From the IMG/VR virus record IMGVR_UViG_3300008120_010307: a stretch of 64,000 nucleotides of DNA; one strand, 5' to 3'. Below, piece after piece: positions 1-64,000 of the stretch. The DNA comes from an uncultured virus (IMG/VR IMGVR_UViG_3300008120_010307) (Duplodnaviria; Heunggongvirae; Uroviricota; Caudoviricetes). How positions within the stretch are numbered: the first letter of the stretch is position 1; every line of letters begins with the position of its first letter. The position numbers and the translations under genes are program-made. The notes under the pieces were generated by a model that did not search any database, had not been told where the DNA came from, and saw only the letters and a program-made list of their open reading frames with translations.

Positions 1-948
1 TCATCTGGTACGAGCGGTTCATCAGGAACATCTGGCTCATCAGGAACATCTGGCTCTTCTGGCTCAAGTGGAACATCAGGTAGCTCAGGTTCAAGTGGAA
101 CATCAGGTAGCTCAGGTTCAAGTGGAACATCTGGTTCATCTGGAACAAGTGGTAGCTCAGGTTCTTCAGGAACAAGCGGAAGCTCAGGAACCTCTGGTTC
201 ATCGGGTACTAGTGGAGTTAGTGGAGCAAGTGGAACATCAGGTTCATCAGGAACAAGTGGCTCGAGTGGTACATCTGGTTCTTCAGGAACATCTGGTTCG
301 AGTGGTTTATCAGGTACGAGCGGTAGCTCAGGAACGTCTGGTTCATCAGGAACCTCAGGTAGCTCAGGAACGTCTGGTTCATCAGGAACCTCAGGTAGCT
401 CAGGAACGTCTGGTTCATCTGGTACGAGCGGTAGCTCAGGTACATCAGGAACTGCAACAATCAATAACAACACAAACAACTACATTCTTACCGCAACAGG
501 AACTGCTGGTGTCATAAATGGTGAACAAAACTTTACGTTTGATGGTACAAACGCTGTAATGGGATTACAGACAGAAGCAACATTCACTTTGTATGGAGAC
601 TTTACAGCGTCTTCTAAATCATTCGACATTCCTCACCCAACAAAATCTGGAATGAGGTTGAGATACGGTGTGTTGGAAGGTCCTGAACATGGTGTATATG
701 TCAGAGGTGTTGTAACTTCAAATGTAATTGAATTACCAGATTATTGGACCGAGTTAGTTGATTCAAATAGTATAACGGTTCAGTTTACATCAATCGGAGA
801 ACCAAACACTCACTTTGTTGTTAAAATTGAAGATAATAAAGTTTATGTTGATTCAGAAAAAGGAAATATAAACGCTTACTTCTTCATACAAGCTGAACGT
901 AAAGACGTAAATCCACCACTACTCGAATACATTCCAACGAAACCTTAA
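1..948 (+). CDS. 5'-truncated (Gly-X-Ser)n collagen-like fibre protein with phage fibre C-terminal domain
   Basis: Frame +1 is open from base 1 (SSGTSGSSGTSG... to ~450) and runs into the 559..948 ORF. The C-terminus KSFDIPHP..LRYGVLEGPEHGVYVRG resembles domains seen at the ends of phage fibre proteins. Confidence 0.8.
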   Translation, partial: SSGTSGSSGTSGSSGTSGSSGSSGTSGSSGSSGTSGSSGSSGTSGSSGTSGSSGSSGTSGSSGTSGSSGTSGVSGASGTSGSSGTSGSSGTSGSSGTSGSSGLSGTSGSSGTSGSSGTSGSSGTSGSSGTSGSSGTSGSSGTSGSSGTSGTATINNNTNNYILTATGTAGVINGEQNFTFDGTNAVMGLQTEATFTLYGDFTASSKSFDIPHPTKSGMRLRYGVLEGPEHGVYVRGVVTSNVIELPDYWTELVDSNSITVQFTSIGEPNTHFVVKIEDNKVYVDSEKGNINAYFFIQAERKDVNPPLLEYIPTKP

Positions 949-958
949 AAATAAATTC

Positions 959-989
959 AAGGAGAGAAGAAATTCTCTCCTTTTTTTTT
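959..989 (+). terminator. Rho-independent terminator
   Basis: AAGGAGAGAA-gaaa-TTCTCTCCTT perfect stem followed by a T run, just after the fibre gene stop. Confidence 0.85.
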
Positions 990-1017
990 ATTTAATTGTT
1001 ATATTAAAAGAAAAAAC

Positions 1018-1404
1018 ATGAGGAAACCTTCAGTTGTAAATGTTCATGAGTGTCCCGAATGCAAAATACCAAAGGGTTGGGGGCATGAAATTATTATAAT
1101 AAATGACCCACTTTATTGTGGTAAAGTTTTAGTATTCAAAAAGGGTGCAAAGTTCTCTATGCATTATCATATGATTAAAGACGAAACTTGGTATGTAAAT
1201 TCAGGTGAGTTTATTTATAGATGGATTGATGTGGAAACCGCAGATACTATGGAAACAATACTAAAACCTGGTGATACTGTTAGACAATTACCTGGTCAAC
1301 CACATCAATTAGAAGCTATCACTGATGGCGAAGTATTTGAAGTATCAACTCAACATTTTGATTCAGATTCATATAGAGTATGGAAAGGGGACAGCCAAAA
1401 ATAA
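1018..1404 (+). CDS. cupin-fold sugar isomerase-like protein
   Basis: KGWGHE...YCGK...SMHYH..KDETWYV...PGQPH cupin motifs; first gene of the heptose-type operon. Confidence 0.75.
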   Translation: MRKPSVVNVHECPECKIPKGWGHEIIIINDPLYCGKVLVFKKGAKFSMHYHMIKDETWYVNSGEFIYRWIDVETADTMETILKPGDTVRQLPGQPHQLEAITDGEVFEVSTQHFDSDSYRVWKGDSQK

Positions 1405-1685
1405 TATACGTAGATATAGATGGGACTATTTGTAGTTTAGTCAAAGATTATAACGAAGCGGAACCATTCCCTCATCATATTGATAAAATAAATAAATTGT
1501 ATGATGAAGGTCACACGATTGTTTATTATACTGCAAGAGGGCAGAAAACAAAACGTGATTGGAGTGAACTGACATTCAAACAATTGAATGAGTGGGGTTG
1601 TAAGTTTCACGAATTAAAAATGAACCACAAACCCCATTATGATTTGATAATTTGTGACAAATCAAAAAGAATTGAAGAATTATGA
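1380..1685 (+). CDS. small capless HAD-family phosphatase
   Basis: DIDGT motif I, YTARG motif II, KP and CDK motifs. Confidence 0.75.
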   Translation: MERGQPKIIYVDIDGTICSLVKDYNEAEPFPHHIDKINKLYDEGHTIVYYTARGQKTKRDWSELTFKQLNEWGCKFHELKMNHKPHYDLIICDKSKRIEEL

Positions 1686-2071
1686 AAGTTTGGGTAAATG
1701 GTACATTTGACATATTACACATAGGTCATATAAAACTTTTGGAATTTGCATCTCAATTTGGTTATTTAAGAGTAGGAATAGACACAGATAAAAGAGTTAA
1801 AGAATTGAAAGGGGAAGACAGACCCTTCAACACTCAAGATGATAGAAAAAAAATGCTAGAATCCATAAAATTTGTTGATGAAGTGGTGTTATTCGATTCA
1901 AGAGAAGAACTCATCGAAAACGTAAAAAACTTCTCACCTGACATTATGGTCATCGGTGATGATTATAAAGAACAAATAGTGTACGGAAGTGAACACGCAA
2001 AAAAACTTGTTTTCTTTGAAAAAATACCAAACTATAGTTCAACAAAAATTTTAAATTATTATAAAAAATGA
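1682..2071 (+). CDS. RfaE/HldE domain II-like adenylyl/cytidylyltransferase
   Basis: NGTFDILHIGH (HxGH), KGEDRP, VDEV, GDDY and SSTKI motifs. Confidence 0.85.
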   Translation: MKVWVNGTFDILHIGHIKLLEFASQFGYLRVGIDTDKRVKELKGEDRPFNTQDDRKKMLESIKFVDEVVLFDSREELIENVKNFSPDIMVIGDDYKEQIVYGSEHAKKLVFFEKIPNYSSTKILNYYKK

Positions 2072-2808
2072 TAAAAATACTTGTTGTTGGAGAACTTTGT
2101 GAAGATAATTTCATATACGGAGAGTGTAAAAGACTTTGTCCTGAAGCTCCAGTTCCTGTAATGAATCCTGTACAAACCATACAAAATCCTGGAATGTCAG
2201 GTAATGTTGTGGAGAACCTCAAGGCTCTTGAGCAAGATTGTAGTATTGAGCATTGGTATCAAAGTGAAAGAGTATTCAAAACTAGATTTGTTGATAGAAA
2301 AACTAATCACATGTTTTTGAGATTGGATGACGGTGAGTCATATATTTCACCTATGACCCATTCACAGGAAAGATTGTCTAGTATAAAAAATTTCGATATT
2401 GTTATTGTATCTGATTATAATAAAGGTTTTTTAGATGATGAATGGTTAAAATATTTGGGGAAATTCTCCAAACTTTCCATTCTCGACTCCAAAAGAAAAC
2501 TAAATAGAGAAATAGTCGATTCATTTACGTTTGTAAAGTTGAATGAAAAAGAGGCTAATAACAATTTAGATTTACAAAATTGTAAAAACATAATAGTCAC
2601 TTTAGGGGAAAAAGGTGCTAAGTATGACGGTACCATTTATAAAAGCCCCAAACCACAAGAAACGATAGATGTCAGTGGAGCTGGTGATACATTCACTACT
2701 GCCTTTATATTGGCTTATTTCAAAACGAAAGACATTGAAGAGTCAATAATCTATGCTAATGAAAAATCTTCGATAGTGGTTTCTAAAAGAGGAGTAGCAA
2801 CCCCTTAA
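2068..2808 (+). CDS. RfaE/HldE domain I-like heptose-7-phosphate kinase (PfkB family)
   Basis: RLCPEAPVPV, SDYNKG and DVSGAGDTF motifs characteristic of the HldE kinase domain. Confidence 0.85.
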   Translation: MIKILVVGELCEDNFIYGECKRLCPEAPVPVMNPVQTIQNPGMSGNVVENLKALEQDCSIEHWYQSERVFKTRFVDRKTNHMFLRLDDGESYISPMTHSQERLSSIKNFDIVIVSDYNKGFLDDEWLKYLGKFSKLSILDSKRKLNREIVDSFTFVKLNEKEANNNLDLQNCKNIIVTLGEKGAKYDGTIYKSPKPQETIDVSGAGDTFTTAFILAYFKTKDIEESIIYANEKSSIVVSKRGVATP

Positions 2809-3437
2809 TATTTATAAAAATTTTCTTGATGTCTTCGATAATAGAGGAGACCCTCTTCCACATGACTTAAAGTCGCACCTCTTTTTATCATTTTTTCCCA
2901 TAGATTCAGGTCCTCATCTGTCCTTATACTTGTAAAATTATTTGCATAACCACCACTTTCTAATGCAAGTTTTGTGTTATATAACATAGACCCATGATGT
3001 TTGAATTTTCTGGACCAATAAAAATCACCCATAGTTTTAGTTATTTCATTTGGGTAAGTAGTAATTATTTCATGTCTTAGTGTTCCTGTAACTATAACAT
3101 CAAAAGTTACAATATCGGTGTGAGGTTTCATATAAGTTAAACGCTCTAGTGTATCTGCACGCAACCAATTATCCGCACCTAAAAACATTACGAAATCAGT
3201 ATCTACTTTTTGGAGCATATCTTGGAAATTTTTGACAACCCCATAATTTTCTTTCCTGAAAACAAAATGTATTGTAGGATATAATTTTTCAAGAAAATAA
3301 CAATCACCTACACCATCGTCTACAAACCATATTTTGTCAAATTTTTTTGTTTGACATAGAACTGATTCTATGCAATGGGATGCTAAGTGACCATATTTGT
3401 ATGAACTAATAACTAAACCGTAAGTTTTATTTTTCAT
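2805..3437 (-). CDS. GT2-family glycosyltransferase
   Basis: CIESVLCQT, VDDG, FLGADN, EDLNLW, YYRRH. Confidence 0.8.
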   Translation of the reverse strand: MKNKTYGLVISSYKYGHLASHCIESVLCQTKKFDKIWFVDDGVGDCYFLEKLYPTIHFVFRKENYGVVKNFQDMLQKVDTDFVMFLGADNWLRADTLERLTYMKPHTDIVTFDVIVTGTLRHEIITTYPNEITKTMGDFYWSRKFKHHGSMLYNTKLALESGGYANNFTSIRTDEDLNLWEKMIKRGATLSHVEEGLLYYRRHQENFYKY

Positions 3438-4317
3438 AATTTAACCAATTATTTATTTTATCCATCACCATTTGTGGTGTTATTGATGTGTGACATTCAA
3501 ACTGTCTCTCAGTACCTTTATGTTTGGGACACCAATACCAGTCTTCATTGTCAAAATATAGTCCCTTTCCGACCTGATTCCAACATCCATGACAAACAGA
3601 TTTATTTGTAATTCTAACGTAATCATTTGTTGATAAATCAAATTCATGTGATTCTTCGGTGAAATTAGAAATCATACAAACCTTTTTTCCCATGGCATGA
3701 GCCAACCATGAAAGTCCTGAAGAAAGTCCAATAAAAAACTCTGAGTGGTGAATGTAATTCATAGTATCCAAAAGGGATATACCAAAAACTTTTTGGGCTT
3801 TTGTTGGCATTCCATTTCTGAATGGAGGTAGTCCGAACATTTCATCCCTTTCAATTATTACAGGGGTATATCCCTTTTTTCTTATCATACCTGAAAGTTC
3901 GGACCAATTTGGTGATAATGGTTGAACAGAGATACCATCTTTATGATTCCAATATTTTAACTGTGATGTTGAGTGTATACTCATGGAAACATATTTATTT
4001 TTTATTGGTCTATCAGATGTGAATGAATCAACTTTTGGTCTAATATATGACCAATCTATAAATCCGAGTTGATTGGCGTATCCTGTTTGTAATGGTTTAG
4101 TGTGGTTATAGACCAAATCAATTTTTTTATCAAAATTCATATCCTCCGAAAAATATTTTATTTTCGGAAAAGAATTTCTAAATAAAAATTCGAAGTTTTT
4201 GTTTATTTGTAACAAAACATTATCACTACTTCGCTCAATGAAATAATCAACACATGGCATGATGGCGATTGTATCTCCTAATGAGTTTGAAAGTAGTTTA
4301 ATCAAGATTGTTTTCAT
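3427..4317 (-). CDS. Aah/TibC-family protein O-heptosyltransferase
   Basis: SLGDTIA, KYWN, FIGLSSGLSWLA, ISNFT..HEF and the four-Cys iron-finger motif CHGCWN...WCPKHKGTERQFEC. Confidence 0.85.
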   Translation of the reverse strand: MKTILIKLLSNSLGDTIAIMPCVDYFIERSSDNVLLQINKNFEFLFRNSFPKIKYFSEDMNFDKKIDLVYNHTKPLQTGYANQLGFIDWSYIRPKVDSFTSDRPIKNKYVSMSIHSTSQLKYWNHKDGISVQPLSPNWSELSGMIRKKGYTPVIIERDEMFGLPPFRNGMPTKAQKVFGISLLDTMNYIHHSEFFIGLSSGLSWLAHAMGKKVCMISNFTEESHEFDLSTNDYVRITNKSVCHGCWNQVGKGLYFDNEDWYWCPKHKGTERQFECHTSITPQMVMDKINNWLNYEK

Positions 4318-6596
4318 AATTCTAAACTTTGGAAAACTTGTAATGGTGTTATTGACCTTTGACAGATGTGCTGTTTTTTAGTTCCCTTATAGACGGGACA
4401 CCAATCCCAATCTCCAGCATCAAAAACAAATACTTCATCATTCCAACAAAATATACAAACGTTGTTTTGAATACGTGTTATTTTACTTGTGAATTCATGA
4501 CCAGGTTTAGAAAAACCATTTATCATGTAAGTATGTTTACCCAAACCCCAATTCAACCAAGAAAGTCCTGAACCTAACCCTATGAATGCTTTTGCATGAT
4601 ATAAGTAATTTGCAACCACATTCAAACTTTCACCCCAAATATTTGTCGTACCTTCAATCATGAAAGGGTTTTTTGTTATGATAACAACTTCATATCCTAT
4701 TTCTTGCAACAATTTTGATAAGGTTACCCAACTATTATAGTCCCATTCTTTACAACCTGAAGTTGCGTTTGGTCCAAATACAACATAATCTTTATCTAAT
4801 GGAGAATCACCTTTTTTGAAATCTAAACCTAAGTTCAATTCTTGAAAATCTAATCCCAAAATGTCTGAGGATGTCTGTTGTAATGGGATTAAATTTACTT
4901 GATTTGGGTATTTGTCAAAAACTTCCCATTTATTATTTTCTTTGAACCAGCCAATCCTGTATATTGCATGACACGTATGAGAAACACCTGGTTTAATAAA
5001 TTTGATATTTTCGTATGTCTTTAAATTTTGGAAAAACTCATTATGAAAGGTTGCCATAATAACTTTACATTTATGTTTTTCTGCAAATTTTACGGCATAT
5101 GGTGTCCAAGCTATTGTGTCACCAAGAGAACTTGACTCCAAGGTTATCATCACTTCTTTACCCTCTAAGTCTAACTTATCGAATAATTTTCCATTTATCT
5201 TTATTTCCCATGGAATGTAATATTTTTTTCCGCAAGCGGTCCACATGTTATTACTTATTGTTTCTGAATGTATAACTTCTCCTGTATCCGAATTTATAAA
5301 TTCAACAAGATAATTTTCCTTATCGTCTCCCAAAACCTCAACTCTCGGACCATCTAAATATGAAACAATAATTTCATTTTTTTTCTTTGGTTTGGGGGGT
5401 AATGATTTATGTCTTTTCAAAAAATCTTTGATTGTATCTAACCCAATCTTAGCAACATTTTCCCAATTGAAATCTTTTCTAATTTTTTCGGAATCAATCA
5501 ACGCAGTTTTTTTAATGGATTCGTAATTTTCGTAGGCGTATTTCATTACTCTCGATAAATCCTCAAAATCAGGTTCATAGTAATTCCCAACATTGTCGTT
5601 AAAATGGTTGTAAGTACTTGCACTTACAGGTAGCTCGTGTGATATTTTTACAGGAAGACCTTTGTTTTTTGCAAATTCTAACTGACCTGAACAGTTCGAA
5701 TATATTGATGGTGTACCACAAGCCATAGATTCAATTAGAGGAAGGTTCCAACCTTCAGACCTCGCACATGAAACAAATACACTACATGATTTTAGAAGTT
5801 TGATGTACTCTTCTCTTGGTGGAAAATGTAAAATTTTTATTCTTTCATCTTCAAGTTCATAATGTTTCAATCTTTCTTCAGTGGAGCTCAATCCATCGTT
5901 GGAAAAAGGATTATCTACTGATATTATCAATTCAACATTTACAGTTTTATCAAACGTTTTTATAAATGTTTCGATAATTTCCTTTATCGATTTCCTGTAG
6001 TCCCAACGACCGGCTAAGAAGAATGTAAATTTTCCTTCGGTCAAAGGGTGTTTTGCATTCTTATCGGGATAAAAAGTTTTGATGTCTACACCTTCAGGGA
6101 CAACTTTTATTTTATCTGAGGGATATCCTTGTTTCACAGTACAATCTTTCTGCCATTCAGAAGGAACCCACAATTCGTCAAACTCTAATAATTTATTAAA
6201 ATAACCCTGTGGTTGTAGTGTAGACTCCCAAACATTATATGCAATCTTTGGACCCTCGTATTCATCATAAAAAAGATTATGATTAGTTTCACACAAAACT
6301 ATGTTCAAGTCCTGTTCGAACTCTTTGGATTCATCAGGATAGATTTTATAATTACTTCTTTTACCTCTAGCGGCATCATCCCAAAGTACTTGTTCATATA
6401 ATAATTCTCTATCTGTTTGGTTGAAATATGGTTCTTCATTGTGAGGTTCTAAGTTGTAACCTTTCCAAGAGTTTCCAACGGTAAAATTTCGGAACTTTAT
6501 TTTGGCATGTTTTGATAAATGTCTAAAAAAATCCCTCGTGTGTTGATTATAACCTGTATTTCCAACGTAGGAACCGTGTGCATATATTTTAATCAT
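4314..6596 (-). CDS. fusion of GT4 (GT-B) glycosyltransferase and Aah/TibC-family heptosyltransferase
   Basis: N-half has RSEGWNLPLIESMACGTP (ExxxxxxxE). C-half has SLGDTIAW, FIGLGSGLSWL and CIFCWN...WCP...HIC. Confidence 0.85.
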   Translation of the reverse strand: MIKIYAHGSYVGNTGYNQHTRDFFRHLSKHAKIKFRNFTVGNSWKGYNLEPHNEEPYFNQTDRELLYEQVLWDDAARGKRSNYKIYPDESKEFEQDLNIVLCETNHNLFYDEYEGPKIAYNVWESTLQPQGYFNKLLEFDELWVPSEWQKDCTVKQGYPSDKIKVVPEGVDIKTFYPDKNAKHPLTEGKFTFFLAGRWDYRKSIKEIIETFIKTFDKTVNVELIISVDNPFSNDGLSSTEERLKHYELEDERIKILHFPPREEYIKLLKSCSVFVSCARSEGWNLPLIESMACGTPSIYSNCSGQLEFAKNKGLPVKISHELPVSASTYNHFNDNVGNYYEPDFEDLSRVMKYAYENYESIKKTALIDSEKIRKDFNWENVAKIGLDTIKDFLKRHKSLPPKPKKKNEIIVSYLDGPRVEVLGDDKENYLVEFINSDTGEVIHSETISNNMWTACGKKYYIPWEIKINGKLFDKLDLEGKEVMITLESSSLGDTIAWTPYAVKFAEKHKCKVIMATFHNEFFQNLKTYENIKFIKPGVSHTCHAIYRIGWFKENNKWEVFDKYPNQVNLIPLQQTSSDILGLDFQELNLGLDFKKGDSPLDKDYVVFGPNATSGCKEWDYNSWVTLSKLLQEIGYEVVIITKNPFMIEGTTNIWGESLNVVANYLYHAKAFIGLGSGLSWLNWGLGKHTYMINGFSKPGHEFTSKITRIQNNVCIFCWNDEVFVFDAGDWDWCPVYKGTKKQHICQRSITPLQVFQSLEL

Positions 6597-6648
6597 TAGG
6601 ACAAATTTTATTGAAATATAGTTAAATTCAAACTATAATTAAAGTAGA

Positions 6649-8511
6649 ATGCAGATAAAAAACCCCAACATAATCCTTATTCAACTTTGGATTGGAAAAA
6701 TACCTGATTATTTTTGGTATCACTATGAAACAACTAAAAATCTAAATATAGATTTTCTTTTTGTAACTGACCAAGATATTGATTTGAATAGTAAAAATTA
6801 CAAAGTTATTAAAGTAGGGATAGAATCCTTAGAAAAACTCATCAAGTCGAAAATTGGGATAGACTACAAAATTAATAATCTCAGGAATGTTTGTATTTTA
6901 AAATCATCTTTGGGTGATTTGTTTTCTGAACATCTGAGAGGTTATGATTTTTTTGGGCATTACGACATTGATACTCTTTTTGGTGACTTGAGAAAATTTG
7001 TTGACCCGTATTTGGAATCTTTCGATGTTATTTCTTTTGGAGAACGAAACTATCATGATAGAATTTCTGGACCCCTTACCATAATTAAAAACACCGAGCA
7101 AAACAGAACTATTTACAAAATAAAGTTTGCTGAATTCGTAAACAATTTAATAAACTACGATGTAATTGCTTTCGATGAAAATGAATTAAACGAACTTCAT
7201 CAAAAAAATTCCAAAGTAAAAATTCTTTATGATTGTTCAAATTTTGATGTTATAGAAGGAAAGTTGATTCCAAATTGTAAATGGTTTGGAGGAAAGGTTT
7301 ATGTAAACTCGGAAGAAAAATTACTACATCATTTTTATAATAAGAATAACACAAAACTGAGTCGAATTGGTAATACGATAACTTGCACAAACTCCAAAAA
7401 ATTTTCTGATGACTTCATGTGGGTGACCTACTTCACTGAAAATTATGAAAAATTACTCGAGGGTTTTATCGATTCCATTCGAAAATATTCAAACAGAAAA
7501 TGTCTTTTGTATACAATAAACTATACCTCTGAACTTATTACTAATTTAGATGAACAGTTCATAGTTAGGAGATTAGATTTACCAAAAGGTGATTTAGACG
7601 TAAATGGAAGAGATATAACTGTGTTATCATCAAAACCAATTATTCTTTCGGATGCGATAAACTATCTAAGTGATACTAAATTTGTTTACATTGACACTGA
7701 TGTTTATTTAACCAATGTTTCCGATGACTTAGGAAACTTTTTCGATGAAATCGAAAATTATCCTTTGATGAATTCCCACGTCCATGATAGACTTTATGCT
7801 AACGATATATTACCTACACGTGAATGGGTAAGCACTTTAGATATATTGTCAGAGGTCACTAATATACCAATAAGAATATTTCCTAGAAGAAAATGCAACG
7901 TAATCCTTTTTGATAAAAATTCAAGATGGTTCTTTGAAGAACAGATGGAAATATACAACAAATACAAAAATACAAAACCAGGGATATTCAGATTACACGA
8001 CGAAGACTCGGCTAATATATTATTATCTAAATATGAATTAAAAAAATCACTTCCATTAATTGATATGGAAGAATCACCATTTTTAGATATGCAAAAAATT
8101 AAAAATTACAGCTACAATATAAGTTTAATTTCCGAACATGTTAAATTACCAAAAAATGAAAATGAGATTTATATATTTCACGGATTCAAAGACTTTGAAT
8201 TCTACAAAAAAATAAGAGAAAACTACGGTAAAACTGTTTTGTGCGAGGATGATTTTTTGGTAAACTTTAAAAACAACACATTGTTCTTTCAAAGAAACTC
8301 TTTTTTAACAGGTAAAAAAATTGAAGATACTGTCAACTTCGTTGTCAGAAATAGTGAAAAAAAAGAAATTCTAAATTTACAAAATCAAAAAATTTTTAAT
8401 TATTGGACTTTTTTTATTTCGGACATAAATTTGCACCACGGAAAATATTATATTGATATAATCGAGAAAAATAAAAATAGAATTATTCTAAAAACAATCT
8501 TGGAAATATGA
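6649..8511 (+). CDS. two-domain putative glycosyltransferase (DUF6625-like N-terminus plus DxD GT-A-like domain)
   Basis: GKIPDYF, DFFGHYDIDTLFGDL; second domain has SKP...FVYIDTDVY and HDE. Confidence 0.55.
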   Translation: MQIKNPNIILIQLWIGKIPDYFWYHYETTKNLNIDFLFVTDQDIDLNSKNYKVIKVGIESLEKLIKSKIGIDYKINNLRNVCILKSSLGDLFSEHLRGYDFFGHYDIDTLFGDLRKFVDPYLESFDVISFGERNYHDRISGPLTIIKNTEQNRTIYKIKFAEFVNNLINYDVIAFDENELNELHQKNSKVKILYDCSNFDVIEGKLIPNCKWFGGKVYVNSEEKLLHHFYNKNNTKLSRIGNTITCTNSKKFSDDFMWVTYFTENYEKLLEGFIDSIRKYSNRKCLLYTINYTSELITNLDEQFIVRRLDLPKGDLDVNGRDITVLSSKPIILSDAINYLSDTKFVYIDTDVYLTNVSDDLGNFFDEIENYPLMNSHVHDRLYANDILPTREWVSTLDILSEVTNIPIRIFPRRKCNVILFDKNSRWFFEEQMEIYNKYKNTKPGIFRLHDEDSANILLSKYELKKSLPLIDMEESPFLDMQKIKNYSYNISLISEHVKLPKNENEIYIFHGFKDFEFYKKIRENYGKTVLCEDDFLVNFKNNTLFFQRNSFLTGKKIEDTVNFVVRNSEKKEILNLQNQKIFNYWTFFISDINLHHGKYYIDIIEKNKNRIILKTILEI

Positions 8512-10160
8512 TTAGGTTTATCGAGTATTCTGCATCAGAAAGAAAATTAAAATATTTAAATTGTTCGAATAAAAAACTACATGTTAGGATAGATTTATAT
8601 GAAGGATACACCAATAGTTTTATGTTCAGTAATTACTTGGAACTTGACACAAATCCAAACATTCATTATTTCACATATATTCCTGGTAGTTGGAAAAATA
8701 TGAGAGCTTTTTTTTACGATTTAGAAACCAACGAATTGATTGCTCCATTTGTTTTTGATGGAAATATAGATTTGAGAGAGTACGATTATGAAAACTATCT
8801 TACAAATGTTCAAAAACAAAATACTCTCGGACAACAAGCGGGTGTAAACGATGTTCTGAGAGAACATTTCTGCGATAGACAATACGAAAATATTGTAGAT
8901 GTGGAAGAAGGAGATGTAGTTGTAGATATAGGATTCAATCACGGTATTTTTTCTTTAGGGGCAATTATGAAGAAAGCTTCAAAAATTTACGGATTCGAAC
9001 CAAATAAAAACATTTTTGAAAAGTTGAAAGATTACCCAAGAAAAGATATTGTTAAAGTTTTCAATCTTGCAGTTTCGGATAAAAATGAGACTTTAACTTT
9101 TTACGAGGGAGACAATACCTTGGGTTCATCTATTTACGACAGTGTTGTTGATTATAAAGAATCCTACCAAGTCCAGTGTGTTAATTTTTATGATTTTATT
9201 AAATCACAAGGGATTGAAAAAATAGATTTTTTGAAAATAGATTGTGAGGGTACGGAATACGAGGTTTTTGAATCTATACCTGACGTTTTTTTTAAAACAA
9301 TAAAAAAAATACATGTTGAATTTCACTTCAACACTGACTTCAGGATAAAATCTCTTATCGATAAATTAGAAAGAAATGAATTCGATTGGGAATTTGAGGA
9401 GGGAAAAGATTTTAATTCAGACATAGGATTAATTTTTGCAAAAAAGAAAGAAAAAAATTATTATGAGACTTTTGAAAAAATTAAACACATTCAACCTAAA
9501 AATGATTTCGAGAATTTTTTCTTGAATAAAAAGGGGAAAAAAAATATTCATAAGTGGTTTCATTATTTAGAGGTCTACGATAGGTATTTTTCTAAATTTA
9601 GAGGTAAAGAAATTTGTATTTTAGAAATTGGTGTAGAAAACGGAGGTTCACTTGAGATGTGGAAAAATTATTTCGGACATAAGGTAAAAATTTATGGAGT
9701 AGATATAAACCCTAATTGTAAAATATACGAAGAAGAACAAATAGAAATATTCATAGGTTCCCAAGATGATGAAGAATTTTTAGAATCGCTAAAAACTAAA
9801 ATTCCAAAATTGGATATAATAATAGACGATGGGGGGCACACAATGAGTCAACAAATTATCACGTATGAACATATGATTGACCATATGACTGATGATTCCG
9901 TATACATCTGCGAAGATTTACATACATCCTATTGGCCCAAATTCTACGGAGGAGGATTAAAAAAGGAGGGTACTTTTATAGAATATTCGAAAAACTTTAT
10001 TGATTATATAAATGCGTGGCATTCCAAACAACAGGAGATAAGATATGAAACTAAAAATATTTTTGGTATTCACTATTATGATAGTATGTTAGTTTTGGAA
10101 AAAAGAAAAATAAACGAACCGTTCCATTCAGATAATGGAATTATAAATGAAATGAGATGA
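8508..10160 (+). CDS. double methyltransferase: FkbM-family plus class I SAM sugar O-methyltransferase-like domain
   Basis: VVDIGFNHG..FEP...IDFLKIDCEG (FkbM); KWFHY, LEIGVENGGS, IIIDDGGH, YICEDL (second MTase). Confidence 0.8.
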   Translation: MIRFIEYSASERKLKYLNCSNKKLHVRIDLYEGYTNSFMFSNYLELDTNPNIHYFTYIPGSWKNMRAFFYDLETNELIAPFVFDGNIDLREYDYENYLTNVQKQNTLGQQAGVNDVLREHFCDRQYENIVDVEEGDVVVDIGFNHGIFSLGAIMKKASKIYGFEPNKNIFEKLKDYPRKDIVKVFNLAVSDKNETLTFYEGDNTLGSSIYDSVVDYKESYQVQCVNFYDFIKSQGIEKIDFLKIDCEGTEYEVFESIPDVFFKTIKKIHVEFHFNTDFRIKSLIDKLERNEFDWEFEEGKDFNSDIGLIFAKKKEKNYYETFEKIKHIQPKNDFENFFLNKKGKKNIHKWFHYLEVYDRYFSKFRGKEICILEIGVENGGSLEMWKNYFGHKVKIYGVDINPNCKIYEEEQIEIFIGSQDDEEFLESLKTKIPKLDIIIDDGGHTMSQQIITYEHMIDHMTDDSVYICEDLHTSYWPKFYGGGLKKEGTFIEYSKNFIDYINAWHSKQQEIRYETKNIFGIHYYDSMLVLEKRKINEPFHSDNGIINEMR

Positions 10161-11086
10161 ATAAAAAAATCGCACTAATAAGTTCCTTTTGTGATACAAA
10201 TGAAAAGTTAGATGTTTTAAAAAAAAACATATCAATAGTCAAGTCCCAAGGCATTGATGTTTTGGTTATAAGTCCTTTTGTTATAGATAAGAAAATTACG
10301 GAAATGTGTGATTACTTTTTTATTACAAAAGATAATCCAATTTTAGATTGGCCTGAACGTTCGATGTTTTATTGGAGAATTCTAAGTAATAATAATTTTA
10401 GTTACAAATTATCTGTGACATACGCAGATTATGGTTTTGCGGGATTGTATCAAGTCAAACAATTGAGTGAGATTGCACTAACCTTAGGATATGAACAATT
10501 TTTTCATATGATTTATGATATTAAAATCACAGAGGACTTCAAAGAATTTTTTAATTCCGATAGAAAATGTTCAATTTTTCCTTCCAAAAGAGGTAATCAA
10601 ATTTGGCCTTTCGGATTACACTTTATGATATTTGATAGGTTAAACTTACAAAAATTTTGTTCTATGATTACTTTGAAAAATTATTTAAGTGTGGAAAACA
10701 GTGATGCTTTTTCTTGGTTAGAGGTATATCGGAAACAATTGAATTCTGATATAGAAAAAATACCAATAGAAGATGAAATATTTTATTACGAGAATAAGGA
10801 TTTTTTAAATTTTTCACCATTTGATTCCGTCAAGTTTTTTATAGAAAAAAATGATGAACAAGATGAAAATGTAAAATTATTTTTTTACGACATAACCAAT
10901 GAAATCGAAGTCAAAATTATTATAGATAATATAAAATATACCCGTAAAATTAATAACCTTGATTTAATTGATTTGGGATATAAGAAAAATGAAATAAAGA
11001 ATACTAGTATACAAATTGCTGATACAAATAAAAACATTACAGAGATAATAAAAAAAATTAAACATAACACACTTCAGAAATTATGA
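10157..11086 (+). CDS. hypothetical protein in glycan island
   Basis: 309-aa ORF coupled to both neighbours by ATGA overlaps. Confidence 0.5.
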   Translation: MNKKIALISSFCDTNEKLDVLKKNISIVKSQGIDVLVISPFVIDKKITEMCDYFFITKDNPILDWPERSMFYWRILSNNNFSYKLSVTYADYGFAGLYQVKQLSEIALTLGYEQFFHMIYDIKITEDFKEFFNSDRKCSIFPSKRGNQIWPFGLHFMIFDRLNLQKFCSMITLKNYLSVENSDAFSWLEVYRKQLNSDIEKIPIEDEIFYYENKDFLNFSPFDSVKFFIEKNDEQDENVKLFFYDITNEIEVKIIIDNIKYTRKINNLDLIDLGYKKNEIKNTSIQIADTNKNITEIIKKIKHNTLQKL

Positions 11087-11631
11087 TAGAAAATCTTCAT
11101 TTATGGTTAGCCGACAGAGGAACTTATTTTGACAGGAATGTCAATATAATTTCTTGGAGCGATGAGTATAAAGTTAGAGTTGGTAAATATTGTTCGATAG
11201 GTAGAGATTGTAATTTTTTCTTACACGCCAATCACCGACCTGATTGGATTACAACTAGCTCACAACTTTGGGGACCTGTTACTCCTGAGATAGCATCTCT
11301 TCACATGCAAATGGGTCATCCATCTTGTAAAGGGGATATTATTGTGAGTAATGATGTTTGGATTGGCGCTAAATCAACAATTATGTCAGGAGTGAAAATA
11401 GGGGATGGTGCCATAGTAGCTGCGGGTGCGTTGGTGACAAAAGATGTTGAACCATATTCCATAGTGGGTGGCAATCCTGCAAAATTATTAAAATACCGCT
11501 TCGATAAAAGTCAAATTGAAGAGTTACTGAAAATAGAATGGTGGTCTTGGGATGAAAGCAAAATCAAAGAGGAGGGAATGATTCTTTGGAGTTCCGATAT
11601 AAATTATTTCATTGAAAAACATAAAAAATGA
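11083..11631 (+). CDS. CatB/XAT-like hexapeptide O-acetyltransferase
   Basis: VGKYCSIG, NH, DVWIG, VGGNPAKLLKYRF and WWSW motifs. Confidence 0.85.
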   Translation: MIENLHLWLADRGTYFDRNVNIISWSDEYKVRVGKYCSIGRDCNFFLHANHRPDWITTSSQLWGPVTPEIASLHMQMGHPSCKGDIIVSNDVWIGAKSTIMSGVKIGDGAIVAAGALVTKDVEPYSIVGGNPAKLLKYRFDKSQIEELLKIEWWSWDESKIKEEGMILWSSDINYFIEKHKK

Positions 11632-12464
11632 TAAATGTTACTTATAATAAAGACGGTATACGAGTTGACTTTGGTGAAATAAGTAAGTTCAACAATAATT
11701 TACCTTTGAGGCTAAAAATAAAAAAACATGTCAGTGGAGAGACACAATGGGAAACAAATGTTCATGATTTTTGGTTTGCAACTTATCCAAACACTGAGAT
11801 GTTTGACGTAGAAATTTCTGACTCTTTTGGTCATATTTTGTATAGAAAAAATTGGGACGTCATAGAGCATGGTAACTATTTTTACAAGGCTTTATTTTTG
11901 TATAATAAAAAACTCATTTCTAATGGTATTTTTCCAAAAGGTTTGGTTATCGGTACACATGATGGGGAATTTGGTGAATGGGTACCAATTGCTTTGAGAA
12001 GAGAAGCTAAGATGTTTTTAGTTGAGGCTTCCGAAAAACAATTTAACAAGTTGAACTTAAATTACAATAATAATTCTTGTATAAAAACATTTAGACAATT
12101 GATTACTCCAAATGGGGGTGAAGTAAAATTCTATGAAGGGGGTCAAGGTTATACAAATAGTGTGGATGAAACTGTGATTAAAAATTGGGAAAAAGAAGAG
12201 ATAAATTGTACAGTCAGAGATTCTATGAGTATCAACGACTTCATTGAAAAAAATTGCGATGGTAAACTAGATTGGATTCACTTAGATGTCGAAGGATTGG
12301 ATGCAAATTTAATATTATCACTTCACCCTAAATTTCTAACAAATTTTATAATATTTGAAGATTATAATCTTGTGCCAGAGCAAAAAGAAATTCTTACCGA
12401 TTATCTAAAATCGAACGGGTATCTTTTACATTCCCACGAAGGAATTTGTTTAGCCTCAAAATAA
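11628..12464 (+). CDS. FkbM-like methyltransferase
   Basis: IGTHDG, VEAS, LDWIHLDVEGLD, IIFE. Confidence 0.65.
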   Translation: MINVTYNKDGIRVDFGEISKFNNNLPLRLKIKKHVSGETQWETNVHDFWFATYPNTEMFDVEISDSFGHILYRKNWDVIEHGNYFYKALFLYNKKLISNGIFPKGLVIGTHDGEFGEWVPIALRREAKMFLVEASEKQFNKLNLNYNNNSCIKTFRQLITPNGGEVKFYEGGQGYTNSVDETVIKNWEKEEINCTVRDSMSINDFIEKNCDGKLDWIHLDVEGLDANLILSLHPKFLTNFIIFEDYNLVPEQKEILTDYLKSNGYLLHSHEGICLASK

Positions 12465-12471
12465 TAGGAAT

Positions 12472-12900
12472 ATGAAAATTATATCACACCGAGGAAATTT
12501 ATTTGGTAATAAAGTGGACGAAGAGAACAAGAAATCAAGTGTGGTTAGAGCAATAGAATTAGGATTTGATGTTGAGATTGATTTTTGGCATACAGAAAAA
12601 GGTTTTTTTTTGGGTCACGATAGTCCTGAGGAATCTGTGACACTAGAATGGCTTTACGAAGTGAAAGATAATTTGTGGGTTCATTCAAAAAATTTAGATT
12701 CAATAAGAATTTTGAAACAAACAGAATTAAATTGGTTTTGGCACGAAAATGACAGAATGACAATTACGAGTAAAGGTTTTATTTGGTGTAATTACAACGT
12801 AATTGTCCCTGAGAGTATCATTGTTGAACTTGATTATAAAATACTCCCTGATACATTATATGGGGTCTGTACTGATAAACCATTAGAATATAGAAAATGA
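12472..12900 (+). CDS. glycerophosphodiester phosphodiesterase-like protein
   Basis: ISHRGN, EN, DVEID, LGHD, GVCTD. Confidence 0.7.
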   Translation: MKIISHRGNLFGNKVDEENKKSSVVRAIELGFDVEIDFWHTEKGFFLGHDSPEESVTLEWLYEVKDNLWVHSKNLDSIRILKQTELNWFWHENDRMTITSKGFIWCNYNVIVPESIIVELDYKILPDTLYGVCTDKPLEYRK

Positions 12901-14261
12901 TAAAACTCATAATTTTTGATTTGGATGGGGTTTTAGTCGAAACTAAACACATACATTTTCTAACTTTAAATAACGCCATAGAGTCAATTGGGGGTTCTAA
13001 TTTTATTATCTCAGAAAAGGAACATCTATCAATTTACGACGGTTTGAAAACCTATGAAAAACTAAAAATTCTCACCAAAGAAAAGGGTTTATCGGAAGAG
13101 TTTTATAAAGAAATTTGGGAACTAAAACAGAATTTGACTTTGAATTCTATCAGTAAACTTTCTCCAAACAATAGACTGATAGAAATAATGAAAAAACTTA
13201 GAGAAAAAAATTTTAAAATTGCATGTTGTTCTAATTCTATCCGTCGTTCTGTTCTTATCATGTTATCCAAGCTTGGATTGATTGAGTTCATGGATTTGAT
13301 TCTTTCTAACGAAGATGTTAAAAACGGTAAACCACATCCCGAAATTTATTGGTCTGCTATGAGTAGTATGGGTTTTTTACCTGACGAGACACTTATAATA
13401 GAGGATTCACCACACGGTTTGTTGGCTGCAAATAGAAGTAAAGCTCACGTACTCAGGGTCAACAATCCCGAGGATGTCACATACGAAAAAATTTTATCAA
13501 TTTTGGAAAAAAATATAGTTTACAAAAAACCTAAGTGGAAAGATAATAATTTGAACGTACTAATTCCTATGGCGGGAGCTGGTTCTAGATTCGAAAATGC
13601 GGGATATACCTTCCCAAAACCATTGATTGATGTGAATGGAGAGCCCATGATTAAAGTTATTGTCGAAAATTTGAATATTGATGCTAATTTTATTTATATC
13701 GTTCAGAGGAATCACAGGGAAAAATATAATCTTGATACCCTATTAAATTTGATAACGCCAAATTGTCAAATTGTTGAGGTTGATGGTGTTACACAAGGTG
13801 CCGCAGTGACCACTCTTTTGGCTAAGAGTTTAATAAATAATGAACGACCTCTTCTTATTTCAAACTCAGACCAATACATAGAGTGGAATTCAAATGAGTT
13901 TCTTTATAAAGTTTATGAAACTAAATTAGATGCTGCTATCCTTACTTTCAAATCCACCCATCCAAAATGGTCGTTCGTCAAATGTGATGAATTCGGATAT
14001 GTTACTGAGGTTGCAGAAAAAAAACCTATTTCAGACAAAGCAACTGTTGGGATTTACTATTGGTCGAAAGGAAGTGATTATGTAAGATATGCAGAACAAA
14101 TGATTACAAAAAACATAAGAACCAATAATGAATTTTATGTTTGTCCCGTCTTCAATGAGGCTATAGAGGATAAAAAAAGAATAAAGACCTATGATGTAGA
14201 AAAAATGTTCGGACTCGGTACTCCTGAAGATTTGAAGTTTTACTTAGAAAATTACAAATAA
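12897..14261 (+). CDS. HAD phosphatase fused to sugar-phosphate nucleotidyltransferase
   Basis: FDLDGVL..KPHPE..IEDS (HAD), then IPMAGAGSRF..PKPL..EKK..LGTPEDL (NTP transferase). Confidence 0.85.
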   Translation: MIKLIIFDLDGVLVETKHIHFLTLNNAIESIGGSNFIISEKEHLSIYDGLKTYEKLKILTKEKGLSEEFYKEIWELKQNLTLNSISKLSPNNRLIEIMKKLREKNFKIACCSNSIRRSVLIMLSKLGLIEFMDLILSNEDVKNGKPHPEIYWSAMSSMGFLPDETLIIEDSPHGLLAANRSKAHVLRVNNPEDVTYEKILSILEKNIVYKKPKWKDNNLNVLIPMAGAGSRFENAGYTFPKPLIDVNGEPMIKVIVENLNIDANFIYIVQRNHREKYNLDTLLNLITPNCQIVEVDGVTQGAAVTTLLAKSLINNERPLLISNSDQYIEWNSNEFLYKVYETKLDAAILTFKSTHPKWSFVKCDEFGYVTEVAEKKPISDKATVGIYYWSKGSDYVRYAEQMITKNIRTNNEFYVCPVFNEAIEDKKRIKTYDVEKMFGLGTPEDLKFYLENYK

Positions 14262-14263
14262 AA

Positions 14264-14449
14264 TTATTTAGAAGTTTTTTTCAAACTTTCTTTTTCTTTT
14301 CCATTATAAAGTTTCATCAGTCTGAGTGAATCTTTGTAATGCTTTTCAAGCCTATCTAACTCTTCAATAGGTGTATTACTCTCGCAGGCTAAATTATATT
14401 GTTCTTCGGCCTCTTGAATAATTTTCTTTATTGTCTTCAATAATTTCAT
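14264..14449 (-). CDS. small hypothetical protein (likely start at MKLLKTIKKIIQE)
   Basis: In-frame ATG at 14449 preceded by TATTTATAAGT on the minus strand. Confidence 0.55.
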   Translation of the reverse strand: MKLLKTIKKIIQEAEEQYNLACESNTPIEELDRLEKHYKDSLRLMKLYNGKEKESLKKTSK

Positions 14450-14557
14450 ACTTATAAATATTATCAAACCCTTCCTTTATTTAAATGTTTATGAAATTAT
14501 ATTTTAAATGTATAAAATCCTCAATCGGGTTATTTATTGTATAAATAGAATTTTTTA

Positions 14558-17500
14558 ATGGGTGTATTTTCCGCACTTTATGACCTTTCTTTGACTACTG
14601 GCTCAATAACCGGTATTACACCCTCATTGTATAGCAATCTTGTTGGTAGTTTTCCAATTGGTCCTAGTGAATCAGGAAATTATGTTTCTGGAGATACTGA
14701 AAACTTTTCAGGTATTGTAGAAGTAGGATGGACTGGTGTAACCGACAGTTTTCCTTATTTGGAATTATATATTGATAATAGTTTAAACCAACAACTCAGT
14801 TGGACGGGAGATGGTATATACGATTTTACAACTATAAATGTTACAACATCAAACGATGTTGAGATTGTTGCTAAAAACATCATACCTCCTACGTCCACAC
14901 TTTCACCCACACCATCACCGACACCTATTTCTTGTGTAAACATTGTGGCTACTGAAATTTCTCCCATTCCACAATCAGGAATTTATAATTATTTTGGTGT
15001 AAACGTTGCTTTGAATCCTTGGCCTGTTGACGAAAGTATCACAGTCAGTGGAACAATCAGCACCGACACAAATACTTCTGATTGGACTTTGACTATAGGG
15101 TCAGGTTCTCAATCGGCAGAAACCTCAAATACTTTCATTCAGGGAAGTCCCACGTCAAGTGCTAACATCACAGTAACTGGGGTCACACCTACCCAAGTTA
15201 CTTTCGAGGGTAATCCGTACTATATTTGTGGATTTGAACCTGAACCATCGGCGACTCCGACAGAGACACCAACTCAAACTCCATCAGAAACTCCTACCAA
15301 CACGCCTACTATTACAGAAAGTCCTACTGAAACACCAACACAAACTCCAACAACTACCACCACTTTGACCGAAAGTCCTACTAACACACCTTCAACAACA
15401 CCCACAATTACTGAGAAACCCACGGAAACACCCACCGAGACACCAACTCAAACGCCATCAGAAACACCAACACAAACTCCAACAACCACTACCACTTTGA
15501 CCGAAAGTCCTACTAACACACCTTCAACAACACCTACAACCACCGAGACACCAACTGAAACACCAACGCAGACTCCAACAAACACCGCATCAAATAGTCC
15601 GACACCCTCAACAACAGCTACAGTGGGAGGAACACCAACTGCAACTGAAACGCCAACTCAAACGCCTACAGAAACTCCAACTGAAACACCTACAAATACA
15701 CCCACAAACACAGAAACTCCAACTAATACACCCACAAATACAGAAACTCCCACTAATACACCCACAAATACAGAAACACCAACACCTACCCCAACAGACC
15801 CAGACCCTCCAATTCCAGCTCCAACAGACACGCCAACTGAAACGCCTACAGAAACTCCAACTGAAACACCTACTACAACTGAGACACCAACGACCACACC
15901 TACATTTGATTTGTCTCCAACTCCAACTAATACAGAAACACCAACCCCAACACCTACCCCATCAACTCCTTGTAATTGTACATTCTTTGATGTTACGATT
16001 GCTCAGGCGGATTTAGATGATGCGACAGGTAATACACCATCATCTTTGAACAACACAATTTTCGTTGATTATTATGATTGTTACAACGTATTGAACACGT
16101 TGAGTTATGTCGATGCGGGTACTTTTAATAATTCTTTTTGTGCGAATTATGTTCAGGCAACATATTATTATAAAAACAATACAGCGCTCTTTCCTGTATC
16201 GTCCTTTGATACGGACACATTTGTTGATTGTTGTATTACACCTACTCCAACTACTACTCCCACTGAAACACCATCACAAACACCTACCGTTGATACCTCA
16301 GCAACACCAACTACTACAGAGACTCCAACACCTACCCCAACCACCACAGAAACCCCGACAAATACACCTACTGTTGATACATCGGCAACTCCGACCACTA
16401 CAGAGACGCCAACACAAACTCCAACCCCTTCAACTCCCTGTAATTGCACATATTTCGATGTTACAATAGCTCAGGCCGACTTGGACGATGCTACAGGTAA
16501 TACACCTTCGAGTCTCAATAATACCGTGTTTATCGATTACTACGATTGTTATAATGTTCTCAATACTGCAAGTTTTGCGTATGCGGGAACATTTAACAAT
16601 TCATTCTGTGCAAATTATGTTCAAGCAACATACTATTACAAAAACAACATAACACTCCTTCCTGTAAGTTCTTACGGGACGGACACATTTGTTGATTGTT
16701 GTGTTACTCCGACACCAACTACCACCCCAACAGAAACGCCAACGGAAACTCCAACTAATACACAAACACCAACAACCACTTCAACTATAGGAGCATCGCC
16801 CACAGCTACTGAAACACCCACCTCAACACCACCTTCTAGTCCTACTCCAACTCAGACCCAAACCCCAAATACTACTCCAACTCAAACACCGACACCCACA
16901 AGTACCCCTTTGAATGTTGTCCAATTTCAAGATTGTGATAATTTAGAATTTATCTTTAGATTCGGTGGTCCATCAATGATGGCATTACCCTTGGATGAAA
17001 CATATTACATCTCAGGAAGTTTGGAGTTTTCGGGATGTGCTACAGTGGTTTCTGGATTTGAGACAGGACCAATCTATAATTCGAATGGTGTTACATTTAC
17101 TAATATTGCGGGATGTGAAGCAGATGTTTGTCCGAGAACTAATTGGAGGGCGGCTCTTTTAACTAGATGTTCAGATGGGGCTGTATTATATGCCACTGTG
17201 GATGAGGATGTTGCTTTCGATGGGGCGGCCTACATCTACCAAGAGGAATGTTATGAGTTTATTGAATTTTCAGGACCTGGTGGACCATATTTTGGGGAGC
17301 CTGATTTCAAGAGTTGTTTCTATTGTAAAACTACACCAACCCCCACAATTACATCAGCAACACCAACTATTACCCCCACACCTTCTCCAACTCCATCGGG
17401 TTGTACTAGCACTGATTTTTGTCTTCAAACTAATTTACCATCACTCAGTGCATACACTGGAAACTACAGTGAAGGTTCATTTTTTAACAACAGACCAACA

Positions 17501-19423
17501 TACTCTGGTGATGGTTTAACAACCGCCGTAATTTATTATTTTACATCCTCAACAGAAAATTATTGGTGTCTTTCTGAAACTTTGGGAGGAGCCTGTATAT
17601 TACAAGGTGCAACACCTTTATACTCTAGTTGTCCTGATATATCTGCGAATTTTTTCAACTCAGGTCCGTGTCCAACCCCAACTCCATCTCCATCGGCATG
17701 TACAATTGATTTTGTTGCGTATTTTGATTGTGATTGGGAACCTGTACCAACCCCATCGCCTAGTATAGATTGTGATGATGTTGATTTTACATTTACAGGA
17801 TTTGGACTTACACCTACACCTTCAGCAACGGTTGGTTGTTCAGGAAAAAGTGTCTTGTTCAGTGTTTTACAATCTACACCTACGGCCACACCATCACCTA
17901 CTCCAACCAAAACTCCCGTTGCATCACCTATTCCAGCTGGTGGGTTGGTGAGTTTTAACATAGTGAACTCCCCGTTTAATTGCGTGAATGTCAAGATATT
18001 GGAAAATTGTTCAACAGGAGAAAGATATTATACCGCAAGTGATTTGGTGGTCGGAAATAACGTTGTGGTACCAGGCACTGTGATTTATGCCACTCTGAAC
18101 GGTAATCCAATGTGTGTAACCTACGTGGGTGATACAGAGACATTATCTCCTAACACAATAGTAACTGATATTCAAAATGTGTTTGGTAATTGTTCATTCT
18201 GTTTACCAACACAAACAGCAACAATTACTCCGACTCCGACTAAAACACCTACTGCCACTCAAACACCTACTCAAACTCAGACATCCACTCAAACACCTAC
18301 TCAAACTCCGACGAGAACACCACAAATTACACCAAGTCCAACTCAATCAATTGGAGCAACACCTGAACCCACTCCCACTCAAACACCGACCATGACCAAA
18401 ACACCTACTAACACCCCATCTATTACACCATCTAATACACCTACACCAAGTTGTGCGGCATGTATAAACTATTTGGTTTTGATTGACGATGGTTCACCTA
18501 ATTATAATCAATATTCATTTGAGTATTTCAGTTGTGATGGTACGTTGGAAACAACATTATTGGCTAACCAAGCTAAAAATGCGGTTTGTGCAGTTGAGGG
18601 TACCTTGGTTTGCACCGAATTGGTTCCACCGCCATTTATTGCGAGTCAAAGGGGATTCTGTGGTAACATTTGTACACCACCACCAACACCATCTGCAACA
18701 CCAACTATTTATTATGTTTTCAAACAATGTGACCAAATAGACAGTGCCACAATTGTTTTCCAAACGTCACCACTTCAGTTCCCAATTACACTGAATAAAA
18801 CTTTCAGACAAGGAAATTATTGTTGGGAATATTTGGGTATTGTGACAACACCATATTCAAATCCTGGTACTACACAAATAATTTGGACAGGTAACTATTT
18901 CGCAGGATTCGGACAAGTACAATACAATGATTGTACAACATGTTTATCACAGACAGTTCCTGTAACGTTCCAATGGTCAGTGGAGGAATCAATAGATTTA
19001 ATTATACCAAGCGGTAATACAACAAACTTGAATAGTCCCAACTATGGAACTAAGTTTACCACAGGTGACCCTAACTTCAATTTCGAATTGTTCCCTGACT
19101 CAGAGGTGATTGCTGGAGGTGGAGTAGTTTCGAAACTTGTAAACATACCAATATCAGGCGGGACTTTTTATCAGTATGATTTTATAGATTTAGGTGTAAT
19201 AATTTCAGCGAGTACACCTTACTTAGTATTCAACGTGAACACTTACATAAACAACGTATTTATTGGTACTAAAGTAGAATTTAGACCAAACAATTTATCG
19301 ATTCCAAATGGTGAGATTTTAACATCAGTATTGTCTGATATAAATTGTATATCAGTACCTTGTCCTAAAGATTTGAGTGCGGGTGACATAATATATTTCG
19401 AAATAACTTATCCACAATCATAA
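14558..19423 (+). CDS. large Thr/Pro-rich, Cys-rich putative virion surface protein
   Basis: 1621 aa; long TPTETPT mucin-like tracts separate Cys-containing modules; contains an internal 88-aa duplication. Confidence 0.7.
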   Translation: MGVFSALYDLSLTTGSITGITPSLYSNLVGSFPIGPSESGNYVSGDTENFSGIVEVGWTGVTDSFPYLELYIDNSLNQQLSWTGDGIYDFTTINVTTSNDVEIVAKNIIPPTSTLSPTPSPTPISCVNIVATEISPIPQSGIYNYFGVNVALNPWPVDESITVSGTISTDTNTSDWTLTIGSGSQSAETSNTFIQGSPTSSANITVTGVTPTQVTFEGNPYYICGFEPEPSATPTETPTQTPSETPTNTPTITESPTETPTQTPTTTTTLTESPTNTPSTTPTITEKPTETPTETPTQTPSETPTQTPTTTTTLTESPTNTPSTTPTTTETPTETPTQTPTNTASNSPTPSTTATVGGTPTATETPTQTPTETPTETPTNTPTNTETPTNTPTNTETPTNTPTNTETPTPTPTDPDPPIPAPTDTPTETPTETPTETPTTTETPTTTPTFDLSPTPTNTETPTPTPTPSTPCNCTFFDVTIAQADLDDATGNTPSSLNNTIFVDYYDCYNVLNTLSYVDAGTFNNSFCANYVQATYYYKNNTALFPVSSFDTDTFVDCCITPTPTTTPTETPSQTPTVDTSATPTTTETPTPTPTTTETPTNTPTVDTSATPTTTETPTQTPTPSTPCNCTYFDVTIAQADLDDATGNTPSSLNNTVFIDYYDCYNVLNTASFAYAGTFNNSFCANYVQATYYYKNNITLLPVSSYGTDTFVDCCVTPTPTTTPTETPTETPTNTQTPTTTSTIGASPTATETPTSTPPSSPTPTQTQTPNTTPTQTPTPTSTPLNVVQFQDCDNLEFIFRFGGPSMMALPLDETYYISGSLEFSGCATVVSGFETGPIYNSNGVTFTNIAGCEADVCPRTNWRAALLTRCSDGAVLYATVDEDVAFDGAAYIYQEECYEFIEFSGPGGPYFGEPDFKSCFYCKTTPTPTITSATPTITPTPSPTPSGCTSTDFCLQTNLPSLSAYTGNYSEGSFFNNRPTYSGDGLTTAVIYYFTSSTENYWCLSETLGGACILQGATPLYSSCPDISANFFNSGPCPTPTPSPSACTIDFVAYFDCDWEPVPTPSPSIDCDDVDFTFTGFGLTPTPSATVGCSGKSVLFSVLQSTPTATPSPTPTKTPVASPIPAGGLVSFNIVNSPFNCVNVKILENCSTGERYYTASDLVVGNNVVVPGTVIYATLNGNPMCVTYVGDTETLSPNTIVTDIQNVFGNCSFCLPTQTATITPTPTKTPTATQTPTQTQTSTQTPTQTPTRTPQITPSPTQSIGATPEPTPTQTPTMTKTPTNTPSITPSNTPTPSCAACINYLVLIDDGSPNYNQYSFEYFSCDGTLETTLLANQAKNAVCAVEGTLVCTELVPPPFIASQRGFCGNICTPPPTPSATPTIYYVFKQCDQIDSATIVFQTSPLQFPITLNKTFRQGNYCWEYLGIVTTPYSNPGTTQIIWTGNYFAGFGQVQYNDCTTCLSQTVPVTFQWSVEESIDLIIPSGNTTNLNSPNYGTKFTTGDPNFNFELFPDSEVIAGGGVVSKLVNIPISGGTFYQYDFIDLGVIISASTPYLVFNVNTYINNVFIGTKVEFRPNNLSIPNGEILTSVLSDINCISVPCPKDLSAGDIIYFEITYPQS
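15971..16702 (+). repeat. duplicated 88-codon module (15971-16234 and 16439-16702)
   Basis: CNCT.FDVTIAQADLDDATGNTPSSLNNT...TDTFVDCC occurs twice, 468 nt apart. Confidence 0.9.
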
Positions 19424-19424
19424 T

Positions 19425-19637
19425 ATGTCAAAACTTATTTCAATAGATGCGGTTACAGGTACCTCTCCATATGATGTCTACATATGTGATGAACTCGGTA
19501 CAAATTGTTTCTATATAACAGAAACATCAACAATACCTTTCACTTTTGAAATACCAAAACCTTACGACGAACTTACTGTTTATATGTTAAAATTAGTCGA
19601 TGCTCAAGGTTGCCAAATAATCAATACTGCAGAATGA
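19425..19637 (+). CDS. small putative structural protein, paralogous to the N-terminus of the next gene
   Basis: [10 protein letters not shown]...[10 protein letters not shown]...KLVDAQGC. Confidence 0.6.
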
Positions 19638-20290
19638 GTGAACAAATAACCATAAAATCTTTAACTGCTAACACCCCCGTAGACATTTATTATTGTGACG
19701 CAATGAGTGCCTCATGTGTGTACGTCTCAACAGTTGCGACTTTTCCATTTGTTTTTGATGTTCCAGTGCCTTATTGTGACTCTGATTTCATAATAAAAAT
19801 TGTTGATACTCAGGGTTGTGAGTTAGGTTTACCATTTCCGATTACTCCCACACCTACACCGAGTTTTACTCCAACACCAACCATAAGCCCAACTCAAACT
19901 CTAACTCAAACACAAACACCCACGGTTTCACCAACACAATCACCGAGTAATACTCCAACTTTAACATCTACTCCCACCCAAACACCTACTATTTCTGTGA
20001 CACCAAACATCGCCTCACATGCTGTGGGTCAGGGTTGTACAGATAGAACGTGGCCTTCATCAGGTGAATGTTGTAACGACCATGTAACAATTCAAAATTA
20101 TTATACTTATATTGCCGAAGCTAACTTAGTACCTGTTGTAGGTGCTAAAGTTTATACAGTACAAAATAATTCTGTTCTTTATTCACCGTTCAATGGTGGA
20201 AGTAATTGGTTACTTATGGAGTTCAATGGAAACAACTATTCAGTCCAAATTGATTCTTCAGGAATTATCTTGGATTATGGTTTATGTTGA
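19634..20290 (+). CDS. Thr/Pro-linker putative structural protein
   Basis: ATG at 19634 overlaps the upstream stop (ATGA); [10 protein letters not shown]...[10 protein letters not shown]...KIVDTQGC followed by TPTPT repeats. Confidence 0.6.
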
Positions 20291-20347
20291 TTTTAGATTT
20301 ATAAAATAATTCTAATCCTTATAATTATAGGATATACATTAGTTTAA

Positions 20348-22453
20348 ATGTCGTGTTCTAAGTATCTTATTTATAGTGAAAATGATGGTAATTGGTACGC
20401 CACCCATTGTGGTGGTACAGATGCAAGTGGACCTATAGTAGGTGGTACTGCAGTTTATACAGATTGTATTATTGATGGAACTTTAGCTACTTCAAGAGGA
20501 ACAATAATTTTAGAAATCACAGATTGTGTGGATACAACACCCACACCTACACCTGTGGTCTGTGGTCAAGGTATAACCGATGTAGGTTATTATTATACAG
20601 ACTGCTGTGGAAATTTCGTAAGAGGTAATACTCCAGGACAGATAGTTTCATTAAACTACGGTCTACCATACAACGGAATTAAAATTCTGAATGTTCCTAC
20701 TTCAGAAATTTGTGCAACTCCTACCCAAACTCCTACAACCTCCCAAACTCCCACTCCAACACCTAATTCAACCCCAACTCTAACGCCATCAATAACACAA
20801 AGTGCAACACCAACACTCACACCAACACCAAGTCAAACTCCTGCAGTTGTTTACTATAACGAGTGTGAACCTATTACTATTTTTCCTATGGAAATTGAGT
20901 GTATAACAGTTCAAAATCCAACTACTTCAACTTCTTTTGATGGTATTTTATATGTAAATGTCACTGGTGGTACCCCTCCTTATAATTTTTATTGGAATAC
21001 CGGTGAAAGAAGTCAGACTATTTCAAATGCACCTGTGGGAAACTATACGGTTCTTGTAATAGATTACTATGGAGACTTTTCAGCAACAACAACATGTTCG
21101 TTGATTGGGCCCACTTCAACTGCTACTCCGACACCTACTCTTACAATGACACCAACGCCAAGTTTGAGTTTAACAAGTTTGTGTCTGTTATTCACACCTC
21201 TTGGAAGCTACGGTTCATCAGGTCAACAAGCGGGTCTTCAGCTTACTTTCGTTCCATCGGGTAATGCTAATGGTAAACCAACATGGTATAATAGTTCTCA
21301 GAACCTGACTATCACTTGGTCAATTACGAACAATAGATGGGAAATAACTAATTGGAGTTACGGAGGTATACCAGTAAACACAAATCCAAGCTTGATACCT
21401 TCGAGTGGTTGGGTGATTTTAGGTACACCAACAACTTATGGAACAATTATCTCAACAGTTGGTAATTGTCCAACAGTGACTCCTCTTACATACACTTTAC
21501 AAGTAGTACCTTCAAGTTGTAATACAGGTACTTGTACTGGCTCAATTTTTGTAAACACTCAAGGAGGTGTTCCCCCATATTCATATTCAATCGATTCGCA
21601 AAACTACCAATCAAGTAATATATTCTTGAATCTTTGTCCAACTACATATGGACTAATAGTCAAAGACTCTTTGGGAACTATACTTACCCAATCTGTGACA
21701 ATAACATATAATTCTACCTTTACAACTTATACATTATCACTTGTTGTCGACGGAGTGACAAATCTGAATCAAAACACTAGAAGGATAGACTGGCATGTAG
21801 AAGTGGTGCCACCTCTACCTGCGGGACCTTCTATCGAATTTACTTATTTGGTCAATTCGGTACAACAAAAACAAGGACCTTTTAATGCTAGTCCTAACAC
21901 GACTATGACAATTACAAGTTCTAACAACATAGAAAAGAACCAAGTGCCGATTGTTTTGGCTGTGAATTCAACTTCAGTTCAAACATTACCTAATGTGTGT
22001 TCTCCTTCGACTTTGACTATGGAACAAACTTCCATTTCTCAAAGTAAAAATGTTACTATATCTGCAAACGATACGTTCAGTGGTAATTCTTTATCATTCA
22101 TTGATGTGTTCAATCCTACTACTCAGGACAATTGTGTGTCTACAGGGGTACAAGATATTGGTATTTCATTGCAGAATGTTACGTTAAAGGGTGGAGTTTG
22201 TGCGAATGTTGAATATATTCAGGAACCTATAACACTCACTCAGAGAGTCGTTGGTGTTTTGACTAGTTTGGCCTGTTTAGCTTATACTTGTACGCCTTCA
22301 ACACCATATGGATTGAGTATCGAGTGGGAAGATTGTAATGGAAATTACACAACTCAAACATTCTTTGGGGCTACAACTGTTTGTGCAAGGGAAGGTACTT
22401 TGAACATAACCAACGGCTCAGGTATAATACAAAACATAGGAAGTTGTTCATAA
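20348..22453 (+). CDS. putative virion protein with SprB-like repeats and TP linkers
   Basis: DGILYVNVTGGTPPYNFYWNTG...GNYTVLVID and GSIFVNTQGGVPPYSYSID...YGLIVKDS resemble Bacteroidota SprB repeats. Confidence 0.65.
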   Translation: MSCSKYLIYSENDGNWYATHCGGTDASGPIVGGTAVYTDCIIDGTLATSRGTIILEITDCVDTTPTPTPVVCGQGITDVGYYYTDCCGNFVRGNTPGQIVSLNYGLPYNGIKILNVPTSEICATPTQTPTTSQTPTPTPNSTPTLTPSITQSATPTLTPTPSQTPAVVYYNECEPITIFPMEIECITVQNPTTSTSFDGILYVNVTGGTPPYNFYWNTGERSQTISNAPVGNYTVLVIDYYGDFSATTTCSLIGPTSTATPTPTLTMTPTPSLSLTSLCLLFTPLGSYGSSGQQAGLQLTFVPSGNANGKPTWYNSSQNLTITWSITNNRWEITNWSYGGIPVNTNPSLIPSSGWVILGTPTTYGTIISTVGNCPTVTPLTYTLQVVPSSCNTGTCTGSIFVNTQGGVPPYSYSIDSQNYQSSNIFLNLCPTTYGLIVKDSLGTILTQSVTITYNSTFTTYTLSLVVDGVTNLNQNTRRIDWHVEVVPPLPAGPSIEFTYLVNSVQQKQGPFNASPNTTMTITSSNNIEKNQVPIVLAVNSTSVQTLPNVCSPSTLTMEQTSISQSKNVTISANDTFSGNSLSFIDVFNPTTQDNCVSTGVQDIGISLQNVTLKGGVCANVEYIQEPITLTQRVVGVLTSLACLAYTCTPSTPYGLSIEWEDCNGNYTTQTFFGATTVCAREGTLNITNGSGIIQNIGSCS

Positions 22454-22477
22454 TCAAAAATTCAATATTTATTTTAG

Positions 22478-24724
22478 ATGTCATATATTATAAAAAATAC
22501 TTCAGGTTTAATTAGTACCAGACTTACGGATGTAGGGAGGAGAAAAATATCTCAGGGAAATTTTCAAATTTCTTACTTTCAAATTGGTGATAGCGAAGTT
22601 AGCTATTCAGCTGCAACTCCATACAATCAGGTAAGGAACAATATTTTAATGCCATCTTTCAACGCACAAAATGATACAGGATATCCTCAATCCAACAAAG
22701 AGGAAATAAAATACCCATATTATGTACAAAGTGGTTCTGGTATTAAATATGGTATTCCATTCATGGATAGTGGATATGATATTGTTTACAACACTCAGGG
22801 TCCTAAAGGATTCTTTTCTGCATCCACAGCGACTACAATCGTACAAACAAGTTCGGCCTACACAGTAACGTCGAATTATTTCATAGATATGACTACTTTG
22901 TCTGGTCAAACAGACATTTATTTGGATTTTGATTATTGTTCTGCAACTTCAGGAACTCCAAGCATTGGTGATTTCATAACAATTTATTTTGATGGTGTTG
23001 GAGATTGTAACTCAATAAATACAGTACCTATTCTTACATACCAAATCGTAGGTTTAGTTCCATCGACGGGAACAACCGCGCAAACACCTTGGCACGTTTA
23101 TCTTGACAGACCAGTACCAAATTATACCGGAACGACTACTTCAGGAAATTATGCTCGAGCCCAAATTTATCCTTCAGGGATGACAGTTCTATATGATTCG
23201 GAGGTTCCTCAAATATATTGGGACCCAACTACTTTGACATTTGACGAACCATGTAGTATTCTAAATAAGGAAACTCCGGTCTGGAATATGAATATTCCTT
23301 GGTCGGAAAATCCTGCAGGATTATTTCCAAGTACTTATCAAGATTATTCGACTTACTCTGCGGTAACTTATTTAGGTAGTAAAGAATACTTTGGTTACCA
23401 AGAGTCTTCAGGTCAAACCTTTTTTGTTTCTAATAGATTCAGTGCCGAAACTACTGACACCTACTACTACAATTCATATGATGAAAAAATAAATGTTTTA
23501 CCAAAAAATCAAAAAGCGATTGCAATAGTACATTTCACTAATCAGGATATTGATTTTCCTTATGGTGAAAAGTTTGCAACTTTACCTTTTGACCCTCAAA
23601 ACCCAACTAACCAGACTGGTTTGGCTAGACACCTGAAAGTAAAACTTCCCACTTTAATGTGGCACAAATCCACGGGAAATACTATTGGTCAAACTTTTAT
23701 GATTGACCCACCAGGTTATAATCTATGTGTCCCACATTACATGAAATCATCTAAGAATCCTGATATGAACGACCCGGGTTTAAGGTACTTCCAATTGTGG
23801 GATTTGAACCCAGATACGAATGGTAATTTAAACAGGGTTGGTAAAGTTTTTCCTGATTCTCAGACAATTATTTTTGATGACGAAGAGATTGTTGCGGCTA
23901 TGTCTTATAAAGCTAACAGAAATTGGACACTACCTGCACCCCGTCTTTCAACTGTTCCACCAAACCTTTGTGATTCTAATCAAACAGGTACGCCATTGTT
24001 CACAAATCCAAGTGAGAGACTTTGGTTGACGTATTTGTTCACGAATACAGGATTTACCAATTCTCTACATTGTAATTATTATTCACAAGTATTGGCTCCT
24101 ACAGGTACCTCTGTAACGAATCCTTTCAACGTCATTACAAAATTTGGACCTGAGTTTCCTTTTATGAGTCAAAATTTTGGACCAATACCTTTGAGTGGTT
24201 TCACAGGATTTGTTGCCAACAATTTGATTCTTCTCGTACAGAAAGTAACGGGTGATACTAAACCCTCTTCAACCTCTTGGAGAAGAATTGACGTCACTAA
24301 TTCTATGAGTGCAAATACCATAAATGGATATTTGACAATGAGTGGAATGACAGGAACTACCTTCCAAATTGATGGCGACATGTACAACGCCGCAGCCTCC
24401 AATTTGTATAATTTAGCTAACTACATAAATATTCCTCTTTGGGGTGCTACAGGTCAAACATTGAATTTCGGTCAGGAATACTATTTCTATGGTAATTTTG
24501 AAACGGACATTTCGGCAACAATATACGAAATGAGATACAAAGTTACACTCGGAAGAAATCAATTCACAAATACAACAAATCCGACTTGGCAATCGGGGAC
24601 CACTTCATACATTACTGAAATAGGTCTATTTGACGAAAATTATGATTTGTTAGTTCTATCAAAATTACAATCCCCCCAAATTAGACAGGGTATTCAGCAA
24701 TTTTTGGTCAAATTAGATTTCTAA
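22478..24724 (+). CDS. putative baseplate/tail-associated structural protein
   Basis: N-terminal LTDVGRRKI...ISYFQIGDSE and C-terminal YITEIGLFDEN..LL.LSKL motifs are typical of tail-collar/baseplate proteins. Confidence 0.55.
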   Translation: MSYIIKNTSGLISTRLTDVGRRKISQGNFQISYFQIGDSEVSYSAATPYNQVRNNILMPSFNAQNDTGYPQSNKEEIKYPYYVQSGSGIKYGIPFMDSGYDIVYNTQGPKGFFSASTATTIVQTSSAYTVTSNYFIDMTTLSGQTDIYLDFDYCSATSGTPSIGDFITIYFDGVGDCNSINTVPILTYQIVGLVPSTGTTAQTPWHVYLDRPVPNYTGTTTSGNYARAQIYPSGMTVLYDSEVPQIYWDPTTLTFDEPCSILNKETPVWNMNIPWSENPAGLFPSTYQDYSTYSAVTYLGSKEYFGYQESSGQTFFVSNRFSAETTDTYYYNSYDEKINVLPKNQKAIAIVHFTNQDIDFPYGEKFATLPFDPQNPTNQTGLARHLKVKLPTLMWHKSTGNTIGQTFMIDPPGYNLCVPHYMKSSKNPDMNDPGLRYFQLWDLNPDTNGNLNRVGKVFPDSQTIIFDDEEIVAAMSYKANRNWTLPAPRLSTVPPNLCDSNQTGTPLFTNPSERLWLTYLFTNTGFTNSLHCNYYSQVLAPTGTSVTNPFNVITKFGPEFPFMSQNFGPIPLSGFTGFVANNLILLVQKVTGDTKPSSTSWRRIDVTNSMSANTINGYLTMSGMTGTTFQIDGDMYNAAASNLYNLANYINIPLWGATGQTLNFGQEYYFYGNFETDISATIYEMRYKVTLGRNQFTNTTNPTWQSGTTSYITEIGLFDENYDLLVLSKLQSPQIRQGIQQFLVKLDF

Positions 24725-24779
24725 TCTATTCATTACTTGCACAAGTAGGTTATATTTTTATCTATTATTCATTTAATAC

Positions 24780-25400
24780 ATGAGAAGTGGTAAAAAAAAC
24801 AAAAAAGATGTTAAAATAGATTCACCCAAAGTTTTGGGATTGGACGTTTCTACTAAAACAATAGGATTTGCTTTATTTGATATTGGAACCAAAAATTTGT
24901 TGGAATTGACTCACGTTTCACCTCGACCAATAAAAAAAACTGAAAGTAAAATTGAAGAATTACTTTTGAAAAGTCAGGTGTTCAGAAAAAAACTTGAACA
25001 ATACGTAGGTTTGGGAATCGAGAAAGTTATAATTGAAGAACCATTATTGAACTCCAACAACATATATACAGTTGGAACTCTGATGAGATATAACACACTC
25101 ATTTGTAGGGAGATTTATGATATATTAAACATAGTACCTGAGTTCATCTCAACATATAATTCAAGGAAGTTCGCCTTCCCTCATTTAGTTCAAAAAAACG
25201 ACAAAGGAAAATTTGTTCTTTTTGGGGCACACCCAAAAGATTGTGATAAAAAGATGATTATTTGGGAACTTGTTGCAAAAAGAGAACCTCAAATTACGTG
25301 GCAGTACACTAGAAATAATACCCTGAGTAAAGAAAATTTTGACCAAACCGATGCTTACTGTGCGGCGTTGGGCTATATGAAGTCAAAAGAAATTTGGTGA
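24780..25400 (+). CDS. RuvC-like Holliday junction resolvase
   Basis: VLGLDVS..TIG, VIIEEP and DQTDA acidic RNase H-fold motifs. Confidence 0.75.
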   Translation: MRSGKKNKKDVKIDSPKVLGLDVSTKTIGFALFDIGTKNLLELTHVSPRPIKKTESKIEELLLKSQVFRKKLEQYVGLGIEKVIIEEPLLNSNNIYTVGTLMRYNTLICREIYDILNIVPEFISTYNSRKFAFPHLVQKNDKGKFVLFGAHPKDCDKKMIIWELVAKREPQITWQYTRNNTLSKENFDQTDAYCAALGYMKSKEIW

Positions 25401-25423
25401 TTTTTTTAAATTTACTATCTTTG
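25393..25423 (+). promoter_or_regulatory. Bacteroidota-type sigma70 promoter
   Basis: TTTG (25393-96), 19 nt, TATCTTTG (25416-23); ATG at 25428. Confidence 0.7.
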
Positions 25424-25427
25424 TGTT

Positions 25428-25790
25428 ATGTTACAAATGCAAAGAAGCGAACAAGCGCTCGAAAAAAGATATTTCATTAAAAAGTTTTCTACAGGTATAA
25501 AAGTAGATACTCAAAAGATTCGAGGACATTTCACAATTACAAGTTATAGGAAGTATTCTTACAAAGAAGAAGTTGATGTAGTTTTCAAAGGAGAAATTTT
25601 CTGTAAGATTGGAAGAACTCCGGCTCAGTGGTATGGAAATGAAATTATCGGTATCTATAAGAATATATCTAAGGTCAAATTGAATAGGTTACTTCGTAAA
25701 AGTTTATTCGAAGACGTTCGTAGAAGGTGCAGACTTTTCTCTGCTGACCTTTGGACTTACCATGATATAAAAAAAATAAAATGGAATTGA
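25428..25790 (+). CDS. hypothetical protein
   Basis: 120-aa basic ORF directly after the promoter. Confidence 0.5.
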   Translation: MLQMQRSEQALEKRYFIKKFSTGIKVDTQKIRGHFTITSYRKYSYKEEVDVVFKGEIFCKIGRTPAQWYGNEIIGIYKNISKVKLNRLLRKSLFEDVRRRCRLFSADLWTYHDIKKIKWN

Positions 25791-25791
25791 T

Positions 25792-25974
25792 ATGGAACTT
25801 GTAAAATTTTTGGTCACCGTTTGGTTTATCTTATTTTGTATCTTCGCTATTGGATTCTTTTTTGGAGTTATAATTGAAAATCATCTCAATGAAACAAACC
25901 CAATCAAGAAATGGTGGAGGAAACATATTGTTGCCCCCGACCCAGATGACAGTTGGAAAAATTTCAGAGGATAA
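25792..25974 (+). CDS. small membrane protein
   Basis: N-terminal hydrophobic helix; its stop overlaps the primase ATG. Confidence 0.45.
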   Translation: MELVKFLVTVWFILFCIFAIGFFFGVIIENHLNETNPIKKWWRKHIVAPDPDDSWKNFRG

Positions 25975-26888
25975 TGCAAGACGAAGTCGAAGTATTGGTT
26001 GAATTACTTACTGATGTGCTTGGCGACCCCCATAATCATTATGAGTCCAAGGCGCAGATATCATTCGATTGTCCAGTCTGTGCGGCAGAAAAGGGTCTCG
26101 AAAACGGTGATGGTAAAGGTAACCTCGAAATAAATTACTCAAGACATGTTTATAAATGTTGGGCTTGTGGTGAAACCTTGGGCACACATGGTCCCTTAGG
26201 TAAATTATTTGACAAATTCGGAACTAAAAAACAAAAAAAGGTATATGAACTCATAAAACCTGAAGAACTCAAACAAGAGGAAAAGAAACGTGTCTGGTTC
26301 AGACTTCCAGAAGGGTACATGACGTTCAAAGATTCAAATCCAAGATTCATACCTCACATCGAAGCTTACAATTATTTAAAAAGTAGAGGTATCACCGATG
26401 AAATAATTGAGAAATATAAGATAGGTTATACGGTGAAGGGGGATTTTGCTTACAGGATAATTGTTCCATCATACAATGCGGAAGGTCAATTAAATTATTT
26501 TGTGGCTAGGTCATGGACAAACAAGAAGATGAAATATAAAAACCCGACCGCACAAAAAGACGAAATCATTTTCAATGAGGGTCTAATTGATTGGAACAAA
26601 GATATTTTCTTGGTCGAGGGAGTTTTTGACTCATTCTTCTTGGAAAATCCAATTGTTATGTTGGGAAAAAAAATGAGTAGACTACTATTCGAAAATCTGT
26701 ATAATAGGGCAAACGGAAACATTATAGTTTGTTGTGATGGAGATGCTTGGGAGGATGGTTTAAAAATCTATCATGAACTAAACGGAGGTAGACTCTATAA
26801 CAAGGTAAAAATTGTCAAGTTACCTCGTGATAAAGATATTTGTGATTTGAAAGGTCAAATTGATGAATATTATTTTGAGATAAAATAA
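25974..26888 (+). CDS. DnaG-type DNA primase
   Basis: Zn ribbon CPVC...CWAC, YLKSRGI, KYKNP, TOPRIM VEGVFD and CDGD; likely ATG at 25974 (TAATG overlap). Confidence 0.85.
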   Translation: MQDEVEVLVELLTDVLGDPHNHYESKAQISFDCPVCAAEKGLENGDGKGNLEINYSRHVYKCWACGETLGTHGPLGKLFDKFGTKKQKKVYELIKPEELKQEEKKRVWFRLPEGYMTFKDSNPRFIPHIEAYNYLKSRGITDEIIEKYKIGYTVKGDFAYRIIVPSYNAEGQLNYFVARSWTNKKMKYKNPTAQKDEIIFNEGLIDWNKDIFLVEGVFDSFFLENPIVMLGKKMSRLLFENLYNRANGNIIVCCDGDAWEDGLKIYHELNGGRLYNKVKIVKLPRDKDICDLKGQIDEYYFEIK

Positions 26889-26935
26889 ATTTTGTAGTTT
26901 GGTTGAGATTCCATATCTTAGCTAAAATTACAGAC

Positions 26936-27091
26936 ATGACCTTTACAATCGACACCTACACAAGATTCAAACTTCAGTATCTGAAAGCTTCCAACAACAA
27001 AAAGGAAAAGTTTACTTTCGATGGTCATGATTTTTTGACAGAGTATGCTAAATACTTACTCATGTATCTTAAACCAAAATTTGAAAAGTGA
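26936..27091 (+). CDS. small hypothetical protein
   Basis: In-frame ATG at 26936 preceded by TTTG-N19-TATCTTAG; FTFDGH..L..YAKYL. Confidence 0.5.
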   Translation: MTFTIDTYTRFKLQYLKASNNKKEKFTFDGHDFLTEYAKYLLMYLKPKFEK

Positions 27092-27933
27092 TGAATCTAT
27101 CCATTGCAGCACAGGAGATTAGAGAATTGATTTCCAAAAGACAGAAAGAGTTGGGACTTGTTTTCGAAGAGGAACGTCACATTTACACCATGAATGGTAA
27201 AACAAGTTGGCCATCAGTTTCCAAAGTTCTTAAAACATTTTACAGGGCATTCCCTACTGAAGAAGCTGCTTATAACAAAGCTGGTGGAGACCCCGAAAAA
27301 CAACAAGAACTAATCGAACAATGGGCAGCTGCGGGTACCTATTCCACAAATTTGGGTAGTAGGGTCCATTTTGTTTTGGAAGATGAGTTAGTAAAAAGAA
27401 ATGGTTCTTACAAAGATGTCAGAAAGCCTATCTTTGAGTGTGACCTTACACAACTTATGAAGAGTGACAAGATGATTGTTGCAGGAAAAAGGTACTTAGA
27501 ATTGTTGGAGCAACGTAATGTTGTGTTGTTGGATACTGAGATTGTTTTGGGTGACCCCGAATTGGGTTATACAGGACAACCCGATAAGGTTTGGTTGACA
27601 ATGAATAAAACGGGAGACGAGTTTGGTTTTCTAATTACTGATTGGAAAACAAACAAACCTAAAAATTTCCAGCAGACAGATTTTACTGAAAGAATGTTCA
27701 CTCCGTTTGAGAAATTACCAAACAACGCTTTGGGACACTATTTCGTTCAACTCCCACTTTATGGTAAACTACTTATAAAAATGCTTCAAGGTACGAAATA
27801 TGAAAACATCAAACTTTATGGGTGTATTGTTGCTCATCTTAGGGAAGACACTCAATTTGAGGAGTTTAGAGTACCTAAAGAAGTGATAAATACCGTTCTT
27901 GAGATGGACATGAAAAATTATTTGAAGAACTGA
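27088..27933 (+). CDS. PD-(D/E)XK exonuclease (Cas4/RecB-like)
   Basis: H.Y..PSVS, GSRVH, E, GQPD, DWKT, Y.VQL.LY. Confidence 0.8.
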   Translation: MMNLSIAAQEIRELISKRQKELGLVFEEERHIYTMNGKTSWPSVSKVLKTFYRAFPTEEAAYNKAGGDPEKQQELIEQWAAAGTYSTNLGSRVHFVLEDELVKRNGSYKDVRKPIFECDLTQLMKSDKMIVAGKRYLELLEQRNVVLLDTEIVLGDPELGYTGQPDKVWLTMNKTGDEFGFLITDWKTNKPKNFQQTDFTERMFTPFEKLPNNALGHYFVQLPLYGKLLIKMLQGTKYENIKLYGCIVAHLREDTQFEEFRVPKEVINTVLEMDMKNYLKN

Positions 27934-27963
27934 TAAAATTTACTATATTTAAAAAAAACCGTT

Positions 27964-28206
27964 ATGGATATTAAAGATTTATCTCAACCTAGAATTGACC
28001 TAAGAGATTGTGAAACTATAAAATGTGAAAATTGTGGAGGAATTTATTTTAAAGAAACTCTCATTTTGAAAAAGGTCTCTAAATTACAAGGGGCACCAAT
28101 GGACCAAAATGTTCCAGTTCCTGTCTTTAGATGCGAAGACTGTGGACACGTAAATAAAGGATTCAATCCATTTGAGGAAAACTCAAAACTCGTAGAAAAC
28201 GAATAA
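27964..28206 (+). CDS. zinc-ribbon protein
   Basis: CENC...CEDCGH. Confidence 0.6.
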   Translation: MDIKDLSQPRIDLRDCETIKCENCGGIYFKETLILKKVSKLQGAPMDQNVPVPVFRCEDCGHVNKGFNPFEENSKLVENE

Positions 28207-28217
28207 AGATAGAGTAA

Positions 28218-28997
28218 ATGATTAAAAGACTCGTACATTTTTCAGACCTACACGTGAGGTTATTCAAGGACCATGAACTTTATCGTTCAATCCTTGAATC
28301 TGCACTTAAAGAATGGAAGTCCATATCCCCCGATAGGATTGTTTTTACAGGTGATTTAGTTCATTCAAAAAATCAAATGACACCAGAGTTGATTGAGTTT
28401 GTTGCTTGGGTTCTCACTGAATGCAGTAAAATTGCTAAGACAATTGTAATAATTGGTAACCATGATTTTTTGGAGAATAACACCTCAAGGTTAGATGCTT
28501 TGACTCCGATTATTGATTCTCTTCAGAATGAAAACATAGTTTACCTAAAGAATAGGGGGGTTTATGAGGATGAAAATGTAAATTGGTGTGTATACTCTTT
28601 AATGGAACATAACATACCACCTGACATAAACAAATCTACAAATAAAAATATTGGATTATTTCACGGACCAATTCAAGGATTGTATACTGACATTGGTTAT
28701 AAGTTTGAAGATGGGTTTGACAAGAGTAAATTCAAAGGTTGTGATTTAGTATTGTGTGGTGATATTCACAAGAGACAAATCTTCGATATTCCTGGTGGTA
28801 AGAAAGCATACATGATTGGGTCAACCATTCAACAGAATTTTGGTGAATCCGTTAGGAAACATGGTTATGGAGTATATGACTTAGAAAAAGACGAATATGA
28901 CTTCATTGATTTACCAAACCCAAAACCATTCCTGTCTTTTTATATAAACTCTATTGATTGTTTGGCTGACGGCTCTGAGAAGTTAGTCAATTACTAA
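28218..28997 (+). CDS. Mre11/SbcD-like metallophosphoesterase nuclease
   Basis: SDLH, TGD, GNHD, FHG, GDIH, GS..QQNFGE. Confidence 0.85.
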   Translation: MIKRLVHFSDLHVRLFKDHELYRSILESALKEWKSISPDRIVFTGDLVHSKNQMTPELIEFVAWVLTECSKIAKTIVIIGNHDFLENNTSRLDALTPIIDSLQNENIVYLKNRGVYEDENVNWCVYSLMEHNIPPDINKSTNKNIGLFHGPIQGLYTDIGYKFEDGFDKSKFKGCDLVLCGDIHKRQIFDIPGGKKAYMIGSTIQQNFGESVRKHGYGVYDLEKDEYDFIDLPNPKPFLSFYINSIDCLADGSEKLVNY

Positions 28998-28998
28998 T

Positions 28999-29823
28999 AT
29001 GGAAGTAAAAATTAAATTATCCAATCAGGAACATAAAGAATTGGTTTCTTATTGTAACCTGAATGATTTACTTATAAGTTCAGTTGTCAAGGATTCCTTT
29101 ACAACTGGATTTAATATTGAAAGGTATGGTTTGCTAAATTCAGGGGTATCTCAAGAAAAACAGGTGGTAAAAGAGGTGATTGTTGAAAAACGGGTGGAAA
29201 TACCTGTTGAAGTCATCAAAGAGGTTGTCAAAATTGAATATGTTGAGGTTGAAAAACCTGTTGAAATTGTTAAAGAAGTTACAGTTGAAAAAATTGTAGA
29301 GGTGGTTAAAGAGGTGCCTGTAGAACGTGTGGTTGAAAAGATTGTTGAGATTACCAAAGAGGTACCTGTCGAAAAGGTAGTAGTCCAAGAAGTGATAAAA
29401 GAGGTTCCTGTAGAGAAAGTTGTCACCAAAACAGAGTATGTTAGTGATGATACCCAAATAAATGAACTTTTATCAAAAATACAACAGTTGGAAAACCAAC
29501 CTCCCAAAATAGTTGAGGTGGTTAAAGAGGTTCCTGTCGATAAGGTAGTTATACAAGAAAAGATTGTTGAGGTAACAAAAGAAATAGTTAAAGAAGTCCC
29601 GATTGAGGTTGTCAAAGAGATAGTTATAGAAAAGGAGAACAATATCGATAAATCCAAAATTGAGGCGCTTCAAAACACAATTAGCAAGTTACGAGAGGAC
29701 AACATCGAGAAAGAAAAAAAAATCACCAAACTTGAACAAACAATAAAAGAAATTCAATCAATTCAAAATAAACAAGCCGTATATTTGCGGGGTTCAAACT
29801 TAGATGATAAACTTTATAAATAA
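28999..29823 (+). CDS. Val/Glu/Lys-rich repeat protein with C-terminal coiled coil
   Basis: Repeated EVPVEKVV / VEVIKEV units. Confidence 0.65.
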   Translation: MEVKIKLSNQEHKELVSYCNLNDLLISSVVKDSFTTGFNIERYGLLNSGVSQEKQVVKEVIVEKRVEIPVEVIKEVVKIEYVEVEKPVEIVKEVTVEKIVEVVKEVPVERVVEKIVEITKEVPVEKVVVQEVIKEVPVEKVVTKTEYVSDDTQINELLSKIQQLENQPPKIVEVVKEVPVDKVVIQEKIVEVTKEIVKEVPIEVVKEIVIEKENNIDKSKIEALQNTISKLREDNIEKEKKITKLEQTIKEIQSIQNKQAVYLRGSNLDDKLYK

Positions 29824-29829
29824 AACTTT

Positions 29830-30165
29830 ATGACACAATTATTTTTATGGATGGTTATGGTTTATGGACTCAGTAACATTCTTGTTTACGGAAGCATATT
29901 TGATAGACCAAGAAATTACATCATCAAACAATCGGAAAATGAGGAAAACTATTTTATGGATTTTTTCATTTTCTTGAGAGACATGCTCAGTTGTATGATG
30001 TGTACTCCAACATGGGTTGGATTCTTCTTCGGAATTTTCTTATATTCTCCTGTACATCAAATACTGGAAGTAAACCCATACGTCTCTTGGTTCTTTGATG
30101 GTTTGTTAGCATCAGGCTCTACGTGGGCCATAAACTCGATTATCGAATGGTTTGAAAAAAAATAA
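29830..30165 (+). CDS. DUF1360-like membrane protein
   Basis: Hydrophobic segments with CMMCTPTWVG. Confidence 0.55.
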   Translation: MTQLFLWMVMVYGLSNILVYGSIFDRPRNYIIKQSENEENYFMDFFIFLRDMLSCMMCTPTWVGFFFGIFLYSPVHQILEVNPYVSWFFDGLLASGSTWAINSIIEWFEKK

Positions 30166-30168
30166 AAT

Positions 30169-30370
30169 TATGAAAGTAAACGCTGAATTCACAATGAAAA
30201 TCAAAATAGATGATTTTCCTTTCCCCAACAATATCTCGGCACATGAAGTGAAAAAGAGATTATTAGAAGAGGGTGAAAAAAGACTTAGATACTACACGTC
30301 AGGATTCTTATTAGACCCTGAGGGAAAGGTAGTAAGTAAAGACATTAAATTTGAAGTTAAACAAGATTAA
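30169..30370 (+). CDS. hypothetical protein
   Basis: Short ORF in operon context; start uncertain. Confidence 0.4.
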
Positions 30371-30371
30371 A

Positions 30372-30551
30372 ATGCCCCAAAGTAAAAAAAGAGGTGGAGC
30401 GAAGGCACACCGGAAAAAAATCGAAAACAGAAACAATCAAGTGAAAGCTCAGCAATCCGCTATGCAAAAACTATTCAACGAAGCCATCAAGGCTCAGATT
30501 GATGAATTGAAAAAAAAGAATGAGGAAACTTCAGGACAAACTGAAAACTAA
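30372..30551 (+). CDS. small basic hypothetical protein
   Basis: MPQSKKRGGAKAHRKK...; ATG 1 nt after the upstream stop. Confidence 0.5.
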   Translation: MPQSKKRGGAKAHRKKIENRNNQVKAQQSAMQKLFNEAIKAQIDELKKKNEETSGQTEN

Positions 30552-30556
30552 TCAAA

Positions 30557-32935
30557 ATGGAATGGAATTTATTCAATCCATATCCTGAATTCAATTTGAA
30601 AAACATGAGTAAAAAACTTGATATCTCGTCTTTGGATAATCCTAACATTCAGGTTATTTGGGAAGACACTGCAGAAAACTTTACACAGGAGAAAATTAAA
30701 TCTGTAAAACAATACTTTTACAAAAAATACAATTCTACCAACGTAAATGTTATCACGAAAGTTAAAACCACAGATGAAACCCAACAGACTGTAGATGTTT
30801 CTGTCAATATAATGGACAAGAATTATCAAAGGGAACTAATCAAGTCACTTTTGGAATCAAAAGGACAAGAAAAGTATTTCGACCAATTGATGAACATTGA
30901 CCTTGCGGTTGAAAACAGAATTTCCGCTGAGGATGTTGAAGTAAGTCCATTCAAGAGATGGTATATCAAGAAAATAGAATTCAGTAATTTCCTTTCTTAC
31001 GGTGAAAACCAAGTAATTGACTTTGAAAAATGTAATGGTATCACTGTTGTCGAATCTGACCCACCAAATTTCGGTGGTAAAACAGTTTTGACCGTTGACC
31101 TATTACTTTTCTTATTTTTTAATACGACCACTAAAACCCAAAAGGCTGAGGAAATCTTCAACAGGTTCACAGATAAAAATGCGGTATCTGTAAGAGGTGA
31201 AATTCTTATTGACGGGGAAGAGTATATCATTGCGAGAAAGATAGAGAGGAAAAAGGCGAAGAGTGGGGAATGGAATGTCAAAACTGAATTGGATTTCTTT
31301 AAAAAGTTGTCTGATGGACAACTTCAAAACTTCACCGGAGAACAACGAAGAGAAACTGAAGATTTCATAAAAAAATCCATTGGTAACATGGAGGATTTTT
31401 TGATGACTATTGTTACCACAGCATCAAATTTAGAAGATTTGTTAGAAGCAAAACCAACAGCTCGTGGTCAGGTTCTTTCAAGATTTTTGGGGTTGGAGTT
31501 TTTAAAGAAAAAAGAAGAGTTTGGTAAAGAAATATATTCGGAATTTTCTAAAGGAATGTTGTCAAATGTTTACAACACCGAATCACTGAAAAATGATAAT
31601 CAAAATTCTGAGGAGGAGATAATTGAGTGTAATAGTTCAATTGCGGATGCTCAAACTAAAATAAAAGATGTTGATAATCGACTGAAAAAAGGGCAAGATT
31701 ACAAAGACAATCTTTTGAAATCCAAATTCACCGATTTGGACCAAGACTTAGTTATTTTGAATCCAGATAGATTACAAATTCAAATTGAGGAACATAAAAC
31801 AATCTCTAGTCGATTAAAATCACAAATTCAAGAGATTAAAATCGTTGAACCTAAAAAGTTTTATCACGAGGACCAGCACGACTCGGTGAGGGAGAAAATT
31901 AAATCCACAAACGGAGAATTGATTCTCGCGGAAAACAAAGTAGAAGAAATAGAAGACCTAATCAAAAAGTATGGTGATGGTATCCAATGTGAACATTGTG
32001 GTATCAAACTTATGGAAGCCGAACTTACCAAAAAGAAAATCGAACAGTTAGAAAAATATAAAAAACTGGTCAAAGAGTTTAAAAAAGAGTTAGAAGGTTT
32101 AGAAAAAAAAGAACAATCATTCACACAACTTAAAAAGGACTTTGATGAATATGAAAAGGCCAAACTCGTAAAAGAAAAGTATGAAGCGTCTTTGGAGGCC
32201 AATGATTTAAAACTTGAACAATTCCAAGATAAAATGAAAAGGTATTTGGAGGTTCAAGATAAAATCAAAAAGAACAATGAGATTGATGCACAGTTGGTAA
32301 AGGCCGGTCTGAGACTTGATGAACTAATTAAAGAAAAACGAGACTACGAGAAGGTACAAACAACGAACCAGAATCAAATAACATTCCTCAAAGAAAGGAT
32401 TGAGAAAAACAATGAACTGATTCTCAAAATAGCTGAAGAATACGAAAAAGAAAAAGTATACAAGATTTACTTGGACATCTTCGGAAAAAATGGTATCAGT
32501 AAAATCATCATGAAAACTATGATGCCACTGATAAACCAAGAACTTCAGAGACTTTTAATTGATTCTTGTTATTTCAATTTGGAAATTAGAATCAATGAAA
32601 AGAACGAAGTGGAATTTGTCATGATTGATAACTCAACAGGTATTGAGAAACTAATGGTTTCTGGTTCTGGTTATGAAAGAACAATTGCGGCTATGGCACT
32701 TAGAGCAGTACTAAGTAAAGTTTGTTCACTTCCAAAACCTAACGTGATTGTATGGGATGAAGTCTTTGGTAAAATATCGAATGATAACTTAGACATGGTG
32801 GGTGAATTTTTCCAAAAGATGAGAGAGTATTTCGAGAAAATTTTTGTAATCTCACACAACCCTCTTATCAATGCTTGGGGTAATAACACTTTGAAAATTT
32901 CCAAGTCAGATAATGTTTCAAGAGTAATACAATAA
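30557..32935 (+). CDS. Rad50/SbcC-like SMC ATPase with N-terminal extension
   Basis: IEFSNFLSYG, NFGGKT (Walker A), coiled coils with CEHC zinc hook, SGYE signature, WDE (Walker B), ISH. Confidence 0.9.
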   Translation: MEWNLFNPYPEFNLKNMSKKLDISSLDNPNIQVIWEDTAENFTQEKIKSVKQYFYKKYNSTNVNVITKVKTTDETQQTVDVSVNIMDKNYQRELIKSLLESKGQEKYFDQLMNIDLAVENRISAEDVEVSPFKRWYIKKIEFSNFLSYGENQVIDFEKCNGITVVESDPPNFGGKTVLTVDLLLFLFFNTTTKTQKAEEIFNRFTDKNAVSVRGEILIDGEEYIIARKIERKKAKSGEWNVKTELDFFKKLSDGQLQNFTGEQRRETEDFIKKSIGNMEDFLMTIVTTASNLEDLLEAKPTARGQVLSRFLGLEFLKKKEEFGKEIYSEFSKGMLSNVYNTESLKNDNQNSEEEIIECNSSIADAQTKIKDVDNRLKKGQDYKDNLLKSKFTDLDQDLVILNPDRLQIQIEEHKTISSRLKSQIQEIKIVEPKKFYHEDQHDSVREKIKSTNGELILAENKVEEIEDLIKKYGDGIQCEHCGIKLMEAELTKKKIEQLEKYKKLVKEFKKELEGLEKKEQSFTQLKKDFDEYEKAKLVKEKYEASLEANDLKLEQFQDKMKRYLEVQDKIKKNNEIDAQLVKAGLRLDELIKEKRDYEKVQTTNQNQITFLKERIEKNNELILKIAEEYEKEKVYKIYLDIFGKNGISKIIMKTMMPLINQELQRLLIDSCYFNLEIRINEKNEVEFVMIDNSTGIEKLMVSGSGYERTIAAMALRAVLSKVCSLPKPNVIVWDEVFGKISNDNLDMVGEFFQKMREYFEKIFVISHNPLINAWGNNTLKISKSDNVSRVIQ

Positions 32936-32970
32936 TTTTTTTTATTGTTTTAATTCCTTACTTTTGTCTC

Positions 32971-33444
32971 ATGCAAATATTTCTACCCTATCCCGACTTT
33001 AGAGCATCTCTTCAAACATTGGATAATAAGAGATTGGGTAAACAGAGAGTTGAAACATATCAAATAATCTCTGCAATCACACGTAGACCAAAACTTGACG
33101 GTTCTCCATACAAAGGATGGTTGAATCATCCCTGTACTGTGATGTGGAAAGATTATGTAGACGCTCTCAAAGTCTATATGAATATTTCAATTGAAGAATG
33201 GATTGGTCGAGGTTTCAAGAACACCATGGCAATTGAGACTATTCCAAAATTAGTTACTTATCCACCATTCATTGGTAATGAAAGATTTCATTCCTCTCAC
33301 AGAGCTAATCTATTGAAGAAAGAACCTGAATTTTACGTCAAATATAATTGGGTTGAGAATCCTGAAGACCCTTATGTTTGGATGGATGGTGAGGGTAAAT
33401 GGTATGAACAACACAGTGGAAAAAAAGGAAGAGTTTATATTTGA
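32971..33444 (+). CDS. pyrimidine-dimer DNA glycosylase/endoV-like protein (MSMEG_6728-like)
   Basis: MQIFLPY..LDNKRLGKQRVE, NHP..MW, HSSHRANLLKKEP; preceded by TACTTTTG (32959-66). Confidence 0.75.
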   Translation: MQIFLPYPDFRASLQTLDNKRLGKQRVETYQIISAITRRPKLDGSPYKGWLNHPCTVMWKDYVDALKVYMNISIEEWIGRGFKNTMAIETIPKLVTYPPFIGNERFHSSHRANLLKKEPEFYVKYNWVENPEDPYVWMDGEGKWYEQHSGKKGRVYI

Positions 33445-33465
33445 TTTTTACATACATTTGCAATT

Positions 33466-34035
33466 ATGAAAATTACAATCGACACAGAAAAATTTACTGA
33501 GGAGCAAGTTAGACAGTTGTTCAATATCATCGGTGAAAATTATAATATGAGTTTGAGTGGTAAAGAGAAATCAGAACTCTTGGAAGCTCGTATGAGATTC
33601 ACACTTGGTGAACCTCGTCCTGAAACAACTGACTACGATTTTCGTACTGGTGAAGAATATTTTTTCACCACGGATAAAGTTGAACTAAAACAATTTGATG
33701 CTCTTGGTTCCTCACCTAAACTTCAGCAGGTTAAACCCGCTCTTTATAATAAAATTTTAGTTGCAGCTGAATTTCCTGAGTTTACTGAGTGGTGGGTAAT
33801 CAAAACTGACAAGATTTCCCAAGTTGCAGGTAAAGAAAACAAAGAAGACGGTAAATTGACCTTACAAAGACAACACAAGGGCAATGAACTTGAGGGTCAA
33901 ATTACTTTTACACAACAATTCAAAAGTATGGCCACTTACCTTCTCAGCACAGGACCAATTGATTATACACAGAGTAACTTAGGTCTTACTGACGAATACA
34001 TTTTAGAAATTCTCAACCATGTTAAAAATCATTAA
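33466..34035 (+). CDS. putative PD-(D/E)XK restriction-like endonuclease
   Basis: E...DYD...VELK pattern, QQVKP and QH.GN..EGQ; lies directly upstream of an adenine MTase. Confidence 0.45.
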   Translation: MKITIDTEKFTEEQVRQLFNIIGENYNMSLSGKEKSELLEARMRFTLGEPRPETTDYDFRTGEEYFFTTDKVELKQFDALGSSPKLQQVKPALYNKILVAAEFPEFTEWWVIKTDKISQVAGKENKEDGKLTLQRQHKGNELEGQITFTQQFKSMATYLLSTGPIDYTQSNLGLTDEYILEILNHVKNH

Positions 34036-34075
34036 GTATTTAATTCCTTAATGAAATTTGGTACTATTTATTAGT

Positions 34076-35467
34076 ATGATAGAAAACAAAAGTATAAACA
34101 ACCATAACTATTTCCTTGGTCAATATATGACCCCTGTGGATTTAGCTACTGAGCTTTTATCAGAACTTGAGATATCTGACAATATCGTTTATGTAGAACC
34201 ATCTTTCGGTACTGGTAATTTTATACAAGCTCTTCTAAAAAGGGGTGTTGACATTAATAAAGTTGTTGGATGTGAATTGGATTCGACCCTTTTTGAGTTT
34301 GCGTCTGAACTTAGTTTTGAAAAATATCTAATAAATTTTTACGATTGGAAGTTCAAAACAAACAAAAAAATAATTTTTGTTGGAAATCCACCATTCAGAA
34401 CCCCAGCTTACTCATTACGTTCACATCCCGATTTTGTAAAGAAATTGTGTAAAAAGTATGATGTAAAAGGTATACGTGAAGAATCGGTATTTTTTCTCCT
34501 TAGATGTTTAGAAATCATAGAGGAAAATGGTAATGGGGGTGAAATAAGATTCATAATGCCTGAAACACTTTTTACGAACAACTCTAAGTTTTTCGTCAGG
34601 TTCCAAAATTTAATTCATGAAAAATTTGACATTGAATATGTGAAAGAAATACCCAACGGACTCTTTGAATCAGCATCACTTAAAATGATTTTTATAGTTT
34701 TGAAATACGTCCAAAAAGAAAAGTCTGATAAAATAAACAATAATGAAGATTATTGGAATTACAATCAGATATTCAAAAGAACTTATTTAGGGTCGGTCCC
34801 CTGTGAAAGCATATTTCTGTCTTGCAGGAATGAAAATAGGGAGGAGTTCATCGATAGAATGATTAGATTATACAATTCTGATTTGAAGGATTTAGATTCC
34901 AATCTCAGGTTCCATGGACTTGCACATTTGAAAGTATTAAACAGTCAAAATGAGGAACTCAAATCAAAAAAACTTGAGGTGATTTGGAAATATTTGGAGG
35001 AGATAAAGACTAAACTTTCAGATAGATTTCTGTTGGAGCTTGAGAATGTAGACAATTATAAAAAGATAAATCACAGAAACGAAATCAGATACTATTTTAG
35101 AAATCCCATTTTAAAAAAGATGAGTTTTGTGTATGAAATAAATCCCAACCCAACAAAATCATTTTATTTTACTGGTAACCCCTCTAAATCATCCACCGAT
35201 TATTTTGGTTACTGTGATTATGACATTACAAGAAATAGCAGTCCAGGTGCATGTAGAACTATACCAGTTGAGGATGTTGAAAATAATCTTACTGATGAAT
35301 TCAAGACATGGTGGAACGAAAATAATTTAGGGGAATATGAAAAAATTTTTGATTTGTTTCTTACAACCTCAAAATCAATTTGGTATAAAAACATGAAAAA
35401 AAAATATAACAGATTTTATTTCGGAATTCCAAAAAAACTGAATTCAAACCTAATTTATAATAAATAA
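34076..35467 (+). CDS. N6-adenine DNA methyltransferase (motif I before motif IV)
   Basis: GQYMTP, EPSFGTGNF, GCELD, VGNPPF, FIMP. Confidence 0.8.
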   Translation: MIENKSINNHNYFLGQYMTPVDLATELLSELEISDNIVYVEPSFGTGNFIQALLKRGVDINKVVGCELDSTLFEFASELSFEKYLINFYDWKFKTNKKIIFVGNPPFRTPAYSLRSHPDFVKKLCKKYDVKGIREESVFFLLRCLEIIEENGNGGEIRFIMPETLFTNNSKFFVRFQNLIHEKFDIEYVKEIPNGLFESASLKMIFIVLKYVQKEKSDKINNNEDYWNYNQIFKRTYLGSVPCESIFLSCRNENREEFIDRMIRLYNSDLKDLDSNLRFHGLAHLKVLNSQNEELKSKKLEVIWKYLEEIKTKLSDRFLLELENVDNYKKINHRNEIRYYFRNPILKKMSFVYEINPNPTKSFYFTGNPSKSSTDYFGYCDYDITRNSSPGACRTIPVEDVENNLTDEFKTWWNENNLGEYEKIFDLFLTTSKSIWYKNMKKKYNRFYFGIPKKLNSNLIYNK

Positions 35468-35485
35468 ACCTTACATTTGTAGCTC

Positions 35486-35980
35486 ATGAAAAATTACTTT
35501 TTAATCCTTTTAGGAAATTTTGAAAATGAATCCGAGACTAAAGATATTGTAGTATCTCTCAGTCCTATTGTTGATTCACCAACTTTGAAATTCAATCAAA
35601 CAACCGGCTCATTAGTATTTCATTTCGCATCTGAAGTAAGTCAAGAAGAGATGTATGACTACATCATAGTCACAGTTAGTGAGAAGTGTACGTCATTTTT
35701 TCTGACAGAAAATACTGACAAGGTGTCAGTTTTCCTTCCTACATCTGTCAGCGAACACTTATTGGACTTAGACAAAGAAACTCTGGATTTAAAATGGAAA
35801 CCCTCAAAAAATTTTGACGAAGAATTAGATGAAGAAATTGTGGCATTACTTTTGGAGGGTATCAAGAAATCAAGAAAGAAACCAACCTTAGACGAAATAT
35901 TAGAAAAAATTTTATCGGGTGGGGTAAACTCCCTTAGCTTGTACGAAAAAGAAATCTTAGAAAATTATAGTAAAAACTAA
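35486..35980 (+). CDS. hypothetical protein with DUF6576-like C-terminal motif
   Basis: LDEILEKI..GG..SLS..EK.IL; preceded by TACATTTG (35472-79). Confidence 0.5.
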   Translation: MKNYFLILLGNFENESETKDIVVSLSPIVDSPTLKFNQTTGSLVFHFASEVSQEEMYDYIIVTVSEKCTSFFLTENTDKVSVFLPTSVSEHLLDLDKETLDLKWKPSKNFDEELDEEIVALLLEGIKKSRKKPTLDEILEKILSGGVNSLSLYEKEILENYSKN

Positions 35981-35984
35981 TATC

Positions 35985-36782
35985 ATGAAAGAAAAATCAG
36001 TTATTCCAATCAATCAAGAAGAAATTGCGGTTTATCTCAAAGACATTCGTAAAATATCAGTTATGACCCCTGAAAGAGAAAGGGAGTTGGCTGAAAGAAT
36101 GTTATCAAATAACATTTCGGAACGAGAAAAGGAAGATATCAAAAAAGAACTTGTTGAAGGCAATTTAAGGTTTGTTATCACAGTTAGTAAACAATATCAA
36201 AATCAGGGTTTAGATTTTCCTGACTTGATTGCTGAAGGGAATTATGGTCTAATGAAAGCTATTGATAATTTTGATTGGTCGAAAAAACTAAGATTTATAT
36301 CATACGCTGTTTGGTGGATTAGACAGTCGATTCTACAATCATTGAATGAAAATGCAAGAACTATTCGCCTTCCCGTAAATGTTGTCCAAGAACTTCAGAA
36401 AGCTAAAAAGGAACTTGAAAATGCCGGTGTAGAGTTACCTGAAAAGTTCGTGAATTTACCATACACTGTAAATCTAGATAGTCCTTTGAATGAGGATGGA
36501 GACACTCTAATGGATGTATTAGTAAACCCAAACGCCGAATCTGCAGACTCCAATCTTTCTACGGAGCAAACTCTAAAAGACAAATTACTTGGTATGTTGG
36601 ATGTACTTGACGAACGCGAAAGGGTTATAGTTGAGGATTATTTTGGGTTATCGGGTTCAACACGAACCTTGGAAGATATTGGTAATGATTTTGATTTGAC
36701 TAAAGAAAGGGTAAGACAAATAAAAGAGAAGGCTTTACGAAAACTTCGAAATGAAACAGGTAGTCTGTTCGACTACATGTAA
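35985..36782 (+). CDS. RpoD/RpoS-family sigma70 factor, Bacteroidota type
   Basis: NLRFVITVSKQYQNQGL..DLI.EGN.GL, FISYAVWWIRQSILQ, region 4 TLEDIG..LTKERVRQIKEKALRKL; no region 1.1. Confidence 0.93.
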   Translation: MKEKSVIPINQEEIAVYLKDIRKISVMTPERERELAERMLSNNISEREKEDIKKELVEGNLRFVITVSKQYQNQGLDFPDLIAEGNYGLMKAIDNFDWSKKLRFISYAVWWIRQSILQSLNENARTIRLPVNVVQELQKAKKELENAGVELPEKFVNLPYTVNLDSPLNEDGDTLMDVLVNPNAESADSNLSTEQTLKDKLLGMLDVLDERERVIVEDYFGLSGSTRTLEDIGNDFDLTKERVRQIKEKALRKLRNETGSLFDYM

Positions 36783-36787
36783 AAAGA

Positions 36788-36824
36788 TTATAAAGGGTGT
36801 ATTTATTATATACACCCTTTATAA
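36788..36824. promoter_or_regulatory. perfect 15-bp inverted repeat containing TATTTAT
   Basis: TTATAAAGGGTGTAT-ttattat-ATACACCCTTTATAA. Confidence 0.65.
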
Positions 36825-36853
36825 TTTAGGGGGTATATTAAAATTACAATTAT

Positions 36854-37132
36854 ATGAAAAAGTTTATCGAGACAAATTTTACTGTAATAGTTTTGGTCAT
36901 AGCACTTCTGAGTTTTTTCAAAGGGTGTGGAGATAGCAGAGAACTTTCCAAAATGAGAAAAGAAGTACAGGCTATTAAAGACTCAACATTCACAAAAACT
37001 CAATTGGAAAAAAAATTAAAAATTTCTGGATTAGAGGCTGAAAAAAGAATGATTCAAGCAACTGATAGAAAACTTCTTGATGTAAGAAGACAAACAGAAA
37101 TTGAAGATGAAATCAAAAGATTAAATAATTAA
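36854..37132 (+). CDS. membrane-anchored or lipoprotein-like coiled-coil protein
   Basis: Hydrophobic N-terminus ending LLSFFKGC. Confidence 0.5.
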   Translation: MKKFIETNFTVIVLVIALLSFFKGCGDSRELSKMRKEVQAIKDSTFTKTQLEKKLKISGLEAEKRMIQATDRKLLDVRRQTEIEDEIKRLNN

Positions 37133-37135
37133 AAA

Positions 37136-37756
37136 ATGACTTGGATACAAAAAAATTTCAAAAGTATAATATATGCTGCTTTTTTGGTTCCAATTTTAAC
37201 AGTAGCTTTCGTCTCAATATCACACGTCACAAAATGGTACGGTATATCAAACCCATTTAGCTGGGCTATTTACCTGTCGATTGGTATTGAAATTGCGGCA
37301 CTTTCAGCTTTAGCTGCGATAAGTGCGAGAATGGGTAAAAAGGTATATTTCCCATTTGGTATCGTTACTTTAATTCAATTTTTGGGAAACATTTACTTTG
37401 CATATTCTTATATAGATGTTGGTTCACAAGCATTTAAAGATTGGGTTGATTTAGTCGACCCTATTGTTTCTTTCATGGGTGTTGATTCAGGTGACCCTAT
37501 AGGTCACAAAAGATTTTTGGCAATATTTGCAGGCGGAATGTTACCTATAATTTCTTTATCCTTTTTACACATGTTGGTCAAATTTGAGCAGGATGAAAGA
37601 CAAAAACAAATAGAAATTAAAGTTGAGGAAATTATTAAAGCCCAACCAACTGAGATTACTAAAGAAGTAAAACCTGAGGAGGTTCCCAATCAAGAAAAGG
37701 AAGATAAACCCGAATATAAAGTTTTGAGTTATACTAAAAATGTCAACTCTCAATAA
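37136..37756 (+). CDS. multi-pass membrane protein (holin candidate)
   Basis: About four hydrophobic segments and a charged tail; adjacent to the amidase. Confidence 0.5.
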   Translation: MTWIQKNFKSIIYAAFLVPILTVAFVSISHVTKWYGISNPFSWAIYLSIGIEIAALSALAAISARMGKKVYFPFGIVTLIQFLGNIYFAYSYIDVGSQAFKDWVDLVDPIVSFMGVDSGDPIGHKRFLAIFAGGMLPIISLSFLHMLVKFEQDERQKQIEIKVEEIIKAQPTEITKEVKPEEVPNQEKEDKPEYKVLSYTKNVNSQ

Positions 37757-38348
37757 ATACGGAAATTTCAAAGCGTTAGGTAAATACAGAAATAAAAAAC
37801 AAATCATTTTATGTCATACGTCAAGGGAGGTAGATAAATATCTAACCTCCCTTCGATTTAGATATAACCAAAGGTTTGATAGAATACCTAATTTTGTGAT
37901 AACCAAAAAAGGAGAAGTGATTCAACTTTTGGATGAGTCGTCTCACTCAAGATTTTTTTACAACGAAGAGGTAAATAAAAATTCTGTTATAGTTTGCTTA
38001 GAAAACTTAGGATGGTTGGAAAAGAAACCCCTATCTAACGAGTATATTAGTTGGGATGGGAGTATTTATAATGAGAAAGTTTACGAAAAAAAATGGAGAG
38101 ATTTTTTCTTTTGGGAACCATATTCTGATGTTCAAATAACAGAAACATCTAAACTTTGTTCCAAATTGATTGAACTTTTCCAAATAAAAAAAAGTTGTGT
38201 CGGTCATAACACTAAGGTTGATGGAATAGAAAGATTCGAGGGAATTTCCACAAGAAGTAATTATGACCAACGGTTCACTGATTTGAACCCCTCTTTTAAT
38301 TTTGAAAACTTTGTAAAATTTTTAGAAAATGAGCAATTTGCACAATGA
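37740..38348 (+). CDS. N-acetylmuramoyl-L-alanine amidase-like protein (endolysin candidate)
   Basis: IILCHT, FVITKKGEVIQL, SVIVCLEN.G, Y...QI, GHN, D.NP.F (Amidase_2-like, somewhat divergent). Confidence 0.65.
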   Translation: MSTLNKYGNFKALGKYRNKKQIILCHTSREVDKYLTSLRFRYNQRFDRIPNFVITKKGEVIQLLDESSHSRFFYNEEVNKNSVIVCLENLGWLEKKPLSNEYISWDGSIYNEKVYEKKWRDFFFWEPYSDVQITETSKLCSKLIELFQIKKSCVGHNTKVDGIERFEGISTRSNYDQRFTDLNPSFNFENFVKFLENEQFAQ

Positions 38349-38901
38349 AAGATACGATGAAATTAAATCACTTTTGAAGAAATCAAAAATGATTTTCGAA
38401 CAAAAAAGTGACATGTCACAAATCAACGTAGCCAAAGATATCGAAACGAAAATATCTCAAGATGCAGATGAGTTCGATATGGATTATGAAGAGGGACCAT
38501 CATCTCCCAAAGACAAAGTACAAAAGTATAGAGTGTCTGGTGGAATTTTAGCATTACATGGTAAAAGTAAAACCGACTTAGACATAACAACAGATGATAA
38601 AATTGCATTCCAAGACTCCATGGAGGAGTTCGTGGATGAAGTGTCTGATTTGGTCGATTTCAATACATTGAATGTCTATCCGAATAATGTAGAATGGTCT
38701 GGTAAAATTATTGGTGAAGATTTAGATTTTACCTTCACCATTGGTGAAGATAGTGGAATCTACATAGAGGGAACCATGATTAAAGTAGATGATGAATTTT
38801 TGGAGTTGATAAATAAATTACAACAATATTATCAAAAATTCAAAAGTCGTTGGGCTAAAATTATAGCAGGTCGGAAAAAAACAAGAGAGACAAATGAATA
38901 A
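38329..38901 (+). CDS. hypothetical acidic protein
   Basis: 190-aa ORF. Confidence 0.5.
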   Translation: MSNLHNERYDEIKSLLKKSKMIFEQKSDMSQINVAKDIETKISQDADEFDMDYEEGPSSPKDKVQKYRVSGGILALHGKSKTDLDITTDDKIAFQDSMEEFVDEVSDLVDFNTLNVYPNNVEWSGKIIGEDLDFTFTIGEDSGIYIEGTMIKVDDEFLELINKLQQYYQKFKSRWAKIIAGRKKTRETNE

Positions 38902-39253
38902 AGTAAAAAATTTTTTAGCTACGAATTACAAAACTATTTTTAAGATAGGTTTAGTTGTGTTTGCTTTATATTGGGTGGTTTTTGTATTGACCCCAAGAAC
39001 ATCAATTTCAGAACAACAAAAACAAGCTTTAGACTCCCTATCTGCACAAATAAAGATTTTACATGAGGACAATTTAAAACTTGAAGAAGAAATCACTTCT
39101 TTTAATGAAGAAATAAAACAAGTTGATTCAAAAATTGCTAAAATAAAAAATCAAAAAACAATAGTAAAAGAAATATATCATGAAAAAATCAATAGCGTTG
39201 ATAGGCTTACTGTTCGTGAGCTTGATAGCTTTTTCACAGACAGATACAAATAA
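38894..39253 (+). CDS. N-terminal TM plus coiled-coil protein (spanin-like)
   Basis: TM segment IGLVVFALYWVVFVL followed by heptads; overlaps the next gene by 74 nt. Confidence 0.5.
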   Translation: MNKVKNFLATNYKTIFKIGLVVFALYWVVFVLTPRTSISEQQKQALDSLSAQIKILHEDNLKLEEEITSFNEEIKQVDSKIAKIKNQKTIVKEIYHEKINSVDRLTVRELDSFFTDRYK

Positions 39254-39587
39254 TGTGAAATGCTTTCCGATTCCTGTAGTGAAACAAATCATGAAAGATG
39301 TTTTAAGTGGTGATTCAGCAAAGGCGCAACTCAAACTTGTTGAAAGTGAGGTGGGTGAACTCGAAAAAAAAGTAAGTTTAAAAGATAGTGTTATAAACAC
39401 TTTAAGACTTAAAGAGGAGAACTACCAAACAATAATCAAATCAGAAAAGGAAAAGTTCGGAATTGTGGAATCTTACTCGAAAAAATTAGAATGGGATTTA
39501 AAGAAAGAAAAAACAAAAAATAAATTCAAATCATTTGTTGGCACTGCAGTTATTGGGGTGCTTGCATTTTTTATAATTCAAAAATAA
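39180..39587 (+). CDS. signal peptide, coiled coil and C-terminal TM protein (spanin-like)
   Basis: MKKSIALIGLLFVSLIAFSQ signal peptide; C-terminal hydrophobic tail. Confidence 0.5.
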   Translation: MKKSIALIGLLFVSLIAFSQTDTNNVKCFPIPVVKQIMKDVLSGDSAKAQLKLVESEVGELEKKVSLKDSVINTLRLKEENYQTIIKSEKEKFGIVESYSKKLEWDLKKEKTKNKFKSFVGTAVIGVLAFFIIQK

Positions 39588-39832
39588 TGGCACTCACTAA
39601 TACAGAGATGAGAGAAATAGAGACAGTTATCCGAAAAGAAATAAAGAATTTCTTGGAGACTAACACTATCAAACAGTTTGAAGATAAGTTATTGGATAGA
39701 GTACATAAAGAAATGAAACGTGGTAAACTTGAATCTGAAGTGAAAGATATTGCCGTAAAAATGTTTAGAGAATTCTATCAATTCATGTGGCAAAACAGAA
39801 GTTATTGGGAGCCAAGATTAAAAAATTCATAA
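39587..39832 (+). CDS. hypothetical protein
   Basis: 81 aa; TAATG coupling to the upstream gene. Confidence 0.5.
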   Translation: MALTNTEMREIETVIRKEIKNFLETNTIKQFEDKLLDRVHKEMKRGKLESEVKDIAVKMFREFYQFMWQNRSYWEPRLKNS

Positions 39833-39834
39833 TT

Positions 39835-40677
39835 ATGGAAAGCTCAGAAAAAGTATGGAAAGATTCTTTGAAAAAAAGTTACTCCAATGCATTGACAACA
39901 GCAACTCAAGGGAGCACAGGTGAAATGCTATCAGATATGAACAAGTATTCCAAAGAAATGAGGGAAGAAAAGGATTCAGATAAACCTGTAGAAAATAAAA
40001 TAACCAAGTCAGATGTGAGTAAGGTTACAGCCAAACAACAATTCGCTAGAGATTTACAGGATGACCCGGATTTTCAAGACTTCAAGAAAAACGCAAAATA
40101 CGAGAAGGGTGGCTCAACGTTTACTTTCGGAGTCCCTAATGTGAGCACGGAAGACCCATACATAAAAAAAAGAACAAAATACGGAAGACCTGGAAGAGGG
40201 AAAGAAGAGAATAAAGAAGCCACTACGTCTGGTTCATCAGGGGCGTTTAGTGCACCTTTGTTCGGAGGTGATGATGATTTTGTAAAAAAAAGTGACTCAG
40301 AGACACCAAGTCTAAAAGAGGGAATGTTTTCAGATGGGATGTACGGTGTTGATAAAATCGAGGCAAAGGAGGCTACCACATCAGGTTCTGTCGGGGGGTA
40401 CTCAAGTCCTTCAATGTGGGCGAAATCAACAAGTAAGAAAGATTGGGGACCCTCAAGAAAAACCCAATATAAAGGTGGTAGTTTTGTAAAAGTCAAAAAA
40501 AAATGTACAAGATTTCCATATTGTAATCAAGGAGATATAAATGCTCTTAAATTGACTAAAACAGAGTCTGTAAAGGAAGCTATTAAAAAAGTCTCACAGA
40601 AATTGAATATTAGTGAAGATATAATCGAGACTATTATTCAGAAAGAATACGTTAAAACATCAAAAAGGCACAAATAA
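39835..40677 (+). CDS. putative head-associated protein with repeated KEATTSGS motifs
   Basis: KEATTSGSSGAFSAP and KEATTSGSVGGYSSP; KKKCTRFPYCNQG. Confidence 0.5.
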   Translation: MESSEKVWKDSLKKSYSNALTTATQGSTGEMLSDMNKYSKEMREEKDSDKPVENKITKSDVSKVTAKQQFARDLQDDPDFQDFKKNAKYEKGGSTFTFGVPNVSTEDPYIKKRTKYGRPGRGKEENKEATTSGSSGAFSAPLFGGDDDFVKKSDSETPSLKEGMFSDGMYGVDKIEAKEATTSGSVGGYSSPSMWAKSTSKKDWGPSRKTQYKGGSFVKVKKKCTRFPYCNQGDINALKLTKTESVKEAIKKVSQKLNISEDIIETIIQKEYVKTSKRHK

Positions 40678-40700
40678 AGATATTTATAAAAAAAAATCAA

Positions 40701-42170
40701 ATGGATAAAACACAACTTGATATTGATAGAATGATTTCAAATATCCTAAAGGAAGAAATAGAAATCAAAAGTAAAAAGATTGCTGAGGAAGTAGGTGAGT
40801 GGACCGAAATAGAAATTGAAGAGAAACTTCATGGTAAGCAACACAAATTGGATAAGAATAAAAATGGCAAAATTGATGCTGAAGATTTCAAGTTGCTCAG
40901 AAAAAAGGAAACTAAAGAGGACGATTTTGACTCATTGGTTGATGCCGATATTGATGATGAAGAAGAAAGAGATTCTTTGGAGCAGGGAATGTATGAGGAA
41001 GATGGTGAGACCGAAGAAGGTAATGAATTTACAGGTGAGTTAGAGAAGGCTAGAAAAGAAGGTAAATCATCGTTCAAAGTCGGAGATAAAACTTTCAAGA
41101 CCGAACCCAAAGAGAAAAGAGACAATTTTGACGGTAGAAAATCAGAAGTTATTGGGGTTTACTCAAATATTGATAAGCAGAGAGAAATGAAAGAGGAGAA
41201 AAAATGGATTCAAAAAACTGATATGAAAAAAGGAGCACTACATAAAAAACTTGGAGTTCCTGAAGACGAAACAATTCCTAAATCAAAGTTGAAAAGTTTG
41301 AAAAAAGAACTTATGAAAAAAGGTGAAGGTGATAAAAAATTATCTGCGGCCGACTCTAAAACTTTGAAACAAGTGAATTTGGCAATGACATTAAAGGGTC
41401 TTAAAGAGAACGATAATACTCTTAGATTGAGTGAAAGTGAACTAATTGACATGATTGAAAAAATTGTGTTAGAGGAGAAAAAAAATAAAGAGGTAAAAGA
41501 CAAGGCAGAAAAACAAAATATCACTAAGAAAACACCGGAAGGTTTGAAGAAAACTGAAAAGGCACTTAAAGCTTCGAAAAAAGAAAACGAGGATTATGCT
41601 AAGGAGGTTGTCAAAAAGATGAAAGATTACATGAAAACAGGGTCTAAGGGTGAGTATACTGAAAACCCTGTAGACTTTCCGAAAAGTAATTTTGCATTAG
41701 AAAAAGACCCTAAGGTAAAAAAATATACACCTTCACAAGCGGTGGAAGAATATATTGAATATTTTTCATATCCGGGTCAAACAAATTTGGTATTTGACGA
41801 AATCAAACCCGATGTTAAAAAAATTGAAAAACATCTCAAAGGTGACAGAATAATGGGAAATGCTCAAGTCGATGAGGATGGAAATGCTTTGGGTAACGTT
41901 GTACCGAGCAAAGTTGGAGAAAGGTTCTTCAAAAATTTCCAAGATAATGTTTATGGTAACGAACAAATGCAAGCATCCTACAAGAGATATCCAGCACCTG
42001 TTGAAGAAGAGGGTGAGGGACAAACATCAGGTTCGTTAAAAGACCTTAAAAAACTATCCAAAGGAAATAAAGTTTTAAATAAATTATCAGAGTCTCAGCA
42101 ATCGAATAAGATTATTGGAGAAATGGAACAAATGAAAAAACTTATGTCCTACAATAAGAAAACACAGTAA
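40701..42170 (+). CDS. Glu/Lys-rich putative head/internal protein with EF-hand-like loop
   Basis: DKNKNGKIDAEDF; KWIQK...KGALHKKLGVP; LSESELIDMIEKIVLE. Confidence 0.55.
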   Translation: MDKTQLDIDRMISNILKEEIEIKSKKIAEEVGEWTEIEIEEKLHGKQHKLDKNKNGKIDAEDFKLLRKKETKEDDFDSLVDADIDDEEERDSLEQGMYEEDGETEEGNEFTGELEKARKEGKSSFKVGDKTFKTEPKEKRDNFDGRKSEVIGVYSNIDKQREMKEEKKWIQKTDMKKGALHKKLGVPEDETIPKSKLKSLKKELMKKGEGDKKLSAADSKTLKQVNLAMTLKGLKENDNTLRLSESELIDMIEKIVLEEKKNKEVKDKAEKQNITKKTPEGLKKTEKALKASKKENEDYAKEVVKKMKDYMKTGSKGEYTENPVDFPKSNFALEKDPKVKKYTPSQAVEEYIEYFSYPGQTNLVFDEIKPDVKKIEKHLKGDRIMGNAQVDEDGNALGNVVPSKVGERFFKNFQDNVYGNEQMQASYKRYPAPVEEEGEGQTSGSLKDLKKLSKGNKVLNKLSESQQSNKIIGEMEQMKKLMSYNKKTQ

Positions 42171-42216
42171 TTCACAAAACAAAATATTTTATTTATAATT
42201 CTCCATAACCATCACT

Positions 42217-42675
42217 ATGGAGAATTTTTTTAAATGGATAGGTAAAGAAATACCTGACGAAGAAGTTATAATATGGTTCAATGTCCATAACATGAACTAT
42301 GAAAAAATTGAACTTTACGGGGACATTTTCAAAACCTTGTCATATCTAATACAAGACACCTATTTGGGTGAAGAAAATCATGAAACTAAAATTTCATTAT
42401 CTGTTGAGGATAAAGAATTGCATTTTGAATGGTGTTGGGCTAAAATGATTGAAAATTTCGCAAAAGAAAAAATATTCATCGAATCTGACGGGGAACACAA
42501 AAAATATTTAAAAAATTTTTTTGGTGAAACCTTTTATAATCAACAAGATAAAAATATCAAAGACGAGGTCTTTGTTTTTGTGGACCAAGTTTTTGAGGTG
42601 AATAAAAAGTTTTCAAAGGCCGATTTAGATATCCTTACAGAAATTTATAAGTTCATGGAAAAAAATGTTAAATAA
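42217..42675 (+). CDS. hypothetical protein
   Basis: 152-aa ORF. Confidence 0.5.
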   Translation: MENFFKWIGKEIPDEEVIIWFNVHNMNYEKIELYGDIFKTLSYLIQDTYLGEENHETKISLSVEDKELHFEWCWAKMIENFAKEKIFIESDGEHKKYLKNFFGETFYNQQDKNIKDEVFVFVDQVFEVNKKFSKADLDILTEIYKFMEKNVK

Positions 42676-42751
42676 AAAAACCTTTATTAGTTTACTTCCA
42701 GGGACAAAAAATTACATTTTTAACAAAATAAACTTTAATTATTAAATCAAA

Positions 42752-42934
42752 ATGGAAACATTAGAACAAATTAAAGAATTGACTGAAGTTTTATCTGTTG
42801 ATGCTACCAAGTTTTTTAAAGGTAACAAGAGTGCAGGTACAAGAGCTAGAAAGACAGCTCAAGAGTTGAAAGCTTTACTTCAAAAATTCAGAGGGGAAAT
42901 TCTTGAACACAAGAAATCAGAAAAAGATGCATAA
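42752..42934 (+). CDS. histone H1-like Hc1-family nucleoid protein
   Basis: DATKFFKGNKSAGTRARK..QELK..L..FR. Confidence 0.7.
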   Translation: METLEQIKELTEVLSVDATKFFKGNKSAGTRARKTAQELKALLQKFRGEILEHKKSEKDA

Positions 42935-43115
42935 TATTGAATCAACATTTTTTTTTATATTTGTTTTTACAATATTGATTGTATTCAGAAACCTATTTAG
43001 GATTATAAGTACCCTGTTAGATAAAGAACCAAAAAAAATTGTTTATACTAACAGGGAACTTATAATTTTAGGTCTATCATTGTCTTACATTATAACATTT
43101 ATCAAATTCACATGA
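42927..43115 (+). CDS. small two-TM membrane protein
   Basis: Two hydrophobic segments; ATG overlaps the end of the Hc1-like gene. Confidence 0.45.
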   Translation: MHNIESTFFFIFVFTILIVFRNLFRIISTLLDKEPKKIVYTNRELIILGLSLSYIITFIKFT

Positions 43116-43528
43116 GTTTTTATAAAGAAATTGAACAATTTTCAGAGTATATTAAATCAATAAGGAAATTAAAAGACTATTTAAGTTTTGATTTATATTT
43201 TCCTTCAAAATGGGGATTACCTAAGGATGATACCCAAATAATTCCTTTTGAATCAGATGTCGCCAATCACAAGGGTTTATCTTTCGTTACAGAAATGAAA
43301 GATAAAGAAGTAACAAATACAATCACTAAAATACTTAAAGTTATAAAAATAAATAAAGAGAGAGAATTGAAGGAAATGTTGTTTAAACAAACAGTTGAAC
43401 AATTAAAAAAGACGTTTGAAAACAATGATTTAGACAAACTTCAGAACCTCTATTTTGATTTTGAAAATCACGAATTAGATGAACCAGAAATCGGAGAAGA
43501 ATCAGATAGCATTGAATTGGCTGAATAG
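43112..43528 (+). CDS. hypothetical protein
   Basis: 138-aa ORF with ATGA coupling. Confidence 0.5.
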   Translation: MSFYKEIEQFSEYIKSIRKLKDYLSFDLYFPSKWGLPKDDTQIIPFESDVANHKGLSFVTEMKDKEVTNTITKILKVIKINKERELKEMLFKQTVEQLKKTFENNDLDKLQNLYFDFENHELDEPEIGEESDSIELAE

Positions 43529-43870
43529 TGAAAAAGGAAAGGATAAGAAAAGTTTAGAAATTGATAAGAAAAAATTCATCCAAGAAATAAAAAAGTATAA
43601 GAAAACAGATTTGATTCCAATTCCAAAAAAATTGACATTATGGGAGAAAATAAAGATAATGATTTTGGGACAATAAACAAGTTGGCTCTCGTAGCCGAAT
43701 CTGTACAGACTCTTTTCGAGGGTAAAGCAACTGTGGTCTTTGAATTGACTAAAAAAGAATATCAACCGGTAATAAACCAGTTCAGAGAGATTGACAGACA
43801 TCACAAACAGTTCTCCATAGATATTTCAGGGACTGAGTTTCATTTTTTACTCATCGAGGATGAGTCGTAG
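43479..43870 (+). CDS. two short overlapping hypothetical ORFs (43479-43676 and ~43640-43870)
   Basis: Consecutive overlapping ORFs continuing the operon. Confidence 0.4.
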
Positions 43871-44489
43871 ATTGTCTATACAATATTTTTTTATCGAAGC
43901 CCGCATCTGATAGTAATTTTAAAAGGTATTTTCTTTGGGCTACCGACGAATCCTTTATAAATAAACAATTTGTTTTCTTGTTGTCATAGTAAAATTTACT
44001 GACACAATCCAAAAACCTCTCAGCATCAGATTTATTTTTTACTGAAAATATTTTGAATTCCAAATTCTCTTGTAAAACAATTTTATTATTCAACGAGTAT
44101 AACATTTTCATTTCATTACCAACCATGTAAGTTTTAATGAATTTATCGAATGATATTTTGATTGATTTTTTTATGTCGTAAATTTCTTCCTCTTTTTTTA
44201 TTTTTGAAATCTTTATAAATTTCAAATTTTCATCTTCTAATTTGACCTTTTTATTCCTTCCAAATTGGTCTGTCAAATAAGTTGGTGACATTTGACTTTT
44301 AGTTTTTTCTATGATTGCTAATTCAAATTCACATAGTTTACCACTCTCGAATACCTTCTCAAAAATAATTTTTTCAGATTTTGATATATTTGAATTGAAG
44401 AATTCCTGAGCCTTCGCTAAAGTTTTATATTCCTTTATTATTTTTTTCTTTTTTTTATCCTTGAAAAGAACAATCATATATTGCGACAT
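43851..44489 (-). CDS. Lys-rich hypothetical protein
   Basis: Likely start at MSQYMIVL (44489) or 44477; the longer track ORF would overlap dnaJ. Confidence 0.55.
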   Translation of the reverse strand: MSQYMIVLFKDKKKKKIIKEYKTLAKAQEFFNSNISKSEKIIFEKVFESGKLCEFELAIIEKTKSQMSPTYLTDQFGRNKKVKLEDENLKFIKISKIKKEEEIYDIKKSIKISFDKFIKTYMVGNEMKMLYSLNNKIVLQENLEFKIFSVKNKSDAERFLDCVSKFYYDNKKTNCLFIKDSSVAQRKYLLKLLSDAGFDKKILYRQSTTHPR

Positions 44490-44491
44490 AC

Positions 44492-45409
44492 ATGAAAAAT
44501 TACTACAAATTATTAGAAGTTGAAGAGAATGCTTCAGAAGATGATATAAAAAAGAGTTATAGAAACCTGTCAAAAAAATATCATCCAGACTTGAACCCTC
44601 AAGGGGCGGAGAAATTCAAGGAAATCAATGAAGCATATGAAGTCCTGAGTAACAAGGAAAAAAGAAAGAAATATGATTTTCAGAAATCTAATCCCTACAA
44701 CGGAAGTGAATTTTCGGACTTTTTCGCATCTATGTTTTCGAACCAAAATTTCCAACCACCAAGGAACCATCCAGCACCAGATAAGATTTTGAATCTTCAA
44801 TTGACCCCTTTAGAATCATATTTAGGACAAGAAAAAAATATTCAATATTTCAGGGAACTTCATTGCGATACTTGCGTAGGAACAGGAGGGGACAGGGCAA
44901 TTTGTGGATTATGTGAAGGTACAGGTTTTATTGTGAAAACATTCGGTACAGGATTTTTAGTTCAACAGGTCCGGATGGCATGTCCAAATTGCGAGGGACG
45001 GGGATATAATCTCATAAATAAATGTTATAAGTGTTCAGGTAAAGGTACCTTAGGTAATGCAAATGAAATAAAGATAAACATACCTAAAGGTATTGATAGT
45101 GGACAATTCGTGAGAATACGGGGTATGGGGGACTATAGAAATGGTAATTATGGTGACCTCTTGATTCAGATAGAATTGAAAAGTTCCGAAGGATTCGAAA
45201 AAATGGGTAGTGATTTAGTATATAACCTTTATCTCAATTATGAGGACCTATTGAAGGATAAATATTCAATACCACACCCAGATGGAGAACTTATAGTTCC
45301 CGCTCCGAAAAATTTTGACACTTCGAAGCCTTTGAGGCTTAGGGGTAAGGGATACAGTTCAGGAGACATGTTCATCAAAATACATGTCAAATTTGATAGA
45401 CCTACTTGA
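44492..45409 (+). CDS. dnaJ: DnaJ chaperone (type I)
   Basis: J domain with HPD, four CxxCxGxG repeats, C-terminal domain. Confidence 0.92.
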   Translation: MKNYYKLLEVEENASEDDIKKSYRNLSKKYHPDLNPQGAEKFKEINEAYEVLSNKEKRKKYDFQKSNPYNGSEFSDFFASMFSNQNFQPPRNHPAPDKILNLQLTPLESYLGQEKNIQYFRELHCDTCVGTGGDRAICGLCEGTGFIVKTFGTGFLVQQVRMACPNCEGRGYNLINKCYKCSGKGTLGNANEIKINIPKGIDSGQFVRIRGMGDYRNGNYGDLLIQIELKSSEGFEKMGSDLVYNLYLNYEDLLKDKYSIPHPDGELIVPAPKNFDTSKPLRLRGKGYSSGDMFIKIHVKFDRPT

Positions 45410-45551
45410 AAAAATTTATCAATAGTTTAATAAGAACGTAGTTACCGTAAATTGCTGAAGCTAATATGTAAAAACCGAAAAATAACATCGGAGTTACAGT
45501 CTTGAATAAAGATTTTTTTTTACATTTACTACAACCTTGAGATTCTTCCAT
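45402..45551 (-). CDS. 49-aa CxxC plus TM microprotein (not in ORF track)
   Basis: Manual translation: MEESQGCSKCKKKSLFKTVTPMLFFGFYILASAIYGNYVLIKLLINFFK*. Confidence 0.55.
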   Translation of the reverse strand: MEESQGCSKCKKKSLFKTVTPMLFFGFYILASAIYGNYVLIKLLINFFK

Positions 45552-45561
45552 ATTTATAAGT

Positions 45562-45738
45562 ATGATTTTAGAGCAAATTATTAGGAGGGTCTTGCATCAA
45601 TTTTTAGATGAAAAGGACCAAAATAAATTTAAGAAACCACGTAAATATAGTCAATCGTATTGTAAATCTACACCTTGCTCCAAAATGGGTTTCACTCAGA
45701 AAGCTTCTTGTAGACCCTACAAAAATTGTTATAAGTAA
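45562..45738 (+). CDS. 58-aa four-Cys basic microprotein (not in ORF track)
   Basis: Manual translation: MILEQIIRRVLHQFLDEKDQNKFKKPRKYSQSYCKSTPCSKMGFTQKASCRPYKNCYK*. Confidence 0.6.
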   Translation: MILEQIIRRVLHQFLDEKDQNKFKKPRKYSQSYCKSTPCSKMGFTQKASCRPYKNCYK

Positions 45739-45740
45739 AA

Positions 45741-45771
45741 TTTGCCTTTTTCTTTTTTTTTCATATATTTG
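45741..45771 (+). promoter_or_regulatory. Bacteroidota-type sigma70 promoter
   Basis: TTTG, 19 nt, TATATTTG; ATG at 45776. Confidence 0.7.
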
Positions 45772-45775
45772 ACTT

Positions 45776-46615
45776 ATGCTAAGTTATATAGGTGGAAAAT
45801 CAAAAATTGGTAAATGGATTATTGAGTACTATCTCGAAGACATGGAGACATATGTGGAAACATTCGGGGGAATGTTTTGGTGTTTTTTCAATATGGATTT
45901 AGAAAAATTTCCAAATCTCAAAAGAGTGGTTTACAATGACTTCAATCCTTTGAATTATAATTTGTTCAAATGTGTACAAAATCCCGCTGAATTACAGAGG
46001 GCTTTGGATAACATCCCTGTACAAGAATACGGAACATCACTAACTGATATTAGCTTCAAAGATAGATTCAGAGAATTTCAAACTGAAATATTTTCTTCAG
46101 GTTTTACGATAAATTATCCTGATTATGAAGTTGCAGCAAAATATGTTTATGTTGTAACACAAGTTTTCAGTGGTTCAAAACCCGAAACATCGAGTTTTAT
46201 AGATTTAAAGGGAAAGTACAGGTCTAAATATTTAGCTTTCAGAGATAAGTTGTCAAACCCAAAGTGGGTAGAACATTTCTTGAAGATTACAAATGTAGAA
46301 AACTTAGATTTTCAAGAAGTAATAGAAAAGTATGATTCCCCCTCGACCTACATCTATTTAGACCCACCCTATTGGAAAACTGAAAACTATTATTCGAATC
46401 ATGACTTCGACCGACAGGACCATGAAAGACTCTCTGTAATTTTGAATCAAGTTCAAAGTAAATTTAGTTTATCATACTACGATTTCGATTTATTACATCA
46501 GTGGTATCCTGAATCTACCTTCCGATGGGAAAGAAAAAAATTCGCAAAGGCTGCCGCTGCAAAAAAGGGTACAAAACAAAATTTGGGTGAAGAGCTTTTG
46601 ATTATGAATTATTAG
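45776..46615 (+). CDS. Dam-like (D12 class) DNA adenine methyltransferase
   Basis: YIGGKS, YVETFGG, YNDFN, YLDPPY, LSY, ELLIMNY. Confidence 0.88.
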   Translation: MLSYIGGKSKIGKWIIEYYLEDMETYVETFGGMFWCFFNMDLEKFPNLKRVVYNDFNPLNYNLFKCVQNPAELQRALDNIPVQEYGTSLTDISFKDRFREFQTEIFSSGFTINYPDYEVAAKYVYVVTQVFSGSKPETSSFIDLKGKYRSKYLAFRDKLSNPKWVEHFLKITNVENLDFQEVIEKYDSPSTYIYLDPPYWKTENYYSNHDFDRQDHERLSVILNQVQSKFSLSYYDFDLLHQWYPESTFRWERKKFAKAAAAKKGTKQNLGEELLIMNY

Positions 46616-46657
46616 TTATTTTTACACTTTGATTGTATTTATATTAAAGTTTACTAA

Positions 46658-48010
46658 ATGAGATTCACCAATTTATTGAAGTCCATCATTTTGGAGGCAC
46701 AAGAAAAAATTGATTTTTTGATTGATACTTATGCTAAATCAAAAAAGAAGAAAGATGGTTCAATCAAAAAAGCAAAACTTACACCTAAAGAGTTGTCTAT
46801 CTTAGTTGCGGCTGACCCCGAAACAAATCTTCATAATGTTGAAATTCCAACCTCAGACGTGAAGGAATTGGCTAAAGTTAAAGCAGGACCATACTCTCCG
46901 TGGATTATCAAAAGATATTTGGAATTGAATCAGAATACTGAAATTCCTTATGGTGAATCAGGATATGAAAGAGAATTGAAGACGCTCAAGGATAGATTCA
47001 TGGAGGATTTGTACAAAATTACCGAGGATTTAAAAAAGTTCGATAGATTTAAATCAAGAATTCCTCAAGAACTAAGAGATATCAATAAGTTGACTCCTGA
47101 AAAATTATATGATATCGTAAAAGATTTCGATATAACAATCGCCACTACAACCAAAGCAGAAAGAAAATCTGCACCTGTACATCCTGGTGGGAAATTGGTT
47201 TTTGATTCACCTAATTTGAGAGTGGTTGAAATAACAGACAAAGGAAATTTGGGTAAAGAGGCGGCTTGTTTTTATGGTGGAAATCAACAAGAAACAAGAT
47301 GGTGTACATCAGCACCCGGTCTATCCCATTTTGATTATTATATCGGGAAAGGACCTCTATATGTAGTTTTTGACCCTTCAGACCCGAATGTTTCACCAAC
47401 AACAGGATTACCTGTTGAAAGATTCCAATTATCTTTCGAAACTGACCAATTCATGGACAGACATGACCATTCAATTGATATAATTGAAAAGTTGAATGGT
47501 CCTTGGAAGGAGCTCAAACAAGTGTTCAAACCTAAATTTGCAAGGGGTCTCACAACTGGCGGTACGAAACTTACTATTGATAATTTCAAACATGGTAATG
47601 TTGGTAAATTTGTGGCACTTTATGGTTTGGAGGAACTATTTGAAAGTTTACCTGATACCCTTGATGAAATTGCTATCTCACAAAAATCAGATAAGGGACA
47701 AAACATTGACATCAAGATTCCTGCTTCCATAAAAAGATTTAAAAATATGGAGGTAATATTGTTAGATAATTGTATTAGTTCTTTACCTGATGAAATTTGT
47801 GAACTGAAAGAATTGAAGTTTCTAAGCTTACTCAATAACCCCAACTTAAAAGAACTACCTGACTGTTTGAACAATCTCAAAAATTTGGCCTTCATCGCTC
47901 TTACAGGTAGTCCCAATGTTCGTATTCCTGAGTGGTTAAAGAAGAGAGGTAAAACCATGAGAAAAGACGATAGTAATGGTAATCTTTGGGATTTGGAATA
48001 TGATAAATAA
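46658..48010 (+). CDS. phage protein with C-terminal leucine-rich repeats
   Basis: AACFYG...TRWCTS central domain; LRR-like ILLDNCISSLPDEICELKELKFLSLLNNPNLKELPDCLNNLKNLAFIAL. Confidence 0.7.
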   Translation: MRFTNLLKSIILEAQEKIDFLIDTYAKSKKKKDGSIKKAKLTPKELSILVAADPETNLHNVEIPTSDVKELAKVKAGPYSPWIIKRYLELNQNTEIPYGESGYERELKTLKDRFMEDLYKITEDLKKFDRFKSRIPQELRDINKLTPEKLYDIVKDFDITIATTTKAERKSAPVHPGGKLVFDSPNLRVVEITDKGNLGKEAACFYGGNQQETRWCTSAPGLSHFDYYIGKGPLYVVFDPSDPNVSPTTGLPVERFQLSFETDQFMDRHDHSIDIIEKLNGPWKELKQVFKPKFARGLTTGGTKLTIDNFKHGNVGKFVALYGLEELFESLPDTLDEIAISQKSDKGQNIDIKIPASIKRFKNMEVILLDNCISSLPDEICELKELKFLSLLNNPNLKELPDCLNNLKNLAFIALTGSPNVRIPEWLKKRGKTMRKDDSNGNLWDLEYDK

Positions 48011-48022
48011 TTACTAAATTTG
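47992..48022 (+). promoter_or_regulatory. Bacteroidota-type sigma70 promoter
   Basis: TTTG, 19 nt, TAAATTTG; ATG at 48028. Confidence 0.65.
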
Positions 48023-48027
48023 TTTTT

Positions 48028-48312
48028 ATGAGTGTTGATGTAGAAATCTACATGAATAACATAATCAAATTTTTCAGAAATAATCCTAAGGATTTACAAA
48101 ATCTTGTGCCTCTTCACAAGGAAGATGAGTTTTATAAAAAAATTCGAGAGGTTGCAACTAAAAATTCGTCAGAAGGGAAGGAGATTAGTTTAACTCAAAA
48201 ACAATTATTGGACATTTGCGTTGTAATAAACGGAAAAGAACCCAAACCCGATGAAATTTTGGATGAAAGAGTTTTCATCCCTTCTCCATTTGGTTTTATT
48301 TGTTTGAATTAA
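48028..48312 (+). CDS. hypothetical protein
   Basis: 94-aa ORF. Confidence 0.5.
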   Translation: MSVDVEIYMNNIIKFFRNNPKDLQNLVPLHKEDEFYKKIREVATKNSSEGKEISLTQKQLLDICVVINGKEPKPDEILDERVFIPSPFGFICLN

Positions 48313-48329
48313 AATTTTTCTTATTTTTG
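48299..48329 (+). promoter_or_regulatory. Bacteroidota-type sigma70 promoter
   Basis: TTTG (48299-302), 19 nt, TATTTTTG; ATG at 48336. Confidence 0.6.
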
Positions 48330-48335
48330 TGTCCT

Positions 48336-49967
48336 ATGAATGACACAGTTATCTACAAAAAAGTTTTTCAAAGACATGTTTCGAGAGAAGCCCAAAACTA
48401 TTCCCTCATAGATAGTAACAAAAAAGAATATTACGACGGAGTCCACCCTTTTTTTGATTTTATATCAACATACAGAGACGAAGACACATTTAAGACTAAT
48501 CTTAAAAATCTTTTATTTACAATTATTCAAGACACTGTAACAATTTTGATTGAACAGAAAGAAGAAAAAATTTCTTTAAAAATTTTCCAAAAATCTTTTT
48601 CAAGAAAGGTTGGACTTCAATATTTTAAATTATATAAAAATATAAGGTATGTTACCGTCAACATGAAGTACGGTAATATATATTTTGGTGAAATGAACAA
48701 TTATCAGAATAAGAAAAAAGTCCATAAGAAAGTTCGTTCAAATTTCATCATAAATGATTCTTTCAAAACTTTCAGAACATCACTCAAGAACATAATCAAC
48801 GAATTCAGTGCGGACCAAAACACAGATGTTATAAACGAAGTATCTAGAATTTTTTTGGATAAAATAGACGGAGGCGTTAAAGGATTATCATTTGGAGATA
48901 GACTTTTCAAGTATTATTTAGATAAGAAACAAATAAAATACCCAAATAATTTTCCCTTATATTCAAACTTTCTTATTGGTAATTTCAGAAAAAAATTAAA
49001 AAAATTAGATAATAGATTGGTTGATACCTTCATGTTGATGAATGACATAAACGGAAAAAAATTAAAGAAAGTTCTCCATACTGCTAATCATCTAAATGTA
49101 TCAAACTATAAAGTCGGACTTAAACTATTCGGTTCCGATTGGATAAATCAAGATGAAAAATTATTGAAGGATATATTCAATAATCAAGTTAGTTTGGATT
49201 TGAGTGATAAACAAATATCACAATTTAATTTGCTGATTTGTCCTAAAGAAAAAAAGAGGGTTTTCCTTTTGTTTAAAACATTCAATTCGAATAATGAAAT
49301 TGATGAATGGACACTCAAAGACCACTTCCTTTTCTATATTCAATTGAAAAGTTTTGGGGAAACTGATATTGAGTGGAAATCTACAGATAACTCTGATTTT
49401 TTCAGAGAAGAGCATTTAGATTGGGTCAATAAGTTAGAACATTATAAGAATGGTACTTACAATAGAATTTATCCAAAAATTTATTATGAGGTAATTCAAA
49501 ATTTTCTAATAGGTGATATTCAGTTCTATCCTAAACTTCTCACTAATTCTTCGGAGTATAATAGTGAGAGTTCGATTCAAAGTAACTGTGTCAAAGGTTA
49601 TATTGGTAGAGTGAGTTCTATAATCATTTCACTAAGAAAGAATGATATAGATTCTAATGAAAGACTCACTATCGAATATAGAATTCATTATTTAAAAAAT
49701 TCAGATAAAAGTCATATAGACCGTGTTCAATGTTTGGGGAAATACAATAGCTTACCTGATAGTTCTTGGGATGAGCCTTTGAGAGTCTTGGATTCTCAGG
49801 TGAAAAAATTATTGAACGATTCTAATTTCCCTTTTTACAAACTAACTAAAGAATGTAGTAATGGGGTAAAATTCGAGTCAGATACAATGTTCAATCAGGA
49901 TGGTTATCTTGAATGGACTTACAAAGCTATTGATAATTCAGGTATGTCGGATTATTTTCTGTTTTGA
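48336..49967 (+). CDS. PcfJ-domain protein
   Basis: C-terminal ES..QSNCVKGY...IISLRK...RLTIE...QCLGKYN..P. Confidence 0.65.
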   Translation: MNDTVIYKKVFQRHVSREAQNYSLIDSNKKEYYDGVHPFFDFISTYRDEDTFKTNLKNLLFTIIQDTVTILIEQKEEKISLKIFQKSFSRKVGLQYFKLYKNIRYVTVNMKYGNIYFGEMNNYQNKKKVHKKVRSNFIINDSFKTFRTSLKNIINEFSADQNTDVINEVSRIFLDKIDGGVKGLSFGDRLFKYYLDKKQIKYPNNFPLYSNFLIGNFRKKLKKLDNRLVDTFMLMNDINGKKLKKVLHTANHLNVSNYKVGLKLFGSDWINQDEKLLKDIFNNQVSLDLSDKQISQFNLLICPKEKKRVFLLFKTFNSNNEIDEWTLKDHFLFYIQLKSFGETDIEWKSTDNSDFFREEHLDWVNKLEHYKNGTYNRIYPKIYYEVIQNFLIGDIQFYPKLLTNSSEYNSESSIQSNCVKGYIGRVSSIIISLRKNDIDSNERLTIEYRIHYLKNSDKSHIDRVQCLGKYNSLPDSSWDEPLRVLDSQVKKLLNDSNFPFYKLTKECSNGVKFESDTMFNQDGYLEWTYKAIDNSGMSDYFLF

Positions 49968-50302
49968 TGGATAGACACCAATATATTGTGAATTTAGAGA
50001 GAGATGGTAAATTTTTTTCTAATCTAAAATTTACCATACCTGATTTAACCATTCCTAAAAATTTGAAGGATAAAAGATATTTTCCGGTTTATTCGGAAAG
50101 AATTCTTGGTCCCAATAATAAAACAACCCTCAAAAACTACATATTAAAATCGGCACAAGGATTTTATTTGTGTTTCGATAAGTTGGAAAATGATTCATCT
50201 GAGGTGACTATTTATTTTGAAGAGAGTCAAGATATCGAATTACAATTTTTCGTAAATAATTTTTTAAAAACTTTCAAAAATGCAACAACTAACAACAAAT
50301 GA
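49964..50302 (+). CDS. hypothetical protein
   Basis: 112-aa ORF. Confidence 0.45.
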   Translation: MMDRHQYIVNLERDGKFFSNLKFTIPDLTIPKNLKDKRYFPVYSERILGPNNKTTLKNYILKSAQGFYLCFDKLENDSSEVTIYFEESQDIELQFFVNNFLKTFKNATTNNK

Positions 50303-50606
50303 ACTAAAAGAAAAAATCAATAACAGAGAAAACTTCATATTAGATTTATATGCTACGTGGTGCGGACCCTGTAAAATGATGTTGTTTAATTTAGATAAAT
50401 TAGAGGAGCATTTATCTAAAGAATCTGGAAATACTCCAAAATACGGAATTTATAAATTTGACATTGACTCAGATAGAGAATTCATAATGAGTGAGATGGG
50501 TATCAGAAGCGTACCAACAATCAAAATATTCAAAGAAGGAAAAGAAGTTTTTTCAAAAGCGGGAGTTATGTCTACTCTTGAAGTTCTAAATTTATTACAA
50601 AATTAA
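50280..50606 (+). CDS. trxA: thioredoxin
   Basis: YATWCGPCK, GIRSVPT. Confidence 0.9.
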   Translation: MQQLTTNELKEKINNRENFILDLYATWCGPCKMMLFNLDKLEEHLSKESGNTPKYGIYKFDIDSDREFIMSEMGIRSVPTIKIFKEGKEVFSKAGVMSTLEVLNLLQN

Positions 50607-50609
50607 AAT

Positions 50610-50909
50610 ATGTCAAAATTATCTGTTATAGTTTATACAATGAAGGGATGTCCTCATTGCAAAGACTTCAAAGAGTTATTAGTTAAAGAAGGAATCGAAT
50701 TTCACGATAGAGATATTGATGAATACGAGGAAGAGTATGATATATTTTCCAAAGTAACAGACAACGATATGATACCTGCTTTACTTGTCATAGAGGGAGA
50801 CCTTAAAAAACATGAATCTTTTTTATATGTTCCCGAAAAAAATTACAACGAGCTTACGGAAGCCGTAGATATTATAAGAGGACATCAAAAAAAATTAGGG
50901 ATTATCTAA
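50610..50909 (+). CDS. glutaredoxin-like protein
   Basis: VYTMKGCPHC, MIPA. Confidence 0.8.
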   Translation: MSKLSVIVYTMKGCPHCKDFKELLVKEGIEFHDRDIDEYEEEYDIFSKVTDNDMIPALLVIEGDLKKHESFLYVPEKNYNELTEAVDIIRGHQKKLGII

Positions 50910-51595
50910 ATTGAAATAATTCCTTTTATTTTCTTTTTTAAAAAATCTAAGTCTTTCTCATAAAAATTTAGTTCTTCGTTCCAATTAGATTCGATGACCT
51001 CCTTTTTGAATTTCTGAGCATTGGTATCTACACAATCTAAAAAAAGAGAGTTCAGAGTTTCTGAGACGGTGCCATCTTCCTCTTGAAATAAGATTTCTAT
51101 TTGACCTTTATCTTTTTTTATCGTTAGAAGTAATTTCTCAAAAACTAAATTAGGTGGTATATTGTATACTAGTCTTTTTGCAAAGAAATAAAGAAGTCGT
51201 CCCATTTCCAAAGAATAACCGAATGGAAACTTAGAACTAATGACAAGTTCGTCCGCCATTTCTAAAATTTCTTTTTTGATACTACAATTCTCTGAGTTAT
51301 AAAAAAAGCCTGAAAATTTTTTCACCTCTGATAGTTTACACCCATAGTCAATCAAATCTATGGTATTTAGAAGTTTCTTCTCATTTTTCAAGTCTGGATT
51401 TTTGGTATAAAATTCGTCTTTGACTTTGTTCAAATCTAATATTTCTTTAGAGGTGGTCTTCCCCTTTACAACGTAAAAATTTTCACAATCAACAACCTGA
51501 ATTATAGAATTTTCTTTGAATTGTATTTTAGATAAAATAAACTCTGAGAGAGAATTTACAAAAAATTCACGAGATGTTCTAGATAATATTTTCAT
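50906..51595 (-). CDS. hypothetical protein (weak resemblance to MetK N-terminal fold)
   Basis: 229-aa ORF; NSLSEFIL, VVKGKTTS..ILD, FGYS. Confidence 0.45.
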   Translation of the reverse strand: MKILSRTSREFFVNSLSEFILSKIQFKENSIIQVVDCENFYVVKGKTTSKEILDLNKVKDEFYTKNPDLKNEKKLLNTIDLIDYGCKLSEVKKFSGFFYNSENCSIKKEILEMADELVISSKFPFGYSLEMGRLLYFFAKRLVYNIPPNLVFEKLLLTIKKDKGQIEILFQEEDGTVSETLNSLFLDCVDTNAQKFKKEVIESNWNEELNFYEKDLDFLKKKIKGIISI

Positions 51596-51708
51596 CTTAT
51601 ATTTATTACTTCTTCAATCATAATTAATTTTTGAAAAATAATGAAGACTAACTAATATTTCCAAAACATTTAGTGTATTTGGATATTTATCATTAGTATT
51701 TAAAAAGG

Positions 51709-54700
51709 ATGGGAAAAAATATTTTAATTGTTCCGAGTAATTTCACTGAGAGGACTGCTAACCGTACTCCATTTATAAGTTATGAGGGTACCACGGGTCA
51801 GGTTATTCTGACGGTTACACCTTCAGGTAAAATTAAATTCAGCGGTAATACTGTTGGTGATACAAATTTGATGACAGTAGACCCTGCAAATTCTACAGTT
51901 TCAGTAAACACTATTTTTGTAGGAAATTACCTTGCAATAGGAGGGGTTCAGGTAATAAATGCCACAAACAATTGGATTGGACCCACAACAGGTATAGCTG
52001 GTTCTCAGGGTGCAAAAGGATTCAACGGAAATACAGGTCCTACGGGTGCAATAGGTAACACAGGAGCACAAGGTGCTATTGGTGCTGCAGGCGCCACAGG
52101 ACCTCAAGGTGCTCAAGGTACATTTGGGCCTAAGGGTGCTCAAGGAACTGCTGGAGCACAAGGAAATACGGGTGCTCAAGGTAACAATGGACCCAAGGGT
52201 GCCACAGGAGCACAAGGGTCAGCAGGTGCGCCAGGTAATACAGGTAACCCTGGACCTACAGGACAAAGTGGACACCCTGGTCCACAAGGACCAACGGGAG
52301 CCGTTGGTAATACAGGAGCACAGGGTGCGATTGGGGTTACAGGACCCACAGGTAATACAGGTGCTCAAGGACCTGTAGGACCAACAGGTGGACAAGGTGC
52401 TCAAGGACCACAAGGAGCTCAAGGTCCAAAAGGATTTTCAGGTGCACAAGGTGCAACAGGAAACACAGGTGGAACAGGACCCACAGGAAATACAGGACAT
52501 CCTGGCGCTCAGGGTGCTACAGGAAATCCTGGACCTACGGGTGTCACAGGGTCTCAAGGAGCCGTTGGACCCACCGGTGCTATAGGAGCTCAAGGACCCA
52601 AAGGAGCACAAGGGAATACTGGAAACACAGGGGCACAAGGAGCCACAGGAAATCCTGGTCCACAAGGTTTCACAGGTAATGTTGGTGCGGTAGGGCCCAC
52701 AGGTGCGATTGGTCCAAAGGGACCACAAGGACCTACAGGAAATACAGGTAATGTGGGACCACAAGGTGCCACAGGTACCACAGGCCCAACAGGTGATACA
52801 GGAGCTACAGGACCTGCAGGACCACAAGGTGCTGTGGGACCAAAAGGAGACACAGGTAATACGGGGGCTCAGGGTGCTGTGGGGCCACAAGGAGCAACTG
52901 GTCCGACAGGACTTTCAGGTGCTCAAGGTGCCCAAGGTGGGGTAGGACCGACAGGGGCTACAGGACCACAAGGAGCTCAAGGACCTGCGGGTAATACGGG
53001 TCATTCTGGTGCACAAGGTGCTACAGGACCAACAGGGCCTGGAGGTAACACAGGTGCTCAAGGGGCGGTTGGACCGAAAGGGGCTACAGGACCTCAGGGA
53101 GCTCAAGGACCCGCAGGTGGTACAGGTAACACAGGGGCTCAGGGTGCCACAGGACCACAAGGTTCACAAGGGGCGGGTGGTGGAACAGGTCATCCAGGTG
53201 CCCAAGGTCCCCAAGGAGCGATAGGACCACAAGGTTCACAAGGAGCCACAGGACACACTGGTGCTCAAGGCCCACAAGGTGCCACAGGACCACAAGGCTC
53301 ACAAGGGGCTACAGGACATCCTGGTGCCCAAGGTAGTCAGGGTGCGGCCGGACCAAAAGGACCTAATGGATTCACAGGTCATCCTGGAGCGCAAGGACCG
53401 CAAGGTTCAGCGGGAGCAACGGGTGCTCAAGGTCAGACAGGTCATCCGGGGGCACAAGGTGCAGGTGGACCTACTGGGTCTCAAGGACAAGGGGGTGGTA
53501 CAGGACATCCTGGAGCTCAAGGTGCCATAGGACCCAAAGGACCTCAAGGACCTACAGGTGCTACTGGCCATCCTGGTGCTCAAGGTGCTGGTGGAGGTAC
53601 TGGTAACGAGGGGGCACCAGGTTTCACAGGACATCCAGGTGCACAAGGTGCTACAGGACCAGGAGGTAGTCCGGGTGCTCAGGGTTCACAAGGTTCCCAA
53701 GGACCTCAAGGAGCTCAAGGAAATACCGGTCCGACCGGCGTACCGGGAGCTACGGGGCATCCTGGTGCTCAAGGAGCGGTCGGTCCAACTGGCCCACAAG
53801 GTCCGTCAGGTAATACAGGACATCCTGGTGCACAGGGAGCAACGGGTCCTACAGGACCTCAAGGAAATACAGGTGCCACGGGTGCTATTGGACCCCAAGG
53901 TGCGGGAGGTGCCACAGGCTCACAAGGGGCTGTAGGACCTCAAGGAGCAACTGGAGCCACAGGAGCCCAAGGTCCACAAGGTCCAGGTGGTCCTACAGGA
54001 CCTGGCGGGGCACAAGGTGCTCAAGGAGGAGGAGGTGCCACAGGACCTCAAGGACCACAAGGTCCAAAGGGACCTCAGGGTGCTACAGGTCCTACAGGGG
54101 GTCCTGGTCCAACTGGACCACAAGGTCCTCAGGGACCAACAGGAGCACCTGGACCTACAGGTGCCACAGGACCACAAGGTCCTACAGGTGGTCAAGGTAC
54201 ACAAGGCTCATTAGGTGCAACAGGAGGGCAGGGTGCTCAAGGTTCCCAAGGAGCTGTTGGACCTGGAGGTGTAACATGTCAACTGAATAGTATTATTGCT
54301 CTTACAGGAAGTAGAAACCCATGTGTAGGTGTTTGTAATATCACTGTACCCAACGTTTATCCATACACTCAAACTGCTTACACAGCCACACAAAACAAAT
54401 ATTTCGATGCTACGAATTGTTCAAATGGTACTTGTGATTGGAATACTTATAACTGGGAACAATGGAATAGTGCATGTTATTCATTAAACGCCACTTGTGG
54501 TAATGGTACCTATCAGCAGGCTTGTGCTTATTCTGACGTGAAACTTAAAACAGGTATTGAAACCTTGAAAGATTCTCTTATAAAAATATTGGAAATAGAA
54601 ACTGTTGAGTATGATTGGAACGAAAAAAATTGGGGTACCAAAGAAGAGTATGAATATTTTGCTCAGATGGGAAGATTACATCAGATAGGTCTAATTGCAC

Positions 54701-54870
54701 AAAACGTAAGAATTCATTTCCCTGAAGCTGTTGGAATCGGTCCTGATGGATATTATTACATTGACTACAAGAAATTAAATTCTGTTGTAGTTGAAGGTAT
54801 AAAAGAACAACAAGTATTTATTGAAGAGATAACTAAACAAGTAGACGAATTAGAAATTAAATTGAGATAA
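51709..54870 (+). CDS. collagen-like fibre protein A with Cys-rich tip and S74 intramolecular chaperone
   Basis: G-X-Y from 51991 to 54276 (254 triplets), then an 8-Cys domain, then SDVKLK..I...W...IGLIAQ...FPEAV...IDY. Confidence 0.9.
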
Positions 54871-57854
54871 TGCCATCTAATGTAATTATATATCCTACCG
54901 GTAGAACGTGGAACACTGACCCTCATTTTATTTTTGATGATGGAACTAATAAATTACAATTCAACGTTTTAACTGACGCAATAAGTCTGTCTGCTGGGTC
55001 AATTTCAAATAATTTTGTAATTGGTACAAAAGGTTCAGACAATGGTGTCACAACCTCAGGGGCTTCCGCACAGTCACTATATTTCAACGCCTCACAATTC
55101 ATAGGTTCTGGAGGTGTTTGGGTCGGACCAACTGCCGGTATCGCTGGTGCTCAGGGAGCTCAAGGTGCTCAGGGAGCCCAAGGTGGTCAGGGAGCTCAAG
55201 GAGCTCAAGGTGCAAATACAGGAGCTCAAGGTGCTACAGGTGCCCAAGGAGCAACAGGCGCACAAGGTGCGGCAAACACAACACAAGGTGCTCAAGGTAC
55301 AATTGGGTCTCAAGGAGCTCAGGGTGCCACAGGAGCTCAGGGTGGAAATACGGGTGCTCAAGGAGCCACAGGAGCTCAAGGTAACCAAGGAGCTCAAGGT
55401 GCTCAAGGAGGAACAGTTGGAGCTCAGGGTGCTCAGGGTGGTCAGGGAGCTCAAGGTGCTCAAGGTGCTCAAGGTGCAAACACAGGTGCTCAGGGTGCGA
55501 CAGGTCCCCAAGGAGCCCAAGGAGCGGTAGGTGCTACAGGAGGAGTTCAAGGTGCTCAAGGTGCCGTCGGTGCCACAGGTGATTTAGGTGCTCAGGGAGC
55601 TCAAGGAGCCAATACCGGAGCCCAAGGTGCTCAAGGTGCACAGGGAACTCAAGGTGCACAAGGTGCTCAGGGAGGAAATACTGGTGCACAAGGTGCTCAG
55701 GGTACTCAGGGTACACAAGGTGCTACAGGTGCTCAAGGAGGAGTACAAGGTGCTCAAGGTGCTATAGGTACTACAGGACCACAAGGTGCTCAAGGGGCCC
55801 AAGGGGCAAACACAGGAGCTCAAGGTGCTCAAGGTGGTCAAGGTGCTCAAGGAGCTCAAGGTGCTCAAGGAGGAGTACAAGGTGCTCAAGGGGCTACAGG
55901 TCCTACGGGGGTACAAGGAGCACAAGGTGCACAAGGAGGAGTACAAGGAGCACAAGGTGCAACAGGACCTCAAGGAGCTCAAGGGGCTCAGGGATTACAA
56001 GGTGGACTTCAAGGTGCCCAAGGTGCAACAGGTGCTCAAGGTGCACAAGGTTCTACAGGTGCTCAAGGAGGTACCCAAGGAGCTCAAGGTGCCACAGGAC
56101 CACAAGGTGCACAAGGAGCAATAGGAGCTCAAGGAGGAGTACAAGGTGCTCAGGGTGCAACAGGAGCAGCGGGAGCTCAAGGTGCTCAAGGAGCCCAAGG
56201 TGCAAATACAGGTGCTCAAGGCGCCACAGGACCTCAAGGTGCTCAGGGGGCGACAGGAGCCCAAGGGGGTGTACAAGGTGCTCAAGGCGCCACAGGTCCT
56301 CAAGGTGCTCAAGGTGCTCAGGGGGCTCAAGGTGCAAATACAGGAGCTCAGGGTGCTACAGGTCCTCAAGGTGCTCAAGGTGCTCAGGGAGCCCAGGGTG
56401 CCAGTCCAGGTGCTCAGGGCGCTCAAGGTCCAAAAGGACCTCAAGGTGCTCAAGGAGCCCAAGGTGGAAGTGCAGGTGCCACGGGTGCGCAAGGTGCAAC
56501 AGGTCCTCAAGGAGCTCAAGGTGCCCAAAGTGGTATAACAGGACAGGCAGGAGCTCAGGGTGCTACAGGTCCCCAAGGGGCACAAGGTGCTCAAGGTGGA
56601 AGTGCCGGTGCTACAGGAGCAGTCGGTGCACAAGGAGCTACAGGAGCACAAGGAGCCCAAGGTGCTAATCAAGGAGCACAAGGTGCTACGGGTGCTACAG
56701 GAGCTCAAGGTGCTCAAGGTGCTCAAGGTGCTAATCAAGGAGCCCAAGGTGCGACAGGTCCACAAGGTGCTCAGGGTTCACAGGGTGCACAAGGTGCTAA
56801 TCAGGGAGCACAGGGGGCTCAAGGAGCTCAAGGTGCTCAAGGTTCTCAGGGAGCACAAGGAGCCAATCAGGGTGCACAAGGTGCTACAGGTCCACAAGGT
56901 GCACAAGGTGCAATTGGACCAAATAATACGACACAAGGTGCTCAAGGTGCTCAGGGAGGTCAAGGTACTCAGGGAAGTCAAGGAGCACAGGGTGCTAACC
57001 AAGGCGCTCAAGGGGCACCTGGAGTTCAAGGAGCTCAAGGAGCACAAGGTGCACAGGGTGCTAATCAAGGGGCTCAGGGAGCACCTGGAGTTCAAGGAGC
57101 TCAAGGTGCTCAAGGTTCTCAAAGTGCTACTTCGGGAGCACAAGGTTCTACAGGACCTCAAGGTGCTCAAGGTTCTACAGGACCCGGTCCTGGTCCGCAA
57201 GGAGCCCAAGGTCCACAAGGATTGACTGGAGGTGGAGGGAACACAGGTGCACAAGGGTCCCAAGGAGCTACAGGAGCCACGGGTCCTACAGGTGCTCCTG
57301 GTGGAACAGGAGCCACAGGTGCTCAAGGAGCCACAGGATTTGCTGGAAGCACTCAGGGTGCTCCAGGTGTACCAGGACCACAGGGGGCTCAAGGTCCGAC
57401 AGGTGTTGGTGGTGCCACAGGCCCAACAGGCCCAACAGGTTTCAAGGGGAATACAGGCCCAACAGGCCCAACAGGTGCCACAGGTGCTCAGGGAGCACAA
57501 GGCGCTAAGTCAGATAAAAGATTAAAAGATAATATAGTTGAATTCAAAGAACCTCTCACCCGTCTGAAACAAATCCAAGGTGTTAAATTTACTTGGGACC
57601 ATGAACATCCTAAAATTAAATTTCATAAGCACCTGAATGCTAAAGAAGCGTTCACAGGTGATACTTATGGATTCATAGCTCAAGATGTAGAAAAAGTATT
57701 TCCTGAGATTGTTGACACTGACCCAACTGATGGATACAAATCTATGGATTATGGACTCTTGGTTAGTTTAGCCTTCGCATCAATTAAAGAGAATCAAAAA
57801 AGAATATTGTCAGTGAAAGATAGAATAAATAGATTAAAACAAGTAGTGAACTAA
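54870..57854 (+). CDS. collagen-like fibre protein B with periodic interruptions and S74 chaperone
   Basis: Repeat region 55137-57509 with a 22-aa period; SDKRLKDNI...GVKFTW...[16 protein letters not shown]. Confidence 0.9.
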
Positions 57855-60800
57855 TGGCATCATACGTAGTATATTCAGGGACGAGTTATCTAAATGCGTG
57901 TAATTCTGTGGCATCACAGACTATTTATACACCGTGTCCATCACTAAGTGGAGGTTGTGTAGTCTATACAGATGCAGGTTATACTAATGTTATTACTTTC
58001 TCTCCATTATTACCTAATTTATATCTAAAGGATTCTGTTGATACAACGGTTTGGAAGATAAATAGGACAGGAACTGTCACGGAGGTTAGAAAATGTACTG
58101 AATTTTCAGGTGATGAAAATATAATTGTTTATCCTGATGGAGCCAATTTTCAACTTATAGATTCTGGAGGAACTGCCACTAACTGGTATATGGAGAATGG
58201 TGAGTTGAAATTTGGAACTTTAACTTCCACTTTAGCAAGAATAAGTACTTCCTATCCAAACCTCAGAGTCAGTGGGGGGTCAATAACACTTACTAACAAA
58301 CTTGCAAATGCCTCGGGAGATTTAATAAATTCAACAGGATGGGTCGGAGCTAAATTACCTCAAGGTCCAACGGGTGCTCAAGGTTCACAAGGTTCTACTG
58401 GTGCTCAAGGAGCTCAAGGGGGTCAAGGAGCACAGGGTACCCAAGGTTCAACAGGTGCCCAAGGTTCTCAGGGTGCTCAAGGGGGACAAGGTGCTCAAGG
58501 TGCTCAAGGGTCACAAGGACCTACAGGTGCACAAGGTTCACAAGGTGGTCAAGGTTCACAAGGCTCACAAGGTTTTACAGGTGCTCAGGGTTCACAAGGA
58601 GCTCAAGGAGGACAAGGTGCTCAGGGTTCACAAGGAACTTTGGGACCCACAGGAGCTCAAGGTTCTCAAGGTGGTCAAGGAGCCCAAGGAGCCCAAGGTT
58701 CAACAGGTGCTCAAGGTTCGCAAGGAGCACAGGGTGGACAGGGCGCTCAAGGTTCACAAGGGGCTAAAGGTCTCACAGGTGCTCAAGGGGCACAAGGTGG
58801 ACAAGGTGCCCAAGGTGCTCAAGGTTCCCAAGGTACAACAGGAGCCCAAGGTTCCCAAGGGGGACAAGGTGCTCAAGGTGCTCAAGGCGCAGTTGGTCCT
58901 ACAGGTGCTCAAGGAGCTCAGGGTGGACAAGGGGCTCAAGGAGCTCAAGGGGCTGTCGGTCTCACAGGAGCTCAAGGAGCTCAAGGTGGGCAAGGTGCTC
59001 AAGGAGCACAAGGGGCTCTCGGTCCTACAGGAGCTCAAGGTTCCCAAGGTGGACAGGGTGCTCAAGGAGCACAAGGTTCACAAGGTTTAACAGGTGCGCA
59101 AGGGTCCCAAGGTGGTCAAGGAGCTCAAGGAGCTCAGGGAGGACAAGGTGCTCAAGGTGCCCAAGGTCCTAAAGGTCCACAAGGTGCTCAAGGAGCCCAA
59201 GGTGCTCAAGGTTCAACAGGAGCCCAAGGTTCCCAAGGTGGAACAGGAGCCCAAGGTGCTCAAGGTTCAACAGGAGCCCAAGGTTCACAAGGTTCACAAG
59301 GTGGAACAGGAGCCCAAGGTGCTCAAGGTTCAACAGGAGCCCAAGGTTCACAAGGTTCCCAAGGAGGACAAGGTGCCCAAGGGGCTCAAGGTACAACAGG
59401 TGCCCAAGGAGCTCAAGGAGCTACAGGAGGTCAAGGTGCTCAGGGTTCTCAAGGACCCACAGGAGCCCAAGGTTCTCAAGGTGCCGGAGGAGGACAAGGT
59501 GCACAAGGAGCTCAAGGTATAGTTGGAGCCCAAGGTGCTCAAGGTGGAGGTGGAGGACAGGGTGCACAAGGAGCACAAGGAACGACAGGTCCCGTAGGTG
59601 CACAAGGTTCACAAGGTGGGCAAGGTGCTCAAGGTTCCCAAGGTGCACAAGGTGCCACAGGAGCTCAAGGTTCTCAGGGCGTCGCCGGAGCTCAAGGTGC
59701 TCAAGGTGCTCAAGGAGCTGTTGGTAGTCAAGGTTCACAAGGAGGACAGGGTGCACAAGGAGCTCAAGGTTCACAAGGAGCTCAAGGTGCAACTGGTCCT
59801 GGTGGCGGACAAGGTGCTCAGGGAGCACAAGGAGCCACAGGTTCACAAGGTGCTCAAGGTGGAGGTGGTGGACAAGGTGCCCAAGGTGCTCAAGGGCCCG
59901 TCGGTTCACAAGGTTTTCAAGGAACAACTGGAGGTCAAGGTGCACAAGGTGCGCAAGGACCTACTGGACCTACAGGTATCACAGGACCTAAAGGGGGTCA
60001 AGGTGCACAAGGTGCTCAGGGAGGACAAGGTGCACAGGGACCACAAGGTCATATCGGTGCAAACGGTGCAACTGGTGTTCCTGGTCCTATTGGTCCCAAA
60101 GGACCTACGGGTCCTACGGGAGGTCAAGGTGCTCAAGGAGCTCAAGGACCTGGTGGTGCTCAAGGGGCTCAAGGTCCTACGGGAGGTCAAGGTGCTCAAG
60201 GAGCTCAAGGACCTGGTGGTGCTCAAGGGGCTCAAGGTCCTACGGGAGGTCAAGGTGCCCAAGGTCCCAAAGGTCCAATAGGTGGACAAGGTTCTCAAGG
60301 TCCCACAGGGGCTCAGGGTACCGCCGGAGGACAAGGTTCTCAAGGCGGTGGTGGTGCCCAAGGTGCTCAAGGTGCTCAAGGTCCGCAAGGAGGCCAAGGT
60401 GCTCAAGGCGGTGGTGGTGCCACAGGAGCTCAAGGACCTCAGGGGGGTCAAGGTGCCCAAGGACCACAAGGTGGTCAAGGTCCACAAGGTGCACAAGGTG
60501 CAACCGGTCCAAATGGTTTACAAGGTGCTCAAGGTGCACAAGGTACCACTGGTTCTGACCTAAGATTAAAAAAGGACGTAAAAGAAATACAATCCCCACT
60601 AGAAAAAGTCCTGAAATTGAGAGGTGTTTCATTCTATTGGAATAAATTAAATGATGAAACATCCCAATCAGGTAAACATGATATTGGATTCATTGCCCAA
60701 GAAATAGGTCATATATTACCTGAATTGGTTTTCAAGAAAAACACCGAGAACGCATATTTCATGGTAAAATATGCTGAAGTAATAGCTGTTTGTTTAGAAG

Positions 60801-60889
60801 CCATTAAAGAACAATCCTTGATTTTGGAATCTAAAGAAATAAAACTTGATGAGTTAGAGACAATAGCCAAGGAAAGAGGACTTATTTAG
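57854..60889 (+). CDS. collagen-like fibre protein C with S74 chaperone
   Basis: G-X-Y from 58364 to 60550 (243 triplets); SDLRLKKDV...LRGVSFYW...[14 protein letters not shown]. Confidence 0.9.
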
Positions 60890-61737
60890 ATTTCGGTCTT
60901 TTGAATTAAATCTCTTATTTCGAAACCAGTTTGGTATAACATCGACAGAAATTTTTTCCAAATTTCTGGGTTATACTTTTTAATCAATTCAACATAATAA
61001 ATGTAGTAAGGTTCTTCTCCTCCTCTCTCAGACATAAAATCTGCAAGTTGAGGATTATCGGTGGTTAAATTTTTGAAAACTCTGATAAGGTCATTTCCCA
61101 AATGTTCATCATTTATTCTAAATAAAATATCCTTCGAGAGTTTAGATAGTGGGTCACCCTTGGCAAAATAATTGATTATATTTTTTAATGATTTTTCTAA
61201 AAATTGTAGGTTTTCAATTTTTCTGTTTCTTTTAACTCTTCTTTCAAATTCGAGAACCAAACCCTCCAAAAATTCATTTGAAATTGCAAAAAATTCTATT
61301 GGATGACCCCAATAATCTTTATCTGATTTCTCATTGTAAGTCACCATATATTTGGGACTAAACAAATGAGATTGTGTTGGGTCACTGGCATGTATCATTT
61401 CATGATATAGTGTAAGATAAAGTGTTTTTTTTGACTCGTAGTGTTTTGGATTTACTTCGATTACAATATCTGCCGGGTCGACTGACTTTTGAGGTTTTGT
61501 ACCCATCTGACCCATGTAGGGTAGTCTTGGGTTTACCACGACTCTAGCTAAACCCTCTACTCCATCGGCTAATTTAAAAGGAATGACATCAACTAGTTCT
61601 TTTCCTTTATAAGGTTTATTTCTATCAGACCATAATTTTTCTGTGACGGATTTCATTCTATCTCTCACATCATCAGAAAATTTATATCTCTGTGCCTCCA
61701 ATATTAGATTGGTGATTATATTTCTTATTTTAGTCAT
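60886..61737 (-). CDS. HExxH zinc-metalloprotein-like protein
   Basis: [11 protein letters not shown]...Y..HPIEFFA; likely start at [16 protein letters not shown]. Confidence 0.6.
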
Positions 61738-62516
61738 TTTTGTAAATCTACCCCCCAATTTATTGGAATCTCTTTAAGACTTATTTTACTTACGAATTTA
61801 TCAAAAGCGTTCTTGAAGGTCACCTGAGCTTTCTTGATGTCTTTAATTCTTGCCATATCAGGTAAAATCCCTGTAGATAAATATGCTTGAATCTCATCAT
61901 CAATTACATTTTCACCATAACCCATGTTTTTGATTTTTCTTGTCATGGAATCTAATGTAGATGGATTTAGGTTATTGATATTATAAGATTGTAAGTTTTT
62001 ATAGTTAGGTGAACTATACCACAACCCATGTGCTAGTTCATGATAGATTAAACTCAAGTCCTCTCCATCTGTTTGGTCGATACCGATTAAATAAAAATTG
62101 TTGTTACCTGTTTTTTCTTTTATGGTATCAATAATTGAAAACATAATAAGGTCAAAATAATTTATGTCAGGAATCACTTTTATACACGATTCGATTGAAT
62201 CACACGGTAAATTATAACCAGACCAATCTTCATGATATGTGAAAATGTCATTCTTGGTTTTTTCCTTATAGAATTTTACAAAGTCAACCCACTTGAAGCC
62301 TTGTCCTCTGAATGTCTCTGAGTCTGACTCATAAAATTCCTGATAACGCATGAAAACCCGGGCACGTAGTTTGTCATCTTTGATTACAACGGCAAAAATC
62401 TTTGGGAATATCTCAAACAATCTAATCTTAGATAGAATGTTTTTAATATTCTTCGGGGGGTTTTTAGGTGGACTTTGAACCCTCTCATGAATGGTATTTA
62501 TACTTTTATTATTCAT
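61734..62516 (-). CDS. HExxH-containing hypothetical protein
   Basis: FMRYQEFYES, DWSGYNLP, IYHELAHG, DDEIQAY. Confidence 0.6.
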   Translation of the reverse strand: MNNKSINTIHERVQSPPKNPPKNIKNILSKIRLFEIFPKIFAVVIKDDKLRARVFMRYQEFYESDSETFRGQGFKWVDFVKFYKEKTKNDIFTYHEDWSGYNLPCDSIESCIKVIPDINYFDLIMFSIIDTIKEKTGNNNFYLIGIDQTDGEDLSLIYHELAHGLWYSSPNYKNLQSYNINNLNPSTLDSMTRKIKNMGYGENVIDDEIQAYLSTGILPDMARIKDIKKAQVTFKNAFDKFVSKISLKEIPINWGVDLQK

Positions 62517-63499
62517 CAGAAAAAATCACTGAAATACATGTTTATATTTTTATCGACCTCTCTACTATCGGGGTAGTCAGAAATCCTTGGGTACAAACAA
62601 TCATTGTTTTCGTCTAATATTCTAATAAAATACGCTTCATCTTCAATTGCGTTTGAATACTTGTTATGTAAGAAATCGTAAATTTGTCCTTCGAAATCCT
62701 TTATTTTCATTTTGTATTGATACTTCATAGTATCTTTTTTATAAGGATGTGGGGATGATATCCACTCACCCTCATAGAAATAATCACCCAATTCATTCAT
62801 TATATTTTTATAAATTTGACTCTCATATGCTGAATTGTAAGCGTCGGAGTGTATTCTATACAAATCACCTTCAATATCCAAATATTTTTTCATCAATTCA
62901 TTGAATGTATCTCTATCATCCACAATTCTGGCTATGTTTGATTCGTTTACTTCAACGTAGTCTGGATGACCTTGTTCAGAGGCAATCAATTCTAGTTCCT
63001 CAGTCTCTGTTTCTACCCGTTCATTTTTTAAATCATCTATAATCTTCTTGTATAAAGTTTTCAAATTTTCTTGATTTAATTCCTCAACCACGTCTCTATG
63101 AACATCATCAGTTGTTTCTGAATAATATTCAAACCAATCATTATCCTCACCCAAGATATTCTCAATGGTGTCTCGTGAAAAATCTCTACTACTATCACAA
63201 AAAAGTGTTGCTAATTCTTTTCTGTCGTCCAAAATCAAATAAGCATCACCTTTTTCATCAATTTGAACATCTCCTAAAATGCGATTCATGTATTTGTAAA
63301 ACTCTTGTTTATCATTCTCCATGGTCCAAATGAAATATTGGTTTTGCCATTCTCTACTGTCATTGGCTAATGGGTCTAATAAATGAAAAAGTTTTTTCGA
63401 TTTAAGCACCGCAAAAAAATCATCATAATCATTGTTGAAGTATTTCAACGCCCATGTGTCACCATCATTAAAATCACTTATAATTTCTTGCCAATTCAT
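62516..63499 (-). CDS. acidic hypothetical protein
   Basis: 327-aa D/E-rich ORF preceded by TATTTATATGT on the minus strand. Confidence 0.55.
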   Translation of the reverse strand: MNWQEIISDFNDGDTWALKYFNNDYDDFFAVLKSKKLFHLLDPLANDSREWQNQYFIWTMENDKQEFYKYMNRILGDVQIDEKGDAYLILDDRKELATLFCDSSRDFSRDTIENILGEDNDWFEYYSETTDDVHRDVVEELNQENLKTLYKKIIDDLKNERVETETEELELIASEQGHPDYVEVNESNIARIVDDRDTFNELMKKYLDIEGDLYRIHSDAYNSAYESQIYKNIMNELGDYFYEGEWISSPHPYKKDTMKYQYKMKIKDFEGQIYDFLHNKYSNAIEDEAYFIRILDENNDCLYPRISDYPDSREVDKNINMYFSDFF

Positions 63500-63511
63500 A
63501 CATATAAATAC

Positions 63512-63540
63512 AAAAAAAGGGACAAATTTTGTCCCTTTTT
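63512..63540. terminator. intrinsic terminator, possibly bidirectional
   Basis: AAAAAGGGACAA-att-TTGTCCCTTTTT with an A-tract on the left and a T-tract on the right. Confidence 0.8.
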
Positions 63541-63559
63541 ATAAAATACCTTTTTCAGA

Positions 63560-63730
63560 TTATTTTCTGACCCAACCATTAGATTTTTGAGCCGTATAAT
63601 ATTTTTCAATTGTTTTTTTCACGGCATCTTTAACCTGTTCTTGTGGAGTTTTTTGAGCTTCCTGAAGTTGTTGGTTATTCACTTGAGGTTGAGGAGTTTG
63701 ATTACCTTTGTTTTTACAACCGCATCCCAT
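63560..63730 (-). CDS. 56-aa MGCGCK microprotein (not in ORF track)
   Basis: Manual translation: MGCGCKNKGNQTPQPQVNNQQLQEAQKTPQEQVKDAVKKTIEKYYTAQKSNGWVRK*; upstream TATTTAT, downstream terminator. Confidence 0.6.
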   Translation of the reverse strand: MGCGCKNKGNQTPQPQVNNQQLQEAQKTPQEQVKDAVKKTIEKYYTAQKSNGWVRK

Positions 63731-63817
63731 AATTTTTGATTTGAAATAAGTTTATTGTTATAAATAGTGTCGAATCGAAATATAAGAATGAAAAGATATT
63801 TATTAAATAAAAATTAG

Positions 63818-64000
63818 ATGAAATTTTCCCAAATATTATCAGAAAAGGTTGATTACTCTGAGGAGTTGAAGGGTGATAGGAGAAGAGAGAACAAAGAGTG
63901 GGAACTTGATATCAATTGTCCACTTGAGGGTAGAAAGGCTTGGGCTTTGTTGTATTATTTAGAGTATGAGTCAGAGGTAGAGGTTCTCACACCCGAAGAT
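63818..64000 (+). CDS. 3'-truncated hypothetical protein
   Basis: MKFSQILSEKVDYSEEL... is open to the window end; TATTTAT at 63797-63803. Confidence 0.55.
   Translation, partial: MKFSQILSEKVDYSEELKGDRRRENKEWELDINCPLEGRKAWALLYYLEYESEVEVLTPED

What the first reader, a model, noticed from the sequence alone, without database searches (positions are those of the whole stretch)
51709..60889. Three coupled collagen genes with matched length and register: candidate heterotrimeric phage collagen fibre
Seen: three paralogues behind one TATTTAT box are joined by TAATG overlaps (54870, 57854). They share an N-terminal motif (NILIVP/NVIIYP/NIIVYP ... WIGP/WVGP/WVGA) and each ends in an S74 chaperone. 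By manual count the repeat regions hold 254, 253 and 243 units. All show a 7-unit period: GHP/GNT recurring in A, the tetrapeptide in B, GGQ in C. Only A has a tip domain; B and C run straight from collagen into the chaperone and would have no C-terminal head as homotrimers. Known: characterised prokaryotic and phage collagens and S74 chaperones are homotrimers. Inference: a 1:1:1 heterotrimer whose chains are selected and registered by three different chaperones, analogous to procollagen C-propeptides.
Basis: partly seen in the sequence, partly recalled or inferred. Interest (0 to 1): 0.85.

Follow-up and report, generated by a model that had tools for sequence, protein, structure and literature searches.

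The report
Three-chain mixed collagen phage fibre
Three neighbouring genes of a large uncultured phage most likely each supply one strand of a single, roughly 220-nm collagen triple helix, a mixed-chain design described so far only for animal collagens; the case is strong but rests on sequence comparison alone.

Summary
Window 51709-60889 carries three overlapping genes (A 1053 aa, B 994 aa, C 1011 aa). Each is built as N-domain, about 250 Gly-X-Y triplets, then a Peptidase_S74 chaperone. Only A has an 85-aa Cys-rich tip. Only B has one extra residue about every 7 triplets.

Comparative evidence favours the heterotrimer reading.
- All related loci with room on the contig hold exactly one chain of each type.
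- Among 24 distinct triads, rod length runs from 98 to 366 triplet units. The three rods agree within 2 units in 15 of 24; no more than 3 triads agreed within 3 units (16 observed) in any of 100,000 shuffles.
- The agreement is in triplet number, not residue number. B's extra residues and 92-241-aa domains inserted in a single chain are not compensated.
- Mismatches cluster near multiples of 7.
- The most recent 7-triplet duplication lies at the same unit index in different chains in 32 of 90 chain pairs (5.7 expected).

A model of the three C-terminal regions passes its controls, but it cannot separate hetero- from homotrimers. Breaks do not line up between chains, and nothing physical has been tested.

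This scan noted the same architecture on seven other genomes, with split verdicts. I found no report of it in print.

Best reading: an A:B:C collagen fibre, about 0.65. Main rival: three register-locked homotrimers.

The parts
51684..51690 (+). TATTTAT motif about 20 nt upstream of gene A, followed by AAAGGA 4 nt before the ATG
   Evidence: Read directly. L001 has GTATTTATA at a similar distance upstream of its A gene. Function not tested.
51709..54870 (+). Chain A (1053 aa). N_A domain aa 1-94; 254 uninterrupted Gly-X-Y triplets aa 95-856 (nt 51991-54276); Cys-rich tip aa 857-941 (nt 54277-54531); S74 chaperone aa 942-1053.
   Evidence: The tip is hypervariable, with four invariant Cys in 23 A-type sequences. 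The tip is modelled at pLDDT about 76-94 and has no PDB match.
54870..57854 (+). Chain B (994 aa). N_B domain aa 1-89; 250 triplets in 33 runs aa 90-880 (nt 55137-57509), with one extra residue about every 7 triplets (32 breaks: 29 of one residue, 3 of four); S74 chaperone aa 881-994.
   Evidence: The +1 breaks are a constant of B-type chains: 9 to 44 per chain in all 24 triads.
57854..60889 (+). Chain C (1011 aa). Window-specific N-extension aa 1-85; N_C domain aa 86-170; 244 uninterrupted triplets aa 171-902 (nt 58364-60559; the last one, GSD, holds the cleavage Ser); S74 chaperone to aa 1011.
   Evidence: The 85-aa extension is absent from the other 22 C-type sequences aligned.
53755..53880 (+). 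Chain A units 196-209: two adjacent 7-triplet modules, 43 of 63 nt identical (a local high of the profile)
56982..57113 (+). Chain B units 196-209: the most similar pair of adjacent modules in B (59 of 66 nt; identical protein)
60110..60235 (+). Chain C units 194-207: the most similar pair of adjacent modules in C (63 of 63 nt)
50906..51595 (-). Upstream flanking gene X (229 aa, no confident family). It bounds the cassette.
   Evidence: Homologues flank the triad in L001 and lie directly beside gene Y in L002, where the cassette is absent.
60886..61758 (-). Downstream flanking gene Y (290 aa, weak Peptidase_M91-like hit). It bounds the cassette.

Best explanation
The three genes encode the three different strands (A, B, C) of one heterotrimeric collagen-like fibre of a large uncultured phage.

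Shown:
- The genes overlap stop-to-start.
- Each chain is an ~85-aa N-domain, a rod of about 250 triplets and an S74 domain. The S-D-x-x-x-K part of the cleavage motif is invariant in all three chain types.
- Relatives always keep one chain of each type.
- The rods stay equal in triplet number while the shared length varies nearly four-fold.
- New 7-triplet modules appear at the same level in different chains.

Inferred:
- Translational coupling gives roughly 1:1:1 chains.
- The three diverged S74 domains (26-32% identical to each other, about 50% within a type) form a pseudo-threefold heterotrimer. It selects one chain of each kind, sets the register, and nucleates a triple helix that zips from the C-terminus to the N-terminus.
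- B's extra residue every 7 triplets bulges out about every 6 nm without adding rise. It lies within about one or two triplets of C's Gly-Gly-X and A's Gly-His/Asn-X triplets.
- The S74 domains then cut themselves off. This leaves a rod of about 220 nm (254 x 0.86 nm) with a single Cys-rich head from chain A at the far end. The three homologous N-domains form the virion anchor at the near end.
- Fibre length evolves by gain or loss of 7-triplet modules, matched at the same level in all three genes.
For: 1. Completeness. All 19 loci found with the A-type C-terminus hold three adjacent collagen genes. In L018 the tip-bearing gene is split into three ORFs. Searches with the B-type and C-type S74 alignments found no locus with a B- or C-type collagen gene lacking partners, except where a contig end cuts it. 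L002 has the two flanking genes adjacent and no cassette.

2. HMM typing. Every triad has one each of N_A, N_B, N_C and S_A, S_B, S_C. This holds even in L109 and L017, where the N-to-S linkage is permuted between chains; in L017 the first chain's N-type call is ambiguous.

3. Length. Across 24 distinct triads the range is 98-366 units. Pearson r is A-B 0.995, A-C 0.983, B-C 0.980. The spread (max minus min) is <=2 in 15 of 24 and <=3 in 16 of 24; at most 3 triads reached <=3 in 100,000 shuffles. Raw triplet counts give r 0.990, 0.984, 0.977. With the metagenome loci added there are 38 non-identical complete triads: spread <=2 in 18 and <=3 in 22.

4. The matched quantity is triplet number. 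The median |A-B| is 1 unit by triplet units but 6.5 by residue span/3. Domains inserted in a single chain leave the counts matched: A 221+92 aa gives 139/140/139; B 154 aa gives 216/215/216 (A from L252, B and C from L258); C 183 aa gives 264/265/263 (A from L259, B and C from L262); A 219 aa plus C 153 aa gives 184/183/181.

5. Co-located duplications. The index of the most similar adjacent 7-unit modules agrees within 5 units in 32 of 90 chain pairs of 30 triads. The expectation is 5.7 and the maximum in 200,000 simulations was 18. All three chains agree within 6 units in 7 of 30 triads. In the window the peaks are B 196 and C 194.

6. Junctions overlap at both joints in 36 of 38 triads.

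7. Model of the three C-terminal regions (partner B). Score 0.69, best of 3 controls 0.21. That mark was reached by 116 of 157 solved complexes and 2 of 215 mismatched pairs. The runs agree in at least 83% of their contacts and the partner's pLDDT is at least 73. A's tip residues 17-124 are not named among the confident interface residues. Like complexes (S74 homotrimers) are solved, so the pass may be from memory.

8. Predicted S74 core layers carry type-specific residues: A Leu 21/23, B Gly 22/24, C Cys 22/24; then A Glu 23/23, B Gly 18/24, C Glu 22/24.

9. Human heterotrimeric collagens tolerate breaks present in only some chains (PMC11923368, passages read).
Against: - Breaks do not line up between chains. 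In the window B has 32 breaks while A and C have none. Elsewhere 14-29-aa irregular stretches occur in one or two chains only.
- Nine of 24 triads (20 of 38 in the larger set) differ by more than 2 units. Examples: 173/159/172, 131/160/145, 340/346/272, 100/142/125.
- In the window itself C is 10 units shorter than A.
- All characterised S74 domains (my recall) and all prokaryotic collagen-like proteins (PMC8968730, passage read) are homotrimers.
- The complex model cannot tell ABC from AAA, BBB or CCC.
- The triplet-unit measure (each short break rounded to whole triplets, inserts over 30 aa left out) was defined after I had seen the data.
- The relative phase of the periodic features is not independent evidence. 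It follows from conserved N-terminal phase plus equal length.
- The contigs are short-read metagenome assemblies of repetitive DNA.
- Three earlier agents of this scan, working on other genomes, judged such trios to be separate fibres.
Confidence: 0.65

Rival explanations
1. Each chain forms its own homotrimer (A3, B3, C3), kept apart by three orthogonal S74 chaperones. The three rods then pack side by side in axial register as one nine-chain fibre or share both end attachments. Triplet number and module positions must therefore match.
For: Homotrimers are the rule for S74 proteins (my recall) and for prokaryotic collagen-like proteins (PMC8968730, passage read). Three diverged, type-conserved S74 domains would also suit a role in preventing mixed trimers. 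In a homotrimer a one-residue insertion in all three chains keeps the stagger, so non-aligned breaks between chains are no problem. In-register lateral packing would also explain matched counts and co-located duplications.
Against: In B3 the 9-44 extra residues should add rise. Yet B matches A by triplet number and not by residue span: median difference 1 against 6.5. B and C would be bare rods with no distal domain after cleavage. The rods are almost uncharged and, in B and C, hold only about 4% Pro, which gives little to hold separate helices together laterally. B-type S74 has Gly-x-Gly where A and C have Leu/Cys and Glu in the predicted core. I recall no in-register bundle of three different triple helices over 100-300 nm.
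Confidence: 0.22
2. The chains form three independent homotrimeric fibres (whiskers or tail fibres) that need only roughly the same reach. Equal lengths reflect selection on fibre length alone.
For: This is the conventional reading of phage collagen-S74 fibre genes (PHROG tail-fibre hits). Some triads are mismatched by 7-74 units and are presumably still viable if the assemblies are right. Three earlier agents of this scan preferred this reading on other genomes.
Against: Agreement within 0-2 triplets (under 2 nm in 85-310 nm) in 15 of 24 triads is far tighter than flexible fibres would need. Inserted 92-241-aa domains are not compensated. Recent duplications are co-located between chains, 32 of 90 pairs against 5.7 expected, which total-length selection does not predict. 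Mismatches keep the 7-unit phase.
Confidence: 0.08
3. Mixed trimers of other stoichiometry form (for example A with two B, or variable combinations), or only two of the chains share a helix.
For: A and B match most exactly (|diff| <=1 in 14 of 24). C deviates more often: in the window by -10, in L016 by -68.
Against: One of each N-type and S-type is kept in every triad. A-C agreement (|diff| <=1 in 15 of 24) is as good as A-B. Both junctions are overlapped.
Confidence: 0.05

Closest known systems
Complement C1q (A, B and C chains) and other animal ABC heterotrimeric collagens such as types IV, VI and IX (own knowledge; heterotrimer alignments and incommensurate breaks from PMC11923368, passages read; review PMC12562938, term search only)
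   Same: Three paralogous chains from neighbouring genes. The collagen regions are equal in length. A C-terminal non-collagen domain is thought to choose and register the chains. Breaks are present in only some chains.
   Different: Here the host is a phage. The C-terminal domain is a self-cleaving S74 chaperone, not gC1q or NC1. The rod is 3-10 times longer than that of C1q. No hydroxyproline is expected and there is almost no charge. One chain has a strictly periodic one-residue insertion. Membership in the sense of physical heterotrimer formation is untested.
Procollagen C-propeptides of fibrillar collagens (PMC5353611, abstract from a search listing only; otherwise own knowledge)
   Same: A C-terminal domain directs chain selection and nucleates C-to-N folding, and is then removed.
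   Different: Removal there is by a separate protease (BMP-1). Here it is presumably autoproteolysis at a Ser-Lys site. The folds are unrelated.
Phage fibres and spikes with a C-terminal intramolecular chaperone (Peptidase_S74): K1F endosialidase (3GW6), GA-1 appendage (3GUD), T5 L-shaped fibre pb1 (4UW8); eukaryotic MyRF ICA domain (7DC3)
   Same: Pfam S74 is matched by all three chains. S and D, with Lys five residues after the Ser, are invariant in all three types; the Arg is invariant in B and C only. The fold of A's S74 part matches 7DC3 at E 2.5e-4, and 3GUD/3GW6 weakly.
   Different: The solved examples are homotrimers of one gene product (recalled). Here three diverged types are always kept together, with type-specific residues in the predicted core.
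Heterotrimeric gp37-like tail fibre of virophage DSLV2, made from three consecutive genes (PMC12724248, passages read)
   Same: Three neighbouring paralogous fibre genes are reported to form a 1:1:1 heterotrimer. That report rests on co-purification and AlphaFold3 scores higher for the hetero- than the homotrimers.
   Different: That fibre is about 16 nm long and has a beta structure. It has no collagen and no S74; a search of that paper's text for 'collagen' and 'chaperone' found 0 occurrences.
Prokaryotic and phage collagen-like proteins (Scl1/2, BclA, prophage collagen-like tail fibres; PMC8968730 passages; PMC3368898 listing only)
   Same: Gly-X-Y rods without hydroxyproline, rich in Thr, Gln and Ala, flanked by trimerisation domains. 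PHROG tail-fibre families match.
   Different: Those proteins are described as homotrimers (PMC8968730). Here the comparative data point to three different chains in register.

Membership tests
Collagen triple-helix repeat proteins (PF01391) | Long uninterrupted or nearly uninterrupted Gly-X-Y repeats | tested here: met
   Pfam E 3e-94, 1.7e-65 and 1.1e-68. Counts are 254, 250 and 244 triplets.
Peptidase_S74 intramolecular chaperone (PF13884) | Sequence match to the family above the curated cut-off | tested here: met
   36.2, 49.0 and 52.7 bits against a cut-off of 22. The fold of A's S74 part matches MyRF ICA 7DC3 at E 2.5e-4.
Peptidase_S74 intramolecular chaperone (PF13884) | Conserved Ser at the cleavage site with Lys five residues later (the Ser-Lys dyad is recalled from the endosialidase work) | tested here: met
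   S, D and K are invariant in 23 A-type, 24 B-type and 24 C-type sequences. Cleavage itself was not tested.
Peptidase_S74 intramolecular chaperone (PF13884) | Homotrimeric assembly of identical chains | not testable with these tools
Heterotrimeric (ABC) collagens | Three distinct chains with collagen regions of equal length | tested here: met
   254/253/244 units in the window. The three rods agree within 2 units in 15 of 24 distinct triads over a range of 98-366.
Heterotrimeric (ABC) collagens | All three chain types always present together | tested here: met
   One each of N_A, N_B, N_C and S_A, S_B, S_C in every triad typed. No partial sets were found except at contig ends. The cassette is wholly absent in L002.
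Heterotrimeric (ABC) collagens | Chains aligned in register along the helix | tested here: inconclusive
   For: the match is by triplet number, with inserts and B's extra residues ignored, and recent duplications are co-located. Against: breaks are not aligned between chains. Such incommensurate breaks occur in human heterotrimers (PMC11923368).
Heterotrimeric (ABC) collagens | Physical 1:1:1 assembly into one triple helix | not testable with these tools
   This needs co-expression, pull-down, native mass spectrometry or EM.
Phage tail fibre | Attachment to a baseplate or tail, with neighbouring structural genes | tested here: inconclusive
   PHROG tail-fibre families match, largely through the collagen repeats. 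The neighbours are not structural genes: thioredoxin- and glutaredoxin-like proteins by my reading of their sequences (not scanned), and unknowns. The N-domain model has no structural match (best E 0.48). A head or a tail attachment both remain open.

The most novel reading that the evidence does not exclude
This would be a natural ABC heterotrimeric collagen outside animals. Three self-cleaving S74 chaperones act as an orthogonal, traceless chain-selection and registration device. The rod is built from 7-triplet modules in which one chain carries a one-sided bulge every ~6 nm. Its length is tuned in evolution by adding the same module to all three genes.
Probability: 0.6. Interest if true: 0.9.

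Novelty: new variant of a known kind. Interest (0 to 1): 0.8.

Why it matters
Heterotrimeric collagens are treated as an animal invention. The review of prokaryotic collagen-like proteins that I read in passages calls them homotrimers (PMC8968730). A 2025 review of heterotrimeric collagens holds none of the words bacteria, prokaryot or virus (PMC12562938, term search).

A phage ABC collagen would be an independent origin of chain selection and registration. It would also be the first heterotrimeric use of the S74 chaperone.

Making register-defined heterotrimeric collagen in bacteria is a standing practical problem (PMC8968730, passage). Three short, self-removing S74 domains that pick one chain of each kind would be a ready tool, and this can be tested directly by co-expression.

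For phage biology the family offers fibres of 85-310 nm with a single-copy, hypervariable head. Its natural series of length variants reveals the rule of its construction.

Tried and rejected
- No whole genome is held for the window.
- The phage database has no close relative. It gave only 66-74% identity over 150-380 nt, to two uncultured phages of about 640 kb and others. B's N-domain gave no tblastn hit.
- Gene X found no relatives in viral contigs.
- The genome-contig scan gave only fragments binned into freshwater MAGs, so no host can be named.
- The N-domain profile has no match to a solved structure beyond its collagen triplets. Its AlphaFold model (pLDDT 68) has no fold match (best E 0.48). 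The attachment site is therefore unknown.
- The tip domain has no PDB fold match.
- I looked for alignment of breaks between chains as a heterotrimer test and found none.
- I considered the relative phase of the periodic features, measured from the C-terminus, as independent evidence (B-C in two adjacent bins in 23 of 25, 0 of 20,000 shuffles). I rejected it as independent because it follows from conserved N-terminal phases plus equal lengths.
- Gene conversion between the paralogues as the cause of equal lengths is rejected. The co-located duplicated modules have quite different sequences in A, B and C, and B alone carries the insertions.
- Recent triplication in each lineage is rejected. Chain types are orthologous across loci: about 50% identity within a type against 26-32% between types.
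- A reading of TATTTAT as a T4-type late promoter was not pursued. TATAAATA is enriched in the window (17 against 5.7 expected) on both strands, but the copy before gene A is not an exact match.
- Literature searches for a phage, viral or bacterial heterotrimeric collagen found none.
Full report
**What is there**

The window is low-GC DNA (about 30%). It has the gene content of a large phage:
- a sigma-70-type factor;
- SbcC/SbcD-like nuclease subunits;
- a primase and a pyrimidine-dimer glycosylase;
- Dam-type methylases and a DnaJ homologue;
- a block of glycosyltransferases and methyltransferases.

Between 52 and 61 kb the GC content rises to 48-58%. This is the signature of Gly/Ala/Pro codons.

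Three ORFs lie on the + strand there: 51709-54870 (A, 1053 aa), 54870-57854 (B, 994 aa) and 57854-60889 (C, 1011 aa). At both junctions the stop TAA and the start ATG share a base. All three proteins match Pfam Collagen and Peptidase_S74 above the curated cut-offs.

The anatomy by script:

| Chain | N-domain | Rod | After the rod |
|---|---|---|---|
| A | 94 aa | 254 uninterrupted triplets | 85-aa tip with eight Cys, then S74 |
| B | 89 aa | 250 triplets in 33 runs, joined by 29 one-residue and 3 four-residue breaks | S74 directly |
| C | 170 aa | 244 uninterrupted triplets | S74 directly |

When the three rods are written in rows of seven units from the N-terminus, the periodic feature of each chain holds one column for about 210 units:
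- A's Gly-His-X sits in column 0 (12 of 13);
- B's four-residue unit sits in column 1 (29 of 32);
- C's Gly-Gly-X sits in column 6 (27 of 38).

The N-domains are distant homologues (22-23% identity; profile comparison). The S74 domains are 26-32% identical to each other.

**Relatives**

The downstream neighbour gene found two viral contigs.
- L001 has the same three genes in the same order between the same two flanking genes.
- In L002 the two flanking genes are adjacent and there is no collagen gene.

The cassette therefore comes and goes as a whole.

Further searches used alignments of each chain type:
- An alignment of A's tip plus S74 found 19 viral loci. Each holds three adjacent collagen genes. 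In L018 the tip-bearing gene is split into three ORFs.
- Alignments of the B-type and C-type S74 domains found 79 and 80 loci. Most are unrelated S74 proteins. Every locus with a B- or C-type collagen gene is a complete triad unless a contig end cuts it.
- A metagenome scan added 80 loci, many of them short. A few short contigs show a B ORF that ends early (L232, L236, L249, L263). I take these as frameshifts or assembly errors but cannot show it.

Contigs carrying triads reach 317 and 321 kb, so at least some of these phages are jumbo phages.

Profile typing shows that every triad has exactly one N_A, N_B and N_C and one S_A, S_B and S_C. Within a type the sequences are about 50% identical across loci. 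In L109, and similarly in L017 and L194, the linkage is permuted (L194 by gene order and architecture only; it was not HMM-typed; in L017 the first chain's N-type call is ambiguous):
- N_A sits on the chain with B's insertions and S_B;
- N_C sits on the chain with the tip and S_A;
- N_B sits on the chain with S_C.

The set is conserved. Which N goes with which C is not.

**Length coupling**

I counted triplet units as Gly-X-Y triplets plus each short break rounded to whole triplets. Inserts longer than 30 aa were left out. This measure was fixed after I had seen that raw counts already co-varied. Raw counts give r = 0.990, 0.984 and 0.977.

Across 24 distinct triads (window plus viral contigs) the shared length runs from 98 to 366 units. 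Examples are 98/99/98, 154/154/154, 155/155/155, 195/195/194, 216/216/215 and 270/270/269.
- Pearson r is 0.995 (A-B), 0.983 (A-C) and 0.980 (B-C).
- The three values lie within 2 units in 15 of 24 triads and within 3 in 16 of 24.
- In 100,000 shuffles of B and C among loci, at most 3 triads reached a spread of 3 or less.
- With the metagenome loci there are 38 non-identical complete triads, 18 within 2 units and 22 within 3.

Three features say that what is conserved is the number of triplets and not physical length.
- B is longer than A by a median of 6.5 triplet-lengths in residues, but by a median of 1 in triplet units. B's 9-44 extra residues do not count.
- Globular inserts in one chain only are not compensated in the others:

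| Insert | Unit counts A/B/C |
|---|---|
| 180-aa PA14 domain in A (L001) | 173/159/172 (mismatched) |
| 221+92 aa in A | 139/140/139 |
| 154 aa in B | 216/215/216 (A from L252; B, C from L258) |
| 183 aa in C | 264/265/263 (A from L259; B, C from L262) |
| 219 aa in A plus 153 aa in C | 184/183/181 |
| 241 aa in the chain bearing N_A and S_B (L109) | 221/220/222 |

- The mismatches that do occur cluster near multiples of seven: 7, 13-15, 27-29, 42 and 68-74. Contigs whose other tabulated features are the same differ by 7 (B of L233 137, of L234 144). These may be real repeat-unit polymorphism or short-read collapse of repeats; I cannot tell which.

**Co-located duplications**

For each chain I scored the DNA identity of each 7-unit module to the next one along the rod.

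In the window the most similar pair in B starts at unit 196 (59 of 66 nt; the proteins are identical). The most similar pair in C starts at unit 194 (63 of 63 nt). A shows a local rise at 196 (43 of 63 nt). The three duplicated modules have unrelated sequences, so this is not gene conversion.

I dropped eight near relatives, which left 30 triads.
- The peak positions of two chains agree within 5 units in 32 of 90 pairs, against 5.7 expected for uniform positions.
- The maximum in 200,000 simulations was 18.
- All three peaks lie within 6 units in 7 of 30 triads.
- The shared positions range from 12% to 79% of the rod, so this is not a common preference for the middle.

Whole-profile correlations are positive (median r 0.45; z > 2 in 43 of 90 pairs, z < -2 in none). 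A shared layout of periodic middle and irregular ends contributes to these correlations.

Selection on total length alone does not predict that compensating duplications fall at the same level. In-register contact of the chains does.

**Other tests**

Phase. The relative phase of the periodic features measured from the S74 junction is very tight. It follows from conserved N-terminal phases plus equal lengths, so I do not count it separately.

Complex model. I modelled the last eight triplets plus the C-terminal region of A, B and C, with alignments of 23-24 orthologues and B as the partner.
- The model supports binding; it does not show it.
- Score 0.69, best of 3 controls 0.21. That mark was reached by 116 of 157 solved complexes and 2 of 215 mismatched pairs.
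- The runs agree in at least 83% of their contacts and the partner's pLDDT is at least 73.
- The confident interface holds the collagen residues and the S74 parts of all three chains. A's tip residues 17-124 are not named in it, which would fit a tip that loops out, though an unnamed residue is no evidence that it does not touch.
- S74 homotrimers are solved, so the pass may come from likeness. It cannot separate ABC from homotrimers.

Core layers. At positions that the model places in the helical core, the chain types carry different conserved residues:

| Layer | A | B | C |
|---|---|---|---|
| 1 | Asn 23/23 | Val 24/24 | Ile/Val 24/24 |
| 2 | Leu 21/23 | Gly 22/24 | Cys 22/24 |
| 3 | Glu 23/23 | Gly 18/24 | Glu 22/24 |

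This asymmetry suits a pseudo-symmetric heterotrimer. It is only suggestive because it rests on a model.

Composition. A holds 12.5% Pro, B 4.2% and C 4.4%. Charged residues are nearly absent.

**Against the heterotrimer**

- Breaks do not coincide between chains.
- In the window, one chain would have to bulge 32 times against two perfect chains.
- C is 10 units short in the window itself.
- A third of the triads are mismatched.
- All precedent is homotrimeric.

In mitigation, human heterotrimeric collagens contain breaks present in only some chains (PMC11923368, passages). Most larger 'breaks' here are short Gly-X-Y runs flanked by Gly substitutions or by one or two extra residues.

**Verdict**

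The three chains are physically coupled in axial register. The simplest structure that explains the following observations together is one A:B:C triple helix, nucleated and registered by a heterotrimer of the three S74 domains, which then remove themselves:
- matching by triplet number;
- indifference to one-chain inserts;
- co-located module gains;
- overlapping genes;
- B and C having no distal domain;
- the conserved set of three N-types and three S-types, with free linkage between them.

I put this at about 0.65. Three homotrimers locked side by side in register is the serious rival (about 0.2).

**Known or new**

My searches of the held literature found no phage, viral or bacterial heterotrimeric collagen. 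The nearest precedent is a non-collagen heterotrimeric fibre from three consecutive virophage genes (PMC12724248, passages).

This scan has noted the same architecture on seven other genomes, none close in sequence to this one. Those follow-up verdicts were split between a mixed helix and separate fibres. They are not independent evidence.

Noticed in passing
window 1-948 (+), 5' open: A fourth collagen-like ORF (50 triplets seen) has a different 163-aa C-terminal domain (phrog_17490 / phrog_28536) and no S74. It lies beside a 12-kb block of glycosyltransferases, methyltransferases, an acetyltransferase-like hexapeptide protein and a sugar nucleotidyltransferase (2-14 kb). These could glycosylate Thr-rich collagen rods.
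   Followed up: partly
window 57854-58108 (chain C aa 1-85): The window's chain C has an 85-aa N-terminal extension with four Cys. It is absent from all 22 other C-type sequences aligned. The same chain is 10 triplet units shorter than A and B. A terminator-like hairpin (57905-57920) and a TATTTATA (57922-57929) lie inside the extension.
   Followed up: partly
L002 9204-10844: A related viral contig has the two flanking genes directly adjacent and no collagen cassette. The triad is therefore an all-or-none insertion or deletion in this phage group.
   Followed up: partly
window, 17 sites (for example 14540, 40681, 42190, 46636): TATAAATA, the T4 late-promoter-like octamer, is enriched: 17 copies against 5.7 expected, reached by 0 of 100 shuffles. 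Copies on either strand lie 10-25 nt before several gene starts.
   Followed up: no
L131, L133, L135, L143, L150, L164, L169: Viral contigs encode single proteins of about 2,600-2,900 aa (N-terminus MEYLGGNP...) with 146-171 collagen triplets near the N-terminus, a very long non-collagen part, and an S74 domain related to the C-type. This is a different, single-gene use of collagen plus S74.
   Followed up: no
L017-L021, L109, L194: In two sub-groups the gene order and the linkage of N-domain type to C-terminal type are permuted between the three chains, yet the set of three N-types and three S-types is kept. L129/L130 triads have no tip domain on any chain.
   Followed up: partly
L018 5011-10336: The tip-bearing chain is split into three ORFs in one contig. 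The contigs L017 and L019-L021, otherwise identical in their tabulated gene lengths and break patterns, have it intact. This is a frameshift or an assembly error.
   Followed up: no
window 44492-45409, 35985-36782, 50280-50909: The phage encodes a full DnaJ (J domain, zinc-finger centre and C-terminal domain) and a sigma-70-family factor. From the sequences alone, adjacent ORFs look thioredoxin- and glutaredoxin-like (CGPC / CPHC motifs). They lie just upstream of a cassette whose tip domain has eight Cys.
   Followed up: no
window 44000-51700 against the phage database: The only DNA-level matches are short (146-377 nt, 66-74% identity), to two uncultured phages of 635 and 642 kb (LR745206.1, LR756502.1). 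No close sequenced relative is in the phage collection.
   Followed up: no

Follow-up and report, generated by a model that had tools for sequence, protein, structure and literature searches.

In C1q, the bend or branch of the stalk is attributed to a discontinuity in the Gly-X-Y repeat of the A and C chains, and the same source describes triple helices without superhelical twist, which it suggests may occur near such discontinuities (PMC11463431, in the sections available to us). The three phage genes described here, which we call A, B and C, resemble C1q as it appears in those sections of PMC11463431, in that three paralogous chains would share each helix and the break affects some of the chains only. 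They differ in that C1q has one discontinuity whereas they carry about 30 on a lattice, in that C1q bears a gC1q head where they bear a Peptidase_S74 (S74) domain, and in that C1q is an animal protein. Since a gC1q head is absent from A, B and C, for which Pfam at E 0.01 or better gives Collagen and Peptidase_S74 only, the phage fibre may be C1q-like in its working and yet not a member of the C1q family.

Among phages, the collagens of E. coli O157 prophages (PMC3368898) share with the trio the combination of a collagen repeat and a C-terminal S74 domain in a phage fibre. In the portion of that paper available to us, the prophage collagens are single genes with short runs that are taken to form homotrimers, whereas the trio consists of three coupled genes, each with ~250 triplets, whose counts match and which share one lattice. 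Type IV collagen resembles the proposed ABC assembly as a heterotrimer with many Gly-X-Y breaks, which are thought to give flexibility (10.1101/2020.09.27.315929, in part); as described there, its breaks vary in both size and spacing and often affect all chains, whereas in the trio a single chain is shifted, strictly by one residue, at the sites of a fixed lattice. Finally, the snow-flea antifreeze protein (2PNE) and the gp38 adhesin of phage S16 (6F45) resemble B in that Gly-rich tripeptides are broken at short regular intervals. These two proteins are compact antiparallel bundles of short helices, whereas the evidence on B points to a long parallel rod with two unbroken partners.

Judged by its sequences, the system would be best filed as a variant of phage collagen-like fibres that works most like C1q. 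To our knowledge, all known S74-bearing fibres are homotrimers, and collagens built of different strands in a defined register, which are difficult to engineer, have been described in animals alone. The portions of the literature available to us on phage collagen heterotrimers, jumbo-phage collagen fibres, periodic interruptions in bacterial collagens and prokaryotic heterotrimers describe no such system, and the words "phage" and "periodic" are absent from PMC11923368.

Results

Genes and domains of the locus

The window, that is the whole stretch of 64,000 nucleotides from an uncultured virus (IMG/VR IMGVR_UViG_3300008120_010307) that was analysed, is AT-rich (GC ~31%) and encodes phage-like proteins including a sigma-70 factor, SbcCD-like nuclease subunits, a DnaG-type primase, DnaJ and a Dam-type methylase, together with thioredoxin- and glutaredoxin-like small proteins; tRNA genes were not found in it. 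Only very large uncultured phages are related to it in the phage collection, at low similarity: the best match of the SbcC-like protein (26% identity) is in 735-kb uncultured phages, and the DNA at 44000-51700 gave weak short matches only, two uncultured phages of 635-642 kb among them. Cultured relatives were sought in the same collection by tblastn with the B N-terminal domain, which gave no match at 1e-3. A, B and C lie in a row on the plus strand at 51709-60889 (Table 1), and the high GC content at 52-60 kb is due to their Gly, Ala and Gln codons. The gene order in the neighbourhood of the trio is the same in seven long loci.

Table 1. Coordinates, in the window, of the three collagen genes and their parts.
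Feature	Position	Strand	Description
Gene A	51709..54870	+	1053 aa; N-terminal beta domain, 254 uninterrupted triplets, Cys-rich domain, S74 chaperone domain (predicted)
A collagen region	51991..54276	+	7-triplet marker GxT-GHP-GAQ or GNT-GAQ, the marker ending at the lattice site
A/B junction, TAATG stop/start overlap	54868..54872	+	
Gene B	54870..57854	+	994 aa; N-terminal beta domain, interrupted collagen region, then S74 domain without a gap after the last triplet
B N-terminal domain	54870..55136	+	aa 1-89; all-beta; paralogous to the A and C counterparts
B Gly-X-Y region	55137..57509	+	aa 90-880
B periodic array	55155..57200	+	aa 96-777; 31 frames of 22 residues (7 triplets + 1)
B Peptidase_S74 domain	57510..57713	+	starts SDKRLK
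B/C junction, TAATG stop/start overlap	57852..57856	+	
Gene C	57854..60889	+	1011 aa; N-terminal extension, beta domain, 244 uninterrupted triplets, S74 domain
C collagen region	58364..60559	+	GGx triplet (GGQ/GGT) each 7th triplet, triplets 7-210; exceptions: triplets 91, 147, 189

All three proteins contain long runs with Gly at each third residue and match Pfam Collagen (PF01391, cut-off 27.2 bits) well enough to count as collagen repeats whose triple helix is predicted (A 3e-94, 309 bits; B 1.7e-65, 217 bits; C 1.1e-68, 227 bits). Pro content is 12.5% in A, 4.2% in B and 4.4% in C, which makes the chains imino-poor. At their C-termini, A, B and C each carry a Peptidase_S74 domain above the Pfam cut-off (PF13884, 22 bits): at aa 942-1008 of A (7.3e-9, 36.2 bits), aa 881-948 of B (7.7e-13, 49.0 bits) and aa 901-959 of C (5.4e-14, 52.7 bits). 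A Ser/Lys motif at the start of S74 domains has a role in self-cleavage. Both residues are conserved here (SDVKLK in A, SDKRLK in B and SDLRLK in C), and self-cleavage of the three chains is predicted on this basis. The solved chain nearest to the S74 domain of B is 6f45_A, the "Long tail fiber distal subunit" of phage S16 (E 5e-6).

The N-terminal domains are homologous to one another (hhalign 99.8% for B versus A and 98.5% for B versus C), and the genes are therefore paralogues. AlphaFold2 (AF2) modelled the B N-terminal domain from a 19-row alignment with 8 strands (pLDDT 74.7); a fold search of the PDB with this model returned nothing at E 0.001 or better, the top match (0.43) being a phi92 spike fragment, and a search for homologous proteins with B residues 1-97 gave 188 candidates, none of them at E 0.001 or better. 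In the protein atlas, the B N-terminal domain reached 0.87 and the Cys-rich domain of A 0.79, both under the level of a lead.

Periodic insertions in B

The collagen regions of A and C are unbroken. That of B is interrupted 32 times, and every interruption is a net +1 shift of the frame: 29 are a single residue (T, Q, V, P, A or S) and three are four residues long (NTTQ twice and SATS), i.e. a Gly-less triplet plus one residue. A greedy parse gave triplet runs of 9,6,7x18,6,8,7x4,6,7,7,6,6,18,17, and 27 of the 31 spacings between successive shifts equal 7 triplets, the others being 6 (twice), 8 (once) and 18 (once). The rows of B carry the motif GAQ-GAQ-G[AG]x plus the extra residue, and the 22-residue frame is held over 31 units, staying intact through T148 and T218, where the insertions come one triplet early. 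At the DNA level, Tandem Repeats Finder placed 30.5 copies of a 66-nt period at 55158-57173, with 70% matches, 3% indels and a score of 1054. The first-pass annotation of this DNA, which had counted 32 insertions and 30 repeats without slip, was essentially right, and it had placed the repeat on exactly the nucleotides that encode the B Gly-X-Y region (Table 1).

To what extent the B units differ from one another bears on the origin of the period. Over 465 pairs of units the mean nucleotide identity is 0.68, and identical residues are encoded by identical codons in a fraction of 0.501, compared with 0.490 expected from codon usage alone. Synonymous sites between the units are thus saturated, so that the array is not a recent amplification, and their randomisation means that the spacing was kept throughout. 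We conclude from these codon comparisons that the periodicity of B is neither chance nor a young repeat. We also regard it as very unlikely that the period is a by-product of array growth, by which unequal crossing-over of a 66-nt unit with an extra codon would have produced a spacing that is not under selection. Copy numbers that differ by whole units would fit such growth (B of L115 lies ~two periods below B of L001), and the paralogy of A, B and C means that a shared unit size could be ancestral, but saturated synonymous sites combined with the absence of net indels across the 31 units speak against it.

Homologous loci

Four viral loci were found via the B N-terminal domain, and 50 metagenome loci and 7 further viral loci via its alignment; 48 B N-terminal domains from these loci formed 19 clusters at 90% identity. 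The commonest spacing of the insertions is 7 triplets in 13 of the 19 clusters and 14 in three, while in the remaining three L109 alternates between 6 and 7, L102-104 use mainly 6 in a short B protein with many interruptions, and L121 is irregular. The first-pass annotation had made its reading depend on conservation of the period in homologues, and this conservation is borne out. In the L123 lineage, two collagen genes only are present, and the B-like gene has a C-type C-terminus and is without the periodic insertion. As a control, we examined 80 loci collected via the B S74 domain (L005-L084), seven of which hold a total of nine open frames with at least 40 triplets; none showed the pattern of seven triplets plus one residue, and the pattern is therefore a property of this gene trio rather than of S74 collagens at large.

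Matched triplet counts

We then compared the number of triplets in A, B and C, counting a two-residue break as a triplet minus one residue. In L086 and L088, both near-identical to the window, the totals for A/B/C are 254/253/252; they amount to 270/270/269 in L001, 144/143/142 in L002, 158/157/156 in L131, 142/142/141 in L135 and 174/175/178 in L141, and loci with two complete chains gave 141/140, 140/139, 361/362 and 199/197. Across 30 pairs of chains from 14 loci (range 139-362 triplets), the difference within a locus has a median of 1 and is at most 4 in 23 pairs; random re-pairing gave a median difference of 50, and in none of 100000 shuffles was the median as small as that observed. Residue lengths are not matched in this way, B being longer by the number of its insertions (810/841/804 residues in L001, for example). 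In L140, two globular inserts split A into pieces of 5, 23 and 111 triplets, and the sum of these pieces (139) stands against 140 in B and 139 in C.

Several loci depart from the rule: 131/160/145 in L004, 185/206 in L100, a B of 256-257 versus 269-270 (~two periods short) in L115 and L094, and 152, 139 and 166 for A, B and C of L096. In the window itself, C has 244 triplets versus 254 in A and 253 in B, 8 below the C of L086 and L088. Repeat collapse in metagenome assembly is a possible cause of these mismatched totals.

The mismatches would also suit a different arrangement, namely three separate homotrimeric fibres A3, B3 and C3 of equal length, perhaps side by side in register, with the breaks of B3 acting as hinges. 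Each chain has an S74 domain of its own, the S74 fibres that we know of are usually homotrimers, and homotrimers are likewise usual for prokaryotic collagen-like proteins (PMC8968730). We nevertheless consider the homotrimeric arrangement unlikely: separate fibres would have no need to match to one triplet in 140-360, nor would the pieces of an A chain need to add up to the B total in spite of globular inserts. That the three genes change length together is also at odds with growth of the B array as a mere by-product.

A common lattice in A, B and C

Written out seven triplets to a row, A and C show a period as well. A carries the marker GxT-GHP-GAQ, replaced by GNT-GNT-GAQ in other lineages, and C carries GGQ or another GGx at each seventh triplet. 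With triplets numbered from the beginning of each collagen region and the extra residues of B left out of the count, the autocorrelation of the three repeat regions that the first-pass annotation had proposed as a check gave the same answer in A, B and C: the top lags are 7/14/21/28 in most of the 14 loci examined, and no clear period was seen in the second chain of L132 and in the short L103. In L109 the lags are 13/26 in all three chains, where multiples of 7 prevail elsewhere, and the period therefore co-varies among the chains; this joint move to 13 is a further argument against an unselected array.

The phase of the chains relative to one another is fixed as well. In 9 of 11 loci, C has a Gly in the X position two triplets before the B insertion, and the number of B sites with a C GGx at this offset is 28/32 in L086, 29/32 in L001, 15/15 in L002, 19/19 in L131, 14/17 in L004, 11/13 in L116, 6/10 in L132, 9/9 in L135 and 7/9 in L096, with other C GGx offsets in L141 and L109. 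The B/C phase survives local slips of B to a spacing of 6, 4 or 3, as in L002. On the A side, 17 of the 32 triplets at offset -1 from the B insertions are of the GHP/GNT class. In the family of the window, A, B and C share one irregular lattice site (triplets 185-191). By a hand count, two of the three irregular C sites of the window coincide with irregular B sites. Such co-located irregular sites could be inherited from an ancestor gene.

Complementary breaks in B and C

The sharpest result of the analysis, read off the sequences, is that the breaks of B and C are complementary. At lattice sites that B skips, C has a one-residue deletion (of the G-A-S-P-T-G type, as in GAS-PT-GAQ) at the same triplet coordinate. 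In L116, B skips site 101, and the sole -1 break of C is at 101; in L132, B skips sites 66 and 94, and the two C breaks are at 66 and 94; and in L096 all six sites skipped by B are filled exactly by C breaks (6/6). In L135, B insertions at 24, 31, 38, 52, 66, 80, 94, 108 and 122 and C deletions at 45, 59, 73, 87, 101, 116 and 128 together make up the 7-triplet lattice, with two sites off by one. In L100, a C break at 80 fills a gap, and site 66 has a B insertion and a C deletion together. The conserved quantity is thus the surplus of one residue of B over C per lattice site, whichever of the two chains provides it.

Three separate homotrimers would not lead one to expect this: a B3 site would hold three extra residues and so run out of step with C3, and yet one lattice is common to both, and a missing B insertion is replaced by a C deletion at the identical coordinate. 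Array growth as a by-product likewise leaves the complementarity unexplained.

The first-pass annotation had offered, as an alternative, that the tetrapeptides of B are turns in a polyglycine-II helix bundle, as in the snow-flea antifreeze protein. In such a reading B would fold alone and the extra residue would mark the turns, as in that protein or in the S16 adhesin. B is indeed Gly/Ala-rich and Pro-poor with regular 21-residue segments, and such bundles are known in phage fibres (6F45, according to the available part of PMC11463431). We find this alternative disfavoured and rate it as extremely improbable, since the triplet total of B follows that of A and C from ~140 to ~360, which a compact bundle would not need. 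Moreover, B homologues have 24 unbroken triplets at the start and 17-39 at the end, a spacing of 14 exists in which the alternate sites are supplied by C, and a single residue would be too short for a turn. A low-confidence AF2 model of B aa 96-359, made without an alignment, had a pLDDT of 33.7 and contained no secondary structure.

Discussion

The reading that we favour is that the paralogues A, B and C probably combine into a single heterotrimeric collagen-like fibre, belonging to a large uncultured phage. The sequence logic of the three genes and its conservation are observed directly, and from them we infer co-assembly: the chains would run residue by residue in an ABC triple helix because their triplet counts are equal, their period is shared, their phase is fixed, their breaks are complementary and their translation is coupled. 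The pairing of B with two uninterrupted chains, A and C, as put forward in the first-pass annotation, has strong comparative support from the shared period, the fixed phase, the matched triplets and the complementary B(+1)/C(-1) sites.

Complex prediction was conducted with the three N-terminal domains, each followed by 10 triplets, and gave a passing score of 0.80, compared with 0.15 for the best of 3 controls. At least 68% of the contacts agree between runs, and the partner pLDDT is at least 80. The mark used is reached by 116 of 157 solved complexes and by 2 of 215 mismatched pairs, rates that apply roughly to a three-chain job with our own alignments. As the chains are paralogues, the prediction is blind to the difference between ABC and AAA, BBB or CCC.

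In the heterotrimer, the fibre would be about 220 nm long and its chains would be made from translationally coupled genes, as the TAATG overlaps suggest. The homologous N-terminal beta domains presumably anchor the chains to the virion, and the C-terminal S74 domain of each chain would serve as an intramolecular chaperone that is presumably self-trimmed at the conserved Ser. Between these ends, the three chains would lie in register with a lattice site at about every 7 triplets (~6 nm). Each site would combine one extra residue in B, a Gly in the X position of C two triplets upstream and the GxT-GHP/GNT-GAQ marker of A, giving B a surplus of one residue over C per site, for which a C deletion would substitute in some lineages. 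We picture each site as a local wedge or hinge, by which the fibre would be kinked, curved or jointed at regular intervals.

How such sites are arranged around the helix depends on its symmetry. The first-pass annotation had correctly invoked the 7/2 helix, in which 7 triplets make 2 turns and the structure truly repeats every 6 nm (PMC3933592, in the part available to us), and had placed all insertions on the same face. The same part of that paper puts imino-poor sequences nearer to 10/3 symmetry, with a repeat of 8.58 nm. That all B insertions fall on one face is possible and does not follow from the period, because the chains are imino-poor, with a 10/3 tendency, and because L109 has a spacing of 6/7. 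The ability of a C deletion to replace a B insertion favours a wedge of differential length over a mere bulge, and a curl of the fibre driven by the insertions is a plausible hypothesis; regular flexible joints without net curvature fit the data equally well.

Taken to its end, the wedge could make the fibre a programmed collagen spring, in which the B surplus wedges the heterotrimer at each site and the ~220-nm rod curls into a coil, a doubtful proposal in our estimation. The axes of collagen chains are 4.5-5.5 Å apart. Were the surplus converted wholly into curvature at this distance, the coil would have a radius of ~8-12 nm and 3-4 turns, a radius that may be about right to wrap a flagellum or a similar filament. 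Fibres that wrap flagella are known from phage chi (~220 nm) and from PBS1, where they are helical (PMC9266447). If true, such a spring would give both the first natural heterotrimeric collagen from outside animals and the first instance in which chains of unequal length encode curvature.

With regard to the heterotrimeric fibre itself, three small domains appear to be this phage family's means of selecting the chains, setting their register and matching their lengths, and a strict lattice of one-residue length differences is apparently written into the helix. The trio would offer a natural ABC system that is free of hydroxyproline and can be expressed in bacteria, along with about twenty natural variants that range from ~70 to ~360 triplets and have lattices of 7, of 14 with C deletions, or of 6/7. 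It would thereby offer a direct test of how insertions in a single chain shape a triple helix.

Chain length and domain variation among homologues of the trio

The window's C, last of three adjoining collagen-like genes (A, B and C), has 244 Gly-X-Y triplets (57854-60889), compared to 252 in the near-identical loci L086 (12964-16089) and L088 (12982-16095). The shortfall of eight triplets lies past triplet 210, within the aperiodic C-terminal part, and reflects either natural variation or the collapse of a repeat. The N-terminal domain of B is 97-100% identical between the window and L086/L088. Window C also carries an N-terminal extension that is absent from its homologues, which begin at VAENIIITP, apparently with a GTG that overlaps the end of B.

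Inserted globular domains of ~90-230 residues each interrupt the collagen regions of some homologues. In the A chain of L140, the collagen pieces summed across the inserts still equal the total of the partner chains.

A variant locus (L123:4948-12748) has two collagen genes, with 361 and 362 triplets. In the first, the helix is entered through a junction of the C type; the second joins a B-type N-terminal domain to C-type repeats and C-terminus, lacking the periodic insertion (the extra residue about every seventh triplet of B).

Features of the window and of homologous loci
Feature	Residues	Coordinates	Description
Cys-rich domain of A	aa 857-941	window 54277-54531	~85 residues, between A collagen and A S74 domain
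N-terminal extra stretch of C	aa 1-85	window 57854-58108	~85 residues, several Cys
Gene cluster		window 4314-14261	glycosyltransferase, DUF6625, FkbM/FtsJ-type methyltransferase, HAD-nucleotidyltransferase
Three large ORFs	1621, 701, 748 aa	window 14558-24724	stretch of higher GC
Globular insert(s) in A collagen		L140:6933-10004
Globular insert(s) in A collagen		L096:1268-4060
Globular insert(s) in B collagen		L117:2944-5166

Gene neighbourhood and other candidate fibre genes

Comparison with window 45776-63499 revealed that six loci (L104, L118, L126, L131, L140 and L141) keep the gene order around the trio: a Dam-like methylase, two unknown genes, a thioredoxin-like gene, one minus-strand gene, A-B-C and three minus-strand unknown genes. 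Only these last three remain of the conserved neighbours in L123, after its collagen genes. Searches of the neighbours against Pfam and PHROG gave no match that assigns the fibre to tail or head.

Elsewhere in the window, the second of the three large ORFs contains an SprB repeat and weakly matches the PHROG annotation 'virion structural protein', and all three may encode further structural or fibre proteins. Products of the glycosyltransferase-containing cluster could modify the Thr-rich fibres; several of the interruptions are N-x-T (NTTQ in the window, NVT and NIT in the homologous locus L001).

A putative receptor-binding tip

All A homologues carry the Cys-rich domain at the equivalent position, and B and C have no domain of this type. 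A protein atlas search with it gave no lead. On the basis that the predicted self-cleavage of the S74 (chaperone) domains would leave this domain as the sole globular tip on the fibre, we consider it a candidate for the receptor-binding part.
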